Source: a virus
Length of the DNA stretch: 64,000 nucleotides
Reading direction: 5' to 3' (one strand)
IMG/VR virus record: IMGVR_UViG_3300025018_000004
Coordinates: 1 to 64,000 of that record
This document shows positions 1 to 64,000 of the stretch, one piece after another. Each line of letters begins with the position of its first letter. Position 1 is the first letter of the stretch. Both the position numbers and the translations under genes were made by a program. The notes under the pieces were generated by a model. It had not been told where the DNA came from. It did no database searches and saw nothing but the letters and a program-made list of their open reading frames with translations.

Positions 1-410
1 CCCAACGCCCCGCTCATTTTATTAGTCCACACATAGCCCCCGCCCTGGATAACAACGCAATTGTATCCCCCGCCAATCCGACGAAAATACGTCACCGGCT
101 TGTCCTTGATGTCTGCCCACGTCAGGGACTTTTTTTCCAGCCGCTCGATGGCTTCACCAAGTTCTTTATGCTTCCGTTTCAGTTCGTCCAGATTTTCCAT
201 GTTGCTCTCCGTGATTAGATTGCCGTTAGGGTCACATTCGATGATGAGATTGCGAGGGGACTTATGCATAGCGCTAAACAGTCCATTGCTTGCATAGGTA
301 TGTAGAGTCCTGGCGCATTGATATTGATAATAGGATTGTCCAATTCGCCTCATTGGTCCTCTAATGACTGCCAAACCATCGATGTAATAACTTCCTTTTT
401 TGATTATCAT
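1..410 (-). CDS. hypothetical protein (C-terminus runs off the left edge)
   Basis: Absent from the ORF track because no stop lies in the window. My reverse-complement translation from ATG 410..408 reads MIIKKGSYYIDGLAVIRGPMRRIGQSYYQYQCARTLHTYASNGLFSAMHKSPRNLIIECDPNGNLITESNMENLDELKRKHKELGEAIERLEKK... with no stop down to nt 1. Confidence 0.6.
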   Translation of the reverse strand, partial: MIIKKGSYYIDGLAVIRGPMRRIGQSYYQYQCARTLHTYASNGLFSAMHKSPRNLIIECDPNGNLITESNMENLDELKRKHKELGEAIERLEKKSLTWADIKDKPVTYFRRIGGGYNCVVIQGGGYVWTNKMSGAL

Positions 411-427
411 GATTTTGTTTCAGTTGA

Positions 428-477
428 TTGAACTATTAGACTTTTCCTAATAGTTGAACTATCCGGTACTTCCGGAA
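428..477. promoter_or_regulatory. intergenic repeat cluster (9-bp inverted repeat, 9-bp direct repeat, 8-bp palindrome)
   Basis: Read directly. AACTATTAG 431-439 pairs with CTAATAGTT 447-455 (7-nt spacer). TTGAACTAT occurs at 428-436 and 454-462. TTCCGGAA lies at 470-477. The cluster sits between the HD gene stop (502) and the next minus-strand start (410). Confidence 0.4.
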
Positions 478-501
478 AGTTGAGCCTGAGTGGTTTTGTA
501 A

Positions 502-1014
502 TCAGACATAAAGAAGCTCGTTGAAGCGGTTCATAAAAACATTATATGCTTCCAATGGAGAATAGCATCGGATATTTACCCTTGGATGATCTTCTCCTTT
601 GCTCCACTCAGAGGGCTGCATCAAAAGTCTGGCCTCGATCTTGCACAGCTCTTTGTCCGCCAGATGTGTCTCTTTTGATTTCTGTAACGGAAGCTCAAAC
701 TTTTTTCTAACTACGGTTTCAAGTTTGTTTTCAATCTGCCTGTAATCAGGCAAGAGCGCTTTCAGCGGACTGGGGATATCTCCAACATACGCTTCTTGCG
801 CATCGTGTAAGAGAGCGTCCAGGGCATGAGAAGGGCTCACCATGAGGCTGCACCAGTATGAATGCTCTGCAACACTGTAGAACGACACTGTATGACCACC
901 AAAGCGACAGGTATTACTCAATGCATGAGCAATATCGTGAATGTTTATGCTCTCTGGTGTCGGGCATAGAAAATCAAGAAAGTTGCCGCTTTCAGTTTGA
1001 ATGGATGTGCTCAT
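502..1014 (-). CDS. HD-domain phosphohydrolase, YfbR-like 5'-deoxynucleotidase
   Basis: ORF track 502..1113, trimmed to ATG 1014..1012 (MSTSIQTESG...) because the extension overlaps a terminator hairpin. Motifs HDIAHALSNTCRFGGH, SVAEHS and LLHDAQEAYVGDIPSPLK fit the HD / YfbR pattern (H..HD..E..GD.P.P.K). Confidence 0.8.
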   Translation of the reverse strand: MSTSIQTESGNFLDFLCPTPESINIHDIAHALSNTCRFGGHTVSFYSVAEHSYWCSLMVSPSHALDALLHDAQEAYVGDIPSPLKALLPDYRQIENKLETVVRKKFELPLQKSKETHLADKELCKIEARLLMQPSEWSKGEDHPRVNIRCYSPLEAYNVFMNRFNELLYV

Positions 1015-1050
1015 GGTTGTTTTGAATTTGAGTGGTGGCTTGATTAGATG

Positions 1051-1089
1051 AAATAAAGAAGGCCCTGAAGTGGCAGCTCCAGGACCTTC
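1051..1089 (-). terminator. rho-independent terminator candidate after the tRNA/HNH cluster
   Basis: On the minus strand, GAAGGTCCTG (1089..1080) pairs with CAGGGCCTTC (1067..1058) as a 10-bp stem with one G-U and a 12-nt loop. It is followed by TTTATTT (1057..1051). Confidence 0.6.
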
Positions 1090-1133
1090 GTATATAACCC
1101 TCACTTCTGCCAAAGCTGTTCAAGGAGGGCTTG

Positions 1134-1169
1134 CAGTCTCAATAGGATTCGAACCTATGACCTGCGGGG
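1134..1169 (-). pseudogene. 3' fragment of a bisected tRNA (anticodon-stem 3' strand, variable loop, T-arm, acceptor 3' strand)
   Basis: The minus strand reads CCCCGC AGGTC ATAGG TTCGAAT CCTAT TGAGACT G. The T-loop is canonical. TGAGACT is the exact complement of AGTCTCA at 1728..1722. Confidence 0.55.
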
Positions 1170-1561
1170 TAGGTGAGTTGTAGCCTTCTTTGATACTTGC
1201 CGTTGCAAGACCTAGAACAGAATGTCTTATCTGTTGGTTTTACCAGGTGTGTTTGCCTTCTTTCTCTAGTAAAAGAGATCTTGCAATTGGGACATATTAA
1301 AGTTGCTAAAGTTCTACCTATAGATGCGTGCAATCTAGCATGATCCTGTTTGGTCATAATCTGAAGATTTTCACACCGATTATCGTGTTTGTCTTCATTG
1401 ATATGGTGTACCACTTCATTACAAGATAGTATTCGACCAATAGCATTTTCTGCTATGACTCTATGTTTTAAAACGTATCCGTGCTTATTAGCATTTGGAT
1501 GATCTGGAACTACGGCATATAAATAGTCACCCTTCTTGACAATCCTCTTTATCTTCCACAT
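1139..1561 (-). CDS. HNH homing endonuclease
   Basis: 140-aa ORF with an ATG start preceded by AAGGA. It carries the HNH core HHINEDKHDNRCENLQIMTKQDHARLH plus CPNC...CSRSC. Its last 12 codons (LTYPAGHRFESY) and TGA stop are encoded by the tRNA 3' fragment. Confidence 0.85.
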   Translation of the reverse strand: MWKIKRIVKKGDYLYAVVPDHPNANKHGYVLKHRVIAENAIGRILSCNEVVHHINEDKHDNRCENLQIMTKQDHARLHASIGRTLATLICPNCKISFTRERRQTHLVKPTDKTFCSRSCNGKYQRRLQLTYPAGHRFESY

Positions 1562-1688
1562 AATATTATCCTTTTATGCCCTAGTACCCCGTCAAGGAAT
1601 CGAACCCTGATTACGGGAGTAGAATTCCCGTGCCTTATCCAATTAGACGAACGAGGTATTTGGATAATATAAAGAAGATAGAGAAGAT
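1170..1688 (-). mobile_element. 519-bp insertion splitting a tRNA gene (carries tRNA-Arg and most of the HNH ORF)
   Basis: This is the interval between the two tRNA fragments, which have perfectly complementary acceptor strands. It contains a homing-endonuclease ORF. No flanking direct repeats were seen. Confidence 0.4.
1585..1657 (-). tRNA. tRNA-Arg (anticodon TCT)
   Basis: Hand-folded cloverleaf. Acceptor ACCTCGT/ACGGGGT (7 bp, one G-U). D-arm GTCT-AATTGGATA-AGGC. Anticodon arm CGGGA-ATTCTAC-TCCCG (U33, TCT, A37). Variable loop TAAT. T-arm CAGGG-TTCGATT-CCTTG. Discriminator A. Total 73 nt. Confidence 0.85.
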
Positions 1689-1728
1689 TTGCAAGCACCG
1701 CTGCTCTATCCAGCTGAGCTATGAGACT
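1689..1728 (-). pseudogene. 5' fragment of a bisected tRNA (acceptor 5' strand, D-arm, anticodon-stem 5' strand and a CTTGCAA loop)
   Basis: The minus strand reads AGTCTCA TA GCTC AGCTGGATA GAGC A GCGGTG CTTGCAA and then loses all tRNA character. No T-arm follows before tRNA-Arg. Confidence 0.55.
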
Positions 1729-1761
1729 GTTATTGAGTTGTCAAGGAATGCTTGACATCTG

Positions 1762-2125
1762 TGGACCTGGCGAGAGTCGAACTCGCGTCCAGATGTTGTT
1801 CAGTCAGAACTGACTACCATCCATTGATTAAGGTTCAATGGTAACCGAGGGACCGACCTAAGTCGACATCTCCACCACCTCATTCTTTAACGCGAGAATG
1901 AGGAAAAACGTCCTGTCTTTCCAGGCGTCGACGGATAATTGACACCAGCTGATCCCCTATCCGCGTCAGGGGCTGATGACTTCAGGCCGCTACCTTCTGG
2001 CTGCGGACGAAAGCGAGTGCATAATCGTTAGCACTTGTGGTTTCAACAGTTATTTTATAGGAGTCTGTTGACTCTCCCAGGTAGTGTTCATTCCGTTCTT
2101 CACCTGTCGAAACCGTGACAGGCCC
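1762..2125 (-). ncRNA. ssrA: tmRNA (SsrA), one-piece, about 364 nt
   Basis: 5' end GGGCCTGTCACGGTTTCGACAGGTG and 3' end GGACGCGAGTTCGACTCTCGCCAGGTCCA mirror, as I recall them, E. coli GGGGCUGAUUCUGGAUUCGACGGG and GGACGCGGGUUCAACUCCCGCCAGCUCCACCA. The acceptor GGGCCTG/CAGGTCC contains G3-U70. The internal tag ORF GCT AAC GAT TAT GCA CTC GCT TTC GTC CGC AGC CAG AAG GTA GCG GCC TGA encodes ANDYALAFVRSQKVAA*. Confidence 0.85.
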
Positions 2126-2129
2126 CACT

Positions 2130-2147
2130 CCTGGTCCGAAGACCAGG
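2130..2147 (-). other. stable hairpin with UUCG tetraloop immediately 5' of the tmRNA
   Basis: The minus strand reads CCTGGTC TTCG GACCAGG (7-bp perfect stem). It ends 4 nt upstream of the tmRNA 5' end and has no U-run, so it is more likely a processing or stability element than a terminator. Confidence 0.5.
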
Positions 2148-2154
2148 GTGTATT

Positions 2155-2373
2155 CTATGAATCTAGAGAATCAGCAAGTACGATGCTATTAAGCAAGAAG
2201 AGAGGACTCTTGTCTTGCGTTTCACATCTAAGATCACTGACTTTCACAGAGTCATAGGGTGCTAATACAAGCACTGTTGGCTGAGACGCCTCATCCGTGT
2301 CTAATTCAACTGTAAGGAGCAAGAGAAAAAGAATGATCACTAAAGCAATCACCCCAAAGAAAAGATTTTTCAT
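2155..2373 (-). CDS. small membrane/secreted protein (72 aa)
   Basis: ORF track 2155..2421, trimmed to ATG 2373 (MKNLFFGVIALVIILFLLLLTV..., a hydrophobic N-terminus) with GAGAG upstream. The longer version overlaps the upstream gene. Confidence 0.45.
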   Translation of the reverse strand: MKNLFFGVIALVIILFLLLLTVELDTDEASQPTVLVLAPYDSVKVSDLRCETQDKSPLFLLNSIVLADSLDS

Positions 2374-2381
2374 TATCTCTC

Positions 2382-3011
2382 TCACATGCCACAGTAAAAG
2401 ACAGCGACACAAAGAGGACAATCATCATCATCTGTATCTTCATTTGCTGGCGCGAAGCTCATACCAACATATGCTCCATTATTACCACAGCAATTATTTC
2501 CTCGACATTCAATTGTTGGCGCTTTGCTGTAACTGGCTGGTGCATTGATCTGATTGAACGTAAACTGTGATCGCGTAAACACGTCTTCCGTAATAGTTGG
2601 GATAACAGAGTCATACCAAGCTATTCGAGGACCTGCTACAGAGCGTTCCACATATGTCTCGCCATTGATTGAAATCGAATAGTCTGTGCCGTAATTGTAT
2701 TTTTCTGCGTTCACTCGATGGATGAAGTCCATCACATATGCTCCAACAGAAATACTTTCGGCTGGTCCAGTGACGCTGTATACAAATGGCTCATCCTGAC
2801 TCTTGAAAACAAAATCCAATGTTGCCGTTGATCCAGCCTTCAAATGGAACCGCATTGGATCCTGAACAGCGGCACCTGGATTGTTTGCAAGAAACTCCGC
2901 CATTTCTGGGGTAGTAGGAACAAGTGGATCTTGTCCCATATCACTGTCACAGCCAGTGAAGATGAAGAGGGCTATCAGAAAGAAAGCCATCATAGAAAAG
3001 GAACGTCTCAT
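2382..3011 (-). CDS. putative lipoprotein, Cys-rich C-terminus
   Basis: ORF track 2382..3059, trimmed to ATG 3011. MRRSFSMMAFFLIALFIFTGC is a signal peptide with a lipobox-like FTGC. The C-terminus is Cys-rich (CRGNNCCGNN...CPLCVAVFYC). Confidence 0.6.
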   Translation of the reverse strand: MRRSFSMMAFFLIALFIFTGCDSDMGQDPLVPTTPEMAEFLANNPGAAVQDPMRFHLKAGSTATLDFVFKSQDEPFVYSVTGPAESISVGAYVMDFIHRVNAEKYNYGTDYSISINGETYVERSVAGPRIAWYDSVIPTITEDVFTRSQFTFNQINAPASYSKAPTIECRGNNCCGNNGAYVGMSFAPANEDTDDDDCPLCVAVFYCGM

Positions 3012-3076
3012 AGAAATAGTTCTCAGTTTGTTGAAAGAGTGAGTTTCAGACACATACAAAATGTGTACCTATCTGA

Positions 3077-3451
3077 TTAATCAGCGAGAAGGGCCTCGAG
3101 TTCCGAGATAGACAAATCTCCGAGCTCTTCATCTTTCTTCTTCTGAATGAGTTCAGCAATGCGCTGATTCTTCTGACGGGTCTCGGCAGCGGCGGCAGCG
3201 CGATCACGATACATGACCTTGGTCTGAAGAACGTCAAGCGCGACCTCAAAGGCAAGCTTGGCGTCCTTGTTGTCTTCTGTGGTTTCCGTGAGGAAAGACT
3301 TGGAAGAAGACTTTTCTACATTCTGCTCGAGTTTCACTGCCAGCGCATCCAGGTCCTTGAGATCAAGATCCCAGAGTTGTTCGACAGTGAGAACCCCGTA
3401 AGGAGAGGTAAAACGAAGCTTCTTGCGAGAAGCTGCTTTGTAAATATCCAT
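3077..3451 (-). CDS. hypothetical protein (124 aa, acidic, helical C-terminus)
   Basis: ORF track, ATG start, 10-nt gap to the upstream gene. No recognisable motif. Confidence 0.7.
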   Translation of the reverse strand: MDIYKAASRKKLRFTSPYGVLTVEQLWDLDLKDLDALAVKLEQNVEKSSSKSFLTETTEDNKDAKLAFEVALDVLQTKVMYRDRAAAAAETRQKNQRIAELIQKKKDEELGDLSISELEALLAD

Positions 3452-3461
3452 GGTATTGGTG

Positions 3462-5603
3462 TCAGATTTTGAGTCGGATGACTCGTTTGTGTGAGCCCTT
3501 GAGGCGAAGAATTACTTCATCGCGTACAGTGGCATTAAATCCCAGTCCAGATAGCTGGTCACCATCAGGACTGATCATCGTTGTGGATCCCAGAACCTCG
3601 AGCACCTTACGATGCTTGGCCAGCTCTGGAAGTAGATTCTCAGCATGGAATCCTCGAATGGGTGTAGAAGCTTTACAGTCCTTCAGGAACATAAAGTAAT
3701 GCTTGTTGCCCACATTATTGGATCCCCAATGATTTGGAGAAGTGCAGATCAAGTTGACTTGATGGAATCGATTTGTCTCGAGACCATAGACTTCTTGAGA
3801 AGACATCTCTGATTCAGGCAGGACATGCTTGATTGAGAATTGACCATCTTTCAAAGTCACCACAGCAACATCAACGTCTCCATCAAAATAGGACGGGTAC
3901 TCATATAGGTATGTGTTACCATCAAATTCGATTTCGACCTTGAATCCGTTGTGGTCACCATGATTGAAATTGCGGACATGGAATCTGTAATCTCCCTCAT
4001 ACATCCTCTCCCTGTTCTGCCATGTGATGTTTTCCACACCCAGCCCACGAGGATTGATCATATCCACATCAAGTCTGCCGTTTAAATCGTTCTTGTTGTT
4101 GAAGTAGATATGACCGTTGTTATGTCTACAATGAGCATCAAGGTCTACGATTGACTTTCCGTCCTCATTCCAGATGAGGGAGAAGCGCAAATCTCCTGTG
4201 ACGTTTCCTCCTTCTCTCTTGACAGCCTCTTTGATCTCTGACTTTCCAGCCAGATTACCATTGAATGTCCAGGAGTAAGGATTGTCCCACTTGAAGATCT
4301 GCTTTGATCCTTCATCAGCTGTCGTCAGGGTCACAAAATGACCTTGATGCTGATTGGTCACAAATGCTTCAACAGATGTGCAGCCAGGCAAGATGTCCTT
4401 CATGAATTTATCAATGCTGACTTCTTCAACTCCCCCAAATTCACTCCTCTTGTGACGAGTTGAGGGGGCCTTGACAGAATCAAAGATTGAGACATTCTTG
4501 ATCTCACCGTTTCCAGTATTGATGTGTCGAATTTCTGAGACTTTGATGTCATCCATTTTGGCTAGACGTCTCTTGAAGGAGTCAGAATAGCCGTTCTCAT
4601 CGCAGAACTCAGCAGCATGCTGAATCATGAGCTTGGTGATGGGAGACTTCGCCTTCATGTAATTGGCTGGATCCACTCGGATATTCCAGTCTTTACATGC
4701 AGCATTGAGATCTTTTCCCTCGGCCAGCTCAGTACACAGAACTCCAATGAGTTCGTTCTTGAACTTTGGGAATCGAACAATAGGAGTGGCCATCCAGCAC
4801 CACAACTCTCTCTCACCTGCGACTATCTCATCGTACTCCTTTTTTACAGAAATCATATTCTGTACTTTGTGTAGATGAGTATCCCCATTGAGCAGAGAGC
4901 CCTGAACGATGAGATCCTGTACCAACTCAAGGGTATCGAGAGGGATCTCTTCCATGGCTCTCTGAAAGACGTTCTTATCATCACGGAAATCTCCCATGAG
5001 CGCTTCAACAGAACGCCCACTGAAATCAATAAAGCCGCGATCAATGAGCGCATGCATGTGATTGAAAGTACGAATCTCTCCGGGTTGAACCACACCAAAC
5101 TTCTGCGCTTCCTCCTCGGTGTACCGTTTGACGTTTGATGCTATGCCAAGTTGGAAGATGGGCATTGGCCTTTTCACAGACTCATACGGGAGTTTGTTGA
5201 GCTCATCAAAGGTCTCGACAAACTTGTCCTGGATCGGAGCATTTCTCAGTGCCTGTGAAAGCGCCAGTGCGGACTGTCTCATTTCATCGTCTGCTTCGAA
5301 ATCAAACATGGTCATGATTTCGAGATCATCAGAGATGGCGACGATATTTCCATATCGACGGATGAAGTTGTTGCAATTGTTGCAATTGTGAACAGAGCTT
5401 TCAGGATCTCGGAAGACCGGGTTGTTGTCATCTTCGAATGATTCGAGATAGAGCTCCCACAATTCTCTGCCTGTGAGCGAAGATCTGAACAGGATGCCTG
5501 TTTGTTGCATCTTGACAAATTGCTCTTGCAGTTGAGCGGAAAAGGTGGTCATGGCAGTGGTTGGTTTTTGGTTTTCGTCGTTGCTCCATGCGTCTGAAGC
5601 CAT
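3462..5603 (-). CDS. large early protein of unknown function (713 aa)
   Basis: Longest minus-strand ORF, with ATG at 5603 and an alternative ATG at 5552 that forms an ATGA overlap with the upstream ORF. It has an HNCNNCNNF motif near the N-terminus and a beta-rich segment, LRFSLIWN..VDLDAHC..IYFNN..LDVDM..VENITW..GFKVEIEFDG, that loosely recalls TerD-type folds. Confidence 0.85.
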   Translation of the reverse strand: MASDAWSNDENQKPTTAMTTFSAQLQEQFVKMQQTGILFRSSLTGRELWELYLESFEDDNNPVFRDPESSVHNCNNCNNFIRRYGNIVAISDDLEIMTMFDFEADDEMRQSALALSQALRNAPIQDKFVETFDELNKLPYESVKRPMPIFQLGIASNVKRYTEEEAQKFGVVQPGEIRTFNHMHALIDRGFIDFSGRSVEALMGDFRDDKNVFQRAMEEIPLDTLELVQDLIVQGSLLNGDTHLHKVQNMISVKKEYDEIVAGERELWCWMATPIVRFPKFKNELIGVLCTELAEGKDLNAACKDWNIRVDPANYMKAKSPITKLMIQHAAEFCDENGYSDSFKRRLAKMDDIKVSEIRHINTGNGEIKNVSIFDSVKAPSTRHKRSEFGGVEEVSIDKFMKDILPGCTSVEAFVTNQHQGHFVTLTTADEGSKQIFKWDNPYSWTFNGNLAGKSEIKEAVKREGGNVTGDLRFSLIWNEDGKSIVDLDAHCRHNNGHIYFNNKNDLNGRLDVDMINPRGLGVENITWQNRERMYEGDYRFHVRNFNHGDHNGFKVEIEFDGNTYLYEYPSYFDGDVDVAVVTLKDGQFSIKHVLPESEMSSQEVYGLETNRFHQVNLICTSPNHWGSNNVGNKHYFMFLKDCKASTPIRGFHAENLLPELAKHRKVLEVLGSTTMISPDGDQLSGLGFNATVRDEVILRLKGSHKRVIRLKI

Positions 5604-5752
5604 TTTTCAGGATCTTTCTTCATATCATAGTAGAAATCCCACTGTGGCAGAGTACTTGCTTTGATCTTGCGTGCAGGTACGGGCGAGGCATACCTGTTGG
5701 TTGTCGGGCTTTTTGCCTTCAGTCCAGATACCTGGGGTGAAACGAATCTCAT
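5549..5752 (-). CDS. hypothetical small protein (67 aa)
   Basis: ATG start. Its TGA stop forms an ATGA overlap with the internal ATG 5552 of the 713-aa ORF, and its start forms an ATGA overlap with the stop of the ORF ending at 5749. Whether it is coding is uncertain. Confidence 0.35.
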   Translation of the reverse strand: MRFVSPQVSGLKAKSPTTNRYASPVPARKIKASTLPQWDFYYDMKKDPEKWLQTHGATTKTKNQPLP

Positions 5753-6175
5753 GGTAGTGTGTTGATTAAATGGACAAACTTGACGGGATAACCGTCAATA
5801 TGGTGACTAACCAGACAATCTTGGCATAATGATTGTCTGATATGATGATACATAGCGATATTAGGGCTGATGCAATGGGCATCCCACCGACTTCCGTCGT
5901 AAATGACTGGTTGGATCAGGCAAAGAGGTCTTGATATCGGAGCTTGTGGTTTGTATTTCCCAGTTTCAGTCCCCCGCCACAAGTATGTGCCTGTTACTCG
6001 CTACCCAGCGTGAAAACGGCGGTGTCAAGAGATGGCTAAAGCCCCATCGATAGCCCGCACGGCAACAAAACTGGGTAGGGGGGAACGACCATCCCGTCCG
6101 ACCGTCCGCTCTCCCCCTCCTCATTGAATTGATGACCACGGAGACCAGCTTTCAACACTGGTCCCCGATGATCAT

Positions 6176-6385
6176 CTACCACATGACAGGAGGGACAACA
6201 AGAGATACATCAGACTGCCCAGATATGTAGACATGATATGTCTTGCATTCTGTACACTGAAGATGTGTTGACATCCCTTGCACAGGTCCAACATTAAACG
6301 AAGTACCCTTACAGCGGTGGCATGAGATATGTCGACGTGTAATCCATATCCAGACACGTCGTATCCAAACAACGTAGTCATTCAT
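6176..6385 (-). CDS. zinc-ribbon miniprotein (69 aa)
   Basis: ATG 6385 forms an ATGA overlap with the stop of the upstream 56-aa ORF. CHRC...CTEC supplies two CxxC pairs. Confidence 0.5.
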   Translation of the reverse strand: MNDYVVWIRRVWIWITRRHISCHRCKGTSFNVGPVQGMSTHLQCTECKTYHVYISGQSDVSLVVPPVMW

Positions 6386-6552
6386 GATTTAGTCCTCTTC
6401 GTCTTTTGACGTCGATGGGCCTTGTAGCATGAAGCGCGACAATATTTCTGCTCAGGATCAGGTCCCAATTTGAATCTTGTGCGACAATCTGGATTGTAAC
6501 AGTATCGATACCTCTCTGTCTTCAGGAGCTTTTGGATTTCATCATCAGTCAT
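6382..6552 (-). CDS. zinc-ribbon-like miniprotein (56 aa, below the ORF-track cutoff)
   Basis: My translation is MTDDEIQKLLKTERYRYCYNPDCRTRFKLGPDPEQKYCRASCYKAHRRQKTKRTKS*. GAGGAA lies 8 nt upstream of the ATG. It has CxxxC...CxxxC and a basic tail. Confidence 0.5.
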   Translation of the reverse strand: MTDDEIQKLLKTERYRYCYNPDCRTRFKLGPDPEQKYCRASCYKAHRRQKTKRTKS

Positions 6553-6727
6553 TGAGAATTCCTCATGCTATACAACAATCCTTCATGGACTGTTTAGTCA
6601 GAGGTCTCAAACTGTTATGAAATCTACTCGTTCCTGAATAGCTTATTGCCATCGAAGGGATATGTCCGCTTTTTGGCATCGGATGAACGCCAGGTGGGTA
6701 CATATCCCTTGATGACAATTGGTGTGG

Positions 6728-7027
6728 TTACCTTCTTCCACCAAAGAGCATTGCAGCCACATATGCCCACATGCGAGGCAAGAACCCACGATTCCTGCTT
6801 TCCTTTGCAGCAATCGAGTATGGGTTCGGTGACCGCTTCTCTTTCTTGGGTTTCGTGGAGAAGTTTTCAGCCATTCTGGACAAGAACGACAGCTTACGCC
6901 GCTTCTTAGTCTGTCTGGCCATTGCTTTCAGCTCCCACATATCATAATACGGAGCGCTCTCCTTCTTGGAGAATACAGTCCATGGGTTGACGCCTGCAGC
7001 TCGCAGAGTTCGATGTTGTCTTGACAT
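6728..7027 (-). CDS. hypothetical basic protein (99 aa)
   Basis: ORF track, ATG start, Lys/Arg-rich. No motif recognised. Confidence 0.45.
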   Translation of the reverse strand: MSRQHRTLRAAGVNPWTVFSKKESAPYYDMWELKAMARQTKKRRKLSFLSRMAENFSTKPKKEKRSPNPYSIAAKESRNRGFLPRMWAYVAAMLFGGRR

Positions 7028-7252
7028 GATGTCCTCGTGGTTTTGGACGATGGTGGTTAAATGGATCCCTCTTTATACTTGGCACGGTCACGGACAATAC
7101 CCTCAAGATCACTGTCACTGACCTTGACATCTCCTATCGCAACACAGTGTTCATAGTGTTGGTTTTTGAATGAGTGGCTAGCTTAACCTGCGTTTTTGTA
7201 AACCACCACTAGGGTAGCAGGACGTTCTCAGGTAGCCGTCGCAGGAGGAGTA

Positions 7253-7468
7253 TCAAACTACCAAGTCATCAGGATACTTCGTTGTGAGAGATCGATAATC
7301 GTCTCCAGCAGTCTCTCCACACTTGGGACAAACTATATTTGGAATGACGTTATCATGAAAGTTGCGATCATCATAACCATAGGCTTCATGAGTGTGACCA
7401 CAATGCTCACATTCATAAATGGCTTGGAAGTCGCGGCGAGTCTGAGAAAGGATCTTTTTGATATGCAT
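7253..7468 (-). CDS. zinc-ribbon protein (71 aa)
   Basis: CEHC...(26 aa)...CPKC supplies two CxxC pairs. ATG start. Confidence 0.7.
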   Translation of the reverse strand: MHIKKILSQTRRDFQAIYECEHCGHTHEAYGYDDRNFHDNVIPNIVCPKCGETAGDDYRSLTTKYPDDLVV

Positions 7469-7479
7469 GATGCACCTGC

Positions 7480-14503: not shown

Positions 14504-14750
14504 GGCCAGGATTCCTCTCGAGGAGTGGCTTCGAATGAGAACCTCCGCAAAAAATGCGGAGAAAATGATGACTCACACCAAAAAGGCTCTCCACCACGTC
14601 CAGGTCCTGCTCAGCCACATGTTGGTCAAGGATGAGGATATTGGGCGATCTTTGGTAGCATCGATCACAGAATTCAACAATCAATCCAATGCGGCGATTA
14701 TCAGAGTTGAGGCTGGCCGCGTAACCATCGAGCTGAAAGAGGAGTCGTGA
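14466..14750 (+). CDS. hypothetical protein (94 aa)
   Basis: ORF track, ATG start. Confidence 0.55.
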   Translation: MDKQQNTDRIVGEARIPLEEWLRMRTSAKNAEKMMTHTKKALHHVQVLLSHMLVKDEDIGRSLVASITEFNNQSNAAIIRVEAGRVTIELKEES

Positions 14751-14798
14751 AACCCAAGAAGATCCCCAGAGAGCGCGAACACACCTATCAACGTAAAC

Positions 14799-15149
14799 AT
14801 GGCCACTCCCAAACAAAAGATCCTGAAGGTACCGGCGACGACAACGCTGCAGTACCTTCAGTTATTCAACGGCCTATTCGAGCTGACGACAAAGGAAATG
14901 GAAGTACTTGCCGCCTTTGTGACGCTTCACCTTCATCTGAAGAAGGTGGGTGTGATGGCCAATGTCTTCTCGAGTGACATGAAGAAGAAGGTGGCTGAGC
15001 AATTGAAGTTCGACAACTGGAATCACCTGAACGTCTACATCAAACAGCTTCGAGACAAGAAGGCCATTCGGAAGATTCCAGGTGGCTATGATATTCACCC
15101 TTTCCTGATCCCGACTGGAGAGAAGGAAATAATTTTTCGACTCAAATGA
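14799..15149 (+). CDS. putative winged-helix DNA-binding protein (116 aa)
   Basis: The segment LTTKEMEVLAAF...NHLNVYIKQLRDKKAIRKIPGGY looks like a MarR-type wHTH recognition helix plus wing. This is pattern-level evidence only. Confidence 0.5.
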   Translation: MATPKQKILKVPATTTLQYLQLFNGLFELTTKEMEVLAAFVTLHLHLKKVGVMANVFSSDMKKKVAEQLKFDNWNHLNVYIKQLRDKKAIRKIPGGYDIHPFLIPTGEKEIIFRLK

Positions 15150-15499
15150 TATTTCAACTCGTCTTACTCGCCGTTTTTGGTTTCATCCAGAACATGGCGT
15201 TTACCTGGACATCTCGCTCCCGTAATTCTGGCGATCCGTCATATCATCGGTATGCGGCCTGGTGTTCAAACGGTATCTGGCTCATCACGAACCTGACCGC
15301 ACTCACCGTGCTTCTTGACCCGGTCAAAAACGGCGATTGGCTCACGGCTCTGCCTGCTGGCCTGGTTTACATCATCTTTACCACCGAAGGAAGTGTTTTC
15401 ATGATGAGAATTCTCCTCGGGAAGATCCATGTCCCTATGTTGAGCAAGTGGCTCACGGAGAAGGGAGAGCGTAAAGTGGGGCATAAATATGGCACATGA
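15146..15499 (+). CDS. membrane protein (117 aa)
   Basis: Hydrophobic segments are FQLVLLAVFGFIQNMAF, IWLITNLTALTVLL and LPAGLVYIIFTTEGSVFMM. ATGA coupling with the upstream ORF. Confidence 0.6.
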   Translation: MIFQLVLLAVFGFIQNMAFTWTSRSRNSGDPSYHRYAAWCSNGIWLITNLTALTVLLDPVKNGDWLTALPAGLVYIIFTTEGSVFMMRILLGKIHVPMLSKWLTEKGERKVGHKYGT

Positions 15500-15857
15500 T
15501 ATTCTACGAGAACGCCTTTTGAAGAAAGCTGGCCTCGCCAAGGAGAAACGGGCGGCAGATCTCGATTTACTAAGAGAAAAGAACTGGTGTCCTGAGTTTG
15601 AGGAGATGATGCGGAATAGATTAGTCATGGGAGCCCTTCGACACAATGACGGGAATCCCTGGCCACAGCCGGAGGGAATGTATGACTATGTCGCCTATCT
15701 GCGCACGAAGCTGGATCTCTATGAGAAAGAAAGAAACACTGAGCTCCTGGTTGATGTGGCAAATATGGCTATGTTGGAATATGTCTTTGGTACACATCCA
15801 GATCGGCACTTCGAAGCTCTCAATGATCATGGACATCACTATCAACGAATAGGATAA
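15489..15857 (+). CDS. hypothetical protein (122 aa), weak all-alpha MazG/dNTP-pyrophosphohydrolase-like pattern
   Basis: GALRH...LLVDVANMAMLEYVF recalls the ...RHL...H.A.NL.FL pattern of phage dATP/dGTP diphosphohydrolase-type proteins. The functional hint is weak. Confidence 0.55.
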   Translation: MAHDILRERLLKKAGLAKEKRAADLDLLREKNWCPEFEEMMRNRLVMGALRHNDGNPWPQPEGMYDYVAYLRTKLDLYEKERNTELLVDVANMAMLEYVFGTHPDRHFEALNDHGHHYQRIG

Positions 15858-15858
15858 T

Positions 15859-16098
15859 ATGGCCAAGCCAGCAAGAAAGAACGAGATCATCCGTAAGATT
15901 GCTCTTGACGAGGGTCTTACCAAACAGCAAGTAGAGGAAGCTGTGAACAGTCAATTCCGATTTGCCCACAGGGTCATGGCTTCTAACACGTTTGCACAGG
16001 TGAGGCTTCCGTTCTTTGGTCGCTTCTGGGTGAAGCCCGCCAGGCTCAAGTTCCTACAGAAATTTGGGAAGCGTATCCCAGACCAAGAGGATGATTGA
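15859..16098 (+). CDS. HU/IHF-like DNA-binding protein, truncated (79 aa)
   Basis: KNEIIRKIALDEGLTKQQVEEAVNSQFRFAHRVMASNTFAQVRLPFFGRFWVKPAR parallels HU [54 protein letters not shown]. The beta-arm is absent. Confidence 0.5.
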   Translation: MAKPARKNEIIRKIALDEGLTKQQVEEAVNSQFRFAHRVMASNTFAQVRLPFFGRFWVKPARLKFLQKFGKRIPDQEDD

Positions 16099-16143
16099 CT
16101 TACACATACGACATTTTGTTGAACACAACTTACTGATAATACA

Positions 16144-16617
16144 ATGTCCTTGAATACAACCTATTTCGATCATGTCATCAGGATGCGTCAACGCATTATC
16201 AATGCTGAGCGAAGCATTACAGTTAAGTCAGCAACTCATCTGATGACTACGGCTAGATTCTCTCTGGGACTGGTTCTGGATCTGAGCAACTATCCGCACA
16301 ACCCATACAAGAGAGCCCATCAGATAAGGGCTAGGGGAAAGGGAAACAAGAAGGCCCTCAATCCCCTGACAGAAGACGCGGAAGAAATGCGTTTCCATGG
16401 AAGCTCCGTCGCTGACCTCGAAATGCTCAGACAAGAGTTGGATAACATCGCCCATCTCATCCACTCCTCTCTGTACCTGCCGTTGGGCTCTATGGATCTG
16501 GGGCATTTAGCGGATTTTGTATCTAGAGCTCATCAGGATATCCTGTTGGCAAGATGTTTTGTGTCTGTTCAATTGGCTCGTATGGCCACAGAAACGGAGA
16601 ACGATCCAGATGATTGA
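16144..16617 (+). CDS. hypothetical protein (157 aa)
   Basis: ORF track, ATG start. Confidence 0.6.
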   Translation: MSLNTTYFDHVIRMRQRIINAERSITVKSATHLMTTARFSLGLVLDLSNYPHNPYKRAHQIRARGKGNKKALNPLTEDAEEMRFHGSSVADLEMLRQELDNIAHLIHSSLYLPLGSMDLGHLADFVSRAHQDILLARCFVSVQLARMATETENDPDD

Positions 16618-16933
16618 AGAAGCGGAATTTGATTCAAATGAGATGACCTACAGCAGGTTGTCCAGGGTCTACTTCGAAGGAGATCATCCTGACGAGGGGC
16701 CCATCTGTGTTCTGTTGCTACTCATACCTCATTACGAAGACAAGGGGCTGAAAGGCATCTGCTTCATGCGTGTAGCAGAGGATCCAGAGCTGTTCAAAGT
16801 TGGACACAAAATTGGAATCATGGAATCGAAGGCATGGATTCGATATCCAAATGGTCAACATAGAGAACTGAAGAAGATTGGTTCTACGCAATCTGAATAC
16901 AAAAACCCAGGCAAAATCTATATAGGGGGCTGA
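16610..16933 (+). CDS. hypothetical protein (107 aa)
   Basis: ORF track 16517..16933, trimmed to ATG 16610 (MIEEAEFD...), which overlaps the upstream stop as ATGATTGA. Confidence 0.55.
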   Translation: MIEEAEFDSNEMTYSRLSRVYFEGDHPDEGPICVLLLLIPHYEDKGLKGICFMRVAEDPELFKVGHKIGIMESKAWIRYPNGQHRELKKIGSTQSEYKNPGKIYIGG

Positions 16934-16934
16934 A

Positions 16935-17501
16935 ATGAAGCTATTGGTGCTAGAAGACGACTTGAGAGCATATCCATCTCCGGAAGCAGCAATGATTCCT
17001 GAGTTCAAGGCTCTCATTCGTCGAGACAGAGGATCACCTGGGGACTCACAGGGGAAAAAGAAACAGAAGGCTGCTCGAGAGTTTGCCTACATTTACCATA
17101 TCTGCTCTCATGAGAGTCCATACCGGAGCTATGAAGGCGAGTATCGGGAGGAAAAAGTCAGAACCGATGTCTTTCATGACATGCCTGAATGGAGAGCCGA
17201 CAAAGACGTCAAAGCAGCAAAGGATAAATACGAGGAGCTCACGGATACTGAGCTCACGATGCTGCTCAAGGGAGCTACTTCTGCAGTGAACAAGTTGCGT
17301 GGTTACTTTGAGACAGTTGACTTTACAGCTCTTGATGAACAAGGACGCCCTATTTACACTGCAAAAGATGTTGTTTCTAACTTGAGCAATCTTGGCAAAG
17401 TAGTTGAAGGGTTAGAGAGACTCAAAGAACAGGTAGAAAAGGAAGAACTAGGCAACTCCGCCAATAGAAAGGGAGTTGAAGTAAACAGATTTTCTGAATA
17501 A
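16935..17501 (+). CDS. candidate small terminase subunit (188 aa)
   Basis: The call rests on position only. It lies immediately upstream of the large terminase and has a charged, helical C-terminal half. No motif recognised. Confidence 0.45.
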   Translation: MKLLVLEDDLRAYPSPEAAMIPEFKALIRRDRGSPGDSQGKKKQKAAREFAYIYHICSHESPYRSYEGEYREEKVRTDVFHDMPEWRADKDVKAAKDKYEELTDTELTMLLKGATSAVNKLRGYFETVDFTALDEQGRPIYTAKDVVSNLSNLGKVVEGLERLKEQVEKEELGNSANRKGVEVNRFSE

Positions 17502-17506
17502 TCTAT

Positions 17507-19546
17507 ATGGGAAGGATTCTAGTTAATACGGATTACCTGCGTGAAAACGCTCTCCACTTCATGAAGCATGGGTATTACACCGATGCTCCAGCGGGAACGA
17601 GAGCATATAACGAGTTTTGGGATGAGGAGCTGCGCCGTATTCAATATGGCCATTCTGTTGGGGGTCTGCATATCACTGGCCCCCATTACTGGTATCTGAA
17701 CTACTGCCAGATCTTGAGAGTAGAGGACCAGGCAGAGCTCTCAGGTCGGAAAGGGGTGGGTAAGGTTCAGACCTTTCCTGCTTTTTGGGATGGTGATTAC
17801 AACTTCTTTTGGGCGGCTGAGATTGCACGCCATGGTATTGAGAAGGAGCTGTATGCCGCTCTCGATCTCGAAATCCAGATCAAGCCGGAAGATCTCCCAG
17901 GTGGACGACATCTGGTGGTTTTGAAAGCTCGAGGAAAGGGTTATTCGTACAAAGCAGGGTCCATGCTTTCCCGTCTCTTTTGTACTGGCCGGAAGATGAA
18001 GTCCTACGCCATGGCATTTGAGAAGGAGTACCTGACCAAGGATGGTGTGCTCAACAAGGCCTGGGACAACATCTCATTTGTCGATAACCACACAGCATAC
18101 AGACAGCCTCGCATCAAGGATCAGGAGATGCACAAGCAGTCAGGGTACAAAAGGAATGTTGGCGGTACAGACGTCACCATGGGTACTCTGAACGAAATCA
18201 TTGGAGTTTCCCTCAAGGATGACCCAGACAAAGCTCGCGGTAAGCGAGGAGAGCTCATCTTCTTCGAGGAAGCCGGTAAATTCCCTGGGCTGTTGAAGGC
18301 CTGGGGAGTTTCCCGTCCATCTGTAGAACAGGGCGCGTACACATCGGGGATGATGATCGCGTATGGAACTGGTGGTACTGAAGACGCCAACTATGATAGT
18401 TTGGAAGAGTTGTTCTACAATCCAGAGGCCCACAACGTTCTGGCAATGGACAATATCTGGGATGATGGCGCAACTGGAACCTTCTGTTCTTTCTTTGTCC
18501 CCACTCAGCAAAACTGGGAAGGGTACATTGATTCGAATGGCAACTCAGATCTCGAAGGAGCCAAAGCATATCACGAGCTTCAGAGAGACCTGAAGAAGAA
18601 GAGTCAGGAGCCCACAGCACTCGAACAGTATATCTGTGAGAACCCATATACTCCGCGTGAGGCTACCCTCCAGACGACTGCCAATCTGTTTCCTACGATT
18701 GTACTGCAGGACCAGTTGAACTCTGTCCAGGCCCATGACAGACACAATGCAGGCACCCCAGGCATACTCTATCGATCCAAGGAAGGAGTAGTGAAGCTGA
18801 AGGTGACTGACAAAGCAACCCCCGTTTACGAATACCCCCTCAAGCGTGGCCAAGACACAACTGGCTGCGTTGTCGTATACGAAGCCCCCATCAAAGGAGA
18901 TACTGGCAAAGTCCCAATGGGGCTGTATGCTATTGGCCATGACCCCTACGCCCATGACAATTCACATGGAGGATCATTGGGAGCGGCCTATGTTCTGAAA
19001 CGAGCAAACAACTTCTCTTCAAGTCTCAACGAAGGGATAGTTGCCTCCTATGTTGGTCGTCCTTCATCTCAGGATGAGTATAACGATCAGCTGCTGCTGT
19101 TGGCCGAGTACTACGACTGCAAAATCGGCTTTGAGAATGACCGTGGTGATGTTATTGGATACGCCAAAAGGTTCCGGAAACTCCATCTCCTTGAAGAGGA
19201 ATTCGAGATGCTGGATAAGAAGGAACTGCAGTCCAGGCGTGTACGACGTCCCTTCGGCATGCACATGACTGAAGCACGGAAGAAGCAAGGTGAGATTTAT
19301 ATTCGAGACTGGTTGAATCAGCCTGTCACTCATTATGATGATGGTTCAACAAGACTGATGGCCCATACTATTTTGGACCCAGGTTTGCTACGAGAGCTGT
19401 TGAAGTTCAACCATAAAGGGAACTTTGACCGTGCCATGGCGCTGATGGTATCAATGTACTACTTGAAAGAGCTCCATAACGCAGAGGTGACTCCGCGAGA
19501 TGAGAGTGTACACAATGAATTTTTTGACCGACAACTCTTCTCATGA
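17507..19546 (+). CDS. terL: terminase large subunit
   Basis: 679 aa. Walker A-like VVLKARGKGYSYKAG, Walker B-like GELIFFEEAG, and C-terminal nuclease-like acidic motifs (YAIGHDPYAHD, GFENDRGD). An ATGA overlap links it to the portal gene. Confidence 0.85.
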   Translation: MGRILVNTDYLRENALHFMKHGYYTDAPAGTRAYNEFWDEELRRIQYGHSVGGLHITGPHYWYLNYCQILRVEDQAELSGRKGVGKVQTFPAFWDGDYNFFWAAEIARHGIEKELYAALDLEIQIKPEDLPGGRHLVVLKARGKGYSYKAGSMLSRLFCTGRKMKSYAMAFEKEYLTKDGVLNKAWDNISFVDNHTAYRQPRIKDQEMHKQSGYKRNVGGTDVTMGTLNEIIGVSLKDDPDKARGKRGELIFFEEAGKFPGLLKAWGVSRPSVEQGAYTSGMMIAYGTGGTEDANYDSLEELFYNPEAHNVLAMDNIWDDGATGTFCSFFVPTQQNWEGYIDSNGNSDLEGAKAYHELQRDLKKKSQEPTALEQYICENPYTPREATLQTTANLFPTIVLQDQLNSVQAHDRHNAGTPGILYRSKEGVVKLKVTDKATPVYEYPLKRGQDTTGCVVVYEAPIKGDTGKVPMGLYAIGHDPYAHDNSHGGSLGAAYVLKRANNFSSSLNEGIVASYVGRPSSQDEYNDQLLLLAEYYDCKIGFENDRGDVIGYAKRFRKLHLLEEEFEMLDKKELQSRRVRRPFGMHMTEARKKQGEIYIRDWLNQPVTHYDDGSTRLMAHTILDPGLLRELLKFNHKGNFDRAMALMVSMYYLKELHNAEVTPRDESVHNEFFDRQLFS

Positions 19547-21825
19547 TCCACACTTCCAGCAACTTCCAGCAAATCCCCCGGCAGAAAGTCTCCCGGGCGG
19601 AAAAAACAGACAAGTGGGCACAGGACACGATAGACGCAATTATCGGATCCTCCAACTTCGAACCAGGGCACGTCGGAGATAGAGACCTTCTTCGCAAGGC
19701 CTATGAATACTACAATGGGATCATCGACGACGATGACTATACCCATGTGCTACGCCCATACGGAAAAACCAGAAAGAACTTTCCTGCCAAGCTGCACAAC
19801 TATCCGATCATCAAGCCGGTGATTGATCTCCTCCTTGGAGAAAAACGTAAGCGCCCACTCAATTATACCGTTGCTGTAGCCAATCCGGATGCTATCACAG
19901 AGAAGGAAAAGGCGGTCAAAGAGGCCGTATTTCAGAACCTGCAGCAACAGTTCATCAATGAGTTGAGCCGACAAGGTATTCAGACTGGAATGGAGACAGA
20001 GGGAGAAGATCCTCCAGAGGTCATCGCCAAGGCTGCAGCCACCTCATATCAGGATGCAAGAGCCATTCGTGGACAAGAGTCTCTGAATTACATGATGCAT
20101 AATATGCGTCTGAGAAATGAGTTCAGTAAAGCGTGGTTCCACTTCCTAGTTTCAGGTATGGCTATTACATTCAGAGACGTGATTGCCGATGAGCCCGTTT
20201 TCGATATCCTCAATCCGCTGGAAGTTGATTTTGACAAGTCTCCGGATACGGAGTTTATTGAAGATGGAGATTGGGCAGTCCACCGCATGCTTGCTACACC
20301 CGCCAGGGTGATTGATCTATTCTACGACGAACTCTCAAGCGGACAGGTAGACCGTATAGAGCGCCCTGAAAATAATCGCTCTGAGGCCTTCCTCTTGTAC
20401 TCAGATCTTGAGAAGAACGAAGAGTCAAAAGATCGCCTGGTAGAGGTCATGCGTGTGTTCTGGAAGTCTCTCAAGAAGGTGGGAATCGTTTCCTACATTG
20501 ATGAGGACGGCATGCTCCAGGAGATGGAGGTTGAAGAGGGCTACAAAACCGGCCCAGATGAACAAGTAGAATGGTATTGGATCAATGAGGTCTGGGAAGG
20601 ATACCGCCTAGATGGAGACATCTACCTGAAGATGCGCCCAATGGATGTGCAGCGTGGATCTCTCGACAACCTGTCGACCTGCAAGCTCCCCATCAATGGT
20701 CGGAAGTATTCGGACACCAATGCTCCGAACATCTCTCTGGTCCTGCTGGGTATTCCATATCAGCTCAATTATAACATCTTCAAGTATCGTCTGGAAGTAG
20801 CTCTGGCCAAGTCCAAGGATCTCATCGCTCAGTTTGACATCAACATGATGCCAAAGGGATGGGACATGGACAAGTGGATGTACTTCCTGGATGCCACTGG
20901 TATTGCGTGGACCGACTATGCCAAGGAGGGAGTCACGCTCAATCCTCAACATCAGTCTGTTCTGGACATGTCCATCAAGACCATTGGTGACTGGGTGACT
21001 CTCATGGAAGCCACCCGCACAGAATGGATGGAACTGGCTGGAGTCAACAGACAGCGTCTTGGTGGCGTTTCCCAGTACGATGGAAAGGCTACTGTTGAGC
21101 AGTCCATCATCCAGTCATCTCACATTACAGAGGACATGTTTGCCAAGTTCGCTGAGCTGGAACAGCGAGATCTGCAAGCACTCCTTGATCTCTCAAAGCT
21201 TGCTTGGATAAACGGCAAGAAGTCCATGTACGTTCTGTCTGATCTATCCCAGGCTTATTTGGAGATCGACGGTATTGACCACATGGAGTCTGAGTATGGA
21301 GTCTTTGTGAGCGATGCCTCCTCCGACCTGGAAAAGGTTCAGATGGTTCAGGCTCTCGGTCAGGCCATGGCTCAGAACGGAACACCTCTCTCAGCAATCG
21401 TTGATATCATTGATGCAACCAGCTTGCCGCAGATCAGACAGAAGATCAAGGAAGCAGAGGCCTCAATGCAGAAGCTGCAGGAAGCCCAGGCACAGGCCCA
21501 GCAGGAAATGGAACAGGCCAAGATGCAAAGCGATCAGATCAAACTGGATGAGGAAGCTCGTCAGAAGGATCTTGACCGTCAGAACAGAATCGATGTTGCA
21601 CTCATCCAGGCTGAGTCCCAGCGTAGTCTCGCTGAGCTCAATCTTGGTGATGTGGATGATGATCGAGCAGTTCAACTCAAACGTGAAGAGATGGCACAGA
21701 AGGAGCGCCTTGAGCGCGAGAAGCTGTCCATTGATCGCAAGAAGGCAGACAATGATCGTATCAAAGCAGATGCGGCAATGAAGAAAGCATCACAGAAACC
21801 TCCGAAGGTCGGAGGATCTAAATAA
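19543..21825 (+). CDS. portal protein with a long C-terminal coiled-coil (barrel-like) extension
   Basis: 760 aa, directly after terL. The C-terminal ~170 aa are Q/E/K/A-rich heptad-like sequence (QKLQEAQAQAQQEMEQAKMQSDQIKLDEEARQKDL...). Confidence 0.75.
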   Translation: MIHTSSNFQQIPRQKVSRAEKTDKWAQDTIDAIIGSSNFEPGHVGDRDLLRKAYEYYNGIIDDDDYTHVLRPYGKTRKNFPAKLHNYPIIKPVIDLLLGEKRKRPLNYTVAVANPDAITEKEKAVKEAVFQNLQQQFINELSRQGIQTGMETEGEDPPEVIAKAAATSYQDARAIRGQESLNYMMHNMRLRNEFSKAWFHFLVSGMAITFRDVIADEPVFDILNPLEVDFDKSPDTEFIEDGDWAVHRMLATPARVIDLFYDELSSGQVDRIERPENNRSEAFLLYSDLEKNEESKDRLVEVMRVFWKSLKKVGIVSYIDEDGMLQEMEVEEGYKTGPDEQVEWYWINEVWEGYRLDGDIYLKMRPMDVQRGSLDNLSTCKLPINGRKYSDTNAPNISLVLLGIPYQLNYNIFKYRLEVALAKSKDLIAQFDINMMPKGWDMDKWMYFLDATGIAWTDYAKEGVTLNPQHQSVLDMSIKTIGDWVTLMEATRTEWMELAGVNRQRLGGVSQYDGKATVEQSIIQSSHITEDMFAKFAELEQRDLQALLDLSKLAWINGKKSMYVLSDLSQAYLEIDGIDHMESEYGVFVSDASSDLEKVQMVQALGQAMAQNGTPLSAIVDIIDATSLPQIRQKIKEAEASMQKLQEAQAQAQQEMEQAKMQSDQIKLDEEARQKDLDRQNRIDVALIQAESQRSLAELNLGDVDDDRAVQLKREEMAQKERLEREKLSIDRKKADNDRIKADAAMKKASQKPPKVGGSK

Positions 21826-21918
21826 CAAGTGTCATATTGTAAGGGCCATAAAAACCGTTGAGTTTTTCTCAACATTGGCCCACGATTGGCATACAATCAA
21901 CCGAATACACAGAGAGCA

Positions 21919-23058
21919 ATGGCAAAGAAACAAGACAAGCTGAATCTCGACGACATCGACTTTGATGCCGCATTCAATCCAGAAGAAGATGGAACACCCC
22001 GACTTCCTCTTGATGACGATGATGACAGAAAGACTGATGATCAGCCTCCCAAGGGAGAAGAAGTCGATAATGACGACGATTCTGATGATGACGATGGTGA
22101 AGACGAAAGTCTTGACGATGATGATTCGTCTGATGAATCCAATAAGGTCAAAGATGACAAAAACAAGGGAGATGATGATGACGAAGACGATGAAGAAGGA
22201 AGCGATGAGCTTCCTCCTCTAGTTGACGAAGTCAGAGGACTCCTTGGGTTTGACATTGAAGATGAGTTCGAAGACACCCCCGAAGGTCTGGTAGAACTGA
22301 CTAAGCGCGCAGCAACCAAGATGGCTGATACGCAACTCAAGGAGTTGTTTGATGCCATGCCGGATGTTGAGCAGTACATGCAGTTCAGACTCCAGGGTGG
22401 TGACTCCGCCCAGTTCTTTGAAACGTTCTATGGCGAAACTGACTACGAGACCACGCAGGTCAAGGAGGATGATATCGCCATGCAGGAGCACCTCGTCCGG
22501 AGAGCTATGGAGCTCAAGGGATTCGAGCAGGAGGACATCAAAACTTCTGTCGAGGAATTCAAAAACACCGGCATTCTCCAATCGCAAGCTGAAATGGCTC
22601 GCAAGGGACTGGTAAAGTACCAGAGTCGGGAAAAAGAACGACTCTTGAAAGAGCAGGAGCGGCAAGCGCAGGAGGTTCAAAAGCAGACAGAGGCCTACTG
22701 GACAGAGGTTACGGAAACCATCCAGAAATCCAATGAGCTGCGTGGAATCCCAATCTCGGAAAAGGATAAGAAGGAACTTATGGATTACGTGAGTAAGCCA
22801 GTAAGAGACGGAATGTCAGCTTTCCAGGTTGCCATGAATGAGGCTCCTACGGATGTCTATCTGGCCATCGCGGCCTTATTGAAGCGCGATTTCAATCTTG
22901 ACGGTATTGTTTCTCGGAAGGCATCGAGCCTGAAGGCAAACAACCTGAGAGAGCGAATGTCAAAGAGCAAGGACAAGCTCAAGTCCAAGGGTCAACAGAC
23001 CAAGGGAAGAGTGGACAACCCGAGCTTTGACGCGCTTGATTTGAGCATCGGAACATAA
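21919..23058 (+). CDS. scaffolding protein candidate with a hyper-acidic N-terminal region
   Basis: The ORF-track start 21886 is a TTG. The first ATG is at 21919 (MAKKQDKLNL...). It lies between the portal and capsid genes, has D/E-rich low complexity, and has a helical C-terminal half. Confidence 0.6.
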   Translation: MAKKQDKLNLDDIDFDAAFNPEEDGTPRLPLDDDDDRKTDDQPPKGEEVDNDDDSDDDDGEDESLDDDDSSDESNKVKDDKNKGDDDDEDDEEGSDELPPLVDEVRGLLGFDIEDEFEDTPEGLVELTKRAATKMADTQLKELFDAMPDVEQYMQFRLQGGDSAQFFETFYGETDYETTQVKEDDIAMQEHLVRRAMELKGFEQEDIKTSVEEFKNTGILQSQAEMARKGLVKYQSREKERLLKEQERQAQEVQKQTEAYWTEVTETIQKSNELRGIPISEKDKKELMDYVSKPVRDGMSAFQVAMNEAPTDVYLAIAALLKRDFNLDGIVSRKASSLKANNLRERMSKSKDKLKSKGQQTKGRVDNPSFDALDLSIGT

Positions 23059-23085
23059 ATCACCAACCAAACGCAATAACGCGCC

Positions 23086-24498
23086 ATGAAGGTAACACGT
23101 ACCTATTTCAACGATGCGCAGATGACGGACATGAATTCACTGGCCAATGCGCTTCTGGCGCGGCCTGCTGAGATCAGCCCTATTCTGACGCATCTCGGTG
23201 GCCGGGAAGACAAGCGATTCCCGCTCACTATGCTCACGGAAGGCGTGGGCAACACCAAATCCATTGACCAGCTCGAGTATGAGTACCGTGTACAGACCCG
23301 TCTGCGTAAGACGCGGCCTGTTGCTGTCACGAACTCTACCTCCAGTCTTGGCCTCGGTGGCTCCCTTTTCACTCTTGACTTTCCGGACAAGTGGTTCATC
23401 AAGGACTACGTTCTGGTAGCAGAAAGCGGGACCCAGGCCCGTGTCATGGCGGAACCAGTTCCAAATGGCTCTAACTGGACCTACACTCTTCGTCTTGTCA
23501 ATCCTGATCCTGCTGCTTTCCTTCCTGCATCTGATGCAGTTGGTGGAGCTCTCTGGGGTCAGCTGTTTGCTCCCGTGGGCACGGATTTCTCGCGTGGGAA
23601 CGCCAGCAACTGGCAGTCTCCTGAGAAAATCCGCCACAAATTGTCGACGATCCGTAAGTCGTATTCCTTCAGTGGTAACGCCAAGGATTACGTTGTCGTC
23701 TTCGATCTTCCCCTGAATGATGGTCGCACCACGCGCCTCTGGATGGATTACGAAGAGTGGCAGTACATGCTCCAGTGGAGAGAAGAAGCTGAGATGCTCT
23801 ACTGGTATGGTCAGCAGAGTTACAATGCCAACGGCGAAAGCAATCTCCTCGACGAGAATGGTCAGCCTATTGTCATTGGCCCTGGTCTCTTTGAGCAGGT
23901 CATCAACAAGGACACGTACTCTGAGCTCACTGCCACGAAGCTGAAGAACACCATTGGTGATCAGTTCTATGGCATGACTGACGGACAGAATAAGCAGATC
24001 ACTGTTTATACTGGTACTGGTGGTGCTCGTGAGTTCGATGAAGCCATGAAGGATGAGCTCTCAGGCTACCGTCAGTTCAACGACGGCAAGTTTGTCAGCG
24101 GTGATGGTCGGAATATGACTCTCACTGGATTCTTCACCACCTACGAGCATGTTGACGGTCATACTGTCCGCGTGGTCAAGGTGCCGCTGTTTGACCATGG
24201 TACCGTTGCCCAGGCTGCTGCCAAGCACCCAGTCACTGGTTACAGCATGGAATCCTATCGGATGGTTTTCGTTGACCAGTCTACGTACGATGGTCAGTCT
24301 AATCTGACGATGATCAACAAGAAGGGTCGGGAGATGCTCCGCTGGGCCGTTGCCGGTTCTGTGGTTCCCAATGGCTTCGGTCAGTCTCTCCTCCGTGCCA
24401 GTGATGTTGACGGTGCTTCCGTCCACTTCCTGAAAACGGCTGGAGTCCTGCTCCGTCGCTTTGACACTTCCATCGATCTCCAGTGCGTGGCTTCCTAA
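23086..24498 (+). CDS. major capsid protein candidate
   Basis: 470 aa, following the scaffold gene and followed by a stable GC hairpin. Size and position are typical of an HK97-fold MCP. No database check was possible. Confidence 0.7.
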   Translation: MKVTRTYFNDAQMTDMNSLANALLARPAEISPILTHLGGREDKRFPLTMLTEGVGNTKSIDQLEYEYRVQTRLRKTRPVAVTNSTSSLGLGGSLFTLDFPDKWFIKDYVLVAESGTQARVMAEPVPNGSNWTYTLRLVNPDPAAFLPASDAVGGALWGQLFAPVGTDFSRGNASNWQSPEKIRHKLSTIRKSYSFSGNAKDYVVVFDLPLNDGRTTRLWMDYEEWQYMLQWREEAEMLYWYGQQSYNANGESNLLDENGQPIVIGPGLFEQVINKDTYSELTATKLKNTIGDQFYGMTDGQNKQITVYTGTGGAREFDEAMKDELSGYRQFNDGKFVSGDGRNMTLTGFFTTYEHVDGHTVRVVKVPLFDHGTVAQAAAKHPVTGYSMESYRMVFVDQSTYDGQSNLTMINKKGREMLRWAVAGSVVPNGFGQSLLRASDVDGASVHFLKTAGVLLRRFDTSIDLQCVAS

Positions 24499-24519
24499 GC
24501 CACCTCTATGTCAAGGTCT

Positions 24520-24539
24520 GGGGGAGGTAACACTCCCCC
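24520..24539 (+). terminator. GC hairpin just after the capsid gene (attenuator or RNA-stability element; no U-run)
   Basis: GGGGGAG (24520-26) pairs with CTCCCCC (24533-39) across the 6-nt loop gtaaca. Confidence 0.4.
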
Positions 24540-24571
24540 GCCTTGAACATGATCACAAAAAACCCCATACA

Positions 24572-25384
24572 ATGAAACAGATTCAAATCCGACGTAAAGA
24601 AACAACTCACTCCTACCTGCCAAACCGCGTGGTTGCGGATGCCAGGAAGAAGTTGGGTTCTATTTTCGTTTCTCGTAGCCCTCTTCGTGGTCTGACCCAG
24701 GAAGAAGAGCGGACATATCTCCCAGAAGTCCTTGGGATTGGAGCAGATCATCAGAACTTCCAGGCCAAGGTCCGCCAGTTCTGGGCAGACTTCACCATCG
24801 ACGTTCCTCATGATGGCGTTGTTCTCGACATCACGACGACTGAGAAGGGAGTTCCTCTCCACATTGATGACTGGATCAAGTACCAGTGGGCCAAGAAGCA
24901 CCGCTTTGTGGCAGACAACGCAGAGGATATGCGCAAGGATCCTCTGAAGACGTTCTACATCTATGATCCTGAGAAGGAGATTGGAAAGCAGCACCGCACT
25001 CTGCAGGACAAGAAAGCGGCGTTCAAGGAATTCATCAAGATCAGCGAAGATCCAAATGCTGTTATTCGTGTTCTCCGCGTCCTTGGCAAAACGAATCCAG
25101 ACAATATGTCTGAGACTCAACGTGAGAACATGCTTGCTCAGCTCTTGGAAGACAGTCCAATGAAGTTTTTGGCGGTTGCAACCGACAAGAACCTCGAAAT
25201 CCAGGATGAAATCTTCAAGCTCATTGAGGCAGACGTCGTTCGTCAGATTGGCTCCTCGTATCTCTACTTGGATAAGACCATTGGAGAAACCTTGGACGAA
25301 GCCATTCAGTTCATGAAAAGCAAGACCAATTCGAAGACCGTGGCTGAAATGAAAGCCAAGCTCAAAGAGTTCGCAACCGCATAA
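24572..25384 (+). CDS. virion-module protein, unknown role (270 aa)
   Basis: ORF track 24461..25384, trimmed to ATG 24572 (MKQIQIRRKE...). The extension overlaps the capsid gene and the hairpin. Confidence 0.7.
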   Translation: MKQIQIRRKETTHSYLPNRVVADARKKLGSIFVSRSPLRGLTQEEERTYLPEVLGIGADHQNFQAKVRQFWADFTIDVPHDGVVLDITTTEKGVPLHIDDWIKYQWAKKHRFVADNAEDMRKDPLKTFYIYDPEKEIGKQHRTLQDKKAAFKEFIKISEDPNAVIRVLRVLGKTNPDNMSETQRENMLAQLLEDSPMKFLAVATDKNLEIQDEIFKLIEADVVRQIGSSYLYLDKTIGETLDEAIQFMKSKTNSKTVAEMKAKLKEFATA

Positions 25385-25390
25385 GAAACC

Positions 25391-26053
25391 ATGACCGCAG
25401 CACAGCTTCATGTAGCAATAAACACCCGACTCCAGCAGGTTGGGGCTCATGTCAACGATGACTTCCTCATCGATGAGATTGATTACTATTTGACAGCTGC
25501 GCAACGGGAAATCGTTGTAAATCGCGTGCAGCAGTCAGCAGGGGATCCTGCTCAGTTGGCAGTGAATGACATTCGTCCACTTGTCTCTGAGCAGGTTCTC
25601 CTGCCACTGTTTGATGCCACCGCCTTTCCTGCTGGGGTGGATAACGAGTATTATTGCCCATATCCAGATGACTACATCATGTGGCTGTCATCTGAGACAG
25701 GTCTGACCAGAACAGCAGATCCTGAGATTCTGGTCAAGGAGTATGTTCAAAATCAGACTATCACAGAAACCCAAGTTGCTCAATTCAGGACCAACACTGA
25801 GCACAAGCCACATATCAGGAATCCGCGAGTACTGGTGAGGGAGGATTTCCTGCACGTATTCTGTGACTATCAGACTACACTCGTAGACCAGAAGATCACG
25901 TATGTTAGATTCCCTCTGGATATCATCCTTGATGAATCTGATGACTTTGTCAACCAGGATCCAGAGCTTCCAGATCACATGCACGAAGAGATCATCCAGA
26001 GAGCTCTCCAGAAGATGCTCGGTGATCTCAACGCAGAACCACAAGAAGGATGA
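25391..26053 (+). CDS. virion-module protein (220 aa), paralog-like to the next ORF
   Basis: ATG start. The N-terminus MTAAQLHVAINTRLQQVG...AQREIV and C-terminus LPDHMHEEIIQRALQKML parallel those of ORF 26050. Confidence 0.7.
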   Translation: MTAAQLHVAINTRLQQVGAHVNDDFLIDEIDYYLTAAQREIVVNRVQQSAGDPAQLAVNDIRPLVSEQVLLPLFDATAFPAGVDNEYYCPYPDDYIMWLSSETGLTRTADPEILVKEYVQNQTITETQVAQFRTNTEHKPHIRNPRVLVREDFLHVFCDYQTTLVDQKITYVRFPLDIILDESDDFVNQDPELPDHMHEEIIQRALQKMLGDLNAEPQEG

Positions 26054-26754
26054 CAGCAAGACAGATGCAAATCGCCTTCCAGGACGCCTTTGAGCGCTCT
26101 GGTCTTGAGTTGAACCTGACGTCAACTGAACTCTTCAAGGAGCTCAATGACGCCCAGGATATCATTGTAGCTGAGCTGTTCTCACAGTTCGAGGCAACAA
26201 ATCAAGTCTCTGCTGCACTTGCGCCTCTCGTGATCCGGAATCTTGAAATCGAAACTGATTACCCTGGCGTAAATACAATCAGCGGGTACACGATTGATAG
26301 AGCTAATCTTCCTTCAAACTTTCGCTTCTTCATCTCTCTTACCTCAAAGGTAGAATGGGTGTATGGCGGATACTCTGGCACAACTGTTGATAGTGGCACC
26401 AATAACCGTACTGTAGACGATGTTGGAAAAGACACTTCCTATCGGTTTACAGGGATCTCTCAGCAGGATGACATTTACAGAATGCTGGCTGATCCTTTCA
26501 ACAGACCTAATTTCAGGGGTCCCGTCGCTGTCCTACATGACTCATTCATTGATGTGTACTCAGATAATTCGACCTTCGTAGTACCAAACGTCTATCTGGA
26601 TTATCTCAAAGATCCAGATCAGATCTCCATCACCGGCGCAGGCACGCCGAGTGAACTGCCTGATGAACTACATCGGCAGATCGTAGATACAGCAGTAGAA
26701 CGCTATTTGCAGCGAGTCACTGGTGTTAGATCAACAACCACTCAAGCAGAATAA
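26050..26754 (+). CDS. virion-module protein (234 aa)
   Basis: ATGA overlap with the upstream ORF. N-terminus MTARQMQIAFQDAFERSG...AQDIIV and C-terminus LPDELHRQIVDTAVERYL. Confidence 0.7.
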   Translation: MTARQMQIAFQDAFERSGLELNLTSTELFKELNDAQDIIVAELFSQFEATNQVSAALAPLVIRNLEIETDYPGVNTISGYTIDRANLPSNFRFFISLTSKVEWVYGGYSGTTVDSGTNNRTVDDVGKDTSYRFTGISQQDDIYRMLADPFNRPNFRGPVAVLHDSFIDVYSDNSTFVVPNVYLDYLKDPDQISITGAGTPSELPDELHRQIVDTAVERYLQRVTGVRSTTTQAE

Positions 26755-26759
26755 ATACC

Positions 26760-27905
26760 ATGAACCCTCTCGTATACATCCAGAACACTGGAGCTTTCGC
26801 AAACGGAAGTGCAACGGACCCTTCAGGAGTCGCTGCTGGCAAAATCGCTGTGTTCAATGCAGCAACCGGAGCCGAGCACAGCTTTGAAGATACCCCGATG
26901 CCAGCTAAGTTTTACATTGTCCAGGGACACGCTGATCAGCCGATCATCTCCCCTGTCATCGAATCTGCCAACGTTGTCAATGCTGAGTACCTCGCGTACA
27001 CGGCTCCTGTCAAGAAGTTGGTTACGATTACCAGCATTCCCGCTGGACCCACTGGTGGCGATACCTATACCGTCAAGGTGGTGAATCTCAAAACGGACAC
27101 AGAGCCATTTGCCCGTAAGAACTACGAGATCGTTGTTCCTGCTTCCCAGGCCGATGAAGACTCTATTTACGCGCTGGTTGCTGCCAACAAGGCTGATGCA
27201 AGTCGCTTTGTTGATTTCGGCGCCAATAAGATCGATACCAAGACTGTCACTGGTACGAACGGTAACCTGGTGCTTACTGTAACTGACCCTGAGAATGATC
27301 TCTCTATCAGTTACACGACTGCCTTCAATACCAACGTAGCCACGACTATCGACGATCTTGTAGCAAATCATGCTGCTTCGCTCCTGGCGAACTTTGGTAT
27401 CACAGTGACTGACGGAACCACGACTGCTATCTTTACGGGTGGTGTAGGCTCTGGTGACTTCACGATTGTTGATACGGACTCAACTGGTGACATGGCGGCT
27501 TCGATCTCCGTGACGGAAGCCACAAGCCTCTTGATCCAGTCGTCTGAAGTCGATGACAACTTCCAGGTGTTCTTGAATGACACCACTGGTTCTGGTATCT
27601 CTGGCGCTACCGCTACCGACACTACGGCATGGAAGGAGGGTTCAGGCTCTGCGGCTCAACTGCTTGCTACGGAACTCACTAGCCATGGTCGTCGTGGTAA
27701 CTACTACCGTGAGACGCCTCAGCCTCTGATTCCAGAAACCTTTGCTGATGTAACGACTCCTGGGACATACAATCTCTGGACGTTCCTCGTGAAGACGAAT
27801 CAGGAAGGTCAGTCTCCTGTGAAGGGAAATCAGTACTACCAGGTTGTTATTGCTGGTAAGGCCGCTGTGACTGGAAGTTGGAATACGTTCCTGGCTACTT
27901 CCTAA
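26760..27905 (+). CDS. abundant virion protein candidate (381 aa) carrying one copy of the shared ~85-aa module
   Basis: ATG start, followed by two hairpins including a strong terminator. It contains LVLTVTDPENDLSISYTTAFNTNVATTIDDLVANHAASLLANFGITVTDG...DSTGDMAASISVT. Confidence 0.75.
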   Translation: MNPLVYIQNTGAFANGSATDPSGVAAGKIAVFNAATGAEHSFEDTPMPAKFYIVQGHADQPIISPVIESANVVNAEYLAYTAPVKKLVTITSIPAGPTGGDTYTVKVVNLKTDTEPFARKNYEIVVPASQADEDSIYALVAANKADASRFVDFGANKIDTKTVTGTNGNLVLTVTDPENDLSISYTTAFNTNVATTIDDLVANHAASLLANFGITVTDGTTTAIFTGGVGSGDFTIVDTDSTGDMAASISVTEATSLLIQSSEVDDNFQVFLNDTTGSGISGATATDTTAWKEGSGSAAQLLATELTSHGRRGNYYRETPQPLIPETFADVTTPGTYNLWTFLVKTNQEGQSPVKGNQYYQVVIAGKAAVTGSWNTFLATS

Positions 27906-27933
27906 GCTGCTTTCCGTAGACCTCTACGGTTAT

Positions 27934-27968
27934 GGGGGTGGCTCTCTTGCCGAGGGTCACCCCCTTTT
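27934..27968 (+). terminator. rho-independent terminator
   Basis: GGGGGTGGC (27934-42) pairs with GGTCACCCCC (27955-64) as a 9-bp stem with one G-U, followed by TTTT. A smaller hairpin CCGTAG/CTACGG lies at 27914-27929. Confidence 0.7.
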
Positions 27969-28048
27969 CGTAGATCACTTTTATTTTCATAATTCATGTC
28001 GTTGCGGGAGCACTTTTTGCGTGTGCCTGTAAAAAGGAGAGGACCAAA

Positions 28049-28330
28049 ATGATGACCTTATGGATGCTGTTCATTCAAGAGTTGCCAGATGGAGTAATAG
28101 AAACAATTTCGAAGGTCTCCCCTTACGATGCCACAGCATACGGAGGTTTAGTTTTAGTCCTTCTAATAATGTTGTATCTGCAGTACAAAGACAAACAGCG
28201 TCAAGCTGAATCTCTCGAGAAGCTTGTTGAAACGCTGAAGGACATCGAGATTAACCTTAGAGCAATCCCAGATTTGAAAATGCTAATCCTCTCTAGATTG
28301 CTCAATAACAAATCAGACTCAGATGCTTAA
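28049..28330 (+). CDS. single-pass membrane protein (93 aa)
   Basis: A strong SD, AAGGAGAGG, lies 7 nt upstream of the ATG. The TM segment is YGGLVLVLLIMLYLQY. Confidence 0.6.
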   Translation: MMTLWMLFIQELPDGVIETISKVSPYDATAYGGLVLVLLIMLYLQYKDKQRQAESLEKLVETLKDIEINLRAIPDLKMLILSRLLNNKSDSDA

Positions 28331-28838
28331 TGGACTGAAGAATATGTTCCAGGCTGTTGACCGTCATCGTGATGCACAAAAGGCTCTAACCGCACAGACA
28401 CTGCGCATAAAAGCTCTTCGTCTCAATGATGAGAACGTACCGGAAGTGCCCGTAGAGTTCAAAGTCCATGGTTTTTGGGAAAGAACAAGCAAAAAACTTG
28501 GCCATGGTGTGATGTTCAACAGGACGTCATATCAATCGGATGACGAAGTGGCTTTAGCATGCCAATGGGAAAATGGGGCAATGCTACATCCACACGTCCA
28601 CCCTGATGCTGACGAATTCATTTACGTAATTCGAGGATCTCTAAAGGACATACACAGTGGAGCTATTCTCCTTCCTGGAGAAGAGGTGTCTGTAGAACAG
28701 ATTATGGAAGGGAATGCTCACAGTCAGCCATATGTGATTCCAGCAGGGCAGATACACTTTCTACAGGCTCTTGAGCGAGATACCTTTTTCGTAGTTAAAC
28801 TCAAGAAAGCCAATGTCAACTCAGATAACAATCAATGA
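28323..28838 (+). CDS. cupin-domain protein (171 aa)
   Basis: LHPHVHPDADEFIYVIRG fits cupin motif 1 (HxH...E......G). YVIPAGQIHFLQA fits motif 2 (P.G..H). Confidence 0.6.
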   Translation: MLNGLKNMFQAVDRHRDAQKALTAQTLRIKALRLNDENVPEVPVEFKVHGFWERTSKKLGHGVMFNRTSYQSDDEVALACQWENGAMLHPHVHPDADEFIYVIRGSLKDIHSGAILLPGEEVSVEQIMEGNAHSQPYVIPAGQIHFLQALERDTFFVVKLKKANVNSDNNQ

Positions 28839-29454
28839 TGCAACTGAGGGAAAATCCAAAATTGGAAAGGTCTCCCTCTGGCTCAATATCATTCTGCTAG
28901 CACTTCTTGCAATTTCATGGGTGACTAGACCCAAGATCCTGGATCCTGAGATCATAGAGCGGGTGGAGACAGTTGTTGAAACAGACACCATCTATGTCGA
29001 CAACGTGATCCGAGAGGTAGAGCTTGTCAGAGATACAGTAATCGTTCACGATAGCATTCCAAGTGGAGTATCGTCCTCTAAATTGGACGGTCTCGAGCCT
29101 CTGAGAACCTATTATAGGAGCTTCCAGGACAGTTTAATCACTGGAAGGATTGTTTCCCTCACTCGTGGAGAGCTTTTGGAACAGAAGTTGTTCTACAAGT
29201 CATTGAAGCCAGAAGTAATCCTCAAGACAGTCACAAACACGGAATATGTCACAGAGAGGATCATCGTCAAACAAAGCTTTTTGCAAGCTGGATTAGACAT
29301 TGGTGTAGCTGCTTCAGGTCTCCAAGTCAACCCAATGATCGGGTATAGTCACCACTCAGGATATTCGGTATTTTATCGATATTCTCCATGGGAAGGTGGC
29401 GGACACAGCGTTGGGTTCATGTCACCTATCAGAATCCCCTGGTTGAATCTATGA
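28813..29454 (+). CDS. membrane-anchored beta-rich protein (213 aa)
   Basis: N-terminal TM segment VSLWLNIILLALLAISWV. The C-terminus has alternating, aromatic-rich sequence ending ...GFMSPIRIPWLNL. Confidence 0.6.
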   Translation: MSTQITINDATEGKSKIGKVSLWLNIILLALLAISWVTRPKILDPEIIERVETVVETDTIYVDNVIREVELVRDTVIVHDSIPSGVSSSKLDGLEPLRTYYRSFQDSLITGRIVSLTRGELLEQKLFYKSLKPEVILKTVTNTEYVTERIIVKQSFLQAGLDIGVAASGLQVNPMIGYSHHSGYSVFYRYSPWEGGGHSVGFMSPIRIPWLNL

Positions 29455-30656
29455 CCATCGAAAAGGCAAAGCAGTTCCTCATAGACCATCCTGGTTATCT
29501 CAAATGGGGAGCTGACCGCCTCTCCGAGAAACTGGGACTTTCTCGATCTTTGATTACTGATTTGAAAGCCGTTGTCAGAGTAGAGACAGCTGTATCAAAT
29601 GACTCGAGATCCTTCAATGAAGGAGGAGAACCTCCAATAGACGGTACTGCTTATGATCAGTACCTGGCTCTAAATGGTATTTCTCCAGATGATGTTGTAT
29701 CTGTCAAATACTGGCAGAACATGGGCGGAGAGCAGAGATTCAGCGTTGTCACCAAAGAAGACAACGAACTCTCCCAGACACAGATGGAAGAGGCCGTCTT
29801 TTCTCTGTTTGATGGATACTCTCCCCCTGTGTATGTGGCTCCATCTCCTTTCGTTGAAGACAAGTGTGCAATCATCAACCTCTATGATGCGCACGTTGAC
29901 AAAGTTATTTTGTCAGGAGAGGTATATGATGACGATACAGACTTGAATCTGGAAGAACGCTTTCAACAGCTAGAAGAAAGATTCGATGAGCTTCTATCTG
30001 GCGTAGCAATGCATCACCCAGAGACCATCTTCTTTCCCGTTGGAAACGACTTCTTTACTACCAACGGTCCTGGTCAAGGAACGAAGAGAGGAACACCACA
30101 GCGTACCATTGCGCCCCATGAGGAAGTCTTCCTTCGTGGGGCTCGTTTTTATATGGACTGCGTGTGCAAACTTCTACAGGTAGCCCAGAACGTTGAGGTG
30201 GCCATCATCCGTGGCAATCATGACGCAGATGCTGTATTCTACCTCGGGGTCGCACTCAAGATGGGTCTTGCTCACGAGAGTCGAGTGACAGTCCATATGT
30301 CCAGGCATGCCCGTAAGTACTTCGAGTACGGTATTTGGGGATTTGGCTTTGGCCATGGGGACAATGAGAAGCGCAACATGGATCGTATGCCACTCTGGTT
30401 TGCGCAGGAAGCCAAGTCAATATGGTATCGCACCAAGTTTCATGAGCTCTTCCTCGGAGATGTTCATCACCGAGAGGAATACAAATTCCGGTCTTCTTAT
30501 GACGGAGTTGGAATGTCAGCCCATTTCCTCAGATCTACCAATGGTGTCGACCAATGGCACTCTGATTCTGGTTGGATAGGGATTCCGAAGGAGATCAGCG
30601 CTACCATTTTCAGTCGTGATAGGGGTCGTAAAAACGCAGTAAACGTATCTTGGTGA
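29451..30656 (+). CDS. calcineurin-like metallophosphoesterase (401 aa)
   Basis: ORF track 29388..30656, trimmed to ATG 29451 (ATGA overlap). Motifs appear in order: LYDAHVD (DxH), VGNDFF (GD-like), IIRGNHDAD (GNHD), GFGHGD (H) and LGDVHH (GxH). Confidence 0.7.
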   Translation: MTIEKAKQFLIDHPGYLKWGADRLSEKLGLSRSLITDLKAVVRVETAVSNDSRSFNEGGEPPIDGTAYDQYLALNGISPDDVVSVKYWQNMGGEQRFSVVTKEDNELSQTQMEEAVFSLFDGYSPPVYVAPSPFVEDKCAIINLYDAHVDKVILSGEVYDDDTDLNLEERFQQLEERFDELLSGVAMHHPETIFFPVGNDFFTTNGPGQGTKRGTPQRTIAPHEEVFLRGARFYMDCVCKLLQVAQNVEVAIIRGNHDADAVFYLGVALKMGLAHESRVTVHMSRHARKYFEYGIWGFGFGHGDNEKRNMDRMPLWFAQEAKSIWYRTKFHELFLGDVHHREEYKFRSSYDGVGMSAHFLRSTNGVDQWHSDSGWIGIPKEISATIFSRDRGRKNAVNVSW

Positions 30657-30660
30657 GAAC

Positions 30661-30894
30661 ATGTCTGACTATATCGACAAGAAGCTTGGAGATCACACCC
30701 CTAACTTGGCGTACGATTTGCCAGAAACACTGATGTCAATCAGGAAACATATACGGATTGCAGAATTTGAAACCCTACCTTCCCACCTAAAAAGGGCCCA
30801 AGAATTGCTTGATATTGTCAAGGAAGACATAGAAACTCATCTGCTTTTACTGGGAAATGAGATTGAGCAGGCTAGGGAGAGAATGAATCAATGA
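30661..30894 (+). CDS. hypothetical protein (77 aa)
   Basis: ORF track, ATG start, ATGA overlap with the next ORF. Confidence 0.6.
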   Translation: MSDYIDKKLGDHTPNLAYDLPETLMSIRKHIRIAEFETLPSHLKRAQELLDIVKEDIETHLLLLGNEIEQARERMNQ

Positions 30895-31592
30895 TTACAC
30901 TTAACCAAGCGGCGTACAACATCCTCAATCAGTTGAGAGGTGGAAGATCGTCCAACAACGAATATATTTCGTTGTCTCAAATCAAATTCTGGATCAAGTA
31001 CTATCGCGCTCTTCTGATCCGCAGGGATGAGGAGCGCTTTTCCCGTGTTGAAGGACTAGCCCAATCCATTGTAGTCCCCATTGCCGCAAGCAACGTTTCC
31101 TGGGGCACGCCAGCCCAAACAAACCCTCCAGCCTCTTCCGTACCTGAGTACACCGCGATATCTGCGTCAGTGCTTCCAAACATTGTTCGTCTAAAGGATC
31201 GTCCTGCCATCATGCAGGTTCTTGTGGATGGCACTCGTCAGGTGATTCCATACATCGATAGCCGCAGAGGCATCTGGAATCAGTTTGACAAATACACATC
31301 CTTGTCCAGACGCTGTTGGCTGTACGGAGGAAAGCTGTACATCAACAACTGGAATCTCACAGGCGCTGTGAGTCCGCAGGTCGAGCTGACTGCGATCTTT
31401 GAGGATCCAGAGCAGGCCTACAATTTCAATCTCTCAGGGGACCCCTGGGACGATGACACAAACGATTTCCCCATCTCTTCTGATCTGCTACAGCAAGTGT
31501 CTCAGTCAGTGATAAACGGGGAAGGTCAAATCATTGCTCAAACTATGAGTGATAGAACTCTTGATAACCTTCCAGATAGACAAGCAGAATAA
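30891..31592 (+). CDS. virion/tail-module protein (233 aa)
   Basis: ORF track, ATG start, located in the structural block. Confidence 0.7.
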   Translation: MITLNQAAYNILNQLRGGRSSNNEYISLSQIKFWIKYYRALLIRRDEERFSRVEGLAQSIVVPIAASNVSWGTPAQTNPPASSVPEYTAISASVLPNIVRLKDRPAIMQVLVDGTRQVIPYIDSRRGIWNQFDKYTSLSRRCWLYGGKLYINNWNLTGAVSPQVELTAIFEDPEQAYNFNLSGDPWDDDTNDFPISSDLLQQVSQSVINGEGQIIAQTMSDRTLDNLPDRQAE

Positions 31593-31594
31593 CC

Positions 31595-32008
31595 ATGGCT
31601 AATTCAACATACGCTAAATTTCTCCAGGCCCTTGGAGAAGGAAGTATTGATCTTTCCTCAGGGACTTTCAAAATCGCTCTTGTAGATACAGGAACGTACA
31701 CAGCCGATGTCAGTGATACCGGAGACGAATTTCTCTCTGACCTATCTGGAGTGTTGGAAACTGCCACTCTAGCCACTCCGACATGGGTAAACAGGATCTT
31801 TGACGCTGATGACTTTGTTGGCAACTTCCCGGACTCTGGTGGCGGTGCCACAGGAGAGGCTCTTGTCATCTACAAAGATACCGGGGTTGCAGGAACCAGC
31901 CCTCTCATATTGTACCTGGACACTGTGACTGGTCTTCCAATTACACTTGATGGTACACCAGACTCCTTGACTTTTAATGCCTCTGGTATTTACAAGCTTG
32001 GAGCGTAA
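31595..32008 (+). CDS. virion/tail-module protein (137 aa)
   Basis: ORF track, ATG start 3 nt after the upstream stop. Confidence 0.7.
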   Translation: MANSTYAKFLQALGEGSIDLSSGTFKIALVDTGTYTADVSDTGDEFLSDLSGVLETATLATPTWVNRIFDADDFVGNFPDSGGGATGEALVIYKDTGVAGTSPLILYLDTVTGLPITLDGTPDSLTFNASGIYKLGA

Positions 32009-32050
32009 TACCATTTTTGAAGGAACGATGTCCTGGAGAGAAGTAGTCTA

Positions 32051-32542
32051 ATGACGATTGACAAACATACAAGCAAAGACGTCTTCGCTGATTACGTGTC
32101 TCGCGGAGGACCACTAGACTGGGATCAGTGGATTTCTGTTGTCTCCAGATTCAATCAGGAGATCATGGATGAAATCATCTATGAGGGCCGTGAGTTTGAC
32201 ATGGGGTCCAATCTGGCCAAACTGTCCATCATTCGCATTGATCGTAATCACGCAGCACCTAGGGTTGATTGGGCATCCACAAAGCAACTGAAGCAAGAAC
32301 TGTTGGACAAAGGAGAAACACTCCAGTCCGAAGAAAATCCAGATGGTGTTCCGTACCTGGTCTATTACACAGACGATTGGTATTGCCGCTTCTTTTGGGA
32401 GAAAAGAGTCTGCAAGATCAGAAACAAGTCAGCATACCGATTTGACGCCACTCGAGGAATGAAGGGCAATAAGACAAAGCTGGTCCAACATTTGCAGTCC
32501 GATGACTTAGCCTATCTCAAGTTTGACAAAGCAAAACCATGA
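32051..32542 (+). CDS. hypothetical protein (163 aa)
   Basis: ORF track, ATG start. Confidence 0.7.
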   Translation: MTIDKHTSKDVFADYVSRGGPLDWDQWISVVSRFNQEIMDEIIYEGREFDMGSNLAKLSIIRIDRNHAAPRVDWASTKQLKQELLDKGETLQSEENPDGVPYLVYYTDDWYCRFFWEKRVCKIRNKSAYRFDATRGMKGNKTKLVQHLQSDDLAYLKFDKAKP

Positions 32543-32802
32543 AAAATCCCATTACTGACAGCATCAACAAAAACGATCTCATTGGGCTGTTCTCGAAGCC
32601 TGGAGACAACGCTCCTTCTGGATACACTCCAGTAACTGGCCTCATTCAAGACATTCCGGATCCTGTTGATCTGGAACCAATCACGAAGGCCATCAAGGAG
32701 CTGCAGAAAGCCGTTGAATCTCTTCAGGAAGAGAACACCGACTTGAAGAAGCGAGTTTCAGATCTTGAGGAGAAGAAAAGCAGCTCAAATAAAAGAGGCT
32801 GA
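32539..32802 (+). CDS. hypothetical protein with C-terminal coiled coil (87 aa)
   Basis: ATGA overlap with the upstream ORF. The C-terminus reads KELQKAVESLQEENTDLKKRVSDLEEKK. Confidence 0.6.
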   Translation: MKNPITDSINKNDLIGLFSKPGDNAPSGYTPVTGLIQDIPDPVDLEPITKAIKELQKAVESLQEENTDLKKRVSDLEEKKSSSNKRG

Positions 32803-32809
32803 TTGAACC

Positions 32810-33853
32810 ATGGTTTACCGTACCACATCTTCTGGATTGGTCATTGCCAAGATCTATCGTGATCTCGGCAACACCATCAAGATATCTGATTGGGAGCAGG
32901 ATGCTTTTGAATGGATCGGTGAAGCTCTTGAGCACATTGGAGCTGGAGTCCAGCTGAAAAAGAAAGAGGACTCAGTCACGATCTCGTCATATAAGGCTCT
33001 TCTTCCTACAGATCTGGTTCAGCTGATTGACGTCTTCTATTCATCCAGTGTCGATGCTGACACAGAAGAGGGGTATACAGTTGAAGCAGTGATTACAGGT
33101 ACGAGTGGAGACCTGTCGTTGACGATTGATGGCACCGCATATTCAGAGACCTTTGCGTCAGATGCTTCCACAACTGCGGACAACTGGGTGACCACACATG
33201 CGTCAGCCCTCTCCGTACTTGGTATTGTTGCAACAGCTGACACTGGAACGATCACATTGGTTGTCCAGGACCTTGACGAGACCGCTACTGTCACAGACAC
33301 CTCTTCCGGAGGCGATATGGCAGCGGCATTGACTACAACAGCTGCAGTCACAACGATTGGTGATGCTGTCAAGTATCCCTTGAATCGCTCTGGCTCAACG
33401 ATGCCAAAGGGTATCAATACCACAACCAGAGGAGACTATCCTTCGTTTGCCGGTCAGTCATATGTCCTGAATCCCGATTATATCCATACAAGCTTTGAGA
33501 CCGGATATCTGTTCATCTCCTATCTGGCTCTTCCTCTTGACGACAACGGATATCCTCTGATCCCAGATGATATCTCCTACAAGGAAGCGTTCTTCTGGTA
33601 CATCATGAAGAAGCTCATGATGAGAGGCTGGCAGCATCCCTCAGGCTTTGATTATGGGTACGCTGATGCCACATGGCAGAAATACTGCAGCCAGGCTCGC
33701 AATGCAGCAAACATGCCGGATATTGCGCAATATGAGCTGTTTCTGCAGACCTGGAGAAATTTGGTGATGCCACCCGCTTCTCGAGAGAATTTCTTCGAAG
33801 AAGACGATTTCCGTAACCCAAACTGGACATATGGTACCAGTGAATTTCTATAA
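32810..33853 (+). CDS. tail-module protein (347 aa) with one copy of the shared ~85-aa module
   Basis: It contains DLSLTIDGTAYSETFASDASTTADNWVTTHASALSVLGIVATADTGTITLV...SSGGDMAAALT. Confidence 0.75.
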   Translation: MVYRTTSSGLVIAKIYRDLGNTIKISDWEQDAFEWIGEALEHIGAGVQLKKKEDSVTISSYKALLPTDLVQLIDVFYSSSVDADTEEGYTVEAVITGTSGDLSLTIDGTAYSETFASDASTTADNWVTTHASALSVLGIVATADTGTITLVVQDLDETATVTDTSSGGDMAAALTTTAAVTTIGDAVKYPLNRSGSTMPKGINTTTRGDYPSFAGQSYVLNPDYIHTSFETGYLFISYLALPLDDNGYPLIPDDISYKEAFFWYIMKKLMMRGWQHPSGFDYGYADATWQKYCSQARNAANMPDIAQYELFLQTWRNLVMPPASRENFFEEDDFRNPNWTYGTSEFL

Positions 33854-33856
33854 GCC

Positions 33857-34402
33857 ATGCCTGTAAACGGACCACACATCATTCCTCTCGTATACTCGAA
33901 GCTTCAATACTTCAGTGATTCTGCTCGCATACTTCAGTTCCTGAACAAAGCCAATCGAGTAGACGGAACCACTAAACTGATCCTTCAGCGTATCTTTGAT
34001 ACTGTTGGTGCAGGAACATCAGCAACAACTATTGGATGGATAGAAGAGGTTCTGGAAGAGATTGCCTACAACCAGCAACCAAAGATCTTCTATACCAACG
34101 AGGGAGAGGACTTTGTCATTGAGATCGATCTGGAAGTAGGTCGAGACTTTACCGGTTATCTTCTGACTGCCAGGAAGGCTGATGATCTCACACTCCTTTC
34201 CGCCAACAATACTGCTGGAGATAGCTATGCAAATGCTCCAACGCAGTATATCCAGATTCCAGACATTACGCTGGCTGCAGGCACCTTCGTCAAAATCAAC
34301 TGTAATCTGGAACATCCTGATATTTCAAACCTGGCATCAGGAGACGTCGCCACCGTTTTGACAAAAGCATTCATCTATGTCGAACCCCTCGTTGACGTAT
34401 AA
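33857..34402 (+). CDS. tail-module protein (181 aa)
   Basis: ORF track, ATG start. Confidence 0.7.
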   Translation: MPVNGPHIIPLVYSKLQYFSDSARILQFLNKANRVDGTTKLILQRIFDTVGAGTSATTIGWIEEVLEEIAYNQQPKIFYTNEGEDFVIEIDLEVGRDFTGYLLTARKADDLTLLSANNTAGDSYANAPTQYIQIPDITLAAGTFVKINCNLEHPDISNLASGDVATVLTKAFIYVEPLVDV

Positions 34403-34404
34403 GC

Positions 34405-36576
34405 ATGGCGACCAGATTCCGTCAGATCACCGAGGCACGACGTCGACGGTTCATCAAAGCTGCGAGCTACCTTGAAGCCGAGATAGACATTGTTCGACAA
34501 ATGGTCGTAGAGAGCCTTCTCGTTGAAGGTTACACGATCTATGCTCCTGTTTATGCAGAAGGCGATCTGATGGTGGCTCCTTTGACCACAGAGACAGTCT
34601 CTCTGTACCTGCATGAACTTGCAGCAGCTCCAACGCTGATGTCTCTGGTGGCATTACAGTTCGTCTCAGAGACTGTTTATGCTCCAGTGTATGCGAATAC
34701 GCCAATAGCGATGTCTCTTGCAGCGATAGTATCAGAGACGGTGTCTACATATGCTCCTGTATATGAAGAGGTGACTGGTCTTATCTTGGGTTTGACCACG
34801 GAAACGGAGAATCTTTATGCTCCAACGTATTTTGAATGGGACATCAACTTCAATCAATCTCCTGGTCTGATCACAATTCCGGAGACTGTATATGCTCCAA
34901 CAGCTGACTCTAAGGTTCAGATGTCTATCGCAGCTGTTGTCACAGAGACAGAAACTATCTATACTCCACTTCTTGAAAGTCCATCAACGAATCCAGTAGC
35001 ATACATTTACTATCTGACAGCCCCAGGTACGGATGGTGCTGTGAGAAGGGTTACTGGTGATGGTGTGACTGATACGGAAGTCGTCGCCAGTATTGAAACA
35101 GCAACTGGAGAAGACAGCGACGTCAATAACGCCATAACGTTTTTTACAGAAGCGTCTAAGCTAGTTATTTCTACCGATGTCACAGGTGCAAATGGATGGA
35201 CATTTGATCTAGATGGATCCAACTTTGTCGATACCTATAATGCCCTTGCTGGAGAAATTAGTATTATATATAGACTCGACTATGCCGATGGTTGGATTGG
35301 ATCAGGAAGCAATACGGAAGACATTTATACAAACGATGTCAGCGCATATGAAAACGGACTTCGAATATCAAACATCGGTGGAGATACTCCTTACGCAGTT
35401 GCTGTTGACGCAACAAACAATAATTTGTACTGGACTGTAACTGGAGAGACGACTATAAACACAGGCACTCTTGGAGTTAATGGCAAATCGTCCTTGTTTG
35501 ATGTTGGAATTGGGACACAGCCGGCGGCAATGTGTATCGATCCAGATATAGTAAATGCAGACCTAAGCGTTGGTAGACTTTGGGTTTGGGAAACTGTCAA
35601 CAACGAGCTGCTTGTTTATAATTTGGCTGGAAGCCTGCTTAATACAATTACGTTAGGGGCTACTTATACTGGTTTTGAAATATCCTGTCTCAGACATGAT
35701 AAATACAACAATACGGTTTACATACATAGGTCTGATACCAACGAGATTTGGACTATATCTGGAATAGAAGGAGCAACTGCTGGACTTGCTTCTTCTCTGT
35801 GTACCCTAAATGCGAATGCGACAGATGAATTTGCTCTCGTTATGACGAATAATTTGACACCAACGCTTCCGGCCATTTCGGCAATACCAGACAAGGTCCT
35901 CCATCTAGACGCCTCCATCGCGTATACAACTGGAGATATTCAGGCAACAGACGGGCAAATAATCGTTAAGTGGCCAGATCAGTCTGGAAATAGCAACGAT
36001 GCCGTTAATACAAACGCCGGGCAATATCCTCTGTGGCGAGCCAGTGTGGCAGCAGTCAATTCCCTACCCGCTGTGGATTTTGACGGTGTGAATGACTACT
36101 TGCAGATTCCAGATGGAACAGTGACAGAAGTTCATACTGTAGTTATGGCGCTTGTCGCTGATACCGGCTCTAATGGATATTTCTTGTTCTGTGGCGTGAA
36201 TGGAACCAGTAATCCGATGGGGTTAAGAGATGCTGGAGATCTTGATTATTTTGATTCCTCTTCTACAATAGATGGAATATCCTTTAGTAAAGCGGTCGGA
36301 CAAGTCATACAATACAGAGTAGCTACAGATCAGAGTTTCGTCACATCAGTTAGCTCTCAGTTCCCACAGGGACAGAAAACTAATTTGGTTGGAACTCCAA
36401 CGGCGGCTGGTATGAATAGTCCTCAAACCATTGGAGCTCGAGCAAACGTAACTCTCCCCGCAACCTCTCTACCATGGGAGGGTCAAATAGCAGAGATTTT
36501 GATTTGGAACAGAGAGCTCACCAGAATAGAGCTTCTTTCTGTTAGACAAGAGCTTGAAACCAAATATGCCATATAA
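34405..36576 (+). CDS. tail fibre / receptor-binding protein candidate with a C-terminal LamG (concanavalin A-like) domain
   Basis: 723 aa. The N-terminus carries about 7 ETVxYAPVY repeats. The middle has beta-propeller-like repeats (NNLYWTV..., RLWVWE..., TVYIHRSD...). The C-terminus has WPDQSGNSNDA...VDFDGVNDYLQIPDG...WEGQIAEILIWNRELTRIEL, the LamG signature. Confidence 0.7.
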   Translation: MATRFRQITEARRRRFIKAASYLEAEIDIVRQMVVESLLVEGYTIYAPVYAEGDLMVAPLTTETVSLYLHELAAAPTLMSLVALQFVSETVYAPVYANTPIAMSLAAIVSETVSTYAPVYEEVTGLILGLTTETENLYAPTYFEWDINFNQSPGLITIPETVYAPTADSKVQMSIAAVVTETETIYTPLLESPSTNPVAYIYYLTAPGTDGAVRRVTGDGVTDTEVVASIETATGEDSDVNNAITFFTEASKLVISTDVTGANGWTFDLDGSNFVDTYNALAGEISIIYRLDYADGWIGSGSNTEDIYTNDVSAYENGLRISNIGGDTPYAVAVDATNNNLYWTVTGETTINTGTLGVNGKSSLFDVGIGTQPAAMCIDPDIVNADLSVGRLWVWETVNNELLVYNLAGSLLNTITLGATYTGFEISCLRHDKYNNTVYIHRSDTNEIWTISGIEGATAGLASSLCTLNANATDEFALVMTNNLTPTLPAISAIPDKVLHLDASIAYTTGDIQATDGQIIVKWPDQSGNSNDAVNTNAGQYPLWRASVAAVNSLPAVDFDGVNDYLQIPDGTVTEVHTVVMALVADTGSNGYFLFCGVNGTSNPMGLRDAGDLDYFDSSSTIDGISFSKAVGQVIQYRVATDQSFVTSVSSQFPQGQKTNLVGTPTAAGMNSPQTIGARANVTLPATSLPWEGQIAEILIWNRELTRIELLSVRQELETKYAI

Positions 36577-36606
36577 AGAGGCACAGAAATAGCAGTAGAT
36601 TCGATT

Positions 36607-37305
36607 ATGGCTGATTCACACTACAAGGAATACAACATTAAGAAAAAATCTGACGTCAAAACTGTCGTCAGAAAAAGCTTTATTACCCGCGCTCAATATG
36701 AGTTCCAGGGAGAAGGTGCTACGGCTAGTGGTACTTTAGTTCTCAGGAATATCATGGGTCAAGAGGATCTCTTCAGAAAGGAAGGTTCTCCTGGAACGCG
36801 TGTTGACAATTCTTTGAGTGCTAGAATCATCTGGACAAGCGGGGCTATTGCTGATTCAAAGGTTTATTATTCCGCTGAGAACGAGAGTTTTAATCTGGAA
36901 TCAGCTCTTCTTGATGACCCGGCTTCAACAAATGGTGTTGCATACCACGAGGTCTTTCTCTACGATCTTAACATCGATACCGAATATGCGTTCCAGGTTG
37001 AATCATATGATGCTCAAGGAAATACCCTTAGATCGGACACATACTGGTTCGTCACAGCTGGAGAAATCATTCTTGACCCAAGTAACCTATTTGCGATTCC
37101 TGCTCTTCTTGTTGATGTTATCAGCAAAAGCATAAGCATCTTATTAACAGGACTGGATTCAATTCCAACTGCACCAGCTGGAAATGCTGAAGGAATTATC
37201 GCATTGAATCTCTCCATGGCCACTCCAACAACAGCTAGCCATTCTCAAACTATAACCACGGATGAAGACGAGTTCTTTACCGAAATCCAAACAACAGTCG
37301 TATGA
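36607..37305 (+). CDS. structural protein with an FN3-like domain (232 aa)
   Basis: ARIIWTSGAIADSKVYYSAEN...YHEVFLYDLNIDTEYAFQVESYDAQGNTLRSDTYWFVT fits the FN3 / purple-acid-phosphatase N-terminal pattern. Confidence 0.65.
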   Translation: MADSHYKEYNIKKKSDVKTVVRKSFITRAQYEFQGEGATASGTLVLRNIMGQEDLFRKEGSPGTRVDNSLSARIIWTSGAIADSKVYYSAENESFNLESALLDDPASTNGVAYHEVFLYDLNIDTEYAFQVESYDAQGNTLRSDTYWFVTAGEIILDPSNLFAIPALLVDVISKSISILLTGLDSIPTAPAGNAEGIIALNLSMATPTTASHSQTITTDEDEFFTEIQTTVV

Positions 37306-38957
37306 AAAGCCCTCTATCAATCAATCACAATATCCAAATTGGAAAAGGTGATCTCGAGTTATATCACTCTGTTTCTGTTGATGGAAATGTCGTCATTGAA
37401 GAGACAAAGGGAGATTCTCTCGTCGGTAACTTTTTGAACATTTTGTTCTCGTATGCCGGTGGAAGATATTTTCCTGAAGATATGTATGGTCACTATGATT
37501 CATCTTCAAACAATTATTACTCTTATTCGTCAGACACTATAACGAATGCGGTGAGCTCTGGTGCAAATACGATTATTACATTTGCTGGAAGCGCACTTTC
37601 TGGTGCGAAAGGAGCTCAGATTACAGGTTTGGTAGGAGATTGGGAAGCATGTAATGGTTTTTGGATTCCTGTTTCGACAACCTCTACCACAATTACAATT
37701 GCAGTTGATTCGTCCTTGTTTGGAGCGCTGGACCTTGGATTTAGTCCAGTTGGTATAAAATTGTATCAACAAGTTGGTGATACATATCGCATAGATCTCA
37801 AAGGGTACGGTGAGCCAAGAATTAAGGTTGGGACTTCAACAAGGGCGGTCGCCCTTGATGACAAAGTTGTCATAAGCGAATGCCTCAATGGAACTGGTGT
37901 CAATCAGTTTACTCATGATACAACGAGCGTCGCTATTCCTGCTTCTGACGGATCCTCTGTGGAGTTATCTCTGAGCACTCAGTTGGTAAATGGGTCTGGG
38001 GCCACTATTGCAATCAAGGAAGCTGGTTTATATGCATATTCATATGACCACCCATCAAACAACGATTATGTTTGGGTTCTCATCGCAAGAGATCTTTTTA
38101 CGACATCTGTAGCAGATGGAAAAACAGTAACTGTTCAATACAAAATTACATCTTCGTTGGATGCCCAAGGAGGATTGACAAGACAGTTTTTAGATATTCT
38201 ATATACTCATTTGGGGTCGTCTTACGCCCCAATTGATATTGAGGGAGCAACAACCAGTATATCTTCTAGTTCTGGTAGCTTCATGTTGGCAGGTGGATCT
38301 GGAGATAATATCCAATTCCCATCTTACAGCGGATATGCCGGACAATGGATTGGTGTTCAAGTAGGTACTGGCTCAACAACAGTGACGACAGATGACACCA
38401 CTCTTGAGACTCGTATCACTCATGGAGATGCTACCTCGATCACTGTCACGGCGGGTACAACTGGAGATCTCGTCATCAGTATTGATGGTACCCCTTACTC
38501 AGAAACCTTTTCTGGCACCATTGCAGTTACTGTATCGAGTTGGTTGTCTACGCATGCTGCCACCCTGGCTGGACTCGGGACCCCAATTACAGCTGTAATT
38601 GATCCGAACAACTCCAATGCAATTCTTCTGTATCGTAGTGCCTCAATGACCCTTGTGGATAGCTCTACAGGAGATATTGCCTGGACTTCCGCTGGTCGTT
38701 TACGCTACTATGGTCAGCTTGTAGAAAACTGGCGGTACGAAGATACTCCAGGAGAAGCCAGTTTTGATGTTGTTCGAATCTTTGAGAATGCGACTGGGGA
38801 CCCTATCACCATCAATGAAACTGGCCTATATGCCGCTAGACAATCATCATATGCGGACCCGGTCTACTGTATAGCAAGGCACGTTTTAACCGTACCTGTT
38901 ACAGTAGCAGCTGGTGAGATTGTAAAGGTTACCTATACATTCAGCGTTTCAGTATAA
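37302..38957 (+). CDS. fibre/baseplate-like structural protein (551 aa), internally duplicated, paralog of the next ORF
   Basis: Motifs occur twice per protein: NFLNILFSY / QFLDILYTHL, and IKEAGLYAY...VLIARDLF...TVTVQYKIT / INETGLYAA...CIARHVL...IVKVTYTFSV. It carries one shared module (S379 onward). Confidence 0.75.
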   Translation: MKSPLSINHNIQIGKGDLELYHSVSVDGNVVIEETKGDSLVGNFLNILFSYAGGRYFPEDMYGHYDSSSNNYYSYSSDTITNAVSSGANTIITFAGSALSGAKGAQITGLVGDWEACNGFWIPVSTTSTTITIAVDSSLFGALDLGFSPVGIKLYQQVGDTYRIDLKGYGEPRIKVGTSTRAVALDDKVVISECLNGTGVNQFTHDTTSVAIPASDGSSVELSLSTQLVNGSGATIAIKEAGLYAYSYDHPSNNDYVWVLIARDLFTTSVADGKTVTVQYKITSSLDAQGGLTRQFLDILYTHLGSSYAPIDIEGATTSISSSSGSFMLAGGSGDNIQFPSYSGYAGQWIGVQVGTGSTTVTTDDTTLETRITHGDATSITVTAGTTGDLVISIDGTPYSETFSGTIAVTVSSWLSTHAATLAGLGTPITAVIDPNNSNAILLYRSASMTLVDSSTGDIAWTSAGRLRYYGQLVENWRYEDTPGEASFDVVRIFENATGDPITINETGLYAARQSSYADPVYCIARHVLTVPVTVAAGEIVKVTYTFSVSV

Positions 38958-40489
38958 TGAAGCATCTTGTACAAGAACTGAATATCAATCTCAAGGACAG
39001 TCTTTCCTTGTGGGTCGATGTGGAGATAGATGGTGAAACTGTTCATAGCGAACAGGGCCATTCTTTCACCACAAACTTCCTTGCTGCTCTCTACAGCTTC
39101 ATGTCTGGAGAAGAGATTCCGTTTGCGTATAGGGGATACACTTTGAGCAATGATACAGATGACTGGAGAACCGCTGCTCCAACCACCTTGGTTAGCTTTG
39201 CTAGAGTTGAAGTACCAGCCAGTTCTGGAATCTTTCGAACAGTTCTGACTGGAGACGATTCCTCCTGGGGTAATACTCCAACGGTGTATGTCCATGGAAT
39301 AGATCCTGTTGCCGCAGGAGGAGGGGTTGCCGGCAGATGGTTTCTTGAGGAAACCTCTCCTGGCTTTGGAAGCTGGTATATGAAGGATGTTGATACCGGA
39401 GATTATTTGGATGTGGTAGATGTGGCGTCCATTGATACTGCCACTTATACAACAACTGCTAGAGTGACCGGCAATTTTTATTCTTCCGCGAGAGTAGACC
39501 AGGATACATTTTCCGTCCCACAGTTGGCAATTGGATATGGGACTGCAAACAACACTGAGCGCCAAAGCAATCTCGAATCAGAGGTTGGAATATTCTCTGT
39601 TGGTACAAACCCAGGTACGGTGAGCGTTGGTGCTGTGTCTATTTCTACCCCTACGATTGGGTCAGGAAAGTCCATTATTGAGATCGAACAGTCCTTCACC
39701 AACCTCAATGGGAGTGTTGCCATAAGCGTTTCAGAAGTTGGCATGTTTATGAAGATGGTTGGTTCAGTGGAGAATAATAGAGACTTTACTCTGATGGCGA
39801 GAGATGTCATCACTCCAGTCTCTCTTGGTGCAAGCCAGGTTCTGACTCTGAAGTATCGAATCATCGTCCAGGTAGATACTGTTACAGGCAACGGTGGGAT
39901 CTTAGCTGTGTTCAACGAAATTCTATACCGGCAAATTGCTCAAACTAGTCGTGAAGCAAAGGGGATTTTCAACGATAACCAGACAACTGGAGAATCAAAA
40001 GGAACCTTTATGGTTGCTGGATGCGGAGGAGACAATCAATGGTCGCCTGTCGTAGGAAGCACAGACAATCAATATCTCGGGCCACAGCTTGGTCATTCTA
40101 CAAAGGTTGTAGCAAATACTGACTTTCGTCTTCAGTATGCTGGAGGTGACACTGTTTATGATGGCTCTCTTGCCATTGAGGGGCAGGACTCCAGATATGC
40201 TCACGGACGAAACACATACCAAATGCAATGTTTCGGACCATTAGTACATGGTTGGACAACCTCTGGTGGTGTCTCACCTTACGCGCAATTCCAAGTAGAC
40301 AATCTTTTCCACAACCTATCGGGGGGAACTCTGACGGTGAACGAGATGGGATTCTACGTGGCGAGGAAGGAGGAGATGACATTCATCTCGGAGGCCTACG
40401 CGATTTGCAGGAATCGACTAACGTCCCCAGTGACAGTTCTGGACGGGGAAATAGTGAAAGCAACATACATATTCAGAGTGAACCTATGA
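38957..40489 (+). CDS. fibre/baseplate-like structural protein (510 aa), paralog of the previous ORF
   Basis: Same motif series: NFLAALYSF / VFNEILYRQI, and VSEVGMFMK...TLMARDVI...VLTLKYRII / VNEMGFYVA...AICRNRL...IVKATYIFRV. Confidence 0.75.
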   Translation: MKHLVQELNINLKDSLSLWVDVEIDGETVHSEQGHSFTTNFLAALYSFMSGEEIPFAYRGYTLSNDTDDWRTAAPTTLVSFARVEVPASSGIFRTVLTGDDSSWGNTPTVYVHGIDPVAAGGGVAGRWFLEETSPGFGSWYMKDVDTGDYLDVVDVASIDTATYTTTARVTGNFYSSARVDQDTFSVPQLAIGYGTANNTERQSNLESEVGIFSVGTNPGTVSVGAVSISTPTIGSGKSIIEIEQSFTNLNGSVAISVSEVGMFMKMVGSVENNRDFTLMARDVITPVSLGASQVLTLKYRIIVQVDTVTGNGGILAVFNEILYRQIAQTSREAKGIFNDNQTTGESKGTFMVAGCGGDNQWSPVVGSTDNQYLGPQLGHSTKVVANTDFRLQYAGGDTVYDGSLAIEGQDSRYAHGRNTYQMQCFGPLVHGWTTSGGVSPYAQFQVDNLFHNLSGGTLTVNEMGFYVARKEEMTFISEAYAICRNRLTSPVTVLDGEIVKATYIFRVNL

Positions 40490-40920
40490 TGACTCCATCC
40501 TATATCATTATCCACACTGCGGGAGCAAAGATCGCCGCAAGTATCGAAGATGTCAATCGCTGGCACAAAAAGCGTGGTTTCCGAAGAAAAGGAACCCACG
40601 ATTTGCAGTATATAGGATACCAGTACTATATCCGCAGAGACGGTACTGTTCAGCGTGGACGTGATGAGACAGAGGTAGGAGCCCAATGTAAAGATATGGG
40701 AATGAATAGGAAGTCTATTGGCATATGTTTTGAAGGACATGGAGACTTCGAGGAGTTCACCAAGGCTCAGCGTAAAAGCCTCAACCTCCTGTACCAGCAG
40801 ATAGATGCACGGTGGGGCATCCCTGTTGAAAACGTTCTTGGTCACCGGGAAACAGGAGCCAAAAAGACCTGTCCTGGTACCAAGGTCGACATGCATGAAT
40901 TGAGGAGCTCGCTATCATGA
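40486..40920 (+). CDS. N-acetylmuramoyl-L-alanine amidase (T7 lysozyme / PGRP type)
   Basis: ORF track 40228..40920, trimmed to ATG 40486 (ATGA overlap with the upstream stop). 144 aa. The Zn ligand pattern is IIHTAG (His), LGHRE (His), CPG (Cys). Size and order match T7 gp3.5-type amidases. Confidence 0.88.
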   Translation: MMTPSYIIIHTAGAKIAASIEDVNRWHKKRGFRRKGTHDLQYIGYQYYIRRDGTVQRGRDETEVGAQCKDMGMNRKSIGICFEGHGDFEEFTKAQRKSLNLLYQQIDARWGIPVENVLGHRETGAKKTCPGTKVDMHELRSSLS

Positions 40921-43900
40921 GATTCGCAGGCGGAATAAATCAGGATCAGCACGAGTCACGGCAACCAGAAGGTACTTACCGTGATGCTCGTAATGTCATT
41001 CTTGATGATGAGAGAGGCGCTCTCAAGACAGAGGCCGGCACAATAGATATCGTCGGCATCACCACCAACTATGCTGTAGTTGGGTCTACATTGATGTCTG
41101 ATGGTCGCACAGCTATACTTTCTAGGTATGTCGCTCCATTTACGTACAATCTTACAGTTTCTCAGCCGTCCCCTGGGGTAAATGATATTCTGTATCTAAC
41201 CATCAATGGCGTAGGCTATGCGACCCCAGACAACGGTTCTATTTCTGCGACAATTGATGATTGGATAGCAGATCAAGGAGGAGAATTGGCCGTATTGGAC
41301 TCTCCTATTACCGCAGCTCGTACAGCAACCAATGTTCTGACTTTGTACTGCAGCTCTGCTCTTACCATTGTAGATGGAAGCACAGGCTTTTCTTTCTCCC
41401 AGGTCGCTATTGGAGAAACGATCAGTAGCCAAATAGGTGTTTTTAATGGTACTAGCTATAATCTAATTCTGTCAGATACAGGTTTTAGCTCTAGTAATAA
41501 ACTTGAGTTCGGACCTTTTTGTGAAATGACCTCAAGAATCAATCACAAGGACGAGTATCTCATTTATTGGACGGATGATGTTAACCCCCCACGATATCTG
41601 AATATTGATCTTGAGACTGGCGTCGAGAGAGGTCTAGATACATTCACCCTCTTTCCAACTGTTGAGAAACATCCCTATTTCCAATTCAATGGATTGGTTG
41701 CTGGTGGCTCATTGGGCACAGGTTCATATCACATCGCCCTAGCATATGTCAACGCAGATGGAACACAGACAGGATGGATCTTTGTCTCACATCCCATTTA
41801 CGTCAATGATGAGACCAATGAGTCTTTTCCTGATACGTATGATGGTGCTGAGAACGATTATCCTACGAACAGGGCAATCAGCTTCTCTTTGACTGAGGTA
41901 GACGAGAACTACAGCCATATCAGAATCGCTTTGATTGATGGTTCTGATGTTCGCGTGATGCCAGACAGAGTTATCTCTCTGGACAACGGTGTGATGACCA
42001 CCACGGTCACAGGAAACGAAGCCTTTACTGATGGTACTCTTGAGGAGATCGTCATTCCTACGGCCTATTACACGAAGGCTAAGACTTTGCGTCAGGTGGA
42101 TGACCGATTGTATCTCGGAAACGTAGAGACTTTGGACAAGGAGTTTGACTATCAAAAGTACGCCAACAACATCTCTGTTGAGGCTGTCACTGATGTATTC
42201 AATGTCACCGGAGGTCTTGGCTACAAGGACAACGAGTTTTCGTTTACAAACAAAAGCTTTCGTAGAGACGAGGTGTATGCTCTCTACATGTCTTGGGTAT
42301 TGAAAGATGGCTCAGAGACCAAAGCGTTCCATATTCCAGGTCGTGGGAGTCTTGGTACTAACGCTGGTCTATCCTCTGGCTACGTCCAATTCCAGACTGC
42401 AGCTCCAACTTCAATCAGTGCAGCATCTGTTATTATGACTGCCAAGCAAGACTGGATTGCTTCAGTTCCATCTGTCCATACAATTGTTGTATCTGGTGCT
42501 ACTGCGCTTGGGGTGGATGTTGTAGATGCCACATACAATGTCCCTATTGCAGCTGGAATGACTGGCGCAGATGTTATAAATGAGTACATCTCATCTATGA
42601 TTGATACTGCTGGCATTACATTCAAGAACAACATCCAGTTTGCCAATGACCCTGATGATGATTACCAGATGATCATCACGAACAGGACTGGCAACAATGA
42701 GGACTGGAATGGTGTGACATTCAGTGTAACGGCTAGTCCAAAGGATGGTTATACATCAAACGCATACGCCACTACGATTGCTCTTGCTGGCGGAGAAGAT
42801 GATGAAGGACAGCCTTTCACAACATCCACGATTGATTTTTATGGGCAGACCGTAAACCACGTTGTAAGCGGAGGAGAGAGCAAAGCCACCATTGCATCAA
42901 ACTTGGTGACAGCGCTCACTGGCAACGTTACAATCAATGCTGATTATGACATTGCTGTAGATGGCGGAGATTCATCGAAGGTAAATATTGTAGCAAAGGT
43001 CACTGGTACACCCCCTGAACAGTTCAACAGTCCGCTGATTCTTGATTATAGAGATGTTCCGAAGCCCTTTTCCGTCACCGCATTTGGTGTTGGTGGAGGA
43101 AACGAGTTCTATGCAGCTAACGAAACAGAGCTCCTTACCGACCTAGCAGCAGATCCTGCAAATGAACCATACATCGGAAGGATAACTCAGGCGTTTGGTA
43201 TTCCTGGTGGAGCATATGATACGGCCAAGCTCTTTCACTTCTCAGGTGCCGCTGATGCAGAGACTGGAATGGGCTACTGGGAAAACGCCAACGAGGACTA
43301 CCCAAGTACGGAGGATTGGGATATCTGGGAGGTTGTTGCGGGATCCGGACAGGATACCGGTCGAACTCTCCAGGGCCAAAAGGTCAGACATCACCGTTTT
43401 CCTGACAACTATTCCAACACCGTTTTTGATGGGACGGATACTGATCCAAATGCACGAGCTCTTGGCTTCAAGTTGACAAACGTGCAGATCCCAAATGATC
43501 TCGCTGCAGAAGTCATTGGATTCAAGGTGTACTACGCAAAGAGGACGGACAACAATAAAACGATCCTTGATCAAGGAGAGTTCATATACGCCGGTCTTGA
43601 TATTTCAACTCCAGCTTCTGAGTTCTGGTTCTCTCAGAACAAGGCTTCTGATCCAGCTGTGACCAATGCCTATGATGGCAATGTTGGAGCTGTACATCCG
43701 TTCAATCTTCTGAGAAACTATCCAAACATAAATCTTGGAAATCTTGATTATATCAAGTCTCAGGCGAACATAGATGATTCGCTGATTGACAGCTCTCGAG
43801 TTGGCCTGGGCTCATACATTCCTGCAGCTCAGCCCAGAGTTCGGTCAGTTGCAGCCAAAACCTATATCGCTGAAGGAACAGTTCAGACAGACCTTTCCGG

Positions 43901-45836
43901 AGGAGGTTTCACCTGGCCATACTACCAGAATAATCCTGGCGTATCCAAGATTCTTCTTGAGTTGGATAGTGATCTCCATGGCGCTGGTGAATCCAGTGTT
44001 TTGACGGTTTCTGGAGGGAGCGGGGTTCTTTCAGTTAGCATTGAAGGAATCGATTATACTGAAGCCTTTGATACAGATGCGGACACTACTGCTGCAAATT
44101 GGGTGGCTACTCACGCAGCTACCCTGGCCGCTCTCACTCCATCAATTACTGCAACGGATACAGGCGTAGCAGAAATTACATTGGCGTCTTCATCAGACAT
44201 CTTGCTGAGTGACACGGGAACTGGAGCAATGGGTTTCACCATTTCAACAGGCCATGATTCCCAATCCAATCACTTGGTCAATCTCTGTTCCTTCAAATTG
44301 GATGTGTACAACAGCTTTACTGAACAGTCTCTGGTATGGACAGGATACTTCCAGGCAACTGTCGCCGCTGAAAATGAGCCGTTTGATAGCACTACTGCTT
44401 GGCATGCTGCCAACGAGACTTCTGAGATTTATGGTGGAGACACCTACATCTCAAAGTACACGTTCAAAGAGCACATGGATGAGGGATCATCTGTATTGAC
44501 CACCTATTCCCATGACATCGTATGTGAGTCGGATGACAACATTGGATTCCGTCATGAGGGACCTCTTGAGTGGGAGATCTATTATCCGAAGAGCTCACGC
44601 GCCTTGTTCTTGAATCCAGGAACCTATCCAGATGGGGGAGATCAGTACGACGTTGACAATCCGTATTATTACAACGAGGAGTACAATGATCTCCAGGACT
44701 GGAAAGTGTCCTTCCCATACGATGGTACTGATCCAGATCCTACCAGCTATCCAACAAGGGTAATTCGGTCTGGAGCTTCAACTGGAACCAATCAAGATCA
44801 CTTCAGACGATTCTTGGTTGATGATTATCTGGATTTCCCGCGCCAGCGAGGAGAACTTGTCCACCTTGCAAACATGGGATCTGTGATCATTGCTCACATG
44901 AAGCGAGGTCTGTACAGAACTCGTGGAAAAGAGGAGCTGAATTTCAGTGATATCCGAGCCTTTATTGGTTCCGGAGACATTTTCTCTGTCCAGCCGACAG
45001 AAATAGGATCCACTGAGATTGGACTTGGTGGCTTGCAGGACCAGCGTGCAGCTGTTGTGACTGCAAACGGCTACTATTGGATTGACAAGTTGGCCAAACG
45101 TGTTTACATGATATCTGGAGAAGGTATTAGGGACGTCACTGGTGGCTTGACCAATTGGATGGAAGACAATCTGGACAGTCTTGGAATCCTCCACCTTGTT
45201 GAGGACATGGCCGAAGAGCGTTTGATAATCACTGGGTACGGTGGGGCCACTGAGGAAACGCTTTCTCTTGACCTGGCGACAAATACCTGGACGTCTTTCC
45301 ACTCCTATTCTCCCCACTGGTACCTGCCATCATCGAATAACCTCCATTCTATAACTGGATCAACCATTTATCAACACCATACTGGAGACTACGGAAACTT
45401 CTATGGGGTTGAATATGACAGCTTCATCGAGTTCATTGAGAATGATCCCCCTGGAAAGCAGAAACAGGTAGCGTATCTGTTGATGGAAACGGTGGCTGAT
45501 GACAATGGAGTTGAGGACATTACAACTACCTTCTCTTCGTACAGAATCACTAACTCCTACCAGGATACTGGAACAGTTCCTGTTGATACCACTGTCTCAT
45601 TCTCGAGTGCTCAGGGAAACACTAGACGTCACAGAGGCTTCTGGAGAATGAATGTCGGGAGAGATACTCTCAACATTCCGTCTACCTCTGAGCTTCGTAG
45701 ATATGGCACCACCCAGGCGTATCAGAAGAGGCTTATCGATAAATGGCACAAGGTCAGGCTCACAATGGATAATTCGGCCAACCTTTTGCTGTATATCTTT
45801 CATGCACAGCTAATAAGCAGGCAATCCAAGCGATAA
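40917..45836 (+). CDS. giant structural protein (1639 aa) with at least two clear and two diverged copies of the shared module
   Basis: ATGA overlap with the amidase gene. The ORF is uninterrupted. Module copies lie at about 41151-41403 and 43998-44247, with weaker copies at about 42475-42640 and 42830-43005. Confidence 0.85.
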   Translation: MRFAGGINQDQHESRQPEGTYRDARNVILDDERGALKTEAGTIDIVGITTNYAVVGSTLMSDGRTAILSRYVAPFTYNLTVSQPSPGVNDILYLTINGVGYATPDNGSISATIDDWIADQGGELAVLDSPITAARTATNVLTLYCSSALTIVDGSTGFSFSQVAIGETISSQIGVFNGTSYNLILSDTGFSSSNKLEFGPFCEMTSRINHKDEYLIYWTDDVNPPRYLNIDLETGVERGLDTFTLFPTVEKHPYFQFNGLVAGGSLGTGSYHIALAYVNADGTQTGWIFVSHPIYVNDETNESFPDTYDGAENDYPTNRAISFSLTEVDENYSHIRIALIDGSDVRVMPDRVISLDNGVMTTTVTGNEAFTDGTLEEIVIPTAYYTKAKTLRQVDDRLYLGNVETLDKEFDYQKYANNISVEAVTDVFNVTGGLGYKDNEFSFTNKSFRRDEVYALYMSWVLKDGSETKAFHIPGRGSLGTNAGLSSGYVQFQTAAPTSISAASVIMTAKQDWIASVPSVHTIVVSGATALGVDVVDATYNVPIAAGMTGADVINEYISSMIDTAGITFKNNIQFANDPDDDYQMIITNRTGNNEDWNGVTFSVTASPKDGYTSNAYATTIALAGGEDDEGQPFTTSTIDFYGQTVNHVVSGGESKATIASNLVTALTGNVTINADYDIAVDGGDSSKVNIVAKVTGTPPEQFNSPLILDYRDVPKPFSVTAFGVGGGNEFYAANETELLTDLAADPANEPYIGRITQAFGIPGGAYDTAKLFHFSGAADAETGMGYWENANEDYPSTEDWDIWEVVAGSGQDTGRTLQGQKVRHHRFPDNYSNTVFDGTDTDPNARALGFKLTNVQIPNDLAAEVIGFKVYYAKRTDNNKTILDQGEFIYAGLDISTPASEFWFSQNKASDPAVTNAYDGNVGAVHPFNLLRNYPNINLGNLDYIKSQANIDDSLIDSSRVGLGSYIPAAQPRVRSVAAKTYIAEGTVQTDLSGGGFTWPYYQNNPGVSKILLELDSDLHGAGESSVLTVSGGSGVLSVSIEGIDYTEAFDTDADTTAANWVATHAATLAALTPSITATDTGVAEITLASSSDILLSDTGTGAMGFTISTGHDSQSNHLVNLCSFKLDVYNSFTEQSLVWTGYFQATVAAENEPFDSTTAWHAANETSEIYGGDTYISKYTFKEHMDEGSSVLTTYSHDIVCESDDNIGFRHEGPLEWEIYYPKSSRALFLNPGTYPDGGDQYDVDNPYYYNEEYNDLQDWKVSFPYDGTDPDPTSYPTRVIRSGASTGTNQDHFRRFLVDDYLDFPRQRGELVHLANMGSVIIAHMKRGLYRTRGKEELNFSDIRAFIGSGDIFSVQPTEIGSTEIGLGGLQDQRAAVVTANGYYWIDKLAKRVYMISGEGIRDVTGGLTNWMEDNLDSLGILHLVEDMAEERLIITGYGGATEETLSLDLATNTWTSFHSYSPHWYLPSSNNLHSITGSTIYQHHTGDYGNFYGVEYDSFIEFIENDPPGKQKQVAYLLMETVADDNGVEDITTTFSSYRITNSYQDTGTVPVDTTVSFSSAQGNTRRHRGFWRMNVGRDTLNIPSTSELRRYGTTQAYQKRLIDKWHKVRLTMDNSANLLLYIFHAQLISRQSKR

Positions 45837-45840
45837 TACG

Positions 45841-47592
45841 ATGGCTAAAAAAGATCCAGACAGAGTAAAAAAGCTTCTAGCGCAACTTAAAAAGGCGAAA
45901 GCTGATGCAAGAAGTGCTGTTGATGCTCAGCGTAAACTTGAAAGAGATACGTTGAATTTAAGAGATAGTCGACCTGGATCATTCACTAGTGAAGCTGAGC
46001 TTAATCTTCGTGCGCCAGGCATGGCTAGAGTAGATTCTGTTCGCAATGCTCGCGGCAAAGATATTCAATTTCTGCAGGCAATGATTAGGCGAGCGGGTCA
46101 AGATCAAATAGACAACACAATGTATCCAAAGACAAGACACTACGGAAAAGGCGGCTATGTTCCCCAATATGGACTTGGTGGCTTTCTGAAAAAGATTGGA
46201 CGTGCTGCTCTACCTATTGCCGGATCTCTTATTGGTGGGCCCATTGGTGGTTCTATTGGTGGTGCCATTAGTTCCGCTCTTGCTCCGAAGGACAAGTCTG
46301 CTCAGCAAGCGACGCAGCAAATCCAAGATCCTTCCCAGGGACTTCCTGCTACACAGCAGAGCCCTGTTGGGTTGACCGAAGAGACGCTTCAAGGGACAAT
46401 GCAATCTCACATCGAACAGATGCATTCTCGAACCACTGATGCTCGTGCTTCTCTTGGTGGCGGCTTCCGTTTTGGAGGTCGTCTTCCTATGCGCACAGGA
46501 GGAGCAATGAAACGCCTTGGCGGCACCGCAGTTGAATTCAACGGCCCATCTCATGAAAACGGTGGTATCCGACTCAGTAATAACGCAGAAGTAGAAGGAG
46601 GAGAGACCATGGACTTTGTCGCAGGCAAGGGAGGATCTGTTTCTCGGAAAGGTGTACCATACATCTTCTCTGATGTAGTGAAGGTCCCAGGCTCAACCAT
46701 GAGCTTTGCCAAGTACCACAAACAGATGGTCAAACGAGGAGCGTCTCCAGATCAGATTAGTTCTCTTGCTGATCGTCAGGAAAGAAGCACTGGTCGAGGT
46801 AACTCTGCTACTGAGGAGTATGCTTTTGGTGGTTTTCTCCAAGGGGCTGGTCGGTTTCTTGGAAAACACGGTGGAGATATTCTAGGTACTGCCGCAACTC
46901 TTGCTCCATCTCTCTTGAATATCGGGCAGGGTCTTTTCGGAAAGACTGATGCCCCAGTCATGCAGCAAATACAGGCCGAACAAATTGAAGGTCCAAGTCG
47001 CTCAGACTTTGGTCCAACAAGCAGATCTGGTCTTGACGAGCTTGGTACCTTCAATCCAGTTCGCCTCAATACCAAAGAAGCCTTCGCAAGGAACGCCTCA
47101 GCTCTTCGCACAGCGTCTCAAGGAATGGGTACCGCTGGACGCCTTGCCGCACTTGCTCAAGCTCGTCGTGGAAATCTCGAGTTGCAGAGCAACATCAATC
47201 AACAGGAAACCATGTTCAATGCACAGCGTCAGGATGCTCTCCAGGGTCGTCGTGCTTCTCTTGCGGGTCAGTATGATCTCGCAGATGCGTCTCAGGGATC
47301 TCGGTTTTCTCAGCTTCTCCAGCAGACACGGCAGTTCAATGCCGGTCAGAGAAGTGGTGTGAACCAGTTCAACGCTCAGGTAGATTTTGCAAATCAAACA
47401 GGCAAGATGCAGGCACAGGGGGCAAAGGCCAACATGTTGAACGCAGGAATCACTGGTCTTTCTCAGTTTGCTCAGAATAGAGCCAATCTGGGTGCCCAGA
47501 GAGAAGGCAATCAGACAGCCCTTCAGGCAGCATTGGCAGGAGCAGATCCTGCAACAGCTGCCCGTATACAACGCATTTTGGGGAACGGATAA
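45841..47592 (+). CDS. Gly/Gln-rich virion-internal protein candidate (583 aa)
   Basis: Glycine-zipper-like LPIAGSLIGGPIGGSIGGAISSAL, a GPSHENGGIRL motif, and a Q/A/N-rich C-terminal half. Confidence 0.8.
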   Translation: MAKKDPDRVKKLLAQLKKAKADARSAVDAQRKLERDTLNLRDSRPGSFTSEAELNLRAPGMARVDSVRNARGKDIQFLQAMIRRAGQDQIDNTMYPKTRHYGKGGYVPQYGLGGFLKKIGRAALPIAGSLIGGPIGGSIGGAISSALAPKDKSAQQATQQIQDPSQGLPATQQSPVGLTEETLQGTMQSHIEQMHSRTTDARASLGGGFRFGGRLPMRTGGAMKRLGGTAVEFNGPSHENGGIRLSNNAEVEGGETMDFVAGKGGSVSRKGVPYIFSDVVKVPGSTMSFAKYHKQMVKRGASPDQISSLADRQERSTGRGNSATEEYAFGGFLQGAGRFLGKHGGDILGTAATLAPSLLNIGQGLFGKTDAPVMQQIQAEQIEGPSRSDFGPTSRSGLDELGTFNPVRLNTKEAFARNASALRTASQGMGTAGRLAALAQARRGNLELQSNINQQETMFNAQRQDALQGRRASLAGQYDLADASQGSRFSQLLQQTRQFNAGQRSGVNQFNAQVDFANQTGKMQAQGAKANMLNAGITGLSQFAQNRANLGAQREGNQTALQAALAGADPATAARIQRILGNG

Positions 47593-49724
47593 TGGCTATC
47601 ACACCTTTTTCAACACCGGCTCAGCAGCAGTTCATTCCCTTGCAGGACTATACTCCTGTGGGGATGATTGGTAATGTGATCAACAAACTTGATGCTCGTC
47701 AAGCAGAAGGCCTTGCTGCGGCTGACAAGATGGATTTGCTTCGAGCAGAACTATCAAGACAAGTTCTTCCAGAACAGCAGCAGTTTGCTGACGATACTCT
47801 ACAGAGCGTTGGTGCTGAATTGGCCGCTCTTGCGGAAAGCGGAGACTATATCGATGCTCTTCCTAAGCTTCGTCGTCTCAGTACAGGTCTTGTGGAAAAG
47901 ATGTCTCCTCTGACTGAGAACTATGCTGCCGTCCAGGCTCGCAAGAAAGCAATCCAGGATGAGCTCCTCAAACGACCAGAAGCCTTTACCCCCAATGATA
48001 TTGAGTACTTTTTGAACGCTCCTCAGCGAGCTCTGTCTGCGGATCCAAATGCTCAATTCTCAGCCCCAATTCTTACTACTCGAGTTGATAGAAACAAGCT
48101 GCTGAATGACTTCTTCAAGGACATGGAACCAGATCAAGAGGTCTCCTTCATCAATTCCAATGGAATGGAAGTTAAGAAGACAGTTAAGGAGTTGACTCGG
48201 GAAGACATTCGTCAAGCCGGCATGTCTCTTTTGAAGGCAAATACTGGAGTTCTATCTGAACTTGATAGGGACTATCAGGCAGCAAAGCAGCGTCTTGGAC
48301 CAGGTGCTGCAGAACAATTTGCATGGTCAAAGTGGATGGAGATTGATGATCGTAAAAAGGCAATTGAGTCAGATCCCAATCTATCAGAAGATCAGAAGCA
48401 ACAGATTGTCGACAGTCTTAATGAGGCACAGGATAATCTTGATGCAAATCCAGAGAACTTCTTTCGTCAGTCCTTTGAGCAAGATGTTCTTGGGGCTGAT
48501 GTAAGTCCGTATGAAAACAGGGCTTACACTCAGACTTCTGTGACAACCAAGGCCAATCCTTATGATCTTGCTCGATTCAACAGCATGCTGCGACAGAGTG
48601 AGCAGATGCAGAGGGAGGCAAGGCAGGCTGCTCGGGATCAGAAGAATAGTAGCGATCTTCTCTACTGGAACGGAACCCTGACTCCAACACCATTTCCTGT
48701 TCCCCCATCTACGAATGTCTCTTCTATGATTGAGCAGGCAGATCAAACTGTTGCTGAGCTGCAGGAGCGGATGCAAACTCCTGGGCTACCGCCACAGGAT
48801 TACATGGTTATGCAGCAGCAGATTGATGATATTCAGACCAGGATCTCTACCGTAAAGCACCTTAGAGACAAGGCTGCAACTGAACTTGGTATCGATCCAG
48901 AAGCCATGGCTATCATTGAATCAGCTAAGCCACAGGTGCCGACGTCTGTCACTCCTCAGAGAATCGAAGAGCTTCAGAGGTGGGCGAAGAGTGGTTCAGG
49001 CGGTGAGGCAGGATCTCAGATGGTTCGTCGGATGAATGATGAAGAGCTTCAATACTACCAGGACTATCGTGACTGGTATGGAGGCCTGAACTCTGCAGCC
49101 AAGGATCAGAACAAAGCCATTGACAAGTGGATGAAGGACGCTTTCGATAATCGAGGTTCTGAGTCTGCAATGGTTGCCCCTATTACCGGAGACAAGAAGA
49201 TCCAATTGACGGCCATGATCAACGATATCGTTGGTCTTCGGTACTTTGAAGGCACTCCTGAAGATGGAAAGGAAATTGAACTTGGAGTTGATGGAAAAGA
49301 GCGTCCTGATATCACTGATTTGAGCAGTGTCACAACTGTTCCAGTGGGTCTCCCAGATGGAACGATGGCATATCGTCTCCAGGGTAGAGACAAAGATGGA
49401 AAGGCCTATACCATGGTGGCCTCTGACAACGAGAGTCTTCGTAACTGGCTTGGTAGGGTTGAAGTAGAAGGAAAGGCAGTCAACACAACAGCAAGCGGAA
49501 GATTGCTCAATGGGCTTGGAGACGGCATGTTTCTTGATCCAATCATTGGCGGACAGAATATTCTTGGCTCTGGAGGTAGCATCCAGCGCAAGGGTAATTC
49601 GTTCATCATCAAGCTTGAAGACGACACAGGCAATATTGTAACTGAGCGTGCATCCCTTGATGAACTAGTCCAATTGATGGAATCAGCAAGAGCGTCCTCT
49701 TATCAACCCCAAGCAAATGAGTGA
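47592..49724 (+). CDS. virion-internal protein candidate (710 aa)
   Basis: The start overlaps the upstream stop (TAATG). The ORF is uninterrupted. No motif recognised. Confidence 0.8.
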   Translation: MAITPFSTPAQQQFIPLQDYTPVGMIGNVINKLDARQAEGLAAADKMDLLRAELSRQVLPEQQQFADDTLQSVGAELAALAESGDYIDALPKLRRLSTGLVEKMSPLTENYAAVQARKKAIQDELLKRPEAFTPNDIEYFLNAPQRALSADPNAQFSAPILTTRVDRNKLLNDFFKDMEPDQEVSFINSNGMEVKKTVKELTREDIRQAGMSLLKANTGVLSELDRDYQAAKQRLGPGAAEQFAWSKWMEIDDRKKAIESDPNLSEDQKQQIVDSLNEAQDNLDANPENFFRQSFEQDVLGADVSPYENRAYTQTSVTTKANPYDLARFNSMLRQSEQMQREARQAARDQKNSSDLLYWNGTLTPTPFPVPPSTNVSSMIEQADQTVAELQERMQTPGLPPQDYMVMQQQIDDIQTRISTVKHLRDKAATELGIDPEAMAIIESAKPQVPTSVTPQRIEELQRWAKSGSGGEAGSQMVRRMNDEELQYYQDYRDWYGGLNSAAKDQNKAIDKWMKDAFDNRGSESAMVAPITGDKKIQLTAMINDIVGLRYFEGTPEDGKEIELGVDGKERPDITDLSSVTTVPVGLPDGTMAYRLQGRDKDGKAYTMVASDNESLRNWLGRVEVEGKAVNTTASGRLLNGLGDGMFLDPIIGGQNILGSGGSIQRKGNSFIIKLEDDTGNIVTERASLDELVQLMESARASSYQPQANE

Positions 49725-52700
49725 TCTTTCAAATCTGAACAGCATGCCTGTTCAAACTGATGCCACAGGAGAGGGTCCTGGTGGAACACCTCCGTCTCCA
49801 CTAGACAAGCTCAAGGCCATCAGAGGCATCAATCTAGGATCAACCCCACCCGTACCTGCTGACACAGTTCAGACAGACACCAGCCCACTTGGGCGGCTTC
49901 GTCAGGCGCAGGGAAATCCATATCAGATTGGTACCAATCGTGGCAAACTCTTCTCTAGCGCAAACGTCAGTGAGTATGCTCCATATATGCTTGGCATTGA
50001 TCCAAATCAGAATCTTGATGAGATCAGAGCACAGAACCAGTCTAATTTTGAACAGCTCGGGCATGCAATTGTAAGGACCCCTTTCCGTGCAGCTTTAGGA
50101 ATTGCAGAAGGAGCTGGATATCTCCTTGATTTTGAAGCCGTGGGCAAGACTCTTGCTTTGGGCGCTCTTGGTCAACCGGAGTATCACAACTGGTTGAGCG
50201 ATATTGCAAAGACTGGAAAAGAGAACATTTCTGAAGCTCTTCCTATCTACAGAGAACAGGCGCAAAAAGTCTGGAATCCAGGGGATGCCGCATGGTGGAT
50301 TGACAATGGTGCTGGTCTGGTTGAATCAATCGGATCTTTCTTCGTTGTTGGTGCCGGCCTGGCCGCAGGAACATCCAAGATTGCATCTGGCGTAGCTAGT
50401 TTGGCCAATATGATGGCCAAAGGGACGCAGATTGCTCGTGGAGCAGCTCAGGTTGCTACCGCAGGCGGTTTGGCATATGTGGAAGGAGCCATGGAAGGCG
50501 TTGAAGTGTATGATCAGGTATACCGCTTAGGTGTTGAACAGGGTCTTCCAGAGGCCATAGCAAAACAGCATGCTTCTGATGCTGCTGCAAACACTGTCAA
50601 GATCAACACCTTTGTAAACACTGGTCTCAACATGACTGGTGCCATGGCTTTCTTTCGTCCAATGCGCAGCCAAGGAGCCATAACAAAGGCCGGATTGGGC
50701 ATGAATGCTGGAGAAAGCATGTCCGCATATTTGACCAGACTCAAGGATACTCCTGCAAAGGGATTCATGAGTACGCTGCTTGCTGAAAGCGCACGCGAAG
50801 CTCCTCAAGAGGCGCTTGAAGAGGTAGTCAACGAGATCTCAAGTGCGGAAGGTTTGTTTAAGGGAAACGCTCTACTTGGGGTAGAAGATGGAAGAAATAT
50901 CGCTGAACGAGTGGTTGATGTTCTTCTCACTCCAGAAGCGGCCCTTGCGGCAACTCTTGGTGCCGTTGGGGGTGCAGGACAGGCTTTGGTTACTGGTCTT
51001 GCACCATCGCTGACACTCAAAGAGGGTGACGGTGTCAAGAATGCAGCCGTTTATAAGAAGCTTCAGACTCGAGGCTCTCGTGAGCATGCTGCCATCATGG
51101 AAGCACAGACTCAGACCAGGACTCGGCTGATCAAGTTGGTTGAGAATCATATCGATGCTCGTAACCGCATGCAAAAAGCATCGGAAGAGGGCAATATTGA
51201 AGAATACCGGAAAGCAAAGGATGATCTTTTTGATGTGATCACTGAGGATCGGATTGTCACTGGTATGGAAGAGCAGCTTATTGCTGGCTTCGAAGCTGTC
51301 AGAGATATGACTCCGGAAGAAGCCCAGGATGCTGGATTCGACGCAGATCCTGACAGCGACGAGTATTACAAGAAGCTTGCTGATGACCGAATTAGAAAGA
51401 GCAAGAAGCTCACCAAGCGCTGGAATGAGATCCAGGACACGTACAATTTCGACAGTGACGAGCATCTCTCGCGTCTGCCGTATTTCATCTTTGGATCTGA
51501 GGTCCAGATTGAATCTTTGAACGATCAGCTCTCCAGGGTCAGAGATGCCAAGCAGAAGCTATCAGCTGATCAACAAGCACAGTCGATGTTTCTTGATACA
51601 GATGTCACGTTTGACTCTCTTCTTCAGCTTGATGAGCAGAGAGCTGCTTTAGACAAGCAAAAGAAGACGCTTGCCACAAAGATCAAGTCAACTCAGGAGC
51701 TGATGAAGACCGATAGTGGTCGTGCAAGGCTCCAGAAGATGTATGATACGTACGACATGGACTCCATCATTTTGGGATTGAATGATGCAGTTGCTGCTAT
51801 TGGACGCCGGGAGACTGACATAGGCCGTCAAGTCGAACAGATCTCAGACTCCATCAAGGAATCTGATGGAATGGATGCATATAACGACTGGCTCAACAAG
51901 AACATCGCATACAAGGAGGCCCTGGAAGAGATCAGCAATATAGAGGCTGGTGCTCAGACTGAACTGGCTGAGATTCAGACGTCTTTGAATAACGTTCTGT
52001 CTCAGAGAGGAAGGAGAAACTTCTCAAAGGCCTTCAATAATGAGCTGACTAGACTCCAGGATATTCAAAAAGAAGCCATCAAGGAAGAAATCAAGCAGGC
52101 TCAGACTCGTGAGGAGCTGACTCAAATCTCTAACCAAATTGATCCTGATCAAACTCCTGAAATCTCAGATGAACTCGAGAGAAAGAACGCTGAGCTGAAT
52201 AGATTGGAGGACGACAAGGCTAGGAAGGCTGAAAAAGAAATTCTTGATCAGAAGGGTAGGGAAATGGACGCTCAGCTTGAACTTGAGGCTAAGTTGAACA
52301 TAAATCAGGAAGTTCCTATTACGCAGCGTCGTGACTTCGAAGACCTCACTGAGAGAAACAATCTTCTTGAGTTCATGCTTGAGATAGATGATCGTCAAGA
52401 GTTGGATGAGGCATTTTTGCACTTCTCCAAGTTGTATAACCTGGATGATGATTTCCAGCGTGTCATCTTTGAACGTCAGAGCCAACTGTCATTCAGTAAT
52501 AAGAGACAGGACAGAGACGATTCTCTTGACGTGTCTGATTCAGCCACTGCTCCAGATGAGCCCACGACAAATCGATATCGTTCTATGGAGGAAATGGATG
52601 ACAGTCTAGACGCAAGTCAGGAGGGGCGGGAGGAGACCTCTTCTTCAGGGAAAACTCAGTCTGTTGGACTCAAGATTGTAGAAGCGTCTCTTGCTCTCGC

Positions 52701-54342
52701 TCATCTCACAAAGGACTATTCTGTTGTAGTAGACAAGGAGACCGGAGAACAGATCAAGGTAGAAGCCGGTGAGGCTTTGAGCGAAAATCTCATTCCGGAA
52801 ACTCTTTCTTGGAAAGATCTCCAGGAAGGGGACGATGTTATATTTGAGCTGGATACCAACTTTGTTCATCCTGAAACTGGAGTCACATATGACGAATTGT
52901 CTGAGGGCCCAGATGCATGGAAGAATGTACCCATTCGCGTTGTCTACAAAGGAAAGCCTGTTGGCTGGATTCATACGGTTGATTGGGTAGATGCCAACCA
53001 GAACGGGAATCCTACGAATGTAGCTCATTACGTAAATCAACGTAACAACTGGGAAGATCAAAAGCAGCGCATCCGTGACCTTCGCAAGCGCATCTGGAAA
53101 AGTGAATCCATGTCCGCTGTGGTCAGCCACCATGGTATTGGCCATCTGAACCATTCTCTGGCTCGTAATGAGGAGGGGAATATCGAGAGAGACAGTAGAG
53201 GAAACGCAATCAAGGAGCGTCGTTCTGTGGCAGAGAACACAGGCGACAATATCCGTTTTGTCGTATCCAAGAATGGACAGTTCTTTGATGGTAGAGACCC
53301 GGTCAAAAAAGAATTGGCCAACAAAGAGGTTTTCCCAACTGGTCAGCCAGGCATCCTTCTCCCGACCAGCGCACGGAGAGATGGCAAACAAGTGTGGATG
53401 GCTGTGCCCATTTGGATCCCTACTGCCAAAGATGCTGATTCTCAGCTTCCAAGCGACATTTTCAATATTATTCGAGCCTTTCACCGGCCAAGCAATGCTG
53501 CGGAAGTAGAGCAGCTCTCATCCGCATTGGATACTCAATTCGGATCCAATGTTGATTTCCTCTCTGATTACATCGGCAACTTCTTCTTATCCAGAAGCTT
53601 CAGTAACTCTGATATCAACAACCCGACAGTGAGCTCTAAGAGAGTGTTCATACACGTCGGAACTGATACTGGAGATCTCAGAATTGCCAAGCATGGCGCT
53701 TCCCCTGGAGGTGGTATCGTATACACTACTAATCAGACACACGCCAGGAAGTATGACAATGCTCGGTATATGTTTGAACTAGCTCCGGATGGCTCCTATC
53801 TACATCAGGAAGCCATTGAGTCTCTGATTGGAGATGCTTTCCTTGACCTCAAAATTGAAAAGGCTAACGGCCAGTCAACAATCAATCGTGTCACGCTCGT
53901 CGATGGGGCATGGGAAGCGAGACCAACCTCCTACAAGGAGTTTATGCGTAACTCGTTTTCAACAACTGTCAATGGACAGACTCTTCCGAATGGAGAGATG
54001 ACGTACTTTGTACAGCCCAACATTATCTTTTCTGAAGGGTCGCAGAAACCAGAGATTGTCGAAAGAGAAGCCCCAAGTGAAAACGCACCCCTTGAAAGAT
54101 TGGATGCAGAAGAAGGTGATCCCGCAGTGCCTGGCCCAGAAGTTGCTAATGACCTGGATAAGTTTTTGCTTACCGACGAAGAGTATAACCCCAACATCAA
54201 AGGAACTACTTTCAGCAAAGGTGAGGCCGAGGCCGCAAGGTCAGACAGCCCTTTCTTCAGCTATCCTTCTGCGGCAGAGAGAGATATCAAGGCTAATGAC
54301 CTGGAATCTGATGGTGACGTTCAAGTGACTTGCAAGGTATAA
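49717..54342 (+). CDS. giant virion-internal (ejected) protein candidate (1541 aa)
   Basis: Gly/Ala-rich hydrophobic N-terminal region (GAGLVESIGSFFVVGAGLAAGTSKIASGVASLANMMAKG...), followed by about 500 aa of charged coiled-coil-like sequence. Confidence 0.85.
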   Translation: MSDLSNLNSMPVQTDATGEGPGGTPPSPLDKLKAIRGINLGSTPPVPADTVQTDTSPLGRLRQAQGNPYQIGTNRGKLFSSANVSEYAPYMLGIDPNQNLDEIRAQNQSNFEQLGHAIVRTPFRAALGIAEGAGYLLDFEAVGKTLALGALGQPEYHNWLSDIAKTGKENISEALPIYREQAQKVWNPGDAAWWIDNGAGLVESIGSFFVVGAGLAAGTSKIASGVASLANMMAKGTQIARGAAQVATAGGLAYVEGAMEGVEVYDQVYRLGVEQGLPEAIAKQHASDAAANTVKINTFVNTGLNMTGAMAFFRPMRSQGAITKAGLGMNAGESMSAYLTRLKDTPAKGFMSTLLAESAREAPQEALEEVVNEISSAEGLFKGNALLGVEDGRNIAERVVDVLLTPEAALAATLGAVGGAGQALVTGLAPSLTLKEGDGVKNAAVYKKLQTRGSREHAAIMEAQTQTRTRLIKLVENHIDARNRMQKASEEGNIEEYRKAKDDLFDVITEDRIVTGMEEQLIAGFEAVRDMTPEEAQDAGFDADPDSDEYYKKLADDRIRKSKKLTKRWNEIQDTYNFDSDEHLSRLPYFIFGSEVQIESLNDQLSRVRDAKQKLSADQQAQSMFLDTDVTFDSLLQLDEQRAALDKQKKTLATKIKSTQELMKTDSGRARLQKMYDTYDMDSIILGLNDAVAAIGRRETDIGRQVEQISDSIKESDGMDAYNDWLNKNIAYKEALEEISNIEAGAQTELAEIQTSLNNVLSQRGRRNFSKAFNNELTRLQDIQKEAIKEEIKQAQTREELTQISNQIDPDQTPEISDELERKNAELNRLEDDKARKAEKEILDQKGREMDAQLELEAKLNINQEVPITQRRDFEDLTERNNLLEFMLEIDDRQELDEAFLHFSKLYNLDDDFQRVIFERQSQLSFSNKRQDRDDSLDVSDSATAPDEPTTNRYRSMEEMDDSLDASQEGREETSSSGKTQSVGLKIVEASLALAHLTKDYSVVVDKETGEQIKVEAGEALSENLIPETLSWKDLQEGDDVIFELDTNFVHPETGVTYDELSEGPDAWKNVPIRVVYKGKPVGWIHTVDWVDANQNGNPTNVAHYVNQRNNWEDQKQRIRDLRKRIWKSESMSAVVSHHGIGHLNHSLARNEEGNIERDSRGNAIKERRSVAENTGDNIRFVVSKNGQFFDGRDPVKKELANKEVFPTGQPGILLPTSARRDGKQVWMAVPIWIPTAKDADSQLPSDIFNIIRAFHRPSNAAEVEQLSSALDTQFGSNVDFLSDYIGNFFLSRSFSNSDINNPTVSSKRVFIHVGTDTGDLRIAKHGASPGGGIVYTTNQTHARKYDNARYMFELAPDGSYLHQEAIESLIGDAFLDLKIEKANGQSTINRVTLVDGAWEARPTSYKEFMRNSFSTTVNGQTLPNGEMTYFVQPNIIFSEGSQKPEIVEREAPSENAPLERLDAEEGDPAVPGPEVANDLDKFLLTDEEYNPNIKGTTFSKGEAEAARSDSPFFSYPSAAERDIKANDLESDGDVQVTCKV

Positions 54343-54343
54343 C

Positions 54344-57300
54344 ATGGCAAAGTGCATCAATGGAATTGGAAGCATTGAGTTTGAAAGTGCTGCTGAACGT
54401 AATCGATTTGACGTATATCTACAGTCATACGCCAATGACGTAGATAAAGCATATGAAGCCTATCTGGCTGAAAAGATAGAGCGGGATGCGTTCCTAGCGG
54501 ATGAGTTGTCCAAATACACTCTCCCTGGATTCACTCCGTCCCAGCAGCAGCAAGTGCTTAGCGGTCTAACCTTCAATCTTGGTCAGGCCATTCTTGATTC
54601 CACGGATGATCCAAATGCAACGAATGCTGTAAATCAGCTGTTTTCGAATGAGTTCTATGCTCTCCGTCTTCAGTTGACAGATGCGCATAAGCGCGGAGAC
54701 GTTGTCCTGGCCAATGAGTATCTCAAGGTTCTCCAGAACTGGGATGCTATCAAAGGGATGATCGTCTCAAATCTCAAGACGCTTGGTATCAACATTAAAG
54801 GAGCATCTGAAACCGCAGAAGAAGCCACGTCAGCTGACGAGTATTCAGATTCCCTTTCAGATGCTCTGTTTGATGCCATGGCCTCTGAGCTAGGAGTCGA
54901 TGGTGATTTTGTTGTTGAAGGAGAAGATTCCAACTATGAGCGGACAAAGTGGGAAGATGATGCTATTTTCCAGATCCAGGCAAAAGATCGGGCGTCTTCA
55001 CGTCTCCGTATGTTCATGGGGCGGGTACCGGAGGTGGAGCGGAGCATGAGTGGAGATCTGGTGGTCCGTCGTGGCTACCTGGGACTCACCAGATACATTC
55101 CGTTTGATACACTTTGGGAGAACACCACCTCCTTCCTTGCCGGGAGAGATCCTGATTTTGATCTTTTCCTTTCAGAGATGCAGAACAGTGGAAATGTGTC
55201 TTTGAAGCATCTGGCTACAATGCTGTCACAAGCAGATGAGCGGATAAAGTCCGAGTTCATGACCTCCATGTCCAAGTTCTATGTAGACATGATGCTGGTT
55301 ACATGGTCTCCTGAGTATACCAGCGGGACTGTGACAAGCTTCAGTACTCGTCTGATGCGCAGCAACAGGAACTCTGTTGCAGATACTGTCCTGTCTTCCT
55401 GGATCACGAATCAGAAAACGTCTCCTCTTGTCACATTTGTAGACGGAGAGATGATGATTGACTCAGTTCGAGTCAGAGAGATCCATGATTCCTATGCGAA
55501 TATGTGGAAAGCCGTCCAGGGAAAGGAGATGAACGAAGACAAGTTGGATCTTGTCCAGAACACGCTTGCATCTCTTGGCATCACGATGACCAAAGAGCAG
55601 GTTGGAACTCTGCAGCAGAAATCAAAGAAGATCTTCAACGGATCCTTTGATTACATGTTTGATCCACACGAGCCAAAGTCCTTTGTTTCTATCCTATTTG
55701 ATGGCTTCACGCCAAGGATGGCAACTGGAGAAGAGAGCTTGTTTGCACTGGCCAATCCTTTGATGGGGAATGCTGGTGGCCGTATCAAGAAGCTTGCTGA
55801 GTTTGTAGGAACAGAGTCTGATCAGCTGATGACTCCTTCTTACCGTGATGTGGAGAGAAAGGTGGTTCATCCATATCAGGATCATCATCTATTGTCAAAC
55901 ACAATTCGCAAGTTGCGAAGTGACGAGGAGCACATTCAGCAGCTGGTCATGGCTCCTTTCTCCTCCAGATCATTGTGGGCAGCACGCCTTCTGGAAAGTG
56001 AGGCAGATCGCAGCCTCTTGAACATGACGTATATCGACGGTATGCGCAAGCAGGGATCTCGTAGACCCCAGAAGCGCTCTAATATGTCAAAGGCTGAGCA
56101 GCATCTGTATGCAGTAACTCTTTTCCAGAATGCTCAGTTCAAGAGTGTCGGAAAGAGTGATGTTATGGCATCGTTCATCGTGCCAACCATGTCTGACAAA
56201 AGTGTTTCTCCAATCATCTCGTTTGTCAAGCAGAACGTCGACGTCTCAATTAAAGATGGAGAAGTCACTAGCTTCTCGAAGAATACCGTTGATCTCATCA
56301 TGAATGGCGTTCTTGCTGAAGCCACTCGGATCCAACACTTCCAGGACAAACTGGAAGGTAACATGGGTGAGAACTTCAAAGCCTATCAGGATGGGGCGAA
56401 AAACTTCTATCTGCATCCATGGCTGAACAAGGACGTCATGACAGACGAGGATGCGGCCATTGTCTGGGGAAAGAATGGATCTTTGCTCTTGACAACTGAG
56501 GCAGTTGGTGTGATGAGACGTCTCACAGTCAAGGCATATATTCAGAAGATCTCTGATCTACAGAAGCTCTGGAGAGACATTGGTCTTGTATCAGAAGAGA
56601 ATGGCAAACCCACACCAATGATGAGCCTTCCGCACCTGAACACCATTGGACCAAAAGACATGCCTGGCAAGATTGCAGCGGCTGCTGCTGATTTTACAAT
56701 CAATTACGCTGTCTTCTACTCCGAGTACTTCATGCTGATTGCTGGAGACCCTGCTCAGCATTTCAAAAAAGATGTTGAACAGACTCTGGACAACCTCCAG
56801 AAGCGTCTGGCCAAAGACATTGCTCCTACTTTGAAAGGTAAGTGGGCAGAGAAGGCTACTTTCCGCAAGGTCACTATTGGAGATCGCGTTGTCGATTCCA
56901 AGAACCGCGCCATGTACAGGAGGCGTCTTGGAGAGGACCTGTATGGTGATATCGAGTCCACTGATGCCCAGGAGTACACTACCCTGGAGGAACACATCAA
57001 TGTGATGCGAGCCTACGGTAAGATTGCTGAGCCGATCTACAAGTCGATCATGACGAAGATCAGGTCCAATCGAGGTGGATACTTCGAGCTATCTGATGAT
57101 GAGCGCGGGGTTATCCTGCAGCCAATGAAGCCTCTTACGGTGAACATGCGGCATTTAGATTACATCGAGGTCGATGGTAACCAGGTTCCGATCCACATGA
57201 ACACTTTGACGTACACCAAGTCGTCGTCATTCCCGCTTGTTCCAGAATTGACACGGGGTCTTGAAATTGACAAGCTTCGTGTAGCCATGGAAAAGGGCGG

Positions 57301-60300
57301 TATTGATAGAGCTGCTCATGTGAGTGCAGACAAGCTTGGAATCAAGACAACGAAGAACATTTATACGGGAGACGGGAAGATTCAGGACAGCATCGAATTT
57401 GATGACTATCAGGAAATTCCCAGAGAAGGATTTGGTCTACAGCAGGAGATGCCAGTCAAGAAGCTGGAGATTTCTACTGTCTCTCAGATGAACAAGTTGT
57501 TGTTTGACGGGATCAGAGAACTCAAAGGGTTCCGTTTCAATGGGAATGACTATTCCGGCGCTCAGCTTGAAAGCCTGAAGGAAGACATTCGGGAACGTCT
57601 CTTTGATGCTGGCTCAGCCGCTCTGAGAGACGAGCTTGGTCTTGTCCCCAATGGAGACGGGTCCTATCGGTTTGAGAACCTGGACAAGGTCCGTGAAGTC
57701 CTCATGCGTGAGGCCAAGGCCAGAGGATGGTCCAAATCAGACATTGAGAGTCTCGAGTTGACTGAGGATGGGTCCTCTTTCATCGTGCCTCTTGCATTCT
57801 CCCATGCATCACCGAGAATTGAGTCTCTTCTCCTCTCGATGATGAAGAAGATCGTTTCTCATCCGAAGGTGTTTGGGAAAGGGTTTGTTCAGGCTTCATC
57901 TGCCGGCTTCGAAGCAGTTGGTGGAGAACAGAATATTGTCTGGGTTGGAGACTATGATCCTTCAAAGGGCCTCAGTCATATGACTTGGGACAAGAACAAG
58001 GTCAAGCCTGCTCAGATCATTATCCCATGGTATTTCAGGGGAACAGATCTCAGAGACTATGTCGGAAATGATGGTCGCCTGGATCTCAGTCTGATTGACC
58101 CAGACGTCTTGAAGATGATTGGGGCTCGTATTCCGAACCAGGGACACAGCTCCATGGCTGCGTTTGAGATTGTTGGGTTTGTCGATCCAGCCTACTACTC
58201 ACTGGCCATCGTACCAGATGAGATTGTCACCCAGATGGGATCTGACTTTGACATCGATAAACTGTATGGCTACCTCACTCAGTATCAGATTGAGCCAGAA
58301 GACACTGGGAAGATCAGAAAGCTTCCTCTGGTAAAGAATCCAGATGAGAAGATGACAACTTCTCAGCTGAAGCAGGTCTATGCTGACATTCACTGGTCGG
58401 TTCTCACACATCCAGATGTGGCTGAAAGAGTCATGTCTCCTCTGGAACGTCCTGATCTCAAGAAGGAGAAGGAGCTTATTCGGGAAGCCAAGGGAGAGTC
58501 TGAGCTTCGAGCTCCTATTTTCTTTGACACACAGATTGATGACCATATCAAGAACCGTTCTGGTAAAGAGCTGATCGCCAAGTTCTCTCTGTACTCGACG
58601 GCACAGTCTGTTCTGCAGCCATATAATGTTCGTTTCTCACGAGACAAGGCTGGATTCAGCAAGTCTGATGCCTTCAAGTTTGACGGAAAGCTTTTTGATA
58701 GGCTCTCAGGTACGGGAGAGACGACGTATGATGGTGATCGCAGAACCAAGGCTCAGAACATTGCGTCTCTTCAGTCGGCTGCTGTAGACAACGCAAAAGA
58801 GAACGTCCTGGGTTTCTTGAACCTCAATCAGACCACGGCTCCGATTGCAGGTCTGATGGCTATGCTAGAGACACAGGACGGAGAGGCATTGAACCTGGCG
58901 TACATTGCCCGTTTTCTTTCTCAGCCAGTAGTGTCCATGGTAGTGGGCAGAATTGAGCAGTACCGCTCATCAATGAGGACAACCTTTGTTGCAGATCCGG
59001 TTGAGACTGCGATATCTGATACGTTTGATGAGCTGTTTGGGAAGGAAGAAGACATCGTAGGTGATTTGACCACGTACAAAGGCTCTTTCTCTGCCGGCCA
59101 GCTTCTCAATATGATTGAGGACTGGGCAAATTATGAGTCTCTGTCCAAGAAGCAGAAGACTGATCTGATATCAAAGCAGCTGAAGGCTCTTGAACTATTC
59201 AGAAGTTTGCAGGATGGAGCTGCCACATTTGATAGATTCCGCAGGGCCCTTCTGTTTGCAGATAGCAACGGGTCTGGCAAGTCTGTCCCTGAGATGAATG
59301 ATCAGTGGGCAGAAGCAGCTGATATTCAGTCCCTTGGGTTTGATTTTGATTCTACTTTGTTGGAATCAGAGTATTTCAAGGTTGCTGAGCATACACTTCA
59401 GATGGGATCTGCCTATTTCAATCAGCTGTTTGGATACTCCAGCGTCTTCTTCAGGTACTCTCGGAACCAGTTGGATAGTGGTTTGGGTCTCGAGTTGAAT
59501 GCAGAAGACCAGCAGCGCTTCATGAACTCCATCCGGAGCTTTCTCTACACTCAGACAGCTGTTTTTGGCAACAACAATGAAGAACTCAAGAGACTGACGA
59601 TTGGAGATGACTCTTTGGCTCATCGTGTCAACAGAGCAAAGGATACTAAATGGGGATCCAGGAATTACTTCTTGCAGAGACTCCAACCAAACATTTCTGA
59701 ATCCATCAAAACGCCAAACTTCGTGGAGTATATGAGTAGTAAAGCTGCTCGACTTGACGAAGAAGAGATCCTCCGGAGCTGGGCTAGCATGCTGATCTCT
59801 CCAGATATCTCACAGCGAAAGCTGGCGACTGACCTGGTTGCCTACTCCTACCTGAGCGGAGGTAGATTTGGACCAACGAGCTTCTCACAGCACGTTCCCA
59901 TGGCCTATTTGGTCAATATTGGGTTCGATGAGGCGCTCCGTAACATATCTCTGAATGATCCTGTGTTATCTGAGCGATTTGTTACACAGTATCTGCAGCA
60001 CAACCCGACGTTGACTCCAAACATCAGAGGCAACAAAAAGCTCATTTCGAAGATCACCCGTGCAACAACGGTTCTGATCCATCCTGATGAGCAGGGTATT
60101 GATGAGCTCCGAGTTGGGGATTCCCTGGCCATGGCTTTCCATGTTGGAAAGGCTGGTGGAGCCGCATCTCTGTGGCTCAATCGCGGTGAGCAAGCTGATG
60201 GAAGCGTGCTCTTTGAGAAAGTGGATCTCCTCGGGAAGACAAACTTCTACGAGTATGATGGGACCACAAGTACTGCAAAAACCATCTTTCCAGATCAGAG

Positions 60301-61591
60301 AGTCCGGACTCCTGAAAACAACAAGAGAATAGTTTCTACTCGAAAGGAAGAGCACAACTCCAATACGGATAGAAGTGAGTCACAAGGTCAGCCTGTTTCT
60401 GGGTTTACTGATCAGGTTCAAAGCATGGTTTCCATAGAATACCCGTCAATGACTGGTATTCAAAGGGCTCAGTACGCACTGGACAACGTCTCAGATACCA
60501 AGGCAAAGGGCATCGTTCCTATTCTGAGGGCTGCAGTCGAGTCTCTCGGATCCGGATTCTCATTTGAATTCGATGACGCGAGTGATGGTCGCTGGGATGC
60601 CGGTATGTATGACCCAGCTGATAATGCGGTGTCCATCTTCCATAACAATGTGTACAGCAAGGCTGAGGCTGAAACAGTAGTTATCCACGAGCTTCTGCAT
60701 GCTGTGACTCTCGAGCGTCTCCAGAACACGGATGATCCAATTGTCCAGAGACTGGTGTCCATCAGATCGAAGCTCTCCAATCACATCAAGAATGGTGCAG
60801 ACGGCAAGGCATATAAGGACTTCCTTGATGTGATGTCTCAGCCAATTGAGTCACGACGTCTTCTGACACAACAGGAGATTGATAGATTCTATCCTCTCAC
60901 GAATGTTGAGGAGTTTGTGGTAGCTCTGTTTGAGAACCCAGAATTCGTCAACTATGTGAAAGACTTCAAAACAGAAGGGGAAGGTGGTAAGACTGTTCTG
61001 GAGAACATCATTGCCGCATTGAGCAACTTGATCAGTAGGATCGCCAAGGAGTTTGGAGTCGATATCCCAGCTGATTCTACTGTCCGTGAGGCCATGGAGG
61101 CTGCTCTGCAGATCTTCCCAAATGACATTACACCTACCCGTCGTGATACTCAGGTTCCAGACAACAAAGACACGTTCCAGTATTATGGGGCTCGTTACAC
61201 TATTCTCCTCAAAAGAGATAGTCATTCAGAAGAGCTCTATCCTTATGCGGTAGAAGGATATAAAGGAAAGACGAGTCAGATGTTCAAGTTGCTTGAAGCG
61301 TATGAGGCTGATCCAGATGTCGATCCACAGAACGGAAAGAAATTCAGGAATCTCGAGACCGTAGAGGAAGAAGTAGACAATCCAAGAAGCGGTCAGGAGG
61401 ATATTGAACCTGAAGGAGCTCCTACATCAAAGGCGGAAGCTGAGATTTTGAGGAATGAAAGCCCCTTCCTTTCCCCCGCTACCCGTGATTTCGGCACAAC
61501 TGTTGACCAAGTCATGAAGAACATGACCAAGGAACAGAGAGATCTGTTCCGTAATTTGCGCAGAGAAGGTCTCATTAGAACCAAGTGTTGA
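54344..61591 (+). CDS. giant protein (2415 aa): two-barrel (DPBB) RNA polymerase-like core with a C-terminal HExxH metallopeptidase-like domain
   Basis: ARIPNQGHSSMAAFEIVGF...MGSDFDIDKLYGY (DFDID = nt 58244-58258, aa 1301-1305) parallels the beta-prime [17 protein letters not shown]...NADFDGDQM segment. HVSADKLGIKT (aa ~993-1003) recalls the beta GDK..GRHGNKG barrel. HELLH lies at nt 60686-60700, with EEFVVALFE about 70 aa downstream. Confidence 0.6.
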   Translation: MAKCINGIGSIEFESAAERNRFDVYLQSYANDVDKAYEAYLAEKIERDAFLADELSKYTLPGFTPSQQQQVLSGLTFNLGQAILDSTDDPNATNAVNQLFSNEFYALRLQLTDAHKRGDVVLANEYLKVLQNWDAIKGMIVSNLKTLGINIKGASETAEEATSADEYSDSLSDALFDAMASELGVDGDFVVEGEDSNYERTKWEDDAIFQIQAKDRASSRLRMFMGRVPEVERSMSGDLVVRRGYLGLTRYIPFDTLWENTTSFLAGRDPDFDLFLSEMQNSGNVSLKHLATMLSQADERIKSEFMTSMSKFYVDMMLVTWSPEYTSGTVTSFSTRLMRSNRNSVADTVLSSWITNQKTSPLVTFVDGEMMIDSVRVREIHDSYANMWKAVQGKEMNEDKLDLVQNTLASLGITMTKEQVGTLQQKSKKIFNGSFDYMFDPHEPKSFVSILFDGFTPRMATGEESLFALANPLMGNAGGRIKKLAEFVGTESDQLMTPSYRDVERKVVHPYQDHHLLSNTIRKLRSDEEHIQQLVMAPFSSRSLWAARLLESEADRSLLNMTYIDGMRKQGSRRPQKRSNMSKAEQHLYAVTLFQNAQFKSVGKSDVMASFIVPTMSDKSVSPIISFVKQNVDVSIKDGEVTSFSKNTVDLIMNGVLAEATRIQHFQDKLEGNMGENFKAYQDGAKNFYLHPWLNKDVMTDEDAAIVWGKNGSLLLTTEAVGVMRRLTVKAYIQKISDLQKLWRDIGLVSEENGKPTPMMSLPHLNTIGPKDMPGKIAAAAADFTINYAVFYSEYFMLIAGDPAQHFKKDVEQTLDNLQKRLAKDIAPTLKGKWAEKATFRKVTIGDRVVDSKNRAMYRRRLGEDLYGDIESTDAQEYTTLEEHINVMRAYGKIAEPIYKSIMTKIRSNRGGYFELSDDERGVILQPMKPLTVNMRHLDYIEVDGNQVPIHMNTLTYTKSSSFPLVPELTRGLEIDKLRVAMEKGGIDRAAHVSADKLGIKTTKNIYTGDGKIQDSIEFDDYQEIPREGFGLQQEMPVKKLEISTVSQMNKLLFDGIRELKGFRFNGNDYSGAQLESLKEDIRERLFDAGSAALRDELGLVPNGDGSYRFENLDKVREVLMREAKARGWSKSDIESLELTEDGSSFIVPLAFSHASPRIESLLLSMMKKIVSHPKVFGKGFVQASSAGFEAVGGEQNIVWVGDYDPSKGLSHMTWDKNKVKPAQIIIPWYFRGTDLRDYVGNDGRLDLSLIDPDVLKMIGARIPNQGHSSMAAFEIVGFVDPAYYSLAIVPDEIVTQMGSDFDIDKLYGYLTQYQIEPEDTGKIRKLPLVKNPDEKMTTSQLKQVYADIHWSVLTHPDVAERVMSPLERPDLKKEKELIREAKGESELRAPIFFDTQIDDHIKNRSGKELIAKFSLYSTAQSVLQPYNVRFSRDKAGFSKSDAFKFDGKLFDRLSGTGETTYDGDRRTKAQNIASLQSAAVDNAKENVLGFLNLNQTTAPIAGLMAMLETQDGEALNLAYIARFLSQPVVSMVVGRIEQYRSSMRTTFVADPVETAISDTFDELFGKEEDIVGDLTTYKGSFSAGQLLNMIEDWANYESLSKKQKTDLISKQLKALELFRSLQDGAATFDRFRRALLFADSNGSGKSVPEMNDQWAEAADIQSLGFDFDSTLLESEYFKVAEHTLQMGSAYFNQLFGYSSVFFRYSRNQLDSGLGLELNAEDQQRFMNSIRSFLYTQTAVFGNNNEELKRLTIGDDSLAHRVNRAKDTKWGSRNYFLQRLQPNISESIKTPNFVEYMSSKAARLDEEEILRSWASMLISPDISQRKLATDLVAYSYLSGGRFGPTSFSQHVPMAYLVNIGFDEALRNISLNDPVLSERFVTQYLQHNPTLTPNIRGNKKLISKITRATTVLIHPDEQGIDELRVGDSLAMAFHVGKAGGAASLWLNRGEQADGSVLFEKVDLLGKTNFYEYDGTTSTAKTIFPDQRVRTPENNKRIVSTRKEEHNSNTDRSESQGQPVSGFTDQVQSMVSIEYPSMTGIQRAQYALDNVSDTKAKGIVPILRAAVESLGSGFSFEFDDASDGRWDAGMYDPADNAVSIFHNNVYSKAEAETVVIHELLHAVTLERLQNTDDPIVQRLVSIRSKLSNHIKNGADGKAYKDFLDVMSQPIESRRLLTQQEIDRFYPLTNVEEFVVALFENPEFVNYVKDFKTEGEGGKTVLENIIAALSNLISRIAKEFGVDIPADSTVREAMEAALQIFPNDITPTRRDTQVPDNKDTFQYYGARYTILLKRDSHSEELYPYAVEGYKGKTSQMFKLLEAYEADPDVDPQNGKKFRNLETVEEEVDNPRSGQEDIEPEGAPTSKAEAEILRNESPFLSPATRDFGTTVDQVMKNMTKEQRDLFRNLRREGLIRTKC

Positions 61592-61594
61592 TAC

Positions 61595-64000: not shown

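Follow-up and report, generated by a model that had tools for sequence, protein, structure and literature searches.

A probable tRNA-Arg(UCU) gene of a tailed phage is divided by an apparently free-standing HNH endonuclease gene accompanied by a second tRNA-Arg(UCU)

The DNA analysed here (the window) is a stretch of 64,000 nt, positions 1 to 64,000 of IMG/VR record IMGVR_UViG_3300025018_000004, and it comes from an 88-kb phage whose terminase, portal and major head genes mark it as a tailed phage. The contig is present in three assemblies, all of which may come from one sample. On the minus strand we observed a tmRNA gene followed by two parts of a tRNA gene (the outer tRNA), between which lie a complete tRNA gene (the inner tRNA) and an HNH endonuclease gene. 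The features of the locus are as follows:

1761..2125, minus strand: tmRNA gene (ARAGORN; Rfam tmRNA, 78.3 bits, E = 2e-30).
1693..1728, minus strand: 5′ half of the outer tRNA, probably a tRNA-Arg(UCU) (sequence, match to contig L048, 26-mer pattern), with acceptor strand 1728-1722, U8 and A9, D-arm 1719-1703 (GCTC AGCTGGATA GAGC), A26, anticodon-stem 5′ strand GCGGTG 1701-1696, and C32, U33 and U34 at 1695-1693.
1173..1692, minus strand: insert of 520 bp between U34 and C35 of the outer tRNA (junctions by comparison with relatives).
1666..1694, minus strand: sigma-70-like promoter, TTGCAA - 17 nt - TATATT (consensus scan, 9/12; a consensus match alone, not significant by itself, with about two such sites expected by chance in the region).
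1584..1657, minus strand: intact inner tRNA-Arg(UCU), GTCTAATTGGATAAGGCA ... ATTCTAC (ARAGORN; Rfam tRNA, 49.7 bits, E = 2.7e-9).
1139..1561, minus strand: HNH_3 endonuclease reading frame, 140 aa and stop (Pfam HNH_3, E = 1.2e-12; PHROG HNH endonuclease, 1e-21).
1134..1172, minus strand: 3′ half of the outer tRNA, probably a tRNA-Arg(UCU) (sequence, partial Rfam tRNA match, blastn to L048), with C35, U36, A37 and C38 at 1172-1169, anticodon-stem 3′ strand CCCGC 1168-1164, variable loop AGGTC, T-arm 1158-1142, acceptor strand TGAGACT 1141-1135 and G73 at 1134.
1048..1089, minus strand: intrinsic terminator, a 13-bp stem (1089-1058) followed by a T-run (terminator scan).

The tmRNA gene is the immediate upstream neighbour of the outer 5′ half, at a distance of 32 nt, and its presence points to a bacterial host. 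The terminator is found 45 nt past the 3′ end of the outer tRNA; presumably it once served the old tRNA and now ends the HNH transcript.

We examined the outer halves for their fit to a single gene. The minus strand reads AGTCTCA-TA-GCTC-AGCTGGATA-GAGC-A-GCGGTG-CTTGCAA from 1728 to 1689 and CCCCGC-AGGTC-ATAGG-TTCGAAT-CCTAT-TGAGACT-G from 1169 to 1134, letter for letter and position for position as the first-pass annotation had described both halves. The acceptor strands AGTCTCA and TGAGACT are Watson-Crick complementary at 7/7 positions, again in agreement with that description. Pairing is flawless in every stem that lies at a distance from the insert (acceptor 7/7, D 4/4, T 5/5); the one that adjoins it, the anticodon stem, is imperfect both in the window and in the related contig L219 and is missing in two others, L141 and L221. 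In the window its 5′ strand, GCGGTG, carries one extra T at position 1697. Of the two D-arm motifs and three T-loop motifs in the window, only the D-arm of the 5′ half lacks a T-arm, and only the T-arm of the 3′ half lacks a D-arm. By blastn, both halves match one and the same uninterrupted tRNA-Arg(UCU) gene, located on a metagenome contig, L048 (window 1702-1728, 100%, E = 2e-7; window 1131-1163, 91%, E = 2e-6). In a scan for split tRNAs, canonical split pairs occurred at 38.5 per Mb in loci with full-length relatives of the window HNH, against 0 per 1.5 Mb and 2.3 per Mb in control loci. We conclude that both fragments derive from a single tRNA gene, as its two halves, beyond what chance would give; the sequence, the L048 match and the split-pair scan thus uphold the proposal that an insertion with an HNH gene and a whole tRNA-Arg parts one tRNA gene. 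The 3′ half also gave a partial Rfam tRNA match (1134-1197, 20.8 bits), which is underlain by an acceptor-like AGTATCA at 1197 (6/7 pairs) that we judge to be chance or a by-product.

The body of the outer gene appears to be that of a tRNA-Arg(UCU) and not of a tRNA-Ala. The determinants of tRNA-Ala are A73 and the G3:U70 wobble, the latter being the major determinant for AlaRS, and the outer acceptor stem has neither of these but U3:A70 and the discriminator G73. ArgRS recognizes the anticodon bases C35 and U36 and, in the D-loop, A20. The outer D-loop, AGCTGGATA, has A at position 20, and the C-T-A-C before the stem strand of the 3′ half reads as C35 U36 A37 C38, so that the break is placed at U34|C35. 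Public tRNAs sharing the outer 5′ 26-mer are mostly Arg(tct) (86/111), together with 21 Met(cat) and no Ala (0/111), and outside the anticodon arm the L048 tRNA-Arg(tct) is identical to the outer halves at 27/27 (5′) and 27/30 positions.

The first-pass annotation had seen a canonical C-U-UGC-A-A loop at the end of the 5′ half, which implied an Ala-type identity with a UGC anticodon. The letters are indeed there, but they probably form no anticodon loop: CTTGCAA consists of the CTT of the outer tRNA and the first four bases of the insert (CTT|GCAA). Joined unaltered at 34|35, the halves leave a 6-nt loop that ARAGORN reports as tRNA-???(tc), and upon removal of T1697 the same join is called tRNA-Arg(tct) and gives a clean cloverleaf in RNAfold; a break at 34|35 leaves this extra T to be accounted for. 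That CUUGCAA is the true anticodon loop, and that a tRNA-Ala(UGC) gene suffered a one-off illegitimate insertion, could be argued from the canonical form of the loop and from the ARAGORN call of tRNA-Ala(tgc) for the join with that loop. We consider this very unlikely, since such a join requires an anticodon stem of 6 bp, which is unusual, with a T.C mismatch in it, G3:U70 and A73 are missing, Ala is absent from the 111 tRNAs with this 5′ body, and CTAC (C35 U36 A37) precedes the 3′ strand; moreover, CTT|GCAA is seen again after another outer half in L242, there as a −35 box, and the same architecture recurs in further contigs. The Ala-type identity is therefore contradicted. ARAGORN, which had been suggested as a check, folds the joined halves as a cloverleaf, but the split gene escaped detection in its intron mode (0-1000 nt). 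tRNA finders overlook the outer gene and can misname its junctions, as the tRNA-Ala call illustrates.

In the insert, the promoter-like site comes first, followed by the inner tRNA-Arg and then by the HNH gene with its Shine-Dalgarno sequence. On the left the insert starts with GCAAATC..., and on the right it ends in ...CAACTCAC, within the HNH reading frame; the placement of both junctions rests on relatives with introns or inserts at CTT|...|CTAA. The promoter-like site ends 8 nt before the inner tRNA, and its −35 box, TTGCAA, straddles the left junction. At the equivalent place in L242, after the CTT of a different outer half, we observed TTGCAA-17-TATAAT (with TG, 10/12), and the site is common to these two loci only. 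A viral scan with the left-junction pattern AGAGCA-N5-6-CTTGCAA-N15-19-TATAWT returned 7 matches, all of them chance occurrences in coding DNA.

The inner tRNA-Arg differs in sequence type from the outer one. AGA is the commonest arginine codon (27% of Arg codons in 21 long reading frames), so that loss of the outer gene would call for a replacement tRNA-Arg; in the HNH reading frame itself, 11/13 Arg codons are AGA or AGG. We tried the inner tRNA type as a marker of the cassette, and it had to be rejected: it is a common type, with 19 viral matches of which none adjoins an HNH gene. The inner tRNAs of different lineages also have no obvious homology to each other. For these two reasons, what looks like a cassette carrying its own tRNA could instead be repeated co-location and not co-transfer. 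Most of the inner tRNAs retain the CTTCTAA loop of the targets, which leaves their immunity to cleavage unexplained.

The HNH reading frame has its own ATG and an upstream Shine-Dalgarno sequence, AAGGA. All 27/27 family-invariant residues are kept, including H52, H53, N61, N65, H74, H78 and four Cys, which argues that the gene is intact; a sequence search of the protein against solved structures gave nothing significant. Homologues align only up to about residue 129, and ..CNGKYQRRLQL closes the conserved part. What follows, the last 11 codons (TYPAGHRFESY), comes from the junction and the old tRNA: those of ..PAGHRFESY* correspond to the variable loop and T-arm of the outer tRNA, and the stop, TGA (1141-1139), opens the outer acceptor 3′ strand. 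The reading frame thus runs through the T-arm and stops in the acceptor strand just as had been noticed at first sight.

The recurrence of this HNH family at the tRNA-Arg(UCU) site, an observation additional to the first-pass annotation, appears in two forms. In four phage contigs (L012a, L015, L140 and L143), tRNA-Arg(UCU) genes have the form CTT|intron|CTAA, and removal of the intron yields tRNA-Arg(tct). These introns carry homologous HNH reading frames together with group I core motifs; the window HNH is 55-57% identical to those of L012a and L015 and about 50% identical to those of L140 and L143. They end in ..AAG| and have the conserved start TAA(A/G)..GGAGC. Rfam Intron_gpI matches of the relatives (36.8 bits, E = 1e-7; 30.4 bits, E = 8e-6; 28 bits for L254) all lie under the gathering score of the family. 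In L254 the reading frame is deleted and the group I core is intact.

The second form lacks the ribozyme. L219 has a 5′ half, a Shine-Dalgarno sequence with an HNH gene, and a reading frame that runs through the 3′ half to a stop in the acceptor strand; L221 has a 5′ fragment, a tRNA-Arg(tct) and an HNH gene whose stop overlaps the T-stem. In L222, L242 and L141, tRNA halves flank an HNH gene and a UCU tRNA-like element, and in L250 and L251 a tRNA-Arg(tct) ends 2-16 nt before the HNH gene. In all lineages of the ribozyme-less clade that were examined (9/9), the HNH gene directly follows a UCU tRNA or tRNA-like element or lies inside a split tRNA-Arg. Several of these lineages are nested like the window, and in two others the reading frame also ends on the 3′ part of a tRNA. 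In a neighbour-joining tree drawn without support values, most of the short ribozyme-less HNH proteins, including that of the window, fall into a single large clade that is distinct from the intron clade, with the best BLAST match, P0002, falling outside the short clade. Taken together, the sequences indicate that the same HNH family sits at 34|35 of tRNA-Arg(UCU) genes in many phage contigs, with or without a group I intron. More distant HNH relatives are found 35-60 nt after tRNAs within tRNA arrays.

Could the outer halves be rejoined? We found no Intron_gpI match at E <= 10 in an Rfam search over 900-2300, a search as permissive as those that scored the relatives at 28-37 bits, and the group I core motifs AGAGACTAyACGC, ATAGTCCAG and GCTATATCGG are absent. 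The exon side before the insert ends in ..CTT (U, as for group I), and the insert closes with C1173 in place of a G. A group I intron in the window is rejected on account of the missing core (P3-P9) and the missing terminal G, and the HNH gene thus appears to be free-standing, outside any self-splicing intron or intein. On inspection, the junctions have no bulge-helix-bulge, nor is there a TTGC near the 3′ end of the insert to pair with GCAA. Pairing of the insert ends reaches −11.6 kcal/mol, a value attained by 7% of shuffles and not significant. Because the ribozyme core, the terminal G and the bulge-helix-bulge motif are all absent, the outer tRNA is most likely dead and the inner tRNA-Arg most likely its replacement.

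It is nevertheless possible to imagine a genuinely split tRNA that is restored by protein-dependent splicing, by RtcB- or Rnl-type ligation after RNase P/Z, or by trans-assembly. The halves are nearly pristine, the tRNA frame forms in silico (in the MFE fold of the whole 595-nt RNA, nt 1-7 pair with 588-594 and the D- and T-arms form), and the architecture recurs in relatives. We find this highly improbable given the three missing features and the non-significant pairing of the insert ends just described; the tmRNA points to a bacterial host, an intact tRNA-Arg(UCU) inside the insert would make rejoining redundant, and the anticodon arm is progressively lost in the relatives. A tRNA splicing endonuclease is, to our knowledge, not known in bacteria. 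Of the two possibilities raised at the outset, a homing event that killed a tRNA comes close to the explanation that we prefer, and the rejoined split tRNA finds no support.

We also looked for a close relative with an empty site through phage records, IMG/VR, synteny and the neighbouring genes, and none was found by these routes. A blastn search with distant settings against 50,697 phage records gave no match, and the exact 27-mer of the outer 5′ half is absent from IMG/VR. The only syntenic relative, L001 (60% amino acid identity), loses synteny at window position 3059 and is without the tmRNA/tRNA block. The best homologue of the HD-hydrolase neighbour (64%) sits in another context, and no homologue was found for the 209-aa upstream neighbour. 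Hence, the polarity of the insertion is inferred and not observed.

The account that we favour, and consider probable, is that a ribozyme-less HNH homing cassette of ∼520 bp split a phage tRNA-Arg(UCU) gene at U34|C35 and brought a replacement tRNA-Arg. Before the insertion this gene, of the bacterial 'GGATAGAGCA' type, would have stood alone between the tmRNA gene and the terminator. The cassette would consist of the promoter-like site, a complete tRNA-Arg(UCU) of another type, the ribosome-binding site and the HNH_3 gene; its −35 box, TTGCAA, lying over the left junction, would mimic a UGC anticodon loop, and its HNH 3′ end would have become fused in frame to the old tRNA 3′ half, borrowing the TGA of the acceptor strand and the old terminator. 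If the promoter is active, processing of the transcript would release the inner tRNA-Arg, which would read AGA in place of the destroyed gene, and the HNH protein would be translated from the same RNA. By analogy with the intron-borne relatives at the same site, the enzyme would attack co-infecting genomes, cleaving their uninterrupted tRNA-Arg(UCU) genes close to the anticodon, and repair of the cut would copy the cassette into the target; the only indirect evidence for such cleavage is the 34|35 position common to the relatives. The outer halves would stay unjoined, as the footprint of the invaded target, and would serve at most as flanking homology, reading-frame tail and terminator.

We weighed this account against a group I intron that degenerated in situ, in which everything between the end of the HNH core and the 3′ splice site, the ribozyme included, was deleted, and the promoter and inner tRNA-Arg were gained later in the 5′ part. 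The insertion site is identical to that of the introns, the reading frame stops exactly where intron-borne homologues run on with ..HG.T...AISEN, which doubles as ribozyme core, and decayed forms are predicted by the life cycle of homing endonucleases, L254 being the opposite decay (reading frame deleted, core intact). Against this, the window HNH belongs to a large, diversified short-form clade whose members are all without a ribozyme, so that the loss of the ribozyme is older than the window locus. The left end of the insert also lacks the conserved intron start TAA(A/G)..GGAGC, and at least two further events would be needed, each ending precisely at a splice junction. Decay in place is therefore rather unlikely.

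An RNA role of the outer frame, which is compatible with the homing cassette, seems decidedly unlikely to us. Here, the acceptor and T-arm would form a scaffold around the HNH mRNA that recruits RNase P or 3′ processing and protects the message, with no decoding tRNA being made. In favour of such a scaffold are the MFE fold of the 595-nt RNA, with its paired termini (nt 1-7 with 588-594) and its D- and T-arms, the acceptor complementarity kept in L221, L141 and L222 despite the lost anticodon arm, and the repeated ending of the reading frame inside the tRNA 3′ part. Yet L250 and L251 are without the outer 3′ part or both outer parts, and outer halves are not obvious in L002-4 on inspection that was not systematic; these losses mark the outer frame as dispensable. 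Two 7-nt strands would in any case persist after a recent insertion. The halves could, finally, be att-site fragments left by site-specific integration. Integration often takes place in tRNA-Arg(UCU) genes, and the anticodon loop is a sublocation that some integrases use. We regard this as scarcely credible, for the pieces are complementary halves in 5′-then-3′ order and not a duplicated 3′ part, the 520-bp insert encodes a tRNA and an HNH protein and no integrase, and the contig is a tailed-phage genome.

Extending the homing cassette to its relatives, we propose tentatively, with somewhat less than even confidence, that the window is one case of an undescribed and widespread HNH homing lineage for the anticodon loop of tRNA-Arg(UCU), with a group I intron branch and a ribozyme-less 'kill-and-replace' branch whose cassettes carry their own promoter-driven tRNA-Arg(UCU). 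In some lineages the replacement may be a tRNA without a D-arm, perhaps immune to cleavage. Host argU-type genes might be further targets of the enzyme, and cutting them would force dependence on the phage copy. If the HNH protein does recognize the tRNA-Arg(UCU) gene, its sequence specificity would be a new one.

In the prevailing view, a homing endonuclease gene can persist in an essential or useful gene only by means of a self-splicing intron or an intein. For a small RNA gene, the window and its relatives point to a third solution, in which a spare gene copy is brought along and no splicing element is used. I-Ssp6803I is a PD-(D/E)XK enzyme. Systems of its type, with a group I intron endonuclease in the anticodon loop of a tRNA, resemble the window in having a gene inside the loop and a target at the anticodon region, and the relatives L012a, L015, L140 and L143 belong to this kind, with their introns at position 34|35. 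The window differs in being without a ribozyme, so that splicing cannot restore the tRNA, in its phage host and in its HNH enzyme. Archaea possess split and intron-containing tRNAs (the split tRNAs of Nanoarchaeum, bulge-helix-bulge introns), in which halves lie apart on the genome and have complementary acceptors. Unlike these, the window has neither a bulge-helix-bulge nor GC-rich complementary leaders, and the host is bacterial.

The HNH nickases of T5 are free-standing homing endonucleases in a phage tRNA cluster. Similarly, the endonuclease T4 SegB (PMC2330249) is encoded among phage tRNA genes, outside any intron or intein, and is inherited together with the neighbouring tRNA genes. However, the T4 and T5 genes lie between tRNA genes, whereas that of the window lies inside one and destroys it, with a second copy of the same isoacceptor present. 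In the 'fractured genes' reported by Dassa et al. (2009, PMC2677866), a free-standing endonuclease gene likewise lies between the halves of an interrupted gene with no intron; there, split inteins rejoin the halves at the protein level, whereas in the window no rejoining is apparent and the spare gene in the insert would compensate.

According to a 2014 review, all phage introns then known were in protein-coding genes. The comparison set contains candidate group I introns in phage tRNA genes, of which that review knew none. In the open-access literature we came across no account of an HNH gene or a group I intron lying within a phage tRNA gene, which is weak evidence of novelty. Intron-borne, ORF-decayed and ribozyme-less stages stand side by side in one endonuclease family, so that gain and loss of the intron-endonuclease partnership become directly testable.

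Two further Rfam matches at the locus are judged to be chance or by-products: YrlA at 1675-1817 (24 bits; gathering score 69) consists of the tmRNA T-arm and the outer D-arm, and ctRNA_pGA1 at 1046-1116 corresponds to the terminator hairpin.

Inspection of the minus strand of the window reproduced exactly the sequences reported in the first-pass annotation for 1728..1689 and 1169..1134, including acceptor strands AGTCTCA and TGAGACT that are complementary at 7/7 positions. An intact tRNA-Arg and an HNH gene lie between the two halves, as had been described, and the end of the HNH ORF (..PAGHRFESY*) is encoded by the variable loop and T-arm of the outer tRNA, with its TGA opening the acceptor 3' strand. 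The features of the locus are as follows.

1728..1693, minus strand: 5' half of the outer tRNA-Arg(UCU), whose last bases C-T-T are C32 U33 U34 (sequence)
1692..1173, minus strand: insert of 520 bp, so placed because the halves join at U34|C35
1657..1584, minus strand: inner tRNA-Arg(tct) (ARAGORN; Rfam 49.7 bits)
1561..1139, minus strand: 140-aa ORF with an HNH_3 domain (E = 1.2e-12), preceded by a Shine-Dalgarno sequence
1761-2125, minus strand: tmRNA gene, 32 nt upstream of the split tRNA (ARAGORN; Rfam)
45 nt downstream of the split tRNA: 13-bp hairpin with a T-run (terminator scan)

The window covers the first 64 kb of a tailed-phage contig of ~88 kb that encodes terminase, portal and major head proteins. 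The identical contig is present in three public assemblies that are not necessarily independent. A motif count found two D-arm and three T-loop motifs in the whole window, and only the D-arm and T-loop at the split locus lack a partner. Because these are the only unpartnered arms, and because an uninterrupted tRNA gene on the comparison contig L048 matches both outer halves by blastn, the pairing on sequence grounds is not a chance one; the fragments are halves of one tRNA, as had been claimed.

The join proposed earlier does yield a cloverleaf, called tRNA-Ala(tgc) by ARAGORN, but only with a 6-bp anticodon stem containing a T.C mismatch. The implied UGC (Ala) anticodon is contradicted by U3:A70 in the acceptor stem and by G73, which are not Ala determinants, and the supposed CUUGCAA loop is made up of CTT and the four bases with which the insert begins. 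We scanned public metagenome contigs with the first 26 nt of the outer tRNA body (GTCTCATAGCTCAGNNGGNNAGAGCA) and obtained at least 120 stretches. Among the matches listed, ARAGORN called 111 tRNAs, including 86 tRNA-Arg(tct), 21 Met(cat) and one each of Arg(cct), Ile and Asn; tRNA-Ala accounted for 0/111. The tRNA-Ala reading, failing the defining features of this tRNA, is disfavoured. L048, the best of the matches listed, agrees with the outer tRNA at 27/27 positions on the 5' side of the anticodon arm and at 27/30 on its 3' side. The C-T-A-C just before the 3' stem strand corresponds to C35 U36 A37 C38, and a U34|C35 join produces a UCU anticodon. With the sequence as it is, this join gives a 6-nt loop owing to one extra T (1697); when T1697 is removed, ARAGORN reports tRNA-Arg(tct) and RNAfold a clean cloverleaf. 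The Arg(UCU) reconstruction must hence explain away one extra base in the anticodon arm. With this caveat, the sequence shows a tRNA-Arg(UCU) gene interrupted at 34|35 by 520 bp without a ribozyme, in which a second, intact tRNA-Arg(UCU) and a Shine-Dalgarno sequence accompany an intact HNH gene that is fused to the outer 3' half. The split-tRNA, HNH and inner-tRNA anatomy is confirmed at this level, and the interpretation first placed on it is partly supported.

The HNH protein has 73 relatives in a set of 5.8 billion proteins (best, 64% identity) and keeps 27/27 invariant family residues; family conservation ends at ..CNGKYQRRLQL, two codons ahead of the tRNA-derived tail. We scanned for split tRNAs by taking a T-arm plus acceptor strand and requiring a perfect complement within 2.5 kb upstream, followed by U8 and a D-arm. 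Besides the window, homologous HNH genes were bracketed by split tRNAs in L012/L013, L015/L016, L140, L141 and L143, and later matches added L219/L220 and L254. Where full-length relatives of the HNH are present, split pairs with a canonical D-arm had a density of 38.5 per Mb; the densities in control loci were 0 per 1.5 Mb and 2.3 per Mb. The scan also flagged further candidates on the L222 contig (1550-2255 and other pairs) and one canonical-looking pair among control viral loci (L223-L249). Interrupted tRNA genes in phage contigs may be commoner than annotation suggests.

Some relatives are intron-borne. L012a, L015, L140 and L143 share the arrangement ..CTT|TAA(A/G)...GGAGC-ATG(HNH)...GNRA hairpin...AAG|CTAA.., and excision of 606-617 nt gives an ARAGORN tRNA-Arg(tct) in 4/4. 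All four contain the motifs GCTATATCGGnGAAT, CCGTAGAGACTAyACGC and AAGAnATAGTCCAG, a terminal intron G and a 5' exon ending in U. Small-region searches with Rfam Intron_gpI scored 36.8 bits (E = 1e-7) for L140 and 30.4 bits (E = 8e-6) for L012a, both below the gathering score of 50; these sub-threshold matches are consistent across loci. In L012, adjacent tRNA genes (5949-6627 and 6784-7633) both have group I introns with HNH ORFs: the tRNA-Arg(UCU) intron lies at 34|35, and that of the neighbouring tRNA-Met/Ile(CAU), with another HNH, at 36|37, scoring above the gathering score (68.8 bits). Contigs assigned to bacterial MAGs (L291 1805-2660, L319 1922-2750) show similar CAU-tRNA splits. The C-terminal extension of the HNH ORF and the ribozyme core share sequence, with GCTATATCGGAGAAT encoding the protein motif AISEN, present in at least 13/73 homologues. 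In L254 (1952-2455), whose contig falls in an Anaerolineae MAG, the 34|35 group I intron recurs in a tRNA-Arg(UCU) gene; its ribozyme motifs are intact but its HNH ORF has an internal deletion, and it represents the stage of the cycle at which the endonuclease has decayed.

An Rfam search of window positions 900-2300 that was just as permissive returned no group I intron at E <= 10, the core motifs of the relatives are absent from the window, and the last base of the insert is C instead of G. The window HNH belongs to a short class (128-140 aa, no AISEN), most members of which form one large clade apart from the intron clade in a neighbour-joining tree without support values. A UCU tRNA was involved in every short-class context examined.

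L219 (P0003, 63% identity to the window HNH): 5' half ..ACAGA TT, then GGAG..ATG ORF; last 12 codons TCTAA TCAGA CGGTT GTAGG TTCGAGT CCTAC CTAGCAT, with the stop TAG inside the acceptor strand; joined halves give tRNA-Arg(tct)
L221 (P0002, 64%): 5' fragment, canonical tRNA-Arg(tct), 29 nt, ORF whose TAG overlaps the outer T-stem
L222, L242: 5' half, D-arm-less UCU tRNA-like element, ORF, 3' remnant
L141: 5' half, ORF, D-arm-less UCU tRNA-like element, 3' part
L250, L251: tRNA-Arg(tct) 2-16 nt ahead of the ORF; L250 also with an outer 5' fragment
L002-4: D-arm-less UCU tRNA-like element 18 nt ahead of the ORF

The outer tRNA sequences vary between loci. Surviving outer D-arms nearly all read GGA(T/C)AGAGC(A/G), that of L242 being degenerate. 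The left junction lies at or next to U34 in 4/4 readable loci (CTT| in the window and L242, TT| in L219, TCT| in L222); L141 has a single T after the stem strand, and the 5' fragments of L221 and L250 end in the D-arm. Outer stems distant from the insert are perfect and the adjoining anticodon stem is imperfect or lost. This is the pattern that a homing element would be expected to produce, since donor-proximal flanks would travel along and decay while distal flanks would come from each newly invaded gene.

The D-arm-less elements (L242 95-175, L222 ~2915-2990, L141 2973-3048, L002 4896-4980, also L003 and L004) adjoin short-class HNH genes; they combine a 7-bp acceptor stem and a T-arm with an invariant CTTCTAA (UCU) loop, and three encode CCA. 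RNAalifold found compensatory changes in 12/16 pairs; visual inspection suggested a 3-bp helix closing over the anticodon arm and, after it, a D-loop-like TAAyTGGA. These elements may serve as minimal replacement tRNA-Arg genes, possibly immune to cleavage. Between tRNA-Pro and the split tRNA-Arg, L141 also has an ~115-nt element (2330-2445) with a tRNA-like acceptor stem (GGGGTTG/CAACCCC), a T-arm, an encoded CCA and a large internal insert.

As relatives of the HNH occupy introns at the anticodon site, the enzyme is predicted to cut uninterrupted tRNA-Arg(UCU) genes near the anticodon; repair of the cut would copy the cassette, and the inner tRNA-Arg would take the place of a dead outer gene. 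Of the homing event earlier proposed, as one of two readings, to have killed a tRNA, the split by an HNH-bearing insert is visible in the sequence, and we infer the cutting, the copying and the death of the outer gene. AGA is the commonest Arg codon in 21 long ORFs (187/690, 27%), which supports a need for a spare tRNA-Arg(UCU), and 11/13 Arg codons of the HNH gene are AGA or AGG. TTGCAA-17-TATATT (1694..1666; 9/12) is suggestive of a promoter for the inner tRNA and HNH; L242 has a matching TTGCAA-17-TATAAT after the CTT of a different outer half, and lineages other than these two lack the site. The inner tRNA may truly be carried along by the HNH, or it may only adjoin it repeatedly. No empty-site relative was found in the phage collection, IMG/VR or the syntenic relative L001.

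In-situ decay of an ancestral group I intron would account for the shared insertion site and the ORF break point, but the ribozyme-less clade is large and old and the conserved 5' end of the intron is absent from the window, so that we disfavour it. The alternative offered originally, a split tRNA that is somehow rejoined, finds no support: the locus has no ribozyme, terminal G or bulge-helix-bulge motif, its insert ends show no significant pairing, and rejoining would be redundant given the intact isoacceptor inside. Compatible with homing, the tRNA frame may be kept for an RNA-level role, as the 595-nt RNA is predicted to fold with acceptor, D- and T-arms formed; however, the frame is partly or wholly lost in L250 and L251. 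An att-site remnant is disfavoured, as the locus fails the defining features of a tRNA-targeted integrative element.

Four known systems come nearest. The I-Ssp6803I intron in tRNA-fMet has an endonuclease within an anticodon-loop group I intron, and the tRNA-Leu(UAA) intron sits at 34|35. The element in the window would work like free-standing homing endonuclease genes, but it lies inside its presumed target without a splicing element, and the loss would be compensated by a second copy of the tRNA gene. T4 SegB is a free-standing endonuclease in a phage tRNA cluster (PMC2330249), and 'fractured genes' are host genes split by an endonuclease gene, their product being repaired by split inteins (PMC2677866). 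According to a 2014 review, every phage intron known at that time lay in a protein-coding gene, although phages carry numerous tRNA genes (PMC3984707). In open-access papers we found neither later reports of introns in phage tRNA genes nor a description of the nested HNH and spare-tRNA arrangement.

The tmRNA gene (1761-2125, minus strand), immediate upstream neighbour of the split tRNA-Arg, encodes the tag ANDYALAFVRSQKVAA. On the plus strand, a strong sigma-70-like match, TTGACA-17-CATAAT (1536-1564; 11/12), is antisense to the HNH start and directed into the inner tRNA-Arg and tmRNA. The only translation RNAs found in the 64 kb were the tmRNA, the inner tRNA-Arg and an odd tRNA-like gene (8768-8844, minus strand). 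The latter has perfect acceptor, D- and T-arms and an aberrant anticodon hairpin, GACTC AAATGTTT GAGT, without U33, for which ARAGORN gives a 2-base 'anticodon' (tg); it is a pseudo-tRNA or else a tRNA whose loop is unusual.

Follow-up and report, generated by a model that had tools for sequence, protein, structure and literature searches.

We report that a 2415-residue open reading frame (ORF) of a divergent crAss-like phage very probably encodes a virion-packaged, DNA-dependent RNA polymerase (RNAP) of the single-chain two-barrel kind, whose polypeptide continues into a zincin-like metallopeptidase domain. The gene lies in a stretch of 64,000 nucleotides, which is called here the window. Its product is homologous to gp66 of Cellulophaga phage phi14:2, which is packaged in the virion and transcribes the early genes, over both double-psi beta-barrels (DPBB), the connector and the following helical region. 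A crAss-like virion RNAP adjoining or fused to a zincin is a kind of enzyme already known: the RNAP-adjacent zincin has been described for gp65 of phi14:2, and fusions into polyproteins are known as well. What matters more than a new member of this family is a pattern of cysteines at the ends of the polymerase and its neighbours, which suggests that the injected cargo proteins are tethered end to end.

A single-chain two-barrel RNA polymerase

The gene and the polymerase features that it encodes are as follows; the boundaries of the Connector are approximate.

54344..61591, + strand: vRNAP-zincin ORF, 2415 aa, ATG start, stop included; matches 6VR4 (E=8e-33) and phrog_16227 'virion structural protein' (1e-56)
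57116..57421, + strand: first double-psi beta-barrel (beta-like), approx. aa 925-1026, aligned just before the gp66 Connector
57332-57334, + strand: invariant K997 in the first barrel
57422..57877, + strand: Connector between the barrels, approx. aa 1027-1178, aligned to gp66 1095-1238; a helical block in the AF2 model
57878..58303, + strand: second double-psi beta-barrel (beta-prime-like), approx. aa 1179-1320, with exact alignment to gp66 1322-1366
58127-58153, + strand: RIPNQGHSS of the second barrel
58244-58261, + strand: catalytic DFDIDK of the second barrel
58523..58624, + strand: candidate bridge helix, a long helix of aa 1394-1427 (helix 515-548 of the AF2 model)

A phmmer search against all PDB chains matched the ORF to phi14:2 gp66 (6VR4) with E=8.2e-33 over aa 656-1323, which is far beyond chance. 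The RIPNQG.SS and GSDFDIDK blocks of the two proteins are aligned residue for residue in this match. We then have the AF2 model of aa 880-1620 (pLDDT 81), for which Foldseek returned 6VR4 with E=3.1e-25, a probability of 1.00 and a TMq of 0.73 over 835 columns. A preliminary description of this DNA had recognized a single-chain two-barrel RNAP of the crAss-like virion type, and these two matches, together with the invariant catalytic residues described below, bear it out. It had also proposed comparing the barrel region with the phi14:2 enzyme, which gave the Foldseek match just cited, and with YonO and QDE-1. Other two-barrel RNAPs do follow 6VR4, namely P23-45-type phage RNAPs, Pol IV, the phiKZ and AR9 nvRNAPs and bacterial beta-prime, but with E-values from 4e-3 upward they are not significant; cellular RNAPs appear at E>=0.08, and QDE-1 is absent among the 50 matches listed. 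A Pfam search of the whole ORF returned no polymerase family, and no Pfam model detects the polymerase. Beyond the second barrel, the protein aligns weakly to gp66 1470-1754, where the bridge helix and the trigger loop reside.

Motif invariance was assessed across 33-35 homologues. K997, R1262, I1263, P1264, S1270, D1301, D1303, D1305 and K1306 are invariant in 33 sequences, and K997, R1262, P1264 and S1270 correspond to K1065, R1322, P1324 and S1330 of gp66. The catalytic motif of the family reads DFD[IV]DK. Its fourth residue is Ile in the ORF, as in all crAss-like RNAPs, in line with the published rule that members of this family have DFD[I/V]D with Ile or Val replacing Gly at that position. 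The ORF thus displays the DFD[I/V]D motif of crAss-like virion RNAPs, their 6VR4-like fold with two DPBB domains and a connector of ~140 aa in one chain, and the barrel-1 lysine and barrel-2 R-x-P...S block that face the active site.

The ORF and the sequence strings on which the preliminary description was built are all present as it described them, with some corrections of detail. The DFDID block that it placed at aa 1260-1311 (GARIPNQGH...DFDIDKLYGY) ends one residue earlier, at 1310, with DFDID itself at aa 1301-1305 (nt 58244-58258). The string AAHVSADKLGIKTTKN, likened to the lysine-bearing beta-subunit barrel and placed about 300 residues upstream, indeed occupies aa 990-1005, 311 residues upstream, and within its ADKLGIKTTKN part K997 is invariant; K1001 and K1005 vary. 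The resemblance to an R-x-P-x-x-H motif of beta-prime was misread, as the ORF has R-I-P-N-Q-G-H, that is RxPxxxH. Conservation holds for the aspartates, R1262 and P1264 of the two motifs but not for H1268, which varies among homologues.

Presence in the virion and DNA-dependent RNA synthesis on early promoters are known only for phi14:2 and crAss001, the RNAP-associated proteins of crAss001 being cargo, and we infer from these homologues that the present phage injects its polymerase. By analogy with them, the RNAP and its two large neighbour proteins would be packed in the capsid. The polymerase would then leave through the tail before the DNA does, in a partly unfolded state, and refold in the cell to transcribe the early genes, with D1301, D1303 and D1305 binding Mg2+. 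One would also wonder whether the product of the ORF could serve as structural cargo, with an RNAP-like fold retained but RNA polymerisation lost, early transcription being left to the host enzyme. The identity to gp66 is only about 20-28%, and the AF2 model has its lowest confidence in the catalytic loop (pLDDT <50, model residues 421-423); both would agree with such a loss. Nevertheless, every family-invariant residue is present, including the three aspartates, K1306, R1262, P1264 and K997, and the loop of gp66 also has an unusual conformation, yet gp66 is active. We therefore regard a loss of polymerisation as highly improbable.

A zincin-like domain at the C-terminus

The C-terminal part of the protein contains the following features.

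60419..61195, + strand: zincin-like metallopeptidase (MPTase) domain, aa 2026-2284 (HMM envelope)
60686-60700, + strand: HELLH of the zincin domain, aa 2115-2119
60911-60916, + strand: E2190-F2191 of the zincin domain
61166..61309, + strand: small beta-rich domain, aa ~2275-2322 (AF2 strands 256-285 and helix 291-303, pLDDT 62-71)
61358..61498, + strand: disordered linker, aa ~2339-2385 (pLDDT <50); the alignment with the relatives P0001 and P0002 breaks at aa ~2367
61502..61588, + strand: conserved helical tail at the C-terminus, with Cys2415 (nt 61586-61588) as its final residue

This domain is a zincin-like metallopeptidase module of phage ejected and polyvalent proteins. HELLH, the sole HExxH of the ORF, stands 814 residues downstream of the polymerase motif, and EEFVVALFE (aa 2189-2197) follows 74 residues later, close to the distances of about 810 and 70 residues noted beforehand. 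Four residues, E2116, H2119, E2190 and F2191, do not vary across 28 diverse homologues. At position 2115 most of these have His and several have Glu (EExxH), so that proteolytic activity is not guaranteed across the family; the ORF itself has an intact HExxH...E metal-binding triad on a zincin-type core of a helix, three strands and two helices. In the AF2 model this core comprises helix 36-49, strands 54-58, 68-71 and 76-80, helix 87-107 with HExxH and helix 169-178 with the Glu, all with pLDDT >90, and the MPTase fold is defined by an N-terminal helix, a three-stranded sheet and two C-terminal helices.

A search of the PDB with the zincin profile matched the ejection-protein zincin domains 9SFN_G (7e-15) and 8VB2_A (2e-7), minigluzincins (4JIX, 1e-4) and residues 2223-2288 of the N4 vRNAP (2e-3), and the zincin HMM matched the N-terminal domain of phi14:2 gp65 at 9e-22. 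As judged by these profiles, the domain is homologous to the latter and to the C1 domain of the N4 vRNAP. A profile is needed here because tblastn with the C-terminal 515 aa gave marginal matches only, to crAss-like cr55_1/cr1_1 (E=2e-3) and two Ralstonia phages (E=9e-3). With the zincin model, Foldseek found no significant match in the PDB (best E=0.44, minigluzincins ranking top); in BFVD it found 16 matches with E<=1e-3, among polyvalent and internal virion proteins. The sequence profile and BFVD were thus more informative than the PDB Foldseek. The zincin-like peptidase announced by the preliminary description is supported by the invariant residues and by the minigluzincin and N4 matches. 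Its attribution to an M90-type layout is not, as the isolated domain has no M90 match in Pfam even at E<=10. Membership in Peptidase_M76 was rejected, with 13.4-16.8 bits against a Pfam gathering cut-off of 25.2.

As a best guess, the domain could serve either the processing or activation of cargo proteins, or assembly and encapsidation as proposed for the equivalent region of the N4 vRNAP. That it would be a dedicated protease, cleaving cargo (poly)proteins into mature pieces or removing an inhibitory part and thereby activating the injected RNAP, is a possibility that we hold only tentatively. Such a role has already been proposed for phi14:2 gp65 and for polyprotein forms, as well as for the MPTase domains found in polyvalent proteins, where P1 DdrB provides a precedent; the predicted catalytic triad is intact in the present ORF, and the domain always lies between the RNAP and the gp65-like parts, including in single polyproteins of 4,700-5,600 aa. 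However, it is equally kept where the three proteins are already separate genes, as in the window and phi14:2, the N4 vRNAP has a homologous domain and is yet packaged unprocessed, and some homologues carry EExxH. We find it rather unlikely that, instead of being an enzyme that processes the RNAP, the domain serves chiefly in structure, encapsidation or docking, perhaps as a pseudo-enzyme, or acts as an effector directed against the host envelope or host proteins. The N4 vRNAP region that contains the homologous domain is required for encapsidation, and in the N4 structure the domain belongs to a CTD packing against the RNAP. Among relatives with a solved structure, the best are internal virion or ejection proteins, and an effector or peptidoglycan-digesting role has previously been suggested. 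Against this stands the strict conservation of E2116, H2119 and E2190 in very divergent sequences, which argues for a retained metal chemistry.

The phage and its cargo genes

The following features of the window identify the phage and frame the polymerase gene.

23086..24498, + strand: crassvirus major capsid protein (MCP), PF23898 1.4e-89, 31-33% identical to Crassvirales MCPs
40917..45836, + strand: crassvirus muzzle protein, PF25731 4.6e-45
49717..54342, + strand: cargo ORF of 1541 aa upstream of the RNAP, corresponding in position to phi14:2 gp67 (synteny)
61595..64000, + strand, running off the window: cargo ORF downstream of the RNAP, with a full length of 1226 aa in the contig; it corresponds in position to the part of gp65 that follows the zincin

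Judged by its marker proteins, the window belongs to a divergent crAss-like phage. It also encodes ring proteins 1 and 2 (PF24228 1e-44, PF25702 2e-24); its TerL is 38% identical to that of Suoliviridae and its MCP 33% identical to those of Crassvirales. In the TerL and MCP searches, the best matches among those listed and the organism tallies are crAss-like phages. The sequence comparisons place it close to no named Crassvirales genus or family: the best TerL match is the 38% one to Suoliviridae, the best RNAP match reaches 23% (Fipvunavirus), and megablast with 24 kb of the sequence matched none of 50,697 phage records. It had been supposed that the find would extend the enzyme family if the phage were not crAss-like. 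Since the phage is crAss-like (Crass_capsid 1e-89, crAss_MUZ 5e-45, rings 1 and 2), the family is not extended beyond the crAss-like assemblage; the gene adds to it a divergent, environmental lineage (47% GC).

The RNAP gene occupies the position of gp66, within the block of cargo ('transcription') genes that comes after the muzzle gene, and is flanked by two other giant genes. The order muzzle-583-710-1541-2415-1226 equals g071...g067-g066-g065 of phi14:2 and is the same in L002, a contig of one of the closest relatives. The 1541-aa ORF and the downstream ORF have no significant similarity to gp67, gp65 or FpV4 gp33 by phmmer, and we call them positional counterparts only, because no similarity to gp67 or to the remainder of gp65 is detectable. 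Their equivalence rests on position, size and cysteine pattern.

Fused and split forms of the polymerase gene

RNAP and zincin share a single ORF in 42/83 related loci. The closest metagenomic relatives, P0001 and P0002 (contigs L002/L007), are 62% and 56% identical to the window ORF, colinear with it over aa 1-2367 and the last ~50 aa, and have the same neighbours and the same terminal Cys. Unlike the window ORF, they carry in the disordered linker before the tail a SF1 (PIF1/RecD-like) helicase of ~480-690 aa, with PIF1/AAA_30/UvrD_C_2 domains, and their tails beyond this insert are 65-68% identical to that of the window ORF. The best match in a cultured phage is gp32 of Flavobacterium phage FpV4, a 4287-aa 'virion structural protein' with 23% identity over 82% of the query. 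Like the window ORF, this protein and crAss-like polyproteins of 3,600-5,600 aa from IMG/VR have the RNAP motif and, ~800-950 aa later, the zincin in one polypeptide. In contrast to it, they also include a gp67-like protein at the N side, and some of them extend into the gp65-like part; the fused junctions are without cysteines. The boundary between polymerase and zincin genes is therefore fluid, the zincin opening the next gene, closing the RNAP gene or preceding a helicase, which is useful for annotation and unsurprising.

Cysteines at the ends of the cargo proteins

The vRNAP-zincin ORF has only two cysteines, C4 and C2415, at its extreme ends. The single Cys of the 1541-aa ORF, C1539 (nt 54331-54333), stands 2 residues from its end, and that of the downstream ORF is C3 (nt 61601-61603).

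54353..54355, + strand: codon of Cys4, candidate N-terminal partner site

This pattern is general. A Cys at position 3-5 occurs in 26/27 RNAP ORFs that are unfused on the N side, and one lying 0-4 residues from the C-terminal end in 59 RNAP ORFs. Over ~85 crAss-like loci, the C-terminal Cys of one protein and the N-terminal Cys of the next co-occur at split genes and vanish at fused ones (Fisher p=6e-17 on the N side; 58/58 paired on the C side). The pair reappears at a lineage-specific extra split inside the RNAP and is kept in crAss001 although gp47 lies there on the opposite strand from gp50/gp49. The cysteines concerned are C2339 in gp47, C5 and C2404 in gp50 and C5 in gp49 of crAss001 (proteins of 262, 277 and 154 kDa), and C1797 in gp67, C3 and C2179 in gp66 and C3 in gp65 of phi14:2. 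The N-end of the first cargo protein and the C-end of the last one are without Cys, and internal cysteines are about 58-fold depleted in cargo proteins. In the searchable literature we found no report of this terminal-Cys pattern or of end-to-end tethering.

The pattern suggests a tethering of the injected cargo proteins, probably by disulfide, which would be the simplest link between consecutive proteins. We propose that the three giant cargo proteins (gp67-like, vRNAP and gp65-like) could be joined head to tail in the particle, from the C-end Cys of one to the position 3-5 Cys of the next, and we put the chances of this arrangement as even. In the window, the RNAP would be linked through C4 to C1539 of the 1541-aa ORF and through C2415 to C3 of the ORF downstream. 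The linked cargo would form a single threadable chain equivalent to the polyprotein of other lineages; this chain would set the sequence in which the proteins are ejected, and reduction in the host cytoplasm would take it apart. Cysteine pairs that track every gene split would thus offer a concrete hypothesis for how crassviruses order, package and eject a protein cargo of ~5 MDa, of which the polymerase is a part.

It is quite conceivable, on the other hand, that the terminal cysteines link nothing and have another use at free ends, as ligands of a metal, as targets of a modification, or as a signal for packaging or ejection. Disulfides do not usually form in the cytoplasm, where the particles assemble, and the habitat of gut crassviruses is anaerobic. 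This explanation has to face the joint gain and loss of the cysteines flanking a junction, their return at the extra split inside the RNAP, their retention in crAss001 despite the strand change of gp47, the Cys-free outer ends and the internal depletion; moreover, crAss001 particles do contain disulfides, in the tail. Other explanations were set aside. A junction signal at the nucleotide level was rejected, as the Cys stands at varying distances from the end, several loci have small genes in between, and gp47 of crAss001 lies on the other strand from gp50/gp49. That the RNAP would be circularised through its own two cysteines is less likely, given that a one-sided fusion abolishes the two Cys at that very junction and no others, and a 'cysteine switch' acting on the zincin Zn leaves the Cys pairs unexplained.

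Comparison with known systems

QDE-1 and the RNAi polymerases, YonO and the multisubunit beta/beta-prime enzymes have in common with the present protein the two-DPBB core, the DxDxD Mg site and the barrel-1 lysine, and gp66 was reported by its authors to be structurally closest to QDE-1. Nevertheless, these enzymes are only distant relatives, the fourth motif residue of the window protein being Ile and not Gly, and we do not claim membership in their families. A parallel can be drawn with the virion RNAP gp50 of coliphage N4, a giant ejected polymerase also followed by a homologous HExxH zincin-like domain (C1, residues 2124-2375). Its polymerase module is of the T7-like single-subunit kind and has no relationship to two-barrel RNAPs. 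With 0 Cys in 3500 aa gp50 resembles the crAss cargo, which apart from its ends is nearly Cys-free, but it is without the terminal cysteines; the ejected proteins of N4 are likewise kept nearly free of Cys.

The closest parallel is phi14:2 itself. Its gp66 has the same gene position, between gp67-like and gp65-like genes, identical GSDFDIDK, RIPNQG.SS and barrel-1 Lys in spite of the low overall identity, and the same cysteine pattern, with Cys only at position 3-4 and at the C-end. The two phages differ in where the zincin domain is encoded: in phi14:2 it opens the next gene (gp65, HEIMH at aa 245), whereas in the window it is the C-terminal domain of the RNAP ORF, and for this reason the window protein is 235 aa longer than gp66.

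Phage lineage and identity of the polymerase

The window, 64 kb long, opens an 88,220-bp metagenomic contig. It encodes the crassvirus major capsid protein (PF23898, 1e-89), tail ring proteins 1 and 2 (1e-44 and 2e-24), the muzzle protein (5e-45) and a TerL 38% identical to that of Suoliviridae, and its gene order muzzle-583-710-1541-2415-1226 parallels g071...g067-g066-g065 of phage phi14:2. On the basis of these markers and this order the phage is crAss-like, yet by its sequence it is remote from anything classified. Megablast with 24 kb of query DNA matched none of 50,697 phage records, and the closest RNA polymerase (RNAP) among cultured phages, from FpV4, is 23% identical. The preliminary description had argued that the enzyme family would be extended if the phage was not of a recognised crAss-like lineage, an argument that falls given the crass capsid, ring 1/2, muzzle and TerL proteins. 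The window also contains:

1584-1657 (-), tRNA-Arg(tct)
1759-2125 (-), tmRNA (Rfam RF00023, 78 bits), tag ANDYALAFVRSQKVAA
8768-8844 (-), second tRNA, with an irregular anticodon loop
28323-28838 (+), ORF with a Cupin_1 domain (E=2e-7) within the virion gene module
37302-38957 and 38957-40489 (+), adjacent ORFs of ~510-550 aa whose C-termini resemble one another (...GEIVKVTYTFSVSV and ...GEIVKATYIFRVNL); they probably encode tail or fibre proteins that are tandem paralogues

The polymerase ORF exists as described, and every string quoted from it was located in its product:

54344-61591 (+), 2415 codons, ATG start 1 nt past the stop of the 1541-aa ORF
aa 990-1005, AAHVSADKLGIKTTKN
aa 1260-1310, GARIPNQGH...GSDFDIDKLYGY, with DFDID inside at 1301-1305
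aa 2115-2119, HELLH, the sole HExxH of the product
aa 2189-2197, EEFVVALFE

When the ORF was compared with all PDB sequences using phmmer, one strong match was obtained, 6VR4 chain A (E=8.2e-33, aa 656-1323), which is gp66, the virion-packaged RNAP of the crAss-like Cellulophaga phage phi14:2. The two align residue for residue at 'RIPNQG.SS' and 'GSDFDIDK'. The product was assigned to phrog_16227 in PHROGs (1e-56), and a Pfam search of the ORF detected the polymerase part with no model. The Foldseek comparison with the phi14:2 enzyme suggested by the preliminary description was positive: an AlphaFold2 model of aa 880-1620 (32 homologues as input; mean pLDDT 81, pTM 0.77) retrieved 6VR4 at E=3.1e-25, probability 1.00 and TM 0.73 over 835 columns. 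The next matches, from E=4e-3 and individually not significant, were two-barrel polymerases, namely P23-45-type phage RNAPs, plant Pol IV, the phiKZ and AR9 non-virion RNAPs and mycobacterial beta-prime.

Alignments of 33-35 homologues revealed that K997, R1262, I1263, P1264, S1270, D1301, D1303, D1305 and K1306 are invariant, with K1065, R1322, P1324, S1330, D1361, D1363, D1365 and K1366 as gp66 equivalents; isoleucine at motif position 4 is a hallmark of crAss-like RNAPs. Since K997 maps just ahead of the gp66 Connector (residues 1095-1238), it lies in the first, beta-like barrel, as the preliminary description had guessed. Among the lysines of AAHVSADKLGIKTTKN, K997 is thus conserved, but K1001 and K1005 vary. 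Likewise, the arginine, proline and DFDID aspartates of the proposed RxPxxH and DFDID pattern are invariant, but the spacing is RxPxxxH and H1268 is not conserved. Altogether, the finding is confirmed and its interpretation correct, for a kind of enzyme that is already known. By homology, this RNAP would be packed in the capsid together with its neighbour proteins, extruded partly unfolded through the tail before the DNA, and would then refold and transcribe early genes.

The zincin-like domain

With aa 2020-2330 as query, HMMER was run in full on 1.84 billion representative proteins and returned 35 relatives, nearly all of them giant (2,000-5,000 aa). E2116, H2119, E2190 and F2191 are invariant in a 28-sequence alignment of 18% mean identity, whereas position 2115, mostly His, is occupied by Glu in some of them. 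In the AlphaFold2 model (core pLDDT >90), a helix, three strands, the HExxH helix and inserted helices precede the Glu helix. This predicted fold agrees with the definition of the zincin MPTase core given by Iyer et al. 2017, an N-terminal helix, a three-stranded sheet and two C-terminal helices. The gluzincin/M90-type peptidase recognized earlier stands for its HExxH...E layout but not for M90, which Pfam did not match; M76 and SprT-like scores were sub-threshold. Foldseek of the domain model against the PDB gave nothing significant, with minigluzincins top-ranked, and BFVD gave 16 matches at E<=1e-3, among them polyvalent-protein domains, crAss-like proteins, internal virion proteins and an N4-like vRNAP. 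The domain profile matched internal-virion and ejection proteins (9SFN_G, 7e-15; 8VB2_A, 2e-7; 23SG_S, 2e-5), the minigluzincins projannalysin and selecase (1e-4 to 7e-4), and residues 2223-2288 of N4 vRNAP (2e-3), within the HExxH 'C1' domain of the N4 structure. Our zincin HMM also matched residues 182-342 of phi14:2 gp65 (9e-22), where Drobysheva et al. had already noted a 'Zincin-like' domain adjoining the RNAP.

Fusion of RNAP and zincin is nothing unusual. A survey covered 83 loci, 80 of them from IMG/VR together with the window, phi14:2 and FpV4. The RNAP ORF contains the zincin in 42, a median of 828 aa past the motif, and the next ORF contains it in 3; the zincin HMM did not detect it in 36. 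FpV4 gp32 (4287 aa) is an RNAP-zincin polypeptide in which the upstream protein is fused too. In crAss001, gp47, the first protein of the cargo trio, has an HExxH (HEAFH) at aa 2157, near its C-end, and one IMG/VR locus (L010) has a zincin match also in the upstream ORF, so the zincin position in the cargo chain differs among lineages. A role in processing or activation has been proposed in the literature. However, the domain is also kept in phages with separate cargo genes, and N4 vRNAP enters the particle uncleaved and needs the region with the homologous domain for encapsidation.

An SF1 helicase occurs in-frame, C-terminal to the zincin domain, in 11 of the 83 loci. In the closest relatives P0001 and P0002 (62% and 56% identical) it sits within a disordered linker ahead of a conserved C-terminal tail, and the window ORF lacks it. 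We found no description in the literature of a helicase packaged as a fusion to an injected polymerase. The contigs of the window (k141_502123) and of P0002 (L002, k141_579436) co-occur in one metagenome sample, ENA ERZ27293386; their RNAPs are 56% identical, the former without and the latter with the insert.

SF1 (PIF1/RecD-like; AAA_30, UvrD_C_2) helicase inserts
L002, 10001-19291 (P0002)
P0001
Loci L007, L011, L024, L030, L035, L036, L043, L048, L050, L060, L076

Terminal cysteines of the cargo proteins

What lifts the interest of this RNAP beyond a known type is an unexpected family-wide cysteine pattern. The RNAP has two cysteines in 2415 aa, one of them its last residue, and its neighbours have one each; the pattern recurs in the relative L002.

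54331-54333 (+), C1539 of the upstream 1541-aa protein, two residues before its end
54353-54355 (+), C4 of the RNAP
61586-61588 (+), C2415 of the RNAP
61601-61603 (+), C3 of the downstream 1226-aa protein

Across the surveyed loci (L007-L086, L004, L001 and L087, which is crAss001), every split among the three giant cargo genes has its terminal Cys pair, and fused genes lack one. In the 83-locus set, Cys at position 3-5 occurs in 26/27 RNAP ORFs without N-side fusion vs 1/43 fused to the upstream protein (Fisher p=6e-17). At the other end, 58 RNAP ORFs have a Cys as the last residue or up to 4 residues before it, and in 58/58 the next large ORF, sometimes after a small intervening gene, has one in its first 7 residues; the C-terminal Cys is missing in 17, none with the partner N-terminal Cys. 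Nine complete polyproteins of 4,730-5,639 aa have zero Cys. In one lineage (L044, L052, L060, L076), the RNAP is broken ~270 aa ahead of DFDID, at ~10.9-11.5 kb of each locus, by a small Cys-containing ORF of 157-166 aa, possibly a mobile endonuclease, and a new terminal pair appears, '...KKC[DE]*' before the break and 'MAC[EQ]YFV' after it.

The internal Cys frequency is 0.014% in cargo proteins vs 0.82% in the remaining ORFs of these loci. Avoidance of cysteine may be general for proteins threaded out of a capsid, and against this background the terminal pairs that are kept are conspicuous. These sequences are most simply read as pointing to a covalent or metal-mediated link, by which the three cargo proteins would form a single chain that is the equivalent of the polyprotein. 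Of such links a disulfide is the likeliest, because crAss001 particles have disulfides in their tail. No mention of such a link turned up in the Drobysheva preprint, Bayfield 2023, the N4 paper or a broader literature search of incomplete coverage.

A parallel can be drawn with known phages. The ejected N4 proteins gp50, gp51 and gp52 (3500, 644 and 150 aa) have zero Cys, in contrast to 12 in the N4 DNA polymerase. In phi14:2, the only cysteines are C1797, the last residue, in gp67, C3 and C2179 in gp66, and C3 in gp65. In crAss001, gp47 has only C2339, gp50 has C5, C1334 and C2404, and gp49 has only C5, a pattern that holds despite gp47 being encoded on the strand opposite to gp50 and gp49.
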